Assembly: GCA_964497325.1 (NCBI GenBank)
Contig: CAZCCM010000002.1
Coordinates: forward strand, 1-32,000
DNA: 32,000 nt
Direction of reading: 5' to 3'
DNA from: an uncultured Lachnospiraceae bacterium
GTDB taxonomy: Bacteria; Bacillota; Clostridia; TANB77; CAG-508
In this document: one piece after another, positions 1 to 32,000 of the stretch
Numbering within the stretch: position 1 is the first letter of the stretch
Layout: each line of letters starts with the position of its first letter
Program-made: the position numbers and the translations under genes
Notes under the pieces: model-generated
What the model saw: only the letters and a program-made list of their open reading frames with translations
What the model was told of the DNA's origin: nothing
The model's database searches: none

Positions 1-38
1 GATTTAAATCCTTGTAGTTCTATTTTTTTAAATATCAT
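1..38 (-). CDS. SMC/RecN-type ATPase, first 12 codons only (gene runs off the left edge)
   Basis: ATG at 38-36 is preceded by an AAAGGA RBS. The visible codons MIFKKIELQGFK(S) match the canonical N-terminal strand of SMC-family ATPases (..K.IEL.GFKS). Only 38 nt are visible. Confidence 0.35.
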   Translation of the reverse strand, partial: MIFKKIELQGFK

Positions 39-75
39 ATTTTCCTTTTATTTTTATTTAATCATTACTTTTTTA

Positions 76-135
76 TTTGGTAATATTCACATTTTATGGT
101 ACATCTAATTAATAAACAATATACCCATTTTTATC
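76..135 (-). repeat. Conserved 60-nt intergenic element, copy 1 of 3 (between the Fic stop and the SMC-like start)
   Basis: Aligns without gaps to 24321-24380 and 30123-30182. The 27-nt core is CATTTTATGGTACATCTAATTAATAAA (plus strand), with 1 mismatch to copy 3. Confidence 0.85.
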
Positions 136-138
136 TTT

Positions 139-1695
139 TTATCTTTCAAAGGTTTCTCCCTTTTGTTCTTCTTCTTTTTGTTCTTCTTCTTTTTTTATCA
201 CTTCTATTACTTTTCTTACTTCTATCTCCTCAGTTATATTTCTATCTAAATAATCAACTCCTGCTCTTAATCCAATAAATTCTTCTAATAAGTAGTCTGA
301 ACCTTCTTCAAATCTAGCACAATCCTCTGGATTTTTATATAGATTTTCTAAGTATTTTTCCCTATCTATGCTATCAATATGCTCATGTTGAAATCCTAAA
401 GCTCCTATATATTTTTCTTTTTGTTCTTTATTAAATACGATAGATTCACCTATGGGTTCTAACATCATATTTATAATAGCTCTTCCTGTTCTTCCATTTC
501 CATCTGGAAAAGGATGTATTCTTATAAATCTATAATGTATTCTGGAAATTTCTTTAATATAGTTTTCTTTGCTCATATTATCTTTATTCTTAATAACCTG
601 AACCATATATGATGTTAAATGTCCCATTGCTTTTTCTGTATATTCTTTAGGTACTACTTTTATTTTTTTAGCATTGCTCGCCATTTGTACCTCTATATTT
701 CTATATCCATTTTCTCCATAATATTTAAAATTAGGTAGTATGGTCTTATTGATTTTCTTTAAATCTTCTTCTATTTCTTTAGGTTCTTTATTTTCTAATG
801 ATGTTGTCATTACTTTTAATTGTGCTAACACATCAGCATATACTTGATTAACTGTATCTAAACCTTTTGTAGGATTTATAGTTTGGCTATTAACATAGTC
901 TAATATTTCTGAGATCATTTGATTCTTAAATCCTGTATAGCCTTTTGATTTATTACTTAAATCTACTATTAATTTTCCGGTTTTTGCTTTTTCTTCTAAA
1001 TCTTTAGTAAAAGCTGTATTCATAAATAAATTTTTAACTATAAAATTTGCTGTGTTTTTTGAAACCTCTGGATCTAAATTTTCGGATAAAATTTCTGTAT
1101 AGTCATTAATTATTTGATCTGTATCTTTTTTCCTTCCTAACATTTTATTAAAGAAAGTACTTATTGGATATTTTCTACTTATTTTATTATTATTGTTTAT
1201 TAAATTTTCTACAAATGGTTCTAATACTAACTGTTTAATTTCATCTAATTGTTCTGTATCTTTACCTATAATACACTTACCTATATCATCTGCAATTAGA
1301 TTTTTAATTTCAATTTTTTCAATTTCATTTCCATCTTGAGACATTTTTTTTATTAAAGGTAAATCAAGGGTTGGTCCTAATATTTTAATTTCATCTTTAT
1401 TTTTAGGTTTATATTCATTAGGAATATAGTATGTAGTCATTACATCTCTTACAGTTTTACTATTTATTGTATGGCTGTTTTTTAAAAATTGAACAATTAA
1501 TTCTTTAACATCAGATTTTTTTAAAAAACTTTCATAAGATTTTATTTCTCCTTTTGTATTTACTACTGTAGATTTACATTCATTTGATATGATTTCTATA
1601 ATTTTATTAATATCTTCATTATATAAGTCAATATCAGAAATTGCTTGTTCATCTTTTAAAAGTTTTTGATAAATTATAGATGCTTTTTCTCTCAT
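139..1695 (-). CDS. Fic (Fido) domain protein, putative AMPylase, with a ~380-aa N-terminal extension
   Basis: 518-aa ORF with the canonical Fic motif HPFPDGNGRTGR (aa 394-405). AGGGAAA RBS upstream. Acidic EEEQK repeat tail at the C-terminus. Confidence 0.85.
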   Translation of the reverse strand: MREKASIIYQKLLKDEQAISDIDLYNEDINKIIEIISNECKSTVVNTKGEIKSYESFLKKSDVKELIVQFLKNSHTINSKTVRDVMTTYYIPNEYKPKNKDEIKILGPTLDLPLIKKMSQDGNEIEKIEIKNLIADDIGKCIIGKDTEQLDEIKQLVLEPFVENLINNNNKISRKYPISTFFNKMLGRKKDTDQIINDYTEILSENLDPEVSKNTANFIVKNLFMNTAFTKDLEEKAKTGKLIVDLSNKSKGYTGFKNQMISEILDYVNSQTINPTKGLDTVNQVYADVLAQLKVMTTSLENKEPKEIEEDLKKINKTILPNFKYYGENGYRNIEVQMASNAKKIKVVPKEYTEKAMGHLTSYMVQVIKNKDNMSKENYIKEISRIHYRFIRIHPFPDGNGRTGRAIINMMLEPIGESIVFNKEQKEKYIGALGFQHEHIDSIDREKYLENLYKNPEDCARFEEGSDYLLEEFIGLRAGVDYLDRNITEEIEVRKVIEVIKKEEEQKEEEQKGETFER

Positions 1696-1790
1696 ATTTT
1701 CCCTAATTTTGTTTTTTGCTTTTTAGCTTTTTAATTTTTTATGCTAATTTATATATTGTATTTACATTGTTTTTCCTTAATTAATATTAC

Positions 1791-4040
1791 TTAACGGCTT
1801 CCGCCTCCGCCTCCACCGAAGCCTCCGCCTCCGCCAGATGTAAATCCTCCACCGCCTCCAGATGAACCACCTGAACCACTTGTTATTGCCATTGCTACAT
1901 TTGCTGCAGCTATGTTATTTTTAGAAGTTCTTACAGTATCCATTACATGCCACATATAATATGAATCTGTAAAAGAATGATTTGTACGTTCTAGTTCTGT
2001 AACAACTTGAGGATGTACTTTCTTTAAAGTTTTTAAAACTTTACTTGCTATTCCAAAGTATGTAGCTAATACTAAAAATTCTCCCCATATTACTATAGAA
2101 TCTTCTGGATATTCTGCTATAAAAGAGTCATTATTTAAAAAATTGTATAATCCTTGATATTCTTCTTTTATATTTTTACCAACATCTGTTAAATGAGGAA
2201 TTAAACTACTAAGCTTACTTTTATTTATGAATATAAACATTAAAGATCCTACTAAACTAAAACCTAAAGCTATTAAATATTCTCGTTCATTAAATTGTAC
2301 ATTTCCAATTAATTTTGTTAATAATAAATATACAAGAAATGCTAGTAAAGCTATTTGAAGAAAAGGTGAAAGCAATGAAGAATTATATTTTTTTTCTTTT
2401 TCTAAACTATATATTCCATCTTTAACTTCTTGTTCTTTTTCCCTTGCAATTAAAATATTGTATCTTGTATCAAATGATGTAAACTTGTTTACTAAATGAT
2501 TTATTAATTGATATTGTTCTATATATACTATTCCTTTTTCATTTTCTATATCTTCTTCAAATTTTCCTTTTGCAAGTACAAATACTTCCACAGGTAAGTC
2601 TGATTTATTCTTTTTAATTGCTTCTTTAATCTTTTTTTCAAACTTTGTATCTGATATTTTAGAAGTTGCATATATTTCTCTTAATAATTTGATAACCTCT
2701 ATTTCATCTGGATCTAATTGATTATATTGTTCTGCTTTTTCAATTATCTTAAAATTCAATTTATATCTTATATTTTCTAATTCTTTAACCTTTAGATGTA
2801 ATTCTTTTGCTTTCTCTGCTCTAATACTTTTTTCAATAGCTGTTAATATATTTGCAATTTCTATAGGATTTCCTGCTACTCCTAATTCTTGACATGCTTT
2901 TTCTGCAATCTTTGCTTTTTCCATTAAAGCTTCATCAACAGAATCTATAGAACCATCTATACCTTCTTTTATTGGTATAATTTCTAAATATTTCTTTTGT
3001 GATAATTTCATTAACATTGTTACAAAAAAATTCATTGCTCCTTTATTTTCATATATAACATTTGCAGCTGTAATATTAAGTTTTGTTGCAGGAAGATCTG
3101 TGTATCTATCCCATGTTTTAATTACTCCTTCTGAAAAAATTTTCTTTATTTTAGTTGTTTGAATTATTTCATAAGCTATAATTATTCCAACAATTAGCAT
3201 AATTGCTGCAGCTGTAGAAGATATTATTCTGCCCCTGTTTGAATCATTTATAGATGATATTACAGTATTTTCTGTATTTCTTTTTTCTTCTGCTAATATA
3301 CTTGCTTTTTGATTAATTTTTATTTCTGGTGCTTCACGTACTATTTCTTTTGAGAATAATACTCTTCCTTCAACAAATGTATTTGCTGGTATTTTATTAG
3401 CTTTTATATCAACCTTGCCGTCTACAAAATTTATTTCTCCTGAAGGTGCTCCATGTCCCCAAATTGATGATGTTTCTGCTCTTAATGGAGAAGGGAACGA
3501 AATTAATGCATGAAAGTTTTCAATAGGTAAAGAAAAATCTTTCCCAACAAACATATGATTATATTCTGCAACATCTAAATAATTTTTTACAGGACCATCT
3601 ACAGTATATTCAATCTTGTATTTTCTTCTATCTCTCCCATATTCTAATCCTACTCCCCATGCTATTTCAAAATTACCTTTATACATGCCTGCATGAAAAT
3701 AGTTTAAGTTTTCTTTTCCATTATATGGAATATTTTCATTTTCTTTCATTGGAATCCATGAATTTGAGGATTCATCAAAATATGAGACTTTAATATCAGA
3801 AAAGTTATCTATATTGGCAGTATCAAAAGATTGATATAGTGTACTAGAATTAACTATATTTATATCCCAAATATCTTCAACAAAAACTTTTCCATCAACT
3901 TGTACTATTGCTGTTATATCTCTATTTTTAATTCTTTCTTCATTCTGACTTAATATAAATATTCCTGCTAAAATAATAGAAATTAATATTAATATAGCCA
4001 CAATTCCAAAATAACTATGTTTTTTAACTTTTTTCATCAT
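1791..4040 (-). CDS. DUF2207-family membrane protein, paralogue 1
   Basis: 749 aa with an N-terminal TM anchor, a large extracytoplasmic domain, internal TM helices and the family-typical Gly-rich tail GGGGGFTSGGGGGFGGGGGGSR. AAAGGAGG RBS. Alignable end to end with 4318-6594. Confidence 0.85.
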   Translation of the reverse strand: MMKKVKKHSYFGIVAILILISIILAGIFILSQNEERIKNRDITAIVQVDGKVFVEDIWDINIVNSSTLYQSFDTANIDNFSDIKVSYFDESSNSWIPMKENENIPYNGKENLNYFHAGMYKGNFEIAWGVGLEYGRDRRKYKIEYTVDGPVKNYLDVAEYNHMFVGKDFSLPIENFHALISFPSPLRAETSSIWGHGAPSGEINFVDGKVDIKANKIPANTFVEGRVLFSKEIVREAPEIKINQKASILAEEKRNTENTVISSINDSNRGRIISSTAAAIMLIVGIIIAYEIIQTTKIKKIFSEGVIKTWDRYTDLPATKLNITAANVIYENKGAMNFFVTMLMKLSQKKYLEIIPIKEGIDGSIDSVDEALMEKAKIAEKACQELGVAGNPIEIANILTAIEKSIRAEKAKELHLKVKELENIRYKLNFKIIEKAEQYNQLDPDEIEVIKLLREIYATSKISDTKFEKKIKEAIKKNKSDLPVEVFVLAKGKFEEDIENEKGIVYIEQYQLINHLVNKFTSFDTRYNILIAREKEQEVKDGIYSLEKEKKYNSSLLSPFLQIALLAFLVYLLLTKLIGNVQFNEREYLIALGFSLVGSLMFIFINKSKLSSLIPHLTDVGKNIKEEYQGLYNFLNNDSFIAEYPEDSIVIWGEFLVLATYFGIASKVLKTLKKVHPQVVTELERTNHSFTDSYYMWHVMDTVRTSKNNIAAANVAMAITSGSGGSSGGGGGFTSGGGGGFGGGGGGSR

Positions 4041-4093
4041 TTTCCTCCTTTAAATAAGAAGTATCTAAAAAAATATGTCAATTTCTTTCTTTC

Positions 4094-4122
4094 ATTATAT
4101 CTTTTTTTATATTAAATGTCTA
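4094..4122 (-). promoter_or_regulatory. sigma70-type promoter of DUF2207 paralogue 1
   Basis: Minus strand reads TAGACA-17 nt-TATAAT (-35 at 4117-4122, -10 at 4094-4099). The same TAGACA/17-nt layout recurs upstream of paralogue 2. Confidence 0.6.
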
Positions 4123-4268
4123 TTTAAATTACACCTTCTAAGCTATTTAGTATATAAATTAGAAGCTATTTTGTTAACTATTTTAGTCTACTCTTTTATT
4201 TAAATATTCTTAGTTCTTTAAATTATTATATAACTTCTCTATTACATAAATTTTTAATATTTAAACAT

Positions 4269-4300
4269 AAAAAAACATATACTTTTATGTATATGTTTTT
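4269..4300. terminator. Rho-independent (bidirectional) terminator after DUF2207 paralogue 2
   Basis: Hairpin AAAAAAACATATAC-TTTTAT-GTATATGTTTTT. Nearly identical to the hairpin at 6713-6745. Confidence 0.7.
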
Positions 4301-4317
4301 ATATTAGTTAATATTAG

Positions 4318-6594
4318 TTAACGACTTCCTCCGCCGCCGCCTCCGAAGCCGCTACCTCCACCAGATGTAAAGCCTCCTCCACCTCCAGATGATCCTCTAA
4401 AACCACTTGTTGATTCCATTTTAGCTCTTCTTGCATTTTCATTTGCCATTGTACTTGCTTTTACTATATTATTTCTTGAAGTATTTACACTGTCTGATAT
4501 ATACCATAAATTATTTGATTCTCTAAAAGAGGGATTTGAACGTTCTAATTCTGTAATAATTTGTGGATGTACTTTCTTTAATGTTTCTAATACTTTACTT
4601 GCTATTCCAAAATATGTGGCTAATACTAGAAATCCCCCCCAAATTACTATAGATTGTTCTGGATATTCTGCTATAAAAGAGTCATTGTTTAAAAAATTAT
4701 ATAATCCCTTATATTCTTCTTTTATATTTTTACCTTCATCTGTTAGATGTGGTTTTAATCTATTAACTTTAATTTTTTCCAATAATACAAATGTTAAAGA
4801 TGTTATTAAAGTGAGTCCTGCAGCTATTAAATATTGAAATTCATTAAATTGTAGTTTTCCAATTAAGTTTCTTAACAATATATATACGAAAATTGATAAT
4901 AAAATAATTGGAATCCTTGGTGTAAATATTAATGAATTATATTGTTCTTCTTTTGCTAAACTATATATTCCTTCTATTGTTTCTCTTCCTTTTTCTTTTA
5001 CTATTAAAGCTTTATATTTTGAATTAAATGAAGTAAATCCATACACTAAACGATCTATTAATTGATATTGTTCTATATATATAATTTCTTTATTCTCTTT
5101 TAATTCTCCTATAAATATGTCTTTAGCACGTGTAAATACTTCTGCTGGTAAATTTGAATTATTCTTTTTTAAAGCTGCTATTATCTTTTCTTTATAATTT
5201 AAAGGTCCTATTTGAGAAGCTGAATACACATATTTCATAAAGTTAATAACTTCTAACTCATCTGGTTCTAATTTGTTTAATCTTCTAGCTTCTTCTATTG
5301 CTTTATTATTTAATTTATATCTTATATTTTCTAAATCTTTAAGACTTAGATGTAATTTCATTGCTTTATCTGATCTAATATCTTTTTCGGCATCTATAAC
5401 TACTTTAGCAATTTCTACTGGATCTCCTACTAAACCTAATTCTGAACAAACTTTTTCAGTAATTTTTATTTGATTCATTAAAATTTCATCAACAAGATCT
5501 ATAGAGCCATCTACTTTTTCTTTAATTGGTATAATTTCTATATATTTTTTATATGATAATTTCATTAATACTGTTATTAAAAAATTCATTGCTCCTTTAT
5601 CTTCATAAATAACATTTGCAGCCAATATATTCAGTTTTGTTTGAGGAAAATCTGTATATTTTCCCCATTTTCTAATAAATTCTTCTGGAAATTCTTTCCT
5701 TACTTTAATTATTTGAGCTATTTGATAAATTATAACTATTCCAACAAATAGCATAATCGGTATAGTTGCTTTAAATATTTTACTATTTCTATTTTCATTA
5801 TTTATACTTGCTATTTTAGTATTTTTTGTGTTTATTCTTTCTTCAGATAATATATATTCTTTACCATTTATCCCTATTTCTAAAGCATTAGGTACTAATT
5901 TGTTTGAAAACATTACCCTTCCTTCAACAAATGTATTTATTGGTATTTTACTAGCTTTTATTTCTACATTTCCATTTACAAAGTTTATTTCTCCAGAAGG
6001 TGCTCCATGTCCCCAAATTAAAGCTGTTTCTGCATTTAACGAAGAAGGAAATGATATTACTGCATTGAATTTTTCAATAGGTAAAGAAAAGTTTTTTCCA
6101 ACAAACATGTGATTGTATTCTGCAATATCTTTATACTTCTTTACAGGTCCATCAACAATATACTCAATCTTATACTTCCTTCTACCTATTTGATGTTCTA
6201 ATCCTACTCCCCATCCTATTTCAAAATTACCTCTATACATACCTGCATGAAAGTTATTTAATTTTTCTTTTCCATCATATGCTATATTTTTATTTTCTTG
6301 CATAGGAATCCATGAATTTGAAGATTTGTCAAAATATGAGACTTTAATATTAGAAAAATTATCTATCCCTGCAGTATCAAAAGACTGATACAGTGTACTT
6401 GAATTGACTATCTTTACATCCCATATGTCTTCAACAAAAACTTTTCCATCAACTTGAACTTCTGTCTTTATATTTCTCTTTTTAATTCTTTCTTTGTTTA
6501 AACTATATATAACTATTCCGGATAAAATTATAAAAATTAATATTAATATTGCTGTCGCTCTAAAATATTTATTATTTTTAAATTTTTCAATCAT
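4318..6594 (-). CDS. DUF2207-family membrane protein, paralogue 2
   Basis: 758 aa with the same architecture as paralogue 1 and a near-identical Gly-rich tail (GGGGGFTSGGGSGFGGGGGGSR). AAGGAG RBS. Confidence 0.85.
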   Translation of the reverse strand: MIEKFKNNKYFRATAILILIFIILSGIVIYSLNKERIKKRNIKTEVQVDGKVFVEDIWDVKIVNSSTLYQSFDTAGIDNFSNIKVSYFDKSSNSWIPMQENKNIAYDGKEKLNNFHAGMYRGNFEIGWGVGLEHQIGRRKYKIEYIVDGPVKKYKDIAEYNHMFVGKNFSLPIEKFNAVISFPSSLNAETALIWGHGAPSGEINFVNGNVEIKASKIPINTFVEGRVMFSNKLVPNALEIGINGKEYILSEERINTKNTKIASINNENRNSKIFKATIPIMLFVGIVIIYQIAQIIKVRKEFPEEFIRKWGKYTDFPQTKLNILAANVIYEDKGAMNFLITVLMKLSYKKYIEIIPIKEKVDGSIDLVDEILMNQIKITEKVCSELGLVGDPVEIAKVVIDAEKDIRSDKAMKLHLSLKDLENIRYKLNNKAIEEARRLNKLEPDELEVINFMKYVYSASQIGPLNYKEKIIAALKKNNSNLPAEVFTRAKDIFIGELKENKEIIYIEQYQLIDRLVYGFTSFNSKYKALIVKEKGRETIEGIYSLAKEEQYNSLIFTPRIPIILLSIFVYILLRNLIGKLQFNEFQYLIAAGLTLITSLTFVLLEKIKVNRLKPHLTDEGKNIKEEYKGLYNFLNNDSFIAEYPEQSIVIWGGFLVLATYFGIASKVLETLKKVHPQIITELERSNPSFRESNNLWYISDSVNTSRNNIVKASTMANENARRAKMESTSGFRGSSGGGGGFTSGGGSGFGGGGGGSR

Positions 6595-6649
6595 TTTTGC
6601 TCCTTAAAATATCAAATATTTAAAAAACATTTACCTTTTCTTTATTTTT

Positions 6650-6678
6650 AGTATATCTTTTTGAAAATTAAATGTCTA
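6650..6678 (-). promoter_or_regulatory. sigma70-type promoter of DUF2207 paralogue 2
   Basis: Minus strand reads TAGACA-17 nt-TATACT (-35 at 6673-6678, -10 at 6650-6655). Paralogous to the promoter at 4094-4122. Confidence 0.55.
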
Positions 6679-6712
6679 TTTGTATTACACATCCTAAACT
6701 CTATTTACATAC

Positions 6713-6745
6713 AAAAAACATATACTTTTAAGTATATGTTTTTTT
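6713..6745. terminator. Rho-independent terminator closing glycan unit 2 (after wecB copy A)
   Basis: Hairpin AAAAAACATATAC-TTTTAA-GTATATGTTTTTTT, flanked by A and T runs. Confidence 0.7.
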
Positions 6746-6795
6746 AAATATCTTTTAAATTTATAAAATCATTCAACTATAGATAAAATATTCTC

Positions 6796-7897
6796 TTATT
6801 TGAATCTTTTTATAATCTCATCGACTATTCTTTTACTTGCAAACCCATCTCCATATGGATTATGTGCTTTACTCATTTTATCATATGCTTTTTTATCATC
6901 TAATAATTTTTTTGTTTCATTATATATTAGTTCCATATCTGTACCAACTAATTTTAAAGTACCTGCCTCTATTCCTTCTGGTCTTTCTGTTGTATCTCTA
7001 AGTACTAATACTGGTTTACCAAGTGATGGAGCCTCTTCTTGTAATCCTCCACTATCTGTTAAAATTATGTATGATTTATTCATAAAATTATGAAAATCTA
7101 ATACTTCAAGTGGTTCTATTAACTTAACTCTATCAGTATTACCAAAAACTTCTTTTGCTACACTTCTAACCTTTGGATTCATATGTATTGGATATACTAC
7201 TTTAACATCACTATATTCATCTACTATTCTTTTTATTGCTAAGAAAATTCTTTTCATAGGTGCACCTAGATTTTCACGCCTATGTGCAGTAAGTAAAATC
7301 ATTCTATCTTTTCCTACCCATTCTAAAACAGGATGAGTGTAGTTTTCTTCTACAGTATATGCCATTGCATCTATAACTGTATTACCTGTTACAAAAATAT
7401 CTTCTTCCTTTTTTCCTTCATTTATTAAATTTTTAGCAGAAGTTTCTGTTGGTGCAAAATGCATATTTGCTAAAACTCCTACCATTTGCCTATTTGCTTC
7501 TTCTGGATATGGCGAATACATATTCCATGTACGTAGTCCTGCTTCAACATGTCCGAATTTGTACTTGATTATATAAGGCTGCTAATGCTCCAGCAAAAGT
7601 AGTTGAAGTATCTCCATGTACTAATACAATATCTGGTTTTACCTCTCTAATCACAGTTTCTAATCCATTTAAAGCTCTTGTTGTAACCTCAGCCAGTGTT
7701 TGTCCCTGTTTCATAATGTTCAAATCATAATCAGGTTTTATTTCAAACGCATTTAGTACTTGATCAAGCATCTCCCTATGCTGTGCTGTAACACAAACTA
7801 TGCACTCAATTTCTTTTCTATTTTGTAGCTCCTTTACTAAAGGTGCCATTTTTATTGTCTCTGGTCTTGTACCGAAGATTGTCATTACTTTAATCAT
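6796..7897 (-). pseudogene. wecB: UDP-N-acetylglucosamine 2-epimerase (non-hydrolysing), split by a 1-nt frameshift, copy A
   Basis: ORFs 7544-7897 ([34 protein letters not shown]) and 6796-7521 (MYSPYPEEANRQM..) are the two parts of one WecB/MnaA-type epimerase. Reading [15 protein letters not shown] upstream of the second ORF restores the conserved motif. One extra base (plus-strand g at 7555) separates the frames. Confidence 0.85.
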
Positions 7898-8012
7898 TTT
7901 TAAACTCTTTCTTATTCTTTTTTATAATAAATAAAAATTTAATATTATATTTAATAAATCTTTTCATCCTAACTGGTTCCTTAACAATTCTATATAACCA
8001 TTCAATATTATA
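6796..8012. repeat. 1217-bp perfect direct repeat, copy A (wecB plus the 3' end of tagA)
   Basis: Compared line by line with 13164-14380 (offset 6368). I found no mismatch. Confidence 0.95.
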
Positions 8013-8618
8013 TTTAATAAAAAATTTTGGTGCTCTTTTCTTTTTTCCACCTAATATATCAAGAGCCCCTCCTACTCCGATAAAAATTCCTTTTTTAAAT
8101 TTATGTAAGTTATTAAATATAATCTTTTCTTGTAAAGGAACTCCTTGCCCTACTAATACAATATCTGGTTTTAATTTTGCAATCTCATCAAAGACACTAT
8201 CTTTATCTTCAACATATCCATTACTTGTTCCTAATACAGTAACATTTGGATATTTTTCAAAAATATTTTCTTTTACAAGGATAAGTACCTCATCTGTAGT
8301 TCCAAACATATATACACTTTTTGTTAATTCATTGGCATAAGATAATAATGTATTAACAATATCAATTCCAGGAATTCTTTCTTTAATATTATATCCCAAT
8401 CTGTTTCCTAATTTTACAATTGATATTCCATCAGGAACAATAGTGGTAGAATCACTCAATAATATATCTCTAAAGTCTTTATTCTCATGAACTAATACGA
8501 AAGCCTCTGGATTTGCTGTAATAATAAATTTTTTATTTTCATCTTTTAAGTCGTTATATATTTGATTATTAAATTCTTCTTCTCCATCTTTAAATATTTT
8601 TTCAAATATTTTTTTCAA
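7890..8618 (-). CDS. tagA: WecG/TagA/CpsF-family glycosyltransferase (ManNAc-type transferase)
   Basis: 242 aa with family motifs [30 protein letters not shown] and [19 protein letters not shown] start with an AAAGGAG RBS. Overlaps the wecB start by 8 nt. Confidence 0.85.
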
Positions 8619-8718
8619 CTTATTCTCCTTTTAAAATTTATTTATTTTTTATCTTTCTAAATTCTTTTTAACTTAATATATAAAACATTTTTGTTTAATT
8701 TATTAGGTATTTTATATT

Positions 8719-11169
8719 TTATATTTTATTTAAAAAACTAATCCATTCTTTTTGTACTTTTTCAAAAGAATAGTTTTTAGCATTTAAGTATGATTTTTTA
8801 CTTAAATTATCATATATTTTTTTATTGTTTAGAAGTTTTATAGCTTCTTTAGCCATTCTTTCCTTATTCCTATTTTTTATAACAATACCTGTACCATTTA
8901 AGAGTTCTACTACGCCTGTCGCACTACTAAAAGTAATTATAGGTAATTTAAAAGCTTGAGCTTCTAATGCTACTATTCCAAATGATTCCTCAAAAGAAGT
9001 CATTAAATATATTTCAGATTTTTCATATAGTTTATATAAATCTTCTTTATTTAAAAATCCACTTAGACTAACTGCTTTCACTAAATTATTGTCTTCTATT
9101 TTTTTTATTAAATTTTCTTTTTCTTTTCCGTCTCCAGCAATTACTAGTCTATAATTTGGAAATTTTGTATTTATAATTTTAAAAACATCTATTAAATCTG
9201 CAAAACCTTTTTCTTCAGAAAGTCTACCTACTCCTACAATTATATTTTCTTTATCTTTAATCCCTAATTCTCTAGAATTTAAAGAATAATCTAAAGTATT
9301 TGGTATGTATTTTACTTTACATTTTAAAATTTTATTATAATCTTCCTTAAGTTCTTTAGAAACTGTAATTAAATAATCTAAATTACGAGTATTTCTCTTT
9401 AATTTGTTTATATATTTTTTATCATTATTATGATGCTTATGTTCAATTGCAATCTTTTTTGCATTTATATTCAAATAATTAATTAGTTTAGTGTATAAAT
9501 ATCTTGTTGAAATTACTATGTCATAATTATTGTCTAATAAATGTTTACTTACTAAATATGTTCTTAAATATAGAACTTTTAATGAATAAAATCCTTCTTT
9601 AAAAATTTTAATTATATTTTTTTCTTTAATTGCCTTTTTAAATTCTTCTCTATTAGGCTTTAATTTACTTAATTGTACAATATTTATTTTTTTATCAAGT
9701 TCAAATGCTATCCCTAAGTTGTACATATTGATTATTGTGACATCATAATAATCTTTCAACATATTTGCTAAGTTAGCAGTTGCATCTTCAATGCCTCCAA
9801 AATTCATATGCAATGTAATTATTCCAATTTTTTTCTTTTTTCCCTCTTCAACTTCTTTTTTTTGTAACTTAGAATAAATTATAGATGCAAGCATTGCTAA
9901 ATATATGCTGACTGCAGGAGCAAAATATGTATGCCCAACAATAGATCCTATTCCTAAAGCCATAAAAAGAGAAAGTATTGATGCTGTAGTTAAAAAATCT
10001 TTATAATTATTTTTTAATGCTAAGATCGAATCTTTTATCCATTTAGCAAACATAATACTATAAATTATAAATCCTATTATTCCAAAATGATAAAAAAGAC
10101 CAAATAAATCCATCTCAACATCTCTATATGGTTTTTTTTCAGTACTTACATGACCAATTCCTAAAAATTTACTTAATTTATTAGATTCCATATAACTATT
10201 ATGTGTGTTTTCTAAAAACTCTATTCTTGAACTTAATACAGTATTTAACATAGTAAGAGCCTTGCTATCATATTGTTTAACTTTAGGAATTGACTTTTTC
10301 TTCTTTGTATTTGTTTTTTTCTGTACTGCTTCTGGATTTGATTGATTGATTGCTTTTTTTACAGTATCATTTACAATTAAATCATAATTACTTAAAACTC
10401 CAATACCTAATACAACAAATAGAAGCATAATAATTATTTTATAATATTTTTTTCTTATAAATAAAAACCAAAATAATAAAAGAGCTGAAACTAAAAGTAA
10501 ACCATAGACTACTACTTTTGTTCCTACTCCTAAAAATATTATCATTAAAATTAAATATACAGGTATTAATATAGGATTTTCTAAAGCCTTTTTTAAAACA
10601 AAAGAAGTTCCTATTATTACTATAACAGAGATTTCATTTGCTGCATAAAACCAACCTATGTTCCCTGCTTTTTCCCTTGAATAACTGGTAAAAGATGTTT
10701 TTGTTAAAGATGCTATTAATAATATTAATGCTATAGTAATTGCGTTTATTATTATTGCTTTTTCAAATATTTTAATATCTATTTTTTTTCTATCCAATAA
10801 ATCTATTAACCCTAAATACATTATCGGTAAATGGACATATCTAATAATAAATCCTACTTCAGTAAAAAAAGAAAAATATGGATTTAAATATCTATTTATT
10901 AAATACACAATAGAAAAAATTGCTAAAGTTACAACAGAAATAATATTTCTTTTTCTATTTTTACTATAAAACAACAAATATATTCCTGTTATTGCAATTG
11001 CTAAAACTTTTATTATTTGTCCTACACTTATTTTTTCAAATCCAAATCTTGTCATAACTGCAGTAACAACATCTACGATAGGCAATAATATTAAATAAAT
11101 GAAAATTAAACTTTGAGTTTTATTTTCATTAAATTTTTTTATTAAAGTATTTTTTTTTAATTTATTCAT
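8719..11169 (-). CDS. Fusion protein: O-antigen ligase/polymerase (Wzy_C)-like polytopic membrane domain plus C-terminal GT4 glycosyltransferase
   Basis: 816 aa. About 440 aa form roughly 10-12 hydrophobic helices with one large loop. From ~aa 446 (nt ~9840 downward) there is a GT4-like domain (IGIITLHMNFGGIEDA .. EESFGIVALEAQAFKLPIIT). Confidence 0.75.
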   Translation of the reverse strand: MNKLKKNTLIKKFNENKTQSLIFIYLILLPIVDVVTAVMTRFGFEKISVGQIIKVLAIAITGIYLLFYSKNRKRNIISVVTLAIFSIVYLINRYLNPYFSFFTEVGFIIRYVHLPIMYLGLIDLLDRKKIDIKIFEKAIIINAITIALILLIASLTKTSFTSYSREKAGNIGWFYAANEISVIVIIGTSFVLKKALENPILIPVYLILMIIFLGVGTKVVVYGLLLVSALLLFWFLFIRKKYYKIIIMLLFVVLGIGVLSNYDLIVNDTVKKAINQSNPEAVQKKTNTKKKKSIPKVKQYDSKALTMLNTVLSSRIEFLENTHNSYMESNKLSKFLGIGHVSTEKKPYRDVEMDLFGLFYHFGIIGFIIYSIMFAKWIKDSILALKNNYKDFLTTASILSLFMALGIGSIVGHTYFAPAVSIYLAMLASIIYSKLQKKEVEEGKKKKIGIITLHMNFGGIEDATANLANMLKDYYDVTIINMYNLGIAFELDKKINIVQLSKLKPNREEFKKAIKEKNIIKIFKEGFYSLKVLYLRTYLVSKHLLDNNYDIVISTRYLYTKLINYLNINAKKIAIEHKHHNNDKKYINKLKRNTRNLDYLITVSKELKEDYNKILKCKVKYIPNTLDYSLNSRELGIKDKENIIVGVGRLSEEKGFADLIDVFKIINTKFPNYRLVIAGDGKEKENLIKKIEDNNLVKAVSLSGFLNKEDLYKLYEKSEIYLMTSFEESFGIVALEAQAFKLPIITFSSATGVVELLNGTGIVIKNRNKERMAKEAIKLLNNKKIYDNLSKKSYLNAKNYSFEKVQKEWISFLNKI

Positions 11170-11269
11170 ATTTTTTATAATCCTATAATTAACTTTTTTA
11201 TATTATTACAAAATTTACAAGATCTAAAAATTTATAAATTTTACAATAACTTATAATCAATAAAACTAT

Positions 11270-11785
11270 TTATAATAACTCATTAATAATTTTATCTAAA
11301 TTTTCACAAAACTTTTCATTGTTTGATTTATAACTTTTGCTTTGTAAATTTTTTATTTGACTTACAGCTTTTTTAAAATCTTCATAATTTTGAACTAACA
11401 GTCCATATCCTTCTTCAGTAAATTTTTGAGCTAATTGCATTTGATGATCATTAACATATTCTTTATTTTTAAACTTCCTTGGAATAATAATCATTTTTTT
11501 AGATAAACTTGCAGCACTAACCATTGTTCCAGCTCCTGCATGTGTTATTATGTATTCAGATTCAGTTATTAGTTTTTGAAATTCATCGTTTGATTTAAAA
11601 ACAAAAAATTCAATGTTTTTATATTTAGGGTTTTTTTCTATTTCTTCTTTATTATATTTCATCTCCCCTATTTGAATATATATTTTTTCATTTTCAGGTA
11701 TTATATTTTCATTAATAGCTTGCAAGATATAGTCCAACATTCTTTTAAAAGGTTTATCTTGAGTTCCAAAAAGAACAAGTATCAT
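11270..11785 (-). CDS. Alg13-like glycosyltransferase (PssE/Cps14G family, Glyco_tran_28_C)
   Basis: 171 aa: MILVLFGTQDKPFKRM.., ITHAGAGT, NDHQMQLA. Its start overlaps the upstream stop (TAATG). Confidence 0.8.
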   Translation of the reverse strand: MILVLFGTQDKPFKRMLDYILQAINENIIPENEKIYIQIGEMKYNKEEIEKNPKYKNIEFFVFKSNDEFQKLITESEYIITHAGAGTMVSAASLSKKMIIIPRKFKNKEYVNDHQMQLAQKFTEEGYGLLVQNYEDFKKAVSQIKNLQSKSYKSNNEKFCENLDKIINELL

Positions 11786-12918
11786 TAAAAAATTCCTCCT
11801 AGATAAACAGATTTTTTATACATTGGCTTCATTTCTTCCCATTGTACTATTATTTTATCTGCAATAGGTTCAGCTATTTTTCCTGCCAATGTTTTTGTTG
11901 TAATATTAGCATAAGTTTCAATATATATTACCTTTTTCCCAAATAATTTTGCAATATATATCATTGGTATTGCAGTATGTGTACCAGTAGTAATAATCAT
12001 GTCTGGCTTAAATTTTAAAAAGATATTTAAAGATTTAAAGAAATTAAATAAAATTATAAAGAAATATTTAAAAGGATTTCTTCTAGTTCCAAATTTAACA
12101 TATTCAACATTCTTATATTTTTCTTTTAAAAATTCTGTTACTAAACTTTTTTCAGTAACTATTAAAGAATCATATTTTAATATTAAAGAATCTAGACATA
12201 AAAGTTCTGATAAATGTCCTCCCATGCTAGATATAAATATAATTTTATGTTTTTTATTTTGCTTTTTTATTTTTTGTTCATTATTTACCTTTAAAAAATT
12301 TTTTTTAAGTTCTTCTAACTCAGCTTTTGGAGTTTTTTCTACTATTCTATTTCCTTCTCTTTTTATAAAAATCAAGGAAATTGTTTTGAAAAATATTTCC
12401 AAATCTAACTTAAAAGACATATTATCCACATAATATATGTCATATTCTATTCTCTTCATCATGTCTAAATTTTTTCTACCATTTACTTGTGCGTAACCAG
12501 TAATTCCTGGTAATACATCTAATCTTCTTTTTTGTTCTTCAGTATAATATTGCAAGTTTTCTACCATCCAAGGTCTTGGACCAATAAATGACATATCTCC
12601 CTTTAATACATTTATGACTTGTGGAATTTCATCTATAGAAAATTTACGCAATATCTTTCCTACTTTAGTAAGATCACAATCTTCATCTTGACAAAAACAA
12701 TCATGATTTATGCTATATGATCTAAATTTATATAAGTAGAAAGGTTTTGAATTATACCCTGTTCTTTCTTGTTTAAAAAAAATAGGACCTTTAGATTCTA
12801 TTTTAATACTTATAATTATAATTAAAAATAGAGGCCAAAAAAATATACCTGCTATTATAATTAATAGAGATAATATTATATCTAAAATTCTCTTAACAAT
12901 TAAATACAAATTTTTCAT
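11785..12918 (-). CDS. Fusion: initiating phosphoglycosyltransferase (bacterial sugar transferase) plus Alg14-like (PssD/Cps14F) domain
   Basis: 377 aa. The N-terminal ~190 aa carry a TM helix and the motifs KPFYLYKFRS, DEIPQVINVLKGDMSFIGPRPW and GITGYAQV. After a Lys-rich linker, an Alg14-like domain follows (IIFISSMGGHLSEL .. IITTGTHTAIP .. IETYANI). Confidence 0.8.
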   Translation of the reverse strand: MKNLYLIVKRILDIILSLLIIIAGIFFWPLFLIIIISIKIESKGPIFFKQERTGYNSKPFYLYKFRSYSINHDCFCQDEDCDLTKVGKILRKFSIDEIPQVINVLKGDMSFIGPRPWMVENLQYYTEEQKRRLDVLPGITGYAQVNGRKNLDMMKRIEYDIYYVDNMSFKLDLEIFFKTISLIFIKREGNRIVEKTPKAELEELKKNFLKVNNEQKIKKQNKKHKIIFISSMGGHLSELLCLDSLILKYDSLIVTEKSLVTEFLKEKYKNVEYVKFGTRRNPFKYFFIILFNFFKSLNIFLKFKPDMIITTGTHTAIPMIYIAKLFGKKVIYIETYANITTKTLAGKIAEPIADKIIVQWEEMKPMYKKSVYLGGIF

Positions 12919-13068
12919 ATTCTTTTTTGCAAATAAGTTAAGAAAATTCTTAACACTATTTAGGGCAACTCCTTTTTTTATTAATATCAGTTTATCACTT
13001 TTTCTTTATACTTTCAATAAATTTTTATTTAAAAAAGTAGCTAAAATTACAATATAATAAAATTAAAA

Positions 13069-13099
13069 CACCCTTTCTTCTAGTTTGAATTAAAGGGTG
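13069..13099 (-). terminator. Rho-independent terminator closing glycan unit 1 (after wecB copy B)
   Basis: CACCCTTT/AAAGGGTG stem with a 15-nt loop. On the minus strand it is followed by TTTTAATTTTATT. Confidence 0.55.
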
Positions 13100-13163
13100 C
13101 TCTTTTAAAATATATTTCTTTTATTTATCAAATTTTTATTTTATTTCTATGTTTTTTATAATT

Positions 13164-14265
13164 TTATTTGAATCTTTTTATAATCTCATCGACTATTCTT
13201 TTACTTGCAAACCCATCTCCATATGGATTATGTGCTTTACTCATTTTATCATATGCTTTTTTATCATCTAATAATTTTTTTGTTTCATTATATATTAGTT
13301 CCATATCTGTACCAACTAATTTTAAAGTACCTGCCTCTATTCCTTCTGGTCTTTCTGTTGTATCTCTAAGTACTAATACTGGTTTACCAAGTGATGGAGC
13401 CTCTTCTTGTAATCCTCCACTATCTGTTAAAATTATGTATGATTTATTCATAAAATTATGAAAATCTAATACTTCAAGTGGTTCTATTAACTTAACTCTA
13501 TCAGTATTACCAAAAACTTCTTTTGCTACACTTCTAACCTTTGGATTCATATGTATTGGATATACTACTTTAACATCACTATATTCATCTACTATTCTTT
13601 TTATTGCTAAGAAAATTCTTTTCATAGGTGCACCTAGATTTTCACGCCTATGTGCAGTAAGTAAAATCATTCTATCTTTTCCTACCCATTCTAAAACAGG
13701 ATGAGTGTAGTTTTCTTCTACAGTATATGCCATTGCATCTATAACTGTATTACCTGTTACAAAAATATCTTCTTCCTTTTTTCCTTCATTTATTAAATTT
13801 TTAGCAGAAGTTTCTGTTGGTGCAAAATGCATATTTGCTAAAACTCCTACCATTTGCCTATTTGCTTCTTCTGGATATGGCGAATACATATTCCATGTAC
13901 GTAGTCCTGCTTCAACATGTCCGAATTTGTACTTGATTATATAAGGCTGCTAATGCTCCAGCAAAAGTAGTTGAAGTATCTCCATGTACTAATACAATAT
14001 CTGGTTTTACCTCTCTAATCACAGTTTCTAATCCATTTAAAGCTCTTGTTGTAACCTCAGCCAGTGTTTGTCCCTGTTTCATAATGTTCAAATCATAATC
14101 AGGTTTTATTTCAAACGCATTTAGTACTTGATCAAGCATCTCCCTATGCTGTGCTGTAACACAAACTATGCACTCAATTTCTTTTCTATTTTGTAGCTCC
14201 TTTACTAAAGGTGCCATTTTTATTGTCTCTGGTCTTGTACCGAAGATTGTCATTACTTTAATCAT
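13164..14265 (-). pseudogene. wecB: UDP-N-acetylglucosamine 2-epimerase, same 1-nt frameshift, copy B
   Basis: Nucleotide-identical to 6796-7897. The extra base is at 13923. Confidence 0.85.
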
Positions 14266-14380
14266 TTTTAAACTCTTTCTTATTCTTTTTTATAATAAAT
14301 AAAAATTTAATATTATATTTAATAAATCTTTTCATCCTAACTGGTTCCTTAACAATTCTATATAACCATTCAATATTATA
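13164..14380. repeat. 1217-bp perfect direct repeat, copy B
   Basis: Identical to 6796-8012. Confidence 0.95.
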
Positions 14381-14474
14381 TCCCAATCTATTTCCTGCTT
14401 TTACAATTGATATTCCACCAGGAACAATAGTGGTAGAATCACTCAATAATATATTTTTCAAATATTTCTTTCAA
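14258..14474 (-). pseudogene. tagA: tagA/WecG-family remnant with two internal deletions
   Basis: Retains the RBS plus TTG and the first codons (MKEIFEK), a 74-nt block homologous to 8394-8467, and the last 41 codons of tagA. It lacks the equivalents of 8013-8393 and ~8468-8597. The first part is out of frame. Confidence 0.85.
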
Positions 14475-14475
14475 T

Positions 14476-15762
14476 TTATTCTCCCTTTGAAACCATATCC
14501 AAAATTACTTTTGCTTTTTTAGACCAATCATTTTCTTTTGCTTCTTTTTCTAAAAGTTCTATATATTTTTTATCACTTCTTTTTTCTATTGCTTTTTCTA
14601 AATTCTTAATAAATTCCTTATGAGTTCTAGAAATTAATACTGATTCATATTTTCTACATTCGTGCATATTAGTTATAACAATAGGTTTTTTAAGTGCCAT
14701 ATATTCAAAGATTTTAACAGGTGATGTAGCATTTGTTATATCATTAATTAAAAAAGGAATTGTTAAAACATCAATTTTACTTGCATAATTTTTTAAATAT
14801 TTATATTCTCTTGAACCTAAGAAATAAATATTTTTATAATTTTCAATTCCAGCTTTTTCAAAAGAATCATCATATTTTATTCCAAATAAAATTATATTAT
14901 ACTTATCTGTATCTGCAATTTTTTTTAATAAATCATAGTCAAACCATTTTGCAAGAGCACCATAATATCCAACTGTTACCTTTTCTTGTTTTATTATATC
15001 CTCAAATTCCTTTTCAAACTTAAAACCTTTATCAATTTTTTTAAAAAAGTCATAATCCACACCGTTAGAAGAAAAAGCTAGGTTTTTGTCTCCCCTTTTA
15101 TTAACTACATCCTCATAAAGCCTATCCGCAGTAACTACTACATATACATTTTTATTGTCTGACATTGCATAATCATATTTATCTTTTATATTCTTTGGTA
15201 ATTCTTTTGTGCCTGCTAATTCTGGACTTAAATCATCTATGTATTCATATATAATTTTATAACCTTTTTCTATATATCTTTTTATATATTCTAAATTCAT
15301 ATTCCATTCTGTAGAATAAAATTGTAAGTATTTCGGTTTATTACTTAAATCAATCTTGTTAAGTAGTACTTCAGAAAAAATAGTATTATTAAAATTAACT
15401 AAAAAAAGATTGTCTTGCACTTTCTTAAATGTTTCCACATCATCCGTCATTGTGGTTACCTCGTAAAAAACTAACGATCTTTGTTTAGATAAATTATTAA
15501 AAATATGCTGTGGTCTTTGATAAAGAGGTACATTCCAACCAAAGCTGCTTCTCCAAATTATTATTCTATCATATTTTTCTTTTTTAAATATTTTATCAAC
15601 TTCTTCTTTATAAATTTCTTTGTTTTTATCTTTCTTTTTTCTACTTAAAAATTTAAAAGAAAACTTGTTCTTTGATTTAAAATATGCATATACTTTTCTC
15701 AACATACCAAAAAGACCATCTTTTTTTATAACTGATATTATTTTTGACACCTTATCTTTCAT
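14476..15762 (-). CDS. Glycosyltransferase (GT1/GT4-like, TuaH-like)
   Basis: 428 aa. Paralogous to the N-terminal half of the next gene (GWN..QRPQ, IIYEY.DD, GYYGALA.WFDY.L, SPVK.FEYMAL.KPIV). Confidence 0.7.
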   Translation of the reverse strand: MKDKVSKIISVIKKDGLFGMLRKVYAYFKSKNKFSFKFLSRKKKDKNKEIYKEEVDKIFKKEKYDRIIIWRSSFGWNVPLYQRPQHIFNNLSKQRSLVFYEVTTMTDDVETFKKVQDNLFLVNFNNTIFSEVLLNKIDLSNKPKYLQFYSTEWNMNLEYIKRYIEKGYKIIYEYIDDLSPELAGTKELPKNIKDKYDYAMSDNKNVYVVVTADRLYEDVVNKRGDKNLAFSSNGVDYDFFKKIDKGFKFEKEFEDIIKQEKVTVGYYGALAKWFDYDLLKKIADTDKYNIILFGIKYDDSFEKAGIENYKNIYFLGSREYKYLKNYASKIDVLTIPFLINDITNATSPVKIFEYMALKKPIVITNMHECRKYESVLISRTHKEFIKNLEKAIEKRSDKKYIELLEKEAKENDWSKKAKVILDMVSKGE

Positions 15763-15786
15763 TTTTTATATGTCCACCTATCTTTT

Positions 15787-18222
15787 TTAGTTATCGTAAT
15801 TTTCTAGTTCCTTCATATTAAAAGCTAATTGTCGAGAATTAAAAATTGAATCATTTGAATCTAACGAATTAATATAATTTCTAAATAATTTAATATTATT
15901 TTTTTCTTTATAGTTAACATTTTCTAACAAATCACAATATTTTTCAGAAACATCATTAAAATTGTTTTTTAAAACAACATACTCTCTCAAAAAAAATTCC
16001 TTAGGATTTAAATAAATTTTATCAAACAATTCAATAACTTCTTTCTCTGTTAAAACTTTTTCTCCTCTACCATTAAAATTATTGTATAACAATCTTCTGT
16101 AATTTTTTTTTGTTACAACATCTATTATTCCATTATATGATAATAATACAGAAGGTAAATTTGCTGTCAATGATTCCAATAATGACCTTCCCATCGCAAT
16201 AACGCCATCATATCCTTCCATAAATATTTCATTTATTTTATTCTTATATCCTTTTAGTGTTACATAATCTTCTAAATAACTATTTTTAATAAATTCTTTT
16301 AAATTTTCAAATTCATCACCTTCTCCATATATATCAATATGTTTTATTTTAGTCTTTTTAATTATACTTAAAAAATTATATATTGGTATAGTTTTTGTCT
16401 TATCCAATCTAGTAATTATGGCCCATTTTTTACTATTTTTAAATTTTTCTTCTACAAAAACTTTTTCGTCTACAGTATTCTGAATTAAATCTGGTATAAT
16501 ATTTTTACACATTGGAGTAATATAATCAACACATGACTCCGATACACAAACTATTTTATCTAAACCATAATTTATCATTTGTTTATATATATTATATCCA
16601 TTATAATAATCATTTAAAAAAGTAATGCTTGCTACTCCATGTATTGTAAATATAATAGGTGTTTTTAAAATATTTGCAGAAATAATCGCAGGTAATAAAG
16701 AAAAAAATGGATGAACATGTATAATCCCTATATTATTTAATTCACAAATTTTAATAATTTCATCTATAACTTTATTTGTTTCTAGTACAGTATCATCAAA
16801 TATATTTTCCTTAAATATAAATACCTCTTTAAAGTAATGTCTCATATTTTCATTAAAATTTTTACATAATAAAAAAACTTCGTTATCAATATTTCTATTT
16901 TTAAAAGTTCTTATTTGACCTAAAATTTGTGTTTCCACACCACCTATAGTGAAATTATCCGAAATAATTAAAAGTTTATTCTTTTTATTATAATCTTTAT
17001 TTATATCTAATAGATTTACTAATTCTTTTCCTTTTATGCTCCAATCATTCTCTTTTGCTTCTTTTCTTAATACTTCCTTATATTCTTCATTTAATAAAAG
17101 TTTATTGCAAGCAAATTCAATTTTATCTATAAATTCTTCATGATTTTTTGCAATTATAACTGATTCATATTTTCTACATTCTGGCAAATCTGTTGTTACA
17201 ATTGGTTTCTCTAAAGCCATATATTCAAAAACTTTTACAGGAGATGTTGATAAAGTAATATCATTTATTACAAAGGGTATTGTACATACATCAAAGTTTT
17301 TTCCATATGCTGGTAATTCCTCATATTTTTTTCTTCCTAAATAAAATACATTTTTATTCTTTAAAACATTACTTTTTTCTAATGTAAAATCATAATCAGC
17401 TCCAATTAATACAATCGCATAGTTTTTATTCTTTGAAAGCTTTTCTATTAATTCATAATCAAACCAACTAGCTAAAGCTCCATAATATCCTATTACATAT
17501 TTATATTCTTTTTTTATTTTTTTTAAATCATTTGGTATTGGAAGACTATCATTTTTAAAAAAATTATAATCTACTCCATTTGTTATTAAAGAAATATTCT
17601 TATCTGATATAGAATTTTTAATAGCTTCCTTATATAATTTATCTGCTGTACATGTTATTAAAGTTTTTTCATCTTGTATTAATTTATTATGCCTATTTAA
17701 CAATTCTTTATATATGTTTTTTCCACATAATTTTTCATCTATGTCATCAACATATTCATAAATAATTTTAAACCCGTTTTCTTTATAAAATTTTATCTTT
17801 GATAATGGCATATAATCTGTAGAATATATCATTAAATACTTATCTTTATAATTTGCTAAGTTTTCATAAATCTTATTTATATACAAGCCTAAATCTATTA
17901 TATATAAATTGTTTTTTACTTTTTTAATTTTTTCTTTATTATCAAAATCTTCATCTTCTGAACTATGATAAATCATCAATGTTGATTTTGGTAAATTTTC
18001 CGCAATTTGTTGTGGTCGTTGTTTCATAATTTTATTCCATCCAAAATTGCTTTCAAAAAGAATTATCTTTGAAAAACTTAAAAAATCAATATCATCTATA
18101 ATATCATATCTAAGATGATTTTTCCTCCCTTGTTTTTCAAATATTTTTCTTATTGTCTTTTTTAAAGTTTTAAAAAATCCATACTGTTTATAGTAATTTA
18201 CTACTTGCTTTCTTTTACTCAT
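15787..18222 (-). CDS. Two-domain glycosyltransferase (TuaH-like N-half plus GT4-like C-half)
   Basis: 811 aa. The N-half (~17007-18222) is paralogous to 14476-15762. The C-half starts LLIISDNFTIGGVETQ, typical of GT4 N-termini. Start overlaps the ABC ATPase stop (ATGA). Confidence 0.7.
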   Translation of the reverse strand: MSKRKQVVNYYKQYGFFKTLKKTIRKIFEKQGRKNHLRYDIIDDIDFLSFSKIILFESNFGWNKIMKQRPQQIAENLPKSTLMIYHSSEDEDFDNKEKIKKVKNNLYIIDLGLYINKIYENLANYKDKYLMIYSTDYMPLSKIKFYKENGFKIIYEYVDDIDEKLCGKNIYKELLNRHNKLIQDEKTLITCTADKLYKEAIKNSISDKNISLITNGVDYNFFKNDSLPIPNDLKKIKKEYKYVIGYYGALASWFDYELIEKLSKNKNYAIVLIGADYDFTLEKSNVLKNKNVFYLGRKKYEELPAYGKNFDVCTIPFVINDITLSTSPVKVFEYMALEKPIVTTDLPECRKYESVIIAKNHEEFIDKIEFACNKLLLNEEYKEVLRKEAKENDWSIKGKELVNLLDINKDYNKKNKLLIISDNFTIGGVETQILGQIRTFKNRNIDNEVFLLCKNFNENMRHYFKEVFIFKENIFDDTVLETNKVIDEIIKICELNNIGIIHVHPFFSLLPAIISANILKTPIIFTIHGVASITFLNDYYNGYNIYKQMINYGLDKIVCVSESCVDYITPMCKNIIPDLIQNTVDEKVFVEEKFKNSKKWAIITRLDKTKTIPIYNFLSIIKKTKIKHIDIYGEGDEFENLKEFIKNSYLEDYVTLKGYKNKINEIFMEGYDGVIAMGRSLLESLTANLPSVLLSYNGIIDVVTKKNYRRLLYNNFNGRGEKVLTEKEVIELFDKIYLNPKEFFLREYVVLKNNFNDVSEKYCDLLENVNYKEKNNIKLFRNYINSLDSNDSIFNSRQLAFNMKELENYDN

Positions 18223-18971
18223 TTTTTTTCCTCATTTGATTTTTCTACAAACAATGCATAAGCTTTACATATTTCCTTTGCTTCTCCAATTTGCTTAATC
18301 TTACCTTTTTCTATCCATATTACTGTACTACAAAAATCTTCTATAGCTTTTAAAGAATGTGAAACAAATAATACAGTTGTACCACCTTGTATTAAGCTCT
18401 TCATTTTTTTTAAACTTTTTGTTTGAAACGCAAGATCTCCAACAGATAATATTTCATCTACAATTAAAATTTCTGGTTCTACAACAGTTGCTATAGAAAA
18501 CGCAAGTCTTGCTATCATTCCAGAAGAAAAATTTCTAACAGGAACATCTAAAAATTCTCTTAGTTCTGAAAACTCAACTATTTCCTCAAATTTTTCATCT
18601 AAAAAGTCCTTAGAATATCCTAAAACTGCACCATTTAAATATATATTTTCCCTTGCAGTTAATTCCATATCAAAGCCAGCACCTAATTCTATCATAGGGC
18701 AAATGTTTCCGCCTACTTCAATTTTACCTTTAGTTGGTTTCATTACTCCTGCTACAAGTTTTAAAAGAGTAGATTTTCCTGCACCATTGCTTCCAATGAA
18801 TCCAATTACTTCACCTTTTTTTACATCAAATGAAATATCTTTTAAAGCCCAAAAATCTTGTTTTTTAGTTTTGTTTTTTTTCTTAAATAAATTAATGAAA
18901 AAAAGTTTAAAGGAAAAATTTTTTTCTATACCTAAGTTAAATTTCATACTTACATTTTCAACTTTAACCAT
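18219..18971 (-). CDS. Polysaccharide/teichoic-acid-type ABC exporter ATP-binding protein (Wzt/TagH-like)
   Basis: 250 aa with Walker A GSNGAGKST, signature FSSGM and Walker B ILIVDE. Confidence 0.9.
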   Translation of the reverse strand: MVKVENVSMKFNLGIEKNFSFKLFFINLFKKKNKTKKQDFWALKDISFDVKKGEVIGFIGSNGAGKSTLLKLVAGVMKPTKGKIEVGGNICPMIELGAGFDMELTARENIYLNGAVLGYSKDFLDEKFEEIVEFSELREFLDVPVRNFSSGMIARLAFSIATVVEPEILIVDEILSVGDLAFQTKSLKKMKSLIQGGTTVLFVSHSLKAIEDFCSTVIWIEKGKIKQIGEAKEICKAYALFVEKSNEEKK

Positions 18972-18980
18972 CTAATTCTC

Positions 18981-19769
18981 CTATATATAATAAATAAATT
19001 TATCTTGATTTTTTCTAAATACTATTATTCCTATTATTAATGGAACAAAAGCTCCTAATAAACAATAAACAAAATAGATTGGTTCTGGCATTCTATTTTC
19101 TAATATAATTGTTCTTGCAAAATTAATAAATTGATATAGAGGATTCAATTTAAATAAAAACTGATATTTTTCCTCTATCATTGATAAGTGATACATAATT
19201 GGGGTTAAATATGTCCAAAGAGTTAACATTATTCCGTAAATATAAAACATATCTCTAAAAAACACTGAAATTGTTGCAAGTATTAATCCTATTCCTAAAG
19301 TAAAAACAATTAAACAAAGGAATACAAAAGGTAACACTAAATGCATCCACGTAATAGTTTCTCCTGTAATTAATATAATTGCATAAAGCGGTATTAATGT
19401 TATAAAAAAGTTAATTGCAACAAATAAAACTTTAGATAAAGGAAATATATATTTAGGAATATATATTTTATTAATTAAAGAAAAGTTTCCGACAACTGAA
19501 CTCATAGCAAGATTAGATGCTTCACTAAAATAATTAAAAAAAGTTAATCCAATCATTAAGTAAACTAAATAATTAACGCCTTCCATACTCATTTTAAACA
19601 TTTTCGAGAAAACTAAAGCCATTACAGTCATCATTAAAACAGGGTGCAATAAACTCCATAAAACACCTAATACTGATCTTTTATATTTAACTTTAAAATC
19701 CCTTGAAATTAACTGTTTTAATAAAAATGAATATTTCTTTAAATTAATAAAAATGTTTTTTAAAAACAT
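18981..19769 (-). CDS. ABC-2 type polysaccharide exporter permease (Wzm/TagG-like)
   Basis: 262 aa with six hydrophobic segments and the N-terminal RDFKVKYKRSVLGVLWSLL motif typical of ABC-2 permeases. Immediately upstream of the ATPase. Confidence 0.85.
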   Translation of the reverse strand: MFLKNIFINLKKYSFLLKQLISRDFKVKYKRSVLGVLWSLLHPVLMMTVMALVFSKMFKMSMEGVNYLVYLMIGLTFFNYFSEASNLAMSSVVGNFSLINKIYIPKYIFPLSKVLFVAINFFITLIPLYAIILITGETITWMHLVLPFVFLCLIVFTLGIGLILATISVFFRDMFYIYGIMLTLWTYLTPIMYHLSMIEEKYQFLFKLNPLYQFINFARTIILENRMPEPIYFVYCLLGAFVPLIIGIIVFRKNQDKFIYYI

Positions 19770-19851
19770 AGATTCTCTCCTTCAAGCAACAACTTTATTA
19801 AAATTTATATATTATTTTAAAATAATACTTTTACCTATTTAATTATTATCA

Positions 19852-21960
19852 CTATTTTGTATAATTAAAATGTTTGTCTAAAAGTTTTAATCTACTCTCA
19901 AACCATTCAAATATTTGTTCTTTATTAAATTTCTCTAATGAATTTTTTCCTTCTATTTCCCACTTATATTTTTCTAAATGCCATGTTTCTTCAGGTATTG
20001 TATTATAGAACTCATCTGTAATTCTTTTTAAATTATCAGTTGTAAAAATACCATTATCTCTTAAATCCTTATATCTTTTTTCAACATCAGCCTTATATAA
20101 AGCATATGTTTTATAAAAAGGTTTTTCTCTTACAGTTTCTTTTGTATAATCAAATAATAAAAATTTATCTGAATCTCCCATTAATCCTCTATTATCCCAA
20201 AACATGCCAAAAGTTGTATCTTTATCCCATGGTAAAAAATACCATTTTTCTAAATCATATGTAACAACTTCTGTATCATATCCTAGTGCATCCCAATCAT
20301 ATAATACTTCTTGAAATAACATGAAATCTATAATATTATTTTTATCAAAACTTTTTTCAAAATTTTCTTTAAAGTTTTTTAAATCTCCATTTATAACTTC
20401 ACTTACTTTATCAATTGCTATCTTTTGTTTTACTGTAAAATCTTTGCTTTTAGGATAATAACCATCAATCCATATTCCAACACCTTTTGCTATAAATTTA
20501 CCCCAATCAGGGTAAGTAGACAAATCTAATCCAGAAGGTCTTGAATCAAAGTCAAAATATAGATGTTCTGCATTGTTTTTATCTATATTAAAATTATCTG
20601 GATCATGTCCTAACATTAATATATGTAATCCATAAAATTCTCCATCAATGTTTACTTGTGATGAATAAGTTCTTGGAAAACCTTGTGCTCCATCAATGCT
20701 TATACTAGAATAATCAACTTCATTTTTTATTTCTCTGTCTCTAGATTCTACCATATCTCCCCATAAATTATATGATAAAACATTTCTAAGCATTGTTGGA
20801 TCAATCCATTCTGCTTTTGTAATCCATTTATCACTAAAAACTGAATCTCCAATTTTTACTTTTATTTCCTCTGTTCTTTCTTCATCTTTATATAGTTTTA
20901 TTGTCCAGTTCTTCTTAGGCCACAACGCTGTTGATGAACCTTGAACTTGTATTGTTCCATAAGTTGTTAACTTTCTATCATCCACAATAAATGTAGTAAG
21001 AGTATTTATCTTTCCACCAGATTTTGAATTTGGTAATTTTTGTTCAAAAGCATCTATATCAATTGTTACAATTTCAGTTGGATCTACAAATACATATTTA
21101 TTATTTGTTAAAAAATAATCATTCTGATTCGTTTCTTCAACTAAATTTACTTCTTTTGAACTCTCCAAATAACTTTGTTTTAAATCATCTTCTGAATATT
21201 TTTTTAATAAAAAGTTATAACTGTTTAAATTTACAAATAAAATCACAACAGCAGATGTCCCTAATATAATTGTTATAATCTTTTTAAAATCATAATTATC
21301 AATTATATTATTTAAATTAATATTTGATTTTTTTATTTTTATTGTAACTTCTCTTTTTTTATAAATTAATCTAATAATTTTTTCAATTAATATATATATT
21401 ATTATAAATACAACAATTGGAATCACTGTATTTATCAAAATTTCTTTTAAAAGAAAATAATCACTTACTTTATTTTTTAATAAAAATTCATAATATTTTT
21501 TACTAATAAAATATTCTCTTGTAAATTTATATTTTTCAAAAACTTTTAGCATTGAAATTAAAAAAACATTAATATATGCAAGTATAAATATTAGCATGTT
21601 TTTTAAAACAGATTTATCTATACAAAACTTTATTTTTTGTTTTTGATCTTGTGTTTTTTTCTTAATGTCTATTTTTACAAATTTCTTAAATATTAAAAAT
21701 ATTGTAGAAAAAAGAAGTGAAATTCCAATGTTTACTGTTAAATATTTTAAGAAAAAAGAAACTGTAAATACATAAGTATAATAATTTCTTGAAAAATAAA
21801 TCAATATGTTTGTTAAAAAATTAACTAAAACAATATAAACAATAGATAAAAAAAGTGTTTGTTTCGAATCATATTTATTTATCTTCTCATTTTTCTTTCG
21901 TAACAATATAACACCAATCAATGGTGTTATAAGTAAAGCAATTATTTCTAATCCTATCAT
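19852..21960 (-). CDS. CotH kinase-family protein with a polytopic N-terminal membrane domain
   Basis: 702 aa. The first ~250 aa are multi-TM. The C-terminal ~450 aa have CotH-like blocks (IQVQGSSTALWPKKNWTIKL, WIDPTMLRNVLSYNLW, WYFLPWDKDTTFG). AGGAG RBS. Confidence 0.7.
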   Translation of the reverse strand: MIGLEIIALLITPLIGVILLRKKNEKINKYDSKQTLFLSIVYIVLVNFLTNILIYFSRNYYTYVFTVSFFLKYLTVNIGISLLFSTIFLIFKKFVKIDIKKKTQDQKQKIKFCIDKSVLKNMLIFILAYINVFLISMLKVFEKYKFTREYFISKKYYEFLLKNKVSDYFLLKEILINTVIPIVVFIIIYILIEKIIRLIYKKREVTIKIKKSNINLNNIIDNYDFKKIITIILGTSAVVILFVNLNSYNFLLKKYSEDDLKQSYLESSKEVNLVEETNQNDYFLTNNKYVFVDPTEIVTIDIDAFEQKLPNSKSGGKINTLTTFIVDDRKLTTYGTIQVQGSSTALWPKKNWTIKLYKDEERTEEIKVKIGDSVFSDKWITKAEWIDPTMLRNVLSYNLWGDMVESRDREIKNEVDYSSISIDGAQGFPRTYSSQVNIDGEFYGLHILMLGHDPDNFNIDKNNAEHLYFDFDSRPSGLDLSTYPDWGKFIAKGVGIWIDGYYPKSKDFTVKQKIAIDKVSEVINGDLKNFKENFEKSFDKNNIIDFMLFQEVLYDWDALGYDTEVVTYDLEKWYFLPWDKDTTFGMFWDNRGLMGDSDKFLLFDYTKETVREKPFYKTYALYKADVEKRYKDLRDNGIFTTDNLKRITDEFYNTIPEETWHLEKYKWEIEGKNSLEKFNKEQIFEWFESRLKLLDKHFNYTK

Positions 21961-22235
21961 GTATTATTCTCCTATATTTTTATAGTTATATTTTAATTTA
22001 ATATAACTTTTTTTATTTCTTTTTAGGTTTTTTATCTAAAAAATGGTTAGATAAAAATCTAACATCCTCTTATATATAATAATCTTTATTATACACTTAC
22101 TTCTATAAACATCTTAAATATACTACTACTTTATCATATTTTTATACTTATAACAAATATTTTACCATTTATATTTTAAAAACTATATCTTAAAATATTT
22201 ATTTGCTTTTTTACTTATTTTTTATCACTCAATTT

Positions 22236-23123
22236 TTATTTAAAAAACTTGTTTTTTAAACCTACCCCTATATGTCTCTCTCCAATTAAAACTATAACTA
22301 TATCTGGATCAAATTTGTTATAATACTCTTCAAAGTCTTCTTTAAAATGTCTCATATCTCTTTTATGTACAGTAGTAAAGTTTAATGATAAAAAAGGCTG
22401 TGGTACTAGAGAGAAAGAATCTCCTATATAAAGAACCTTCTTGTTTTCTAAAGCATCCTTGTTTATAATATTTCTTTGATCATCAGCACCTGTATAATAT
22501 GCATATGGATTTAAATTAAAATAGTCATTTTTAAGTTTATTAACATCACATAAAACTTCTTCAAAACTTCCTTGCTTTTTTATATTTTCTTCTACTAATT
22601 CTACTTCAAAATTAAAATCTTTTTTAGGTGTTATTACTGGAAAATCATCTACACCTGCATAATATTTACCAACTCTTTTTCCTGAAGAACCTAAAAACAA
22701 ATCTTTCTTTATTTCAATAGTATAATTTTTTAAATTAAGAAACTCTTTATCAACTTTTGATATTGTTTTATCTTCTAACAATCTATTTATAATCTTAGTA
22801 TATGCCCAAAATCCTGTTTCAATATTCCAATGATGATCTGTTTTAAAAAATGCTTCTGCTTATGTTATTCCCTCTTTATGTGATTCTTCTCTTAAATCTA
22901 TATAAGGAATATTGTTTCCTTTTAATCCTTCTATAAGCTTATCCCCATTATAATTAGTGTACTCTTTTTTCTTTATTTCTTCTGGAATTAAATCTTCATA
23001 CTTTGATACTTATGAAGGAGCTATCACAAAAAGAAAATCTTTATATTTTTCTTTTATTAAAAAATAGCCTAATAATGTTATTGGTAAAAACAAAAACAAG
23101 AAAATATTACTAGAAAATATCAT
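22236..23123 (-). pseudogene. Decayed O-acylation module: MBOAT (AlgI/DltB-like) N-terminus fused in frame to a DHHW-family (AlgX/J-like) protein, with two in-frame TAA stops
   Basis: A single 296-codon frame starts at ATG 23123 (AAGGAAG RBS): MIFSSNIFLFLFLPITLLGYF.. ..APS*VSKYED.. ..GIT*AEAFFKTDHHWNIETGFW.. It continues into ORF 22236-22781. The stops are at 23010-23012 and 22860-22862. Confidence 0.75.
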
Positions 23124-23226
23124 TTTTACTTCCTTTATACAAATATAATAATTTATATTTCTATAAATTATTATTTTTTTTTATTTAATAGTTAAATTAT
23201 AACATAAATTCTATATTTCTCAAACA

Positions 23227-23266
23227 AAAGAAAAAGAGTAAAAATAAATTTACTCTTTTCTTTTTT
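23227..23266 (-). terminator. Rho-independent terminator of lemA
   Basis: GAGTAAA/TTTACTC stem extended by A/T pairs, followed by a T-run on the minus strand. Lies ~55 nt after the lemA stop. Confidence 0.6.
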
Positions 23267-23319
23267 AATATTTTCAACGTTTAAAAAATTAATCTTATTC
23301 CTAGTTCTAATTCTTATAA

Positions 23320-23886
23320 TTAAGCATTAAAATCTACATTAGGTGCTTTTTTAGCTTCTTCTGAATCTATTTTAAATAGTTCCATTGCTTCAAAATTACC
23401 CATTCCTGCAATAATGTTTGTAGGAATTTGTTGTCTTAATAAATTATATTTTGTAACTGCATCATTATAGAATTGTCTTGTATAAGATATCTTATTCTCT
23501 GTATCTGATAATTCAGTTTGAAGTTGTGTAAAATTCTCATTAGCTTTTAATTCTGGATAAGCTTCAACAGAAAGCATTAATCTTCCTAAAGCTGAATTCA
23601 TTTCTGAAACAACTTCTCCTTTTTCTGCAACTGATCCTGCTTCATTGTATAAGCCTCTATATTTAGCAATATCTGTTAAAGTTTTTTCTTCATGTTTCAT
23701 ATATCCTTTAACTGTATTAACTAAATTAGGTAATAGGTCAAATCTTCTTTGTAATTGAACATCAATATCTTGCCAAGCTTTTCTAGCAAATTCTCTTGAT
23801 TTAACAAGTTTGTTGTATGCTCCTATTGCCCATACTACTAATAGTATTATTAATCCTAGGATTACTCCTCCTATTATCAAACCCAT
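23320..23886 (-). CDS. lemA: LemA family protein
   Basis: N-terminal TM helix (GLIIGGVILGLIILLVVWAI) followed by the LemA core (YNKLV..R..A...W..I..QLQRR.DL.PNLV). I prefer the ATG at 23886 (AAAGGAGATAAC RBS) over the ORF-track start at 23937, which would sit at the predicted transcription start. Confidence 0.85.
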   Translation of the reverse strand: MGLIIGGVILGLIILLVVWAIGAYNKLVKSREFARKAWQDIDVQLQRRFDLLPNLVNTVKGYMKHEEKTLTDIAKYRGLYNEAGSVAEKGEVVSEMNSALGRLMLSVEAYPELKANENFTQLQTELSDTENKISYTRQFYNDAVTKYNLLRQQIPTNIIAGMGNFEAMELFKIDSEEAKKAPNVDFNA

Positions 23887-23946
23887 GTTATCTCCTTTCC
23901 AAAACTGCATATTACAATTTTTCTTACTATATTTCATAGATATATT

Positions 23947-23975
23947 AATTATACCATTTAATTATTTTTTTTACA
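23947..23975 (-). promoter_or_regulatory. lemA promoter
   Basis: Minus strand reads TTGTAA-17 nt-TATAAT, with TGG immediately before the -10 (extended -10). Confidence 0.55.
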
Positions 23976-23977
23976 AT

Positions 23978-24006
23978 ATTGACAAGGTGTCTTCATATGC
24001 TATAAT
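23978..24006 (+). promoter_or_regulatory. tRNA operon promoter
   Basis: Perfect consensus TTGACA-17 nt-TATAAT, ending 11 nt before tRNA-Gly. Confidence 0.75.
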
Positions 24007-24017
24007 AATACTATATT

Positions 24018-24093
24018 GCGGGAATAGCTCAGTTGATAGAGCGCCGCCTTGCCAAGGCGGAGGTCGCGAGTTTGAGCCTCGTTTCCCGCTCCA
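24018..24093 (+). tRNA. tRNA-Gly(GCC): tRNA-Gly (anticodon GCC)
   Basis: 76-nt cloverleaf folded by hand: acceptor GCGGGAA/TTCCCGC, anticodon loop TTGCCAA, discriminator U, encoded CCA. Very close to enterobacterial tRNA-Gly(GCC). Confidence 0.95.
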
Positions 24094-24104
24094 TTTTTTT
24101 AAAT

Positions 24105-24178
24105 GGCGACATAGCCAAGTGGTAAGGCACGAGTCTGCAAAACTCTGATCGCCGGTTCAAATCCGGCTGTCGCCTCCA
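24105..24178 (+). tRNA. tRNA-Cys(GCA): tRNA-Cys (anticodon GCA)
   Basis: 74 nt: acceptor GGCGACA/TGTCGCC, anticodon loop CTGCAAA, T-arm GCCGG-TTCAAAT-CCGGC, discriminator U73, encoded CCA. Confidence 0.9.
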
Positions 24179-24187
24179 AAAAGAAAT

Positions 24188-24224
24188 AAAGAGATTTAGA
24201 AGCTTATTCTAAATCTCTTTTTAT
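24188..24224. terminator. Rho-independent terminator of the tRNA pair (bidirectional)
   Basis: Perfect 14-bp stem AAAGAGATTTAGAA/TTCTAAATCTCTTT with a 5-nt loop and a T-rich tail. Confidence 0.85.
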
Positions 24225-24320
24225 TTATGATTATATTTATATTTGTAGTTTTTTAATTTTATTTATGGTTTTTTATATTTATTTATGATTTTTTAATTTT
24301 TTTTATAATTTTATATTTTT
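24223..24320. repeat. Degenerate AT-rich tandem repeat, ~5 units of ~20 nt (ATTTATGRTTTTTTAWWTTT)
   Basis: ATTTATG/ATTTGTAG unit starts at 24223, 24241, 24261 and 24281, followed by a degenerate fifth unit. Confidence 0.6.
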
Positions 24321-24380
24321 ATTGCTGATACTCCCATTTCACGGTACATTTAATTAATAAAGAAGATACCTCTTTTTATT
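24321..24380 (-). repeat. Conserved 60-nt intergenic element, copy 2 of 3 (7 nt after the SbcC-like stop)
   Basis: Core CATTTCACGGTACATTTAATTAATAAA, with 2 mismatches to copy 3. Confidence 0.85.
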
Positions 24381-24387
24381 TTTTATA

Positions 24388-26295
24388 TTATCTCATCTCA
24401 ATATAATTATATTCTATATTAAATTGTTCCAAAACTTGTTTTTCTCTATCTGAACAAGTAAATAACAATACCTGTCTTTCTTCTACATTAACAAGATAAT
24501 TCAAAACATTTCTTAATCTATCATCATCATAGAATACAAATGTTTCATCTAAAAGAATAGGCATCTTCTCATCAGTTATCTCTTTTAATATGCTTAACCT
24601 TAAAGCAAAATTAATTTGTTCTATAGTACCTGTACTTAATTTTTCTAATTCAATATATTCACCTGTATTTAATTGAACCTTTATTTGTTGATCCTCTGAC
24701 AAAACTATACTCTTATACTCTCCATCAGTAATATTTTTAGTAATTTTAGAAAGGTTATTAACAAAACTAGGACTAATACTCTCTTTCATCTCTTCATAAG
24801 CATCATCTAATCCCGTTAATATAATATCATAAACTTTATTTAAATCATCTAAATTTCTCTTTTCTTCTTCTAACAGCTTTAATTTTTCTTCTAAAACAAC
24901 TAGTTTTTCCATTTTCGTATTTGCTATAACTTTTTTAGCATCAACTGTAGATAATTTAAACATAATTTGAGTATATTCAGAATCTACTTCTTTTTCTTCT
25001 TTGTTTAATTGTTCCAAGCTATAATCTAACATCCCTTGTAAACAATTATCTTCCAGACTACCACAAAATTCAGAAATAATATCTCTCTTAAAATTTTCTT
25101 CATCTTTTTCTTTCATCTTTTCAAGTTTAATTATCTCTTTTTCTTGCATCATAACTTCTTTACGAGTTGCATTTATTCCTCTTTCTATTTCCCTATTTTC
25201 TTCTTCCATTCTGTCATACTCATTATCAATATTACTTTTTTGTTTAAATGTAACAAATAGAAAAGCTAACAATGCCATTATAGGTACAGGTAATAGTGAA
25301 TATATAATTTTATTTAACTCTTTTGTTTTAAAAACTAATTCTATAAGTAAAAACACTAAAACTTCCAAGATTACAGATATAATACCTATAGCAAGATATA
25401 TCTTATTATTTTTCTTAAAAAATGATTCTTTTTTAAGAACATCATTTTTACTTTCTAATTTACTTCTAATATCATCTTGTTTTGTTTTAATACTTTCTTT
25501 AAAAGTATCAACTGTTTTTAAGCTTGATTCATTTAATATTTTATGTTCTTTTAATTTTGCAATTAATTTTCTCTTTAGATCTAATTCATTAAATTTCTTT
25601 CTAGTTTCCTTCTCTTCCTCACTAATACTACTCTTATCACTATGCTTTTCTTTAATATCTCTAATTTCTTGTCTAACACTTGATATCTTTTTTTCTACTT
25701 GATTAATTGGCATATTTTGTGTTTTTATTGTTCCAACCTCTTCACGCCTTTTATCTTGTATTTTCTTTTCTAATTTTTTATATGAAACATTATCTTCACC
25801 TGTTGAAATTAAATTACTAAGCTTTTGAACCATCTGAGTTTTATCTGATGAATTTAAAACTACAGAGTTTTGCATAGTATATGAAGAAAAAGCAAAAGAA
25901 GATTTATCGACTCCTGTCTGTTCTTCCATAAAACTTACACCTGTTTCTCTGTTAGTAGAATATTTTTTTGTAATATCATGATTTTTTGAATCTAAAACAA
26001 TAGTTTTTTTATTATTAAAATCTCTAAAAACTGTATATAATTCATTATTATCCAAATTATATTGAACAAAACCTGAAAATTCAGATGTATTCCAAGGCAT
26101 AAATCTTACATCATCTGAAATAACATCTTTTTTTCTAGTCTTTTGTATACCAAAAAAAATACTATTTAAAAAACCCATAATTGTAGATTTACCAGATTCA
26201 TTTTTACCTTGAATTAAATTAATAGAATCCGAAAATTTATATTCTTTATTTACAAGTTTACCAAAACCATTTATTTTAATGCCTTTTATCTTCAA
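24388..26295 (-). CDS. SbcC/Rad50-like (YhaN-type) ATPase with a central transmembrane hairpin
   Basis: 635 aa. TTG start with a GGGTGAG RBS. N-terminal Walker A GKNESGKST. Charged, coiled-coil-like arms. Two hydrophobic helices at ~aa 297-350. C-terminal signature-like LSTGT and Walker B ILLDETF. Confidence 0.8.
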   Translation of the reverse strand: MKIKGIKINGFGKLVNKEYKFSDSINLIQGKNESGKSTIMGFLNSIFFGIQKTRKKDVISDDVRFMPWNTSEFSGFVQYNLDNNELYTVFRDFNNKKTIVLDSKNHDITKKYSTNRETGVSFMEEQTGVDKSSFAFSSYTMQNSVVLNSSDKTQMVQKLSNLISTGEDNVSYKKLEKKIQDKRREEVGTIKTQNMPINQVEKKISSVRQEIRDIKEKHSDKSSISEEEKETRKKFNELDLKRKLIAKLKEHKILNESSLKTVDTFKESIKTKQDDIRSKLESKNDVLKKESFFKKNNKIYLAIGIISVILEVLVFLLIELVFKTKELNKIIYSLLPVPIMALLAFLFVTFKQKSNIDNEYDRMEEENREIERGINATRKEVMMQEKEIIKLEKMKEKDEENFKRDIISEFCGSLEDNCLQGMLDYSLEQLNKEEKEVDSEYTQIMFKLSTVDAKKVIANTKMEKLVVLEEKLKLLEEEKRNLDDLNKVYDIILTGLDDAYEEMKESISPSFVNNLSKITKNITDGEYKSIVLSEDQQIKVQLNTGEYIELEKLSTGTIEQINFALRLSILKEITDEKMPILLDETFVFYDDDRLRNVLNYLVNVEERQVLLFTCSDREKQVLEQFNIEYNYIEMR

Positions 26296-26307
26296 TTAAA
26301 TCTCACC

Positions 26308-27459
26308 CTACATACCTTTCATTTCTTCTAACACTATTTCTACTGCTTTGTATATTAATGATTGCTGTTTAGATATGTCTACAATAAGTTTTTCTTTTTC
26401 ACGAATAACATCTGGATCTGTTTCCTTCTGTAATCTTAATCTAATATCAGAAATACTGTTATCTAATTCTTTTATTTTATTCATATGATTTTTAACAAAT
26501 ATTCCTTTTAAATTAAACTCTTCTGATATTAGATCTAAATCCTCTGCAATTCGACTATTATCATATATTTTTATAATATTATTTTTTTCTATAAGTTCTT
26601 TTAATTTAATAATATTTACTTCAAAATTCTTTTCACCTTTAAGTATTATTTTTATAAAGTTCTCAGAATTTAAATCCATTTTATTAATATAATTAACTAA
26701 CTCTTCTTGTGACATAATATTTGTAATATCCAACTCAATTTCTTCATGCATCCTTTTGTCCAAAGGAACAAATTCCAAATTTAAAACTCCACCAAAAAAC
26801 TCTCCAACAACCATTCCATTTTGTTTGTTTCCACCAAACTTATATGACAAAATAGGTCCTGGATAAATAATTTTTGAAGTTTTATTAAAATTAGATTTGT
26901 GAATATGACCAAGCGCTACATAATCAAATGTTTTAGACTCAATTTCTCTTAAATTCATTGAATTATATCTTAATTCTTCTTTTGAACCATAGATATCTCC
27001 ATGCATAATAAGAATATTCTTTTTACCATTATTCTTTAACCTTATGCCTGAAATATTAAAAGGTTCTGAAACAAAATCAGTAAAACCATATCCATAAATA
27101 TTCACATCCTCATTTTCTATAACTTCAAAATCAGTAAAAATATGAACATTTTCTGGAAATTTAAAATTAGCATAAACCGAATTTTTTAAATATGGATCAT
27201 GATTTCCAGGAGTAATATATATTTTTGTTTTTGGAATTGTTGAAAAATATTTTATTATAGTATTTATAGTAGACTCTCTAATATACTCATGCTCATAAAA
27301 ATCACCAGCTATGAAAATATATTGAACATTCATAGTCTTTGCATAGTTAACTACTTCTTCAATTGCTTTTAATTGTTCTGTTCTTCTTGCATCACCATAT
27401 GGTCCAACATTATCAAATCTCATATCTAAATGAGTATCTGCTATATGTATAAATTTCAT
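26308..27459 (-). CDS. SbcD/Mre11-like metallophosphoesterase nuclease (YhaO-type DNA repair exonuclease)
   Basis: 383 aa with all calcineurin-like motifs in order: IADTHLD, AGDFYE, PGNHD, MHGD, LGHIH. Confidence 0.85.
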   Translation of the reverse strand: MKFIHIADTHLDMRFDNVGPYGDARRTEQLKAIEEVVNYAKTMNVQYIFIAGDFYEHEYIRESTINTIIKYFSTIPKTKIYITPGNHDPYLKNSVYANFKFPENVHIFTDFEVIENEDVNIYGYGFTDFVSEPFNISGIRLKNNGKKNILIMHGDIYGSKEELRYNSMNLREIESKTFDYVALGHIHKSNFNKTSKIIYPGPILSYKFGGNKQNGMVVGEFFGGVLNLEFVPLDKRMHEEIELDITNIMSQEELVNYINKMDLNSENFIKIILKGEKNFEVNIIKLKELIEKNNIIKIYDNSRIAEDLDLISEEFNLKGIFVKNHMNKIKELDNSISDIRLRLQKETDPDVIREKEKLIVDISKQQSLIYKAVEIVLEEMKGM

Positions 27460-27465
27460 TCTTAA

Positions 27466-29445
27466 TTATCCTTCTTTTGATTGTTTGTTTTCTTCATCAA
27501 TTTTTCCAAAAAGCTCATCAAACTTTGCTTCTAACTCTTTTTCTAAATCAAACTCTTCTTTATTCTTAAAACTAGCTATGTTATTTGTTTCTGTAACTAT
27601 AGTTTCTTTATCTTCTTTGCTTTCTTTTTCTTCAATATTATTAGGTTTTTGTTTTGCTACCTCTTTATTATCACTTACATTTTCTTCATCTTTAAACAAT
27701 TCCTCTAATCTTTCATTAACATCCTTAGAATTTTCTTTTTCATTTGGATTAAAAACTTTCCATTCTCCTCTATCTACAATATAATCATTATGATTTTCTT
27801 TATTAGAAGCTAAAAGAGATCTCATCTTTTTATCTGTATACCACATAGCTTTTTCTGCCTTAATAGGTTTAACTCCACTTTCATAAATAATACAATTAGA
27901 TTTTTCTAATCTTCTTAATTCATCAGGAGTCATTAAAACTCTAGCATAAATATTATCTGAATAAGTTTTAGATCTATCTTTTTCACCTTCTTCTTTTTCT
28001 GATCTTGAAATATTTTCTCTTGTTATAGTTTTTTCACCTAAGGCTTTAGAAAAATATTCTAAAGTTTTTTGAGAATTAGAACCTAAGAACAAATGTGTAT
28101 CACAATTTCCAACAATTGTTTCATGAGACTTTTCATAAACAGCTTCTAACTGATCCAAAGATTGTAATATTACCGAAAAAGAAATTCCTCTACTTCTAGA
28201 TGTAGATATTTTTTTATCAAAATCAGGTATTGCACCAATATTTGCAAACTCATCCAAAAAGAAATATGTTTTTACAGGAAGCGCACCACCACATTTATCT
28301 GCAAAATCATATAGTCTTTGTATCATTTGAGAGAAGAATAATGTTAATATAAAGTCATATGTTCCATGAGTATCAGATGAAATAACATATAATACTGTCT
28401 TTTTCTTACCTATTTCATCAAAATCTATTGTATTTGTTGATGTAAGACCAGCAATATCTTTAGGATCAAACTTACCCAATCTTGATTGTAATGTTGAAAG
28501 TATAGAACCAAAGGCCTTTTCTGGAGCTATTTCAACAGAAGAATAATTCTTTCTAGCAGGATGATCTGGAGGTAATTCATAAATTAAATCAGATAAAATA
28601 TTAATGTCTCCAGCTATATTTGCATTTCTAACTAATTCTGCTGCAGAAGCTAAATTTTGTTCCTCTTCAGGTCTTGCTGCAATCAAATAATATATCAAAG
28701 ATTTAAGTAAAATTTCTGCCATATCATCCCAATAAGGATCTTTAGATTCCCCACCTTGTCCCTTAACAATAGTGTGTGCAATAATATCAACATCTGCCTC
28801 TGAATTTATATTAACCAAAGGATTAAATCCATCACTATTTTCAGGTCTAACTAAATTTAAAACTTTAATATCATATCCATTTTTTCTAAAAAATCCAGCT
28901 GTATGCTCATATAGCTCTCCTTTAGGATCTGTGTACACATATGAACCATGAAGCAAGGTTGCATTTGGAGTAACATAAGAAGCAGATTTACCAGAACCAG
29001 AACCTCCAACTACAAGTACATTAGTATTTCCATATTTATCTAAAGGTAGGTATAAATTTTTAGCTAACAATATACCTTTATTTTTACTTAAAACTTTATA
29101 TTTTTCATTACCTGTCGCCCAGTCACCTGAACCCTGTTCAATTCCTTCATATCCTTGATCTCTATTACGTTGTATAATTGCAATTATAAGTAATGTCAAA
29201 AGAGCAACACCTAAAATACCCACTGTATAAAGATATATTTCCCTAACATCAGTTTTTAAACAATATTTTAAAGATTCAAAAGGTTTATTCCAAAACTTCT
29301 TATATATTGTACTAAAATTAACATTGAGTTTCTTTGCAAAATCATATGTTCTAATTAATGGTGGAAAGATTAATAACGATATTAAAATAAATACTGTTAC
29401 TACCCATATTACTGCTTTTAAATAAAATTTAGGTTTTTCATTCAT
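27466..29445 (-). CDS. VirD4/TraG-type type IV coupling protein (T4SS-DNA_transf family ATPase)
   Basis: 659 aa with two N-terminal TM helices, Walker A VVGGSGSGKS, Walker B YFFLDEFANIG, SVILQSLDQL and a long acidic C-terminal tail. Confidence 0.85.
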   Translation of the reverse strand: MNEKPKFYLKAVIWVVTVFILISLLIFPPLIRTYDFAKKLNVNFSTIYKKFWNKPFESLKYCLKTDVREIYLYTVGILGVALLTLLIIAIIQRNRDQGYEGIEQGSGDWATGNEKYKVLSKNKGILLAKNLYLPLDKYGNTNVLVVGGSGSGKSASYVTPNATLLHGSYVYTDPKGELYEHTAGFFRKNGYDIKVLNLVRPENSDGFNPLVNINSEADVDIIAHTIVKGQGGESKDPYWDDMAEILLKSLIYYLIAARPEEEQNLASAAELVRNANIAGDINILSDLIYELPPDHPARKNYSSVEIAPEKAFGSILSTLQSRLGKFDPKDIAGLTSTNTIDFDEIGKKKTVLYVISSDTHGTYDFILTLFFSQMIQRLYDFADKCGGALPVKTYFFLDEFANIGAIPDFDKKISTSRSRGISFSVILQSLDQLEAVYEKSHETIVGNCDTHLFLGSNSQKTLEYFSKALGEKTITRENISRSEKEEGEKDRSKTYSDNIYARVLMTPDELRRLEKSNCIIYESGVKPIKAEKAMWYTDKKMRSLLASNKENHNDYIVDRGEWKVFNPNEKENSKDVNERLEELFKDEENVSDNKEVAKQKPNNIEEKESKEDKETIVTETNNIASFKNKEEFDLEKELEAKFDELFGKIDEENKQSKEG

Positions 29446-29446
29446 A

Positions 29447-30097
29447 TTATATTTCCTTTTCTAAAGATGCATCTTTTAACTTCTGTTCTATGCACTTTCC
29501 AGAGTTAATTAATTCTATATATTTATCCACTCTTATTCTTTTAGCTTCTTCCTTACTTATATAAAGCTTTAAAATATTATTTTCGATTAATAATTGAGCT
29601 GCTCCTATCAATATTGACCTAAAAGCTTTATCTCTTAATTCTATTGTTACATATTTTTTACCGGCTTCTAAATTAACAATACCTTTCATCTCTCCAATAG
29701 AGTTAACATCAAAATCTGGCTCAACTTCATTTCCTGTTTCAATATCAATTATAAAAATTTTTCTTTCTACTGTTGGAGTATAATAGACTTCTACAGTCTC
29801 TGACTTTTTAGTTTCTATAAAATTTATTTTAGTTGAAACAGATGCTAATTTTAATATTCCTTTTGAATAAGTAGCAACATTAACAAACACTTGCTCTTTC
29901 ATTATTGATAATACAATAATATCTTTATCATTATTTGCATCTAAATAAAAGCTTCTTCTTATCTTATCACCTAAATTTTGTGACTTTGACTCTAACCTTT
30001 CTAATTTAGTATTTATTGTCCCCTCTTTAATTGGTTTGTCTATACTATACATTAGAGAAATTCTACCTTTAGGATCAACTAAATTAATAACTTTCAT
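29447..30097 (-). CDS. Hypothetical protein (216 aa, no recognisable domain), first gene of the four-gene operon
   Basis: AAAGGA RBS. Its stop codon is separated from the T4CP ATG by a single nucleotide. No TM helix or signal peptide. Confidence 0.6.
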   Translation of the reverse strand: MKVINLVDPKGRISLMYSIDKPIKEGTINTKLERLESKSQNLGDKIRRSFYLDANNDKDIIVLSIMKEQVFVNVATYSKGILKLASVSTKINFIETKKSETVEVYYTPTVERKIFIIDIETGNEVEPDFDVNSIGEMKGIVNLEAGKKYVTIELRDKAFRSILIGAAQLLIENNILKLYISKEEAKRIRVDKYIELINSGKCIEQKLKDASLEKEI

Positions 30098-30122
30098 ATT
30101 TTATCCTTTATATATTTTTTAT

Positions 30123-30182
30123 TTTGGCGGTACTCTCATTTTATGGTACATTTAATTAATAAATAATACGCCATTTTTTATT
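30123..30182 (-). repeat. Conserved 60-nt intergenic element, copy 3 of 3 (upstream of the four-gene operon)
   Basis: Core CATTTTATGGTACATTTAATTAATAAA. On the minus strand it contains TAAAAT (30138-30143), ~40 nt upstream of the ATG at 30097. Confidence 0.85.
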
Positions 30183-30185
30183 TTC

Positions 30186-30262
30186 TTATACTTTAATTTT
30201 TTATACTTTATTTTCTTATACTTTAATTTTTTTATACTTTAATTTTTTATACCTTTATTTTT
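30186..30262. repeat. Tandem repeat, 5 units of 15-16 nt (TTATACTTTAATTTT)
   Basis: TTATACTTTA at 30186, 30201, 30216 and 30232, and TTATACCTTTA at 30247. The last unit overlaps the 3' end of the AI-2E CDS. Confidence 0.8.
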
Positions 30263-31485
30263 CTTATTGTTGTTCCTTCTATTGTCTTATTGTCTTTTTT
30301 TTTAAGCTTAATACATATTTTTTTATCTAACAGTCTTTTTACTTTATTCTCTCTTATTTTATTATTTGTTGATTTATCAATTAAAGCCTTTATTGTTGTT
30401 AACACTGGAACGCCAAAGAACATGCCCCATACACCAAAATATGCTCCACCTATAGTAGTTGCTGCAATTACTAATATTCTACTAATTTTTAATTGTGTGC
30501 CTACTATTTTAGGTTGAATTATATTAGCATCAACTTGTTGTAATATTAAAATTACTATTCCAGCTTTAAATGCCAATACTGGTCCACTTGTTATAAGAGT
30601 CAAAGCTACAGCCAATATTCCTGCAGTAAGAGCTCCTATGAATGGAATTAAATTAAATAAACCTATTAAGAAACCTAGTAATACACCATATTTTACATCT
30701 AAAGATAGTAATGCAATAATCATTATAACACCAACAACAAAAGCATCTGTAAATTGAGAAACTATATACTTACTAAAAATATTATTAGCTGTTCTAATAG
30801 ATGTTAAAATTTTCATATAATTTTTTTTCTGAGTTCTTGCTTTTAAAAACCTTTTAAAATATATTGTTAATTCTTCACGATCAAATAATATATAGATTGA
30901 TATAATAAAAACTAAAACTAATTTAACTATAGATTTAATAGAATTTATAGCTCTATTAGTATAGCCTAACACTCTTTCTAAATTAAAATAATTTTCAATT
31001 TCTATCTTTAAATTTTCACTTGTTAATATATCTAGCTTTTCCATAACACTATCTGTTTTAAAATTCCCCAAAAAAGAATCAGCTGGAATACTATGTATAT
31101 AATTATTTATAGATTCAATATACTCTGGTATGTTTTTTATAATTTCAGTTAGACTGTTAAATATTATTGGAATTAAATATGCTAAGAATATACTTACAAC
31201 TACTAAAAATACTATACATACAACTCCAATACTTAATATTTTAGAAAAAGTAGGTGATTTAATATTTTTAAATACTTTGTTTTCTAAATAATTAGAAGGA
31301 AAATATAGTAGATAAGCTAACATTCCAGCAAAAATAAAAGGTTTAATTATTTCAAAAAACTTTCCTATAAATTCCATTGTAGTCGGTAAATTAGAAATTA
31401 ATCTATACAACAATAAAATAACAATACTAAATATTGCAATTTTTACAATTTGATTTTTATATTTTTTAAAAAAATTTGCTTCCAT
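30247..31485 (-). CDS. AI-2E family transporter (PerM/YhhT, UPF0118)
   Basis: 412 aa, ~8 TM segments, with the family-typical block LFNLIPFIGALTAG..ILQQVDANIIQPKIVG. GGAG RBS. Confidence 0.85.
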   Translation of the reverse strand: MEANFFKKYKNQIVKIAIFSIVILLLYRLISNLPTTMEFIGKFFEIIKPFIFAGMLAYLLYFPSNYLENKVFKNIKSPTFSKILSIGVVCIVFLVVVSIFLAYLIPIIFNSLTEIIKNIPEYIESINNYIHSIPADSFLGNFKTDSVMEKLDILTSENLKIEIENYFNLERVLGYTNRAINSIKSIVKLVLVFIISIYILFDREELTIYFKRFLKARTQKKNYMKILTSIRTANNIFSKYIVSQFTDAFVVGVIMIIALLSLDVKYGVLLGFLIGLFNLIPFIGALTAGILAVALTLITSGPVLAFKAGIVILILQQVDANIIQPKIVGTQLKISRILVIAATTIGGAYFGVWGMFFGVPVLTTIKALIDKSTNNKIRENKVKRLLDKKICIKLKKKDNKTIEGTTIRKIKV

Positions 31486-31627
31486 TTAAACTCCAACAAT
31501 AAATAAAAATTTAATTATTCATTGTTTTCTTTTCATTGTTTATTATTTATTATTTGCTTTTAACTATTTATTTTTTATTTTTTTGTTTTTTTGTTTTTTA
31601 ATTTTATGTTCTATGCTTTATGCTTTA

Positions 31628-32000
31628 CTAAATTTTTATTTCTAATTCAACTGGGCAATGATCACTACACATTATATCTGGATGAATTTTAGAATCTATA
31701 ATGTTTTTTGCAATTCTGTTGCTTACAACAAAATAATCTATTCTCCATCCAACATTATTTTCTCTTGCTTTTCCAAAATATGACCACCAAGTATATGCAT
31801 CTTCCTTATCTGGATATAAATATCTAAAAGAATCTGTAAAACCAGACTCTAATAATCTTGTAAAGTCTGCTCTTTCTTCATCTGTAAATCCAGCACTTTT
31901 TCTATTAGTTTTAAAGTTTTTTAAGTCTATTTCTTTATGTGCAACATTAAGGTCTCCACATAATATTACAGGCTTAACTTTATCTAAACTTTTAAGATAC
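31628..32000 (-). CDS. xth: Exodeoxyribonuclease III, C-terminal part (gene runs off the right edge)
   Basis: Hand translation of the minus strand gives ..GDLNVAHKEIDLKNFKTNRKSAGFTDEERADFTRLLESGFTDSFRYLYPDKEDAYTWWSYFGKARENNVGWRIDYFVVSNRIAKNIIDSKIHPDIMCSDHCPVELEIKI*, with stop at 31628-31630. SDHCPV is the ExoIII C-terminal motif. Confidence 0.85.
   Translation of the reverse strand, partial: YLKSLDKVKPVILCGDLNVAHKEIDLKNFKTNRKSAGFTDEERADFTRLLESGFTDSFRYLYPDKEDAYTWWSYFGKARENNVGWRIDYFVVSNRIAKNIIDSKIHPDIMCSDHCPVELEIKI

Follow-up and report, generated by a model that had tools for sequence, protein, structure and literature searches.

An orphan VirD4-type coupling ATPase adjoining an SbcF/SbcE nuclease pair in gut Clostridia

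Coupling proteins (T4CPs) are members of the FtsK-HerA superfamily of DNA-dependent hexameric ATPases. The window, the whole 32-kb stretch of DNA analysed here, encodes a T4CP of the VirD4/TraG type next to a pair of the Mre11/Rad50 type, which raises the question of whether these genes serve a common purpose and, if so, which one. The features of the locus are as follows, with the strand in brackets.

24188..24220 (.): bidirectional terminator-like hairpin that separates sbcE from the convergent genes for tRNA-Gly and tRNA-Cys, from the sequence
24388..26295 (-): SbcE (YhaN)-type Rad50/SbcC-like ABC ATPase, 635 aa, TTG start; from AAA_27, motifs, AF2 and Foldseek
25240..25410 (-): predicted SbcE transmembrane hairpin, residues 296-352, at the coiled-coil apex; from hydropathy, conservation and AF2
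26308..27459 (-): SbcF (YhaO)-type Mre11/SbcD-like phosphoesterase, 383 aa; from motifs and Metallophos
27466..29445 (-): VirD4/TraG-type coupling protein (T4CP), 659 aa; from profile matches and motifs
27505..27549 (-): T4CP C-terminal tail peptide, residues 633-647 (D-LEKELEAKFDELFG); from invariant alignment columns
29447..30097 (-): T4CP partner protein ("ORFan"), 216 aa; homologous to the gene directly upstream of distant T4CPs
30083..30260 (-): insertion between the transporter and partner genes; consists of 15-nt AT-rich tandem repeats and a single copy of an intergenic repeat of ~55-100 nt that is dispersed in the genome
30247..31485 (-): AI-2E-family transporter gene, next upstream neighbour of the partner gene; Pfam E = 4.1e-56

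An ORF listing of the window confirms the four minus-strand ORFs of a preliminary description, and the gaps, motifs and transmembrane segments reported in it are all found where it had placed them. The intergenic gaps across the four-ORF set are 1, 6 and 12 nt, and GGGTGAG precedes the TTG start of sbcE. Judged from its sequence, the hairpin at 24188..24220 is likely the 3' end of the operon. The window shows no terminator separating the transporter gene from the partner gene, and in relatives the two genes abut or overlap in the same order (gaps of 9, 21 and -14 nt). The operon may start further upstream, and in the window's lineage the transporter gene is probably in the same transcription unit.

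The coupling protein and its partner

The T4CP matches T4SS-DNA_transf (E = 3.5e-79) and scores 418 bits on the NCBIfam equivalog conju_CD1115, above the cut-off of 250. Like the conjugative T4CPs (VirD4, TraG, TrwB and the CD1115 family found on Firmicutes plasmids and ICEs), it has two N-terminal helices as a membrane anchor, here the hydrophobic stretches 5-34 and 69-95, together with an all-alpha domain and a nucleotide-binding domain of the FtsK/HerA type, which is intact. Walker A (GGSGSGKS at 147) and Walker B (YFFLDE at 394) are invariant in a 12-sequence alignment; in one subclade, anchor and ATPase are encoded by two ORFs that overlap. In contrast to conjugative T4CPs, those of the window's clade have no relaxase, VirB4, DUF3801, PrgI or hydrolase gene nearby. 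The 32-kb window holds no relaxase, VirB4 or other conjugation gene beside the T4CP, and none of relaxase, VirB4, MobC, DUF3801, PrgI and lytic transglycosylase (SLT) turns up across 179 related loci, which together span 2.57 Mb, whereas a true plasmid relative is flanked by relaxase, DUF3801, PrgI and VirB4. The earlier view of the T4CP as an orphan is upheld by these loci, and within this clade its homologues do not always lie in complete conjugation modules.

Relatives of the T4CP are encoded in at least 573 species genomes, with identities to the window protein of 50-63% within the clade and 43% in the deep branch L160, while a search of 72,556 plasmids gives no more than 33-40% identity, limited to residues ~101-596 in the ATPase core. 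One identical T4CP sequence occurs on 290 contigs, and the neighbouring genes are the same in 21 of the 24 longest contigs read. The T4CP is a chromosomal protein, locally without a T4SS, and not a decayed mobile element; unlike conjugative T4CPs, its clade has a fixed place in the core chromosome, looks vertically inherited and extends over a large group of Clostridia from gut and rumen.

We consider it highly improbable that the T4CP is a decaying remnant of a conjugative element that integrated by the tRNA genes and came to lie beside a repair operon by accident. The tRNA-Gly and tRNA-Cys genes are 200-370 nt from the operon, the intergenic repeat is present on both of its sides (second copy at 24281-24382, just after sbcE), and the NCBIfam family is named after CD1115 of C. 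difficile 630, whose block CD1115-8 we take to be the conjugative transposon CTn4. CD1115 is listed in the strain-variable block CD1115-8 of this strain (PMC3224701). However, a third copy at 84-112 makes the repeat a dispersed genomic one and not an attachment-site pair for the operon, GC content is even along the whole window, and the locus has no integrase, relaxase or VirB4. The T4CP itself is undamaged, its motifs are invariant and its neighbours stay the same across deeply diverged lineages; these conservation data already contradict a remnant.

The partner gene lies directly upstream of the T4CP gene in 78 of the 80 species loci fetched, the other two being cut at that end. Its 216-aa product lacks a match in Pfam, NCBIfam or PADLOC, and to this extent the earlier label of ORFan stands; however, the protein is homologous to the ~170-aa product encoded directly upstream of the T4CP in distant loci (~30% identity, 29 invariant columns) and belongs to a family of 4115 sequence clusters, so it is not a true orphan. 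Residues 1-155 make up an all-beta domain and residues 157-216 a helical extension limited to the window's lineage. The AF2 model (pLDDT 70.8) contains 13 strands and finds no Foldseek match in the PDB or BFVD, so that the fold gives no functional clue. Domains resembling the partner also occur in fusion proteins with TIR, kinase and Sel1, and the TIR/kinase fusions adjoin other TIR genes or sit in integrase/Fic/Mu islands.

The tail of the T4CP ends in the near-invariant ELEAKFDELFG, a short linear motif that closes a variable acidic linker, D633 and E639-G647 being the invariant columns of the 12-sequence alignment. The motif is present in 76/76 T4CPs, whether SbcFE is adjacent or not, is kept in branch L160 as the variant KRFAELFG and is missing from the plasmid T4CP tail compared. 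In 15 of the 37 fusion proteins examined, this peptide precedes the partner-like domain by 49-96 residues (motif start 66-96). That a clade-wide T4CP tail peptide is also fused in cis upstream of partner-like domains in unrelated proteins is a new observation and, by domain-fusion logic, suggests that the partner protein docks on the C-terminal peptide of the T4CP. The clade-specific invariant peptide and the obligate all-beta partner gene further distinguish these T4CPs from conjugative ones. The C-terminal tail of F-plasmid TraD binds the relaxosome protein TraM; similarly, the tail described here is a short acidic and aromatic C-terminal peptide that follows a disordered linker and is proposed to dock on a small partner. 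Neither the sequence nor the partner is related to TraD and TraM, however; the present partner is not among the known relaxosome components that bind DNA, and the docking is deduced from domain fusions only.

The SbcF/SbcE pair

SbcF carries all five phosphoesterase motifs (DTHLD at 8, GDFY at 52, GNHD at 85, MH at 152 and GHIH at 184) and matches Metallophos (E = 8.4e-15). Mre11 and SbcD are its best solved relatives, and it scores 51 bits on the SbcD model TIGR00619, under the cut-off of 77.65. SbcF adjoins SbcE in 57 of 57 evaluable loci; in the relative L001/L002, sbcF has the same frameshifts in two independent assemblies and the T4CP is intact. SbcE scores 35.5 bits on AAA_27 (cut-off 22) and displays Walker A (GKNESGKS at 30), signature (LSTG at 553) and Walker B (ILLDE at 580) motifs. 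Across 30 homologues, Walker A, Q-loop, signature and Walker B do not vary, and an equally invariant Cys (residue 614) takes the place of the H-loop His. The hydrophobic segments 296-327 and 327-352 (hydropathy peaks 2.78 and 2.46) compose a hairpin whose position is conserved family-wide. The AF2 model of SbcE (pLDDT 79.6) has a split head and an antiparallel coiled coil, with helices 297-321 and 327-352 placed between the two coiled-coil arms. Rad50 and SMC heads are its top Foldseek matches (1.9e-13), and LmuB structures are also matched. A Rad50-like architecture is predicted for SbcE, with a transmembrane hairpin at the apex, where Rad50 and SbcC have the zinc hook.

The preliminary description had treated these two genes as an SbcD/SbcC-like part of an unrecognised combination. 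The pair itself is not new and belongs to the named, described but poorly understood SbcF/SbcE (YhaO/YhaN) family, whose hydrophobic central domain and SOS regulation are already published (PMC2811018, PMC2731908). The B. subtilis SbcE has a "hydrophobic, insoluble central domain" and lacks a CxxC motif (PMC2811018), and yhaONM belongs to the LexA regulon (PMC2731908, PMC3896406). In B. subtilis, SbcE and SbcF take part in transformation and in the repair of double-strand breaks and are described without a T4CP partner; in competent cells they form polar foci, at one pole, and sbcE deletion mildly lowers transformation (PMC2811018). Likened to B. subtilis through these descriptions, the clostridial pair agrees in gene order (a phosphoesterase gene, then a Rad50/SbcC-like ATPase gene with an AAA_27 N-terminus), in the hydrophobic central domain that replaces the CxxC zinc hook and in the LexA box upstream in most clostridial relatives. 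In contrast, the clostridial locus has no yhaM-type exonuclease gene downstream and the pair adjoins the ORFan-T4CP genes, in the window as one operon without a LexA box. B. subtilis YhaN has 963 aa; clostridial SbcE falls short of this by about one third, at 618-735 aa, the window protein having 635.

A function in natural transformation, in which SbcEF would trim or degrade DNA at the uptake site with the T4CP as motor or anchor, appears quite improbable. The polar foci and the transformation phenotype of B. subtilis favour it, as does the predicted membrane binding of both complexes, but comEA, comEC, comFA and pilins are not near any locus in the gene tables, and regulation of the LexA type speaks for the repair of damage and not for uptake. 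We know of no transformation in these uncultured lineages, which also counts against this function.

Linkage and regulation of the two units

The adjacency of T4CP and SbcFE is not a one-off: SbcFE adjoins the T4CP in 54 of the 73 evaluable T4CP-anchored species loci, and the T4CP adjoins SbcE in 44 of the 57 SbcE-anchored metagenome loci. The other 19 of 73 lineages hold partner and T4CP, with an intact tail motif, and no SbcFE at the site, while the T4CP is missing from 13/57 SbcFE loci. Three arrangements are found.

Arrangement A: DnaJ-like / ORFan / small ORF / T4CP / SbcF / SbcE / prfB
Arrangement B (window): xth / AI-2E / ORFan / T4CP / SbcF / SbcE / LemA
Arrangement C: HD / SbcF / SbcE / ORFan / T4CP

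Branch L160 keeps arrangement A. The murF-to-prfB region is syntenic as a whole. Since the wider neighbourhood is common to arrangements A and C, a large part of the adjacency count could reflect synteny by descent and not independent evidence.

A strict sigma-A promoter is found upstream of the partner gene in 73/77 loci, compared with 105/7477 background windows, and a terminator-like hairpin follows the T4CP gene in 40/53. A LexA-like palindrome lies upstream of sbcF in 35/53 loci (background 4.1%) and upstream of the partner gene in 3/77. By these sequence signals most lineages have two transcription units, partner-T4CP with a consensus sigma-A promoter and terminator and sbcF-sbcE with its own promoter and a LexA-like box, whereas the window's lineage has fused both units and has lost the terminator as well as the second promoter and its LexA box. 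The single translationally coupled operon proposed earlier holds for this lineage and not for most species.

These data bear on another explanation, which we regard as possible but rather unlikely: the units are independent neighbours by ancestral synteny, SbcEF being an SOS repair nuclease and partner-T4CP having an unrelated job, for example acting in trans on visiting conjugative elements or moving a protein or nucleic acid substrate, and the single operon of the window arose by deletion of the intergenic region. Separate promoters and regulation, the terminator between the units in most species, the occurrence of each without the other in about one quarter of loci, the conservation of tail motif and ORFan regardless of SbcFE and the synteny of the entire murF-to-prfB region all fit this explanation. 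It accounts less well for the four genes staying together in the window's lineage despite both flanks differing, for arrangement C, which swaps the order of the units and keeps them adjacent, and for the shrinkage of the gaps in the window's lineage, which implies that co-expression is tolerated or favoured.

Function of the locus

The anti-plasmid or anti-phage role raised in the preliminary description, in which DNA that arrives through conjugation, phage injection or uptake would be captured by the T4CP and destroyed by SbcEF, is improbable. It draws on the predicted membrane anchoring of both T4CP and SbcE, on the TIR/kinase contexts of ORFan-like domains and tail peptide, which imply that the domain is used in conflict-type proteins, and on weak PADLOC similarities to mad8, LmuB and PDC-S10. 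SbcE is distantly similar in ABC-ATPase head and coiled coil to SMC/Rad50-like defence proteins (Lamassu LmuB, Gabija GajA, Wadjet JetC; PADLOC E 1e-4 to 1e-8), but there is no family-level match and the partner proteins differ. As first described, the locus corresponds to no named defence or conjugation module. No PADLOC match exceeds generic ATPase/phosphoesterase-fold similarity (best 43 bits, PDC-S10), and a search of 2.9 million viral contigs did not find the ORFan family. A patchy distribution and horizontal mobility are usual for defence systems; this locus shows neither. Its surroundings are deeply conserved housekeeping genes across hundreds of species, not the defence islands or variable regions that had been considered, and neighbours are shared by 21/24 of the longest contigs that carry one identical T4CP sequence. 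The housekeeping context, the apparently vertical inheritance, the separate LexA-type control of the nuclease, as of a repair gene, and the frequent separation of the units make defence less likely, and membrane DNA repair or processing fits better.

Our tentative preference is for a lineage-specific fusion of two anciently linked units in which T4CP and SbcEF act in membrane DNA repair or processing. The first unit would be a domesticated VirD4-type ATPase that no longer serves a T4SS and is accompanied by an all-beta partner protein of its own. The second would be the clostridial counterpart of SbcF/SbcE, a Mre11/Rad50-like nuclease-ATPase tethered to the membrane by the hairpin at the coiled-coil tip and, in most lineages, under LexA (SOS) control. 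The membrane-anchored T4CP hexamer may bind or translocate DNA at the inner membrane face, and membrane-bound SbcEF may process the ends, hairpins or protein-blocked termini of the DNA so held. In the window's lineage the four genes, probably with the upstream AI-2E-type transporter gene, would be read as one operon. The intact catalytic motifs, invariant across homologues, count for this preferred reading, as do the lack of conjugation genes around the T4CP, the constancy of partner gene and tail peptide, the adjacency kept in three arrangements, the promoter and LexA-like signals and the Rad50-like architecture of SbcE. Counting against it are the separate transcription and regulation of the units in most lineages, with the LexA box on sbcF only, the occurrence of each unit alone in about one quarter of loci, the B. 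subtilis pair described without a T4CP, the neighbourhood common to arrangements A and C, the sbcF frameshifts of L001/L002 beside an intact T4CP and a partner fold without functional clue.

The T4CP may here take the role that the HerA translocase has beside archaeal Mre11-Rad50. As in the archaeal herA-mre11-rad50-nurA operons, the gene of a hexameric FtsK/HerA-superfamily ATPase is linked to a Mre11/Rad50-type pair, a likeness that suggests, by analogy, a translocase cooperating with an end-processing nuclease. In contrast to those operons, the ATPase is a VirD4-type T4CP and not HerA, NurA nuclease is absent, the ORFan is all-beta and has no detectable likeness to a solved structure, T4CP and SbcEF are both anchored in the membrane and most lineages have two separately regulated units. 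No description of the T4CP-SbcFE association was found in the searchable literature. Hundreds of gut Clostridia species keep the orphan coupling ATPase with its partner protein, usually beside SbcEF, and the locus more likely serves to maintain the genome than to ward off foreign DNA.

The proposed four-gene operon and its surroundings in the window

The proposed operon at 24388-30097 comprises four ORFs on the minus strand, at the positions given in a preliminary description made from the sequence alone.

29447-30097, minus strand: ORFan, the partner protein encoded directly upstream of the coupling protein, 216 aa
27466-29445, minus strand: T4CP, a VirD4/TraG-type coupling protein, 659 aa
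26308-27459, minus strand: SbcF (YhaO), a Mre11/SbcD-like phosphoesterase, 383 aa
24388-26295, minus strand: SbcE (YhaN), a Rad50/SbcC-like ATPase, 635 aa, TTG start

The gaps of 1, 6 and 12 nt and the GGGTGAG before the TTG of SbcE are as described there. The motifs named in that description are likewise all found, namely the two N-terminal hydrophobic helices and Walker A and B of the T4CP, the five Mre11/SbcD phosphoesterase motifs of SbcF, and the Walker A, signature, Walker B and central hydrophobic helix pair of SbcE. The rest of the 32-kb window holds a cell-wall polysaccharide cluster, LemA, DUF2207 paralogues, a Fic protein, an AI-2E-family transporter and two tRNAs. GC content is ~25% and uniform along the window, and conjugation-related genes besides that of the T4CP are absent from the 32 kb.

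The DUF2207 membrane-protein paralogues lie in tandem at 1791-4040 and 4318-6594 (749 and 758 aa, partly 83% identical at the DNA level), and in relatives too the DUF2207 and LemA genes come after the module. Inside the polysaccharide cluster, a 1218-bp duplication of 100% identity occupies 6796-8013 and 13164-14381; each copy carries a UDP-GlcNAc 2-epimerase gene frameshifted into ORFs of 117 and 241 aa (near 7521-7544 and 13889-13912), the result of either a very recent pseudogene duplication or an assembly artefact. A 12/12 sigma-70 consensus with an upstream TG (TTGACA-16-TATAAT, 23979-24006, plus strand) is positioned right before the tRNA-Gly and tRNA-Cys genes, which are convergent with the four-gene operon. 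A repeat dispersed between genes, consisting of TTATTAATTAAATGTACCATAAAATGnGAGTA and conserved flanks, is present three times in the 32 kb, in each case just 3' of where a minus-strand gene stops.

24281-24382, minus strand: repeat copy after sbcE, core 24329-24357
30083-30184, minus strand: repeat copy after the AI-2E transporter gene, core 30131-30159
25-145, minus strand: repeat copy after the Fic gene, core 84-112

AT-rich tandem repeats of 15-20 nt border two of these copies (24231-24318 and 30176-30260). The interpretation of this ~100-nt direct repeat as attachment sites was rejected on account of the third copy (84-112) after an unrelated gene, the location of all copies just past stop codons and the lack of an Rfam match.

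Coupling protein and nuclease pair: families and genomic context

The T4CP matches PF02534 (T4SS-DNA_transf) with E = 3.5e-79 in a profile search and reaches 418.3 bits against the NCBIfam model NF045973 ("VirD4-like, CD1115 family"; cut-off 250). Hydrophobic segments at residues 5-34 and 69-95 form the N-terminal membrane anchor, the Walker A (GGSGSGKS, residue 147) and Walker B (YFFLDE, residue 394) motifs are invariant in 12 homologues, and a TrwB_AAD_bind match extends over residues 141-521 (E = 1.9e-27), with the all-alpha domain present. Coupling proteins are defined by their service to a type IV secretion system (T4SS), and neither a relaxase nor a VirB4-containing T4SS is found nearby in the window or in 179 related loci. 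Across these loci (2.57 Mb) the counts for relaxase, VirB4, MobC, DUF3801, PrgI and lytic transglycosylase (SLT) are 0/179, in a search that recovered the T4CP itself in 144/179. The plasmid comparator T4CP has relaxase and T4SS genes all present nearby. The closest plasmid relatives share only 33-40% identity, in the ATPase core alone, and are set in full conjugation modules.

When GTDB was scanned with one genome for each species, a T4CP relative was encoded in at least 573 species, from which 80 loci were fetched; almost all of these carry the label of uncultured Clostridia from gut or rumen. This clade, one member of which is the complete, circular 1.57-Mb MAG OZ007016.1 with locus L075, appears to be vertically inherited and is embedded among housekeeping genes in hundreds of gut species, no conjugation gene lying within 7-10 kb. 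Relatives with a T4CP 70-71% identical to that of the window keep the same block, AI-2E/ORFan/T4CP/Metallophos/AAA_27/LemA. SbcE homologues at only 33-38% identity belong to a similar module in a different neighbourhood, murF-ddl-HD/DnaJ-like/~170-aa hypothetical/small ORF/T4CP/Metallophos/AAA_27/prfB (arrangement A), and a third arrangement reads murF-ddl-HD/SbcF/SbcE/ORFan/T4CP (arrangement C). The standard gene order is also kept in a deeply branching lineage, where identity to the T4CP of the window is only 43%. An ORFan homologue is located immediately 5' of the T4CP in 78/80 loci, the remaining two being cut off at that end, and the nuclease pair stands beside the T4CP in 54, is absent from 19 and is not evaluable in 7. 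In metagenome loci anchored on SbcE, SbcF adjoins in 57/57 evaluable cases and the T4CP in 44/57. One identical T4CP sequence occurs on 290 contigs, with the same neighbouring genes in 21 of the 24 longest.

This conservation and synteny, the absence of T4SS genes at related loci and the distance of the plasmid relatives rule out a decayed mobile element. An ICE remnant or insertion at a tRNA site was rejected accordingly, with integrase, relaxase, VirB4 and other T4SS genes and attachment repeats all lacking, GC uniform and synteny conserved, and the probability left to a remnant is very small. The preliminary description had named defence among the possible roles, an idea that loses ground when judged by location: housekeeping genes flank the locus, synteny is conserved, and the constancy of its neighbours in 21/24 contigs argues that it does not lie in a variable region or defence island. 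PADLOC-DB returns no family-level match, only weak generic ones (mad8, 28 bits; LmuB, 29 bits; PDC-S10, 43 bits), and none for the ORFan.

In a large subclade (L054-L092, about 35/80 loci; also L011, L095 and L121) the T4CP is encoded by two overlapping ORFs in different frames, a membrane-anchor protein of ~160-170 aa and a soluble ATPase of ~520 aa. Numerous independent assemblies show this form, which suggests that the gene is truly split or has a programmed frameshift. L001 and L002 (12015-13168 in both), two independent assemblies of the species 71% identical to the window, agree in having sbcF in three pieces and the T4CP and ORFan intact, which may reflect nuclease pseudogenisation in one lineage.

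SbcF matches the Metallophos family and has the five calcineurin-type/Mre11 phosphoesterase motifs (DTHLD, GDFY, GNHD, MH and GHIH); its closest solved relatives are Mre11 (3qg5) and SbcD (7dog). It scores 51.3 bits against TIGR00619 (SbcD), below the cut-off of 77.65, and is therefore a diverged SbcD-like protein, not a canonical SbcD. SbcE passes the cut-off of PF13514 (AAA_27, the YhaN-type N-terminus; 35.5 bits, cut-off 22) and has a split ABC head, in which Walker A, Q-loop, signature and Walker B are invariant across homologues. The AF2 model of SbcE (pLDDT 79.6) displays the split head, an antiparallel coiled coil (196-281/427-522) and apical TM helices (297-352); Rad50 is its top Foldseek match (1.9e-13), and no CxxC hook is found in the protein. 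In the family alignment the H-loop (switch) histidine is replaced by Thr-Cys-Ser/Thr (window residues 608-618), with Cys614, Arg617 and Glu618 invariant; among Rad50-like ATPases such a catalytic site is unusual.

In Bacillus subtilis, YhaN was named SbcE in 2009 as an SMC-like protein closest to SbcC, without a CxxC hook and with a unique, hydrophobic, insoluble central domain; YhaN interacts with the SbcD-like YhaO (SbcF) (PMC2811018). By sequence and model the window's pair is assigned to this known SbcF/SbcE (YhaO/YhaN) family, and its SbcE fits the B. subtilis description in the Rad50/SbcC-like coiled coil, the hydrophobic central domain and the lack of CxxC. B. subtilis SbcE and SbcF contribute to double-strand-break repair and transformation and form polar foci in competent cells (PMC2811018), and the yhaONM operon is a member of the LexA regulon (PMC2731908, PMC3896406); the role of SbcEF is still called poorly characterised (PMC6452273). 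A role of the window's module in transformation, one of the processes to which the B. subtilis pair contributes, is very unlikely.

The ORFan domain and the tail peptide of the coupling protein

The ~170-aa gene 5' of the T4CP in distant loci is homologous to the window ORFan, with ~30% identity and 29 invariant columns, and the family comprises more than 4,000 clusters without a Pfam model. An all-beta structure is predicted by AF2, for which Foldseek finds no meaningful match in PDB or BFVD (best TM-scores ~0.3 or lower). DUF3801, encoded upstream of T4CPs in real conjugative elements, was considered as a homologue and rejected (hhalign probability 0.2%). Viral contigs yielded no ORFan relatives. 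By eye, the C-terminal extension of the window ORFan has no similarity to the small variable ORFs of other lineages, themselves poorly conserved.

The T4CPs share a C-terminus in which a variable acidic linker is followed by D[IL]QKELEAKFDELFG in 76/76 proteins examined, SbcFE adjacent or not; the peptide is absent from a plasmid T4CP. An exhaustive profile search also locates the ORFan domain inside proteins of ~380-1050 aa, with TIR (P0421, P0453) or protein-kinase (P0460) domains N-terminal and Sel1 repeats (P0417, P0441, P0479 and others) C-terminal. In 15 of 37 such fusion proteins (36 of 377-1049 aa and the 197-aa P0505) a peptide almost identical to the T4CP tail, for example ELEAKFEELFG, ELVAKFEELFG or IDTRFKELFG, precedes the domain by 49-96 residues (motif start 66-96); outside this position the proteins contain just three matches, all loose. 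A tail-peptide HMM, trained on a near-invariant set, finds only 7 of the fusion proteins and a regular expression 12. At their loci (L097-L099) the fusion proteins have other TIR genes as neighbours or form part of integrase/Fic-VbhA/Mu-transposase islands.

The ORFan-like domains form an unannotated family that appears to serve in proteins of conflict or signalling. On the logic of domain fusions, the tail of the T4CP is the most likely binding site of the ORFan. The domain and the ELEAKFDELFG-type peptide constitute a previously unannotated pair that exists both split, as a T4CP tail and a separate protein, and fused. A J-domain protein of ~300 aa (DnaJ + DnaJ_C, no zinc finger, CbpA-like) is encoded directly upstream of the ORFan at essentially every arrangement-A locus (L004-L094); the window's lineage and arrangement C lack it. 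With their substrate-binding domains, J-proteins are another candidate receptor for the tail peptide.

Transcription units, linkage and function

A sigma-A promoter of the strict form TTGAC[AT]-N16-18-TA[TC]AAT lies 5' of the ORFan gene in 73/77 loci versus 105/7477 background windows, typically 60-70 nt before the start codon. Sporulation-specific expression is not supported, this conserved promoter being of the textbook sigma-A form TTGACA-17-TATAAT. A promoter scan of the window itself is uninformative at 25% GC, its matches being at or below the shuffled expectation. After the stop codon of the T4CP gene, 40/53 loci show a terminator-like hairpin with a T-run (controls: 21/228 windows within coding sequence, 0/78 after the ORFan and 1/53 after sbcF). 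Ahead of sbcF, just 5' of a second promoter, a LexA-like palindrome (e.g. AAACAAATGTTC, CGAAAAAATATTCG) is present in 35/53 loci, against a background of 4.1% and 3/77 upstream of the ORFan. Thus, in most species ORFan-T4CP is a vegetative-type unit without a LexA box and sbcF-sbcE an SOS-type unit. In the window and its relatives the T4CP-sbcF intergenic region is gone, with gaps of 6-9 nt; no LexA-like box is found in the window's intergenic regions (6 and 12 nt) or left in its relatives. The single operon of the preliminary description is consequently plausible for the window's lineage, with its short gaps and lost box, and does not extend to most species, where there are two units.

The window operon probably begins further upstream: in relatives the gene for the AI-2E transporter directly adjoins that of the ORFan, and in the window only the inserted repeat, without a terminator, separates the two. 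Next in the 5' direction is a gene for exodeoxyribonuclease III (Xth/ExoA-type AP endonuclease) that runs past the window end, so that its C-terminal part alone is included (31633-32000, minus strand). Since relatives also show the xth/AI-2E/ORFan order with short gaps, this DNA-repair gene may head the transcription unit. In other loci (L013-L092) the stretch of 60-70 nt from the sigma-A promoter to the start codon of the ORFan is a conserved 5' leader, e.g. GTGAGTTCGTAAACATAAGATAAACTATGGATTAAATCATAGGAATGGGGTG; in 27 loci it carries a CTATG-N5-14-CATAG hairpin directly before the RBS, which may be a translational control element.

The separate regulation of the two units, and the occurrence of each alone in about a quarter of loci, favour the main rival explanation, in which ORFan-T4CP and SbcEF are independent neighbours; it is judged somewhat unlikely. 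Regulation and genomic context both conflict with the defence reading, to which the conflict-type relatives of the ORFan domain lend something, and that reading is unlikely. Tentatively preferred is a HerA-like role, in which the T4CP would handle DNA for SbcEF at the membrane, with the ORFan as its tail-binding subunit. The nuclease and the two ATPases are intact, each complex has a membrane anchor, the module is deeply conserved in a core context with its two units linked in three arrangements, and the nuclease unit is under LexA-type control in most lineages. The archaeal HerA-NurA-Mre11-Rad50 module employs a HerA-family ATPase and NurA, in contrast to the VirD4-type ATPase and the all-beta fourth protein without a solved match found here. 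A bolder formulation, which we regard as doubtful, is that a T4CP taken from conjugation was fixed in the clostridial core genome as the DNA motor of a membrane Mre11/Rad50-type machine, a bacterial HerA-Mre11-Rad50 counterpart, and that peptide and domain form a portable docking module in TIR/kinase conflict proteins. In this formulation the T4CP hexamer would pass DNA to the membrane-tethered SbcEF nuclease or keep it in place there, under the control of the all-beta ORFan subunit docked on the invariant C-terminal peptide.

The component families are already known, and half of the proposed machine, SbcEF, is a named family; the defence framing is weakened, and the functional coupling of T4CP and SbcEF is a proposal. 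In the searchable literature no description was found of the conserved T4CP-SbcEF linkage, of a core-genome T4CP clade without T4SS genes nearby, of the obligate partner (ORFan) family of the T4CP, or of its invariant tail peptide and the fused forms of that peptide. The domain-peptide pair provides a ready interaction hypothesis and a candidate new Pfam family. Annotation pipelines label these genes "conjugal transfer protein", which inflates mobile-element counts in gut metagenomes. For the membrane-anchored SbcEF, the conserved membrane ATPase neighbour is a concrete lead, and the T4CP clade would give the coupling-protein family a role outside secretion.
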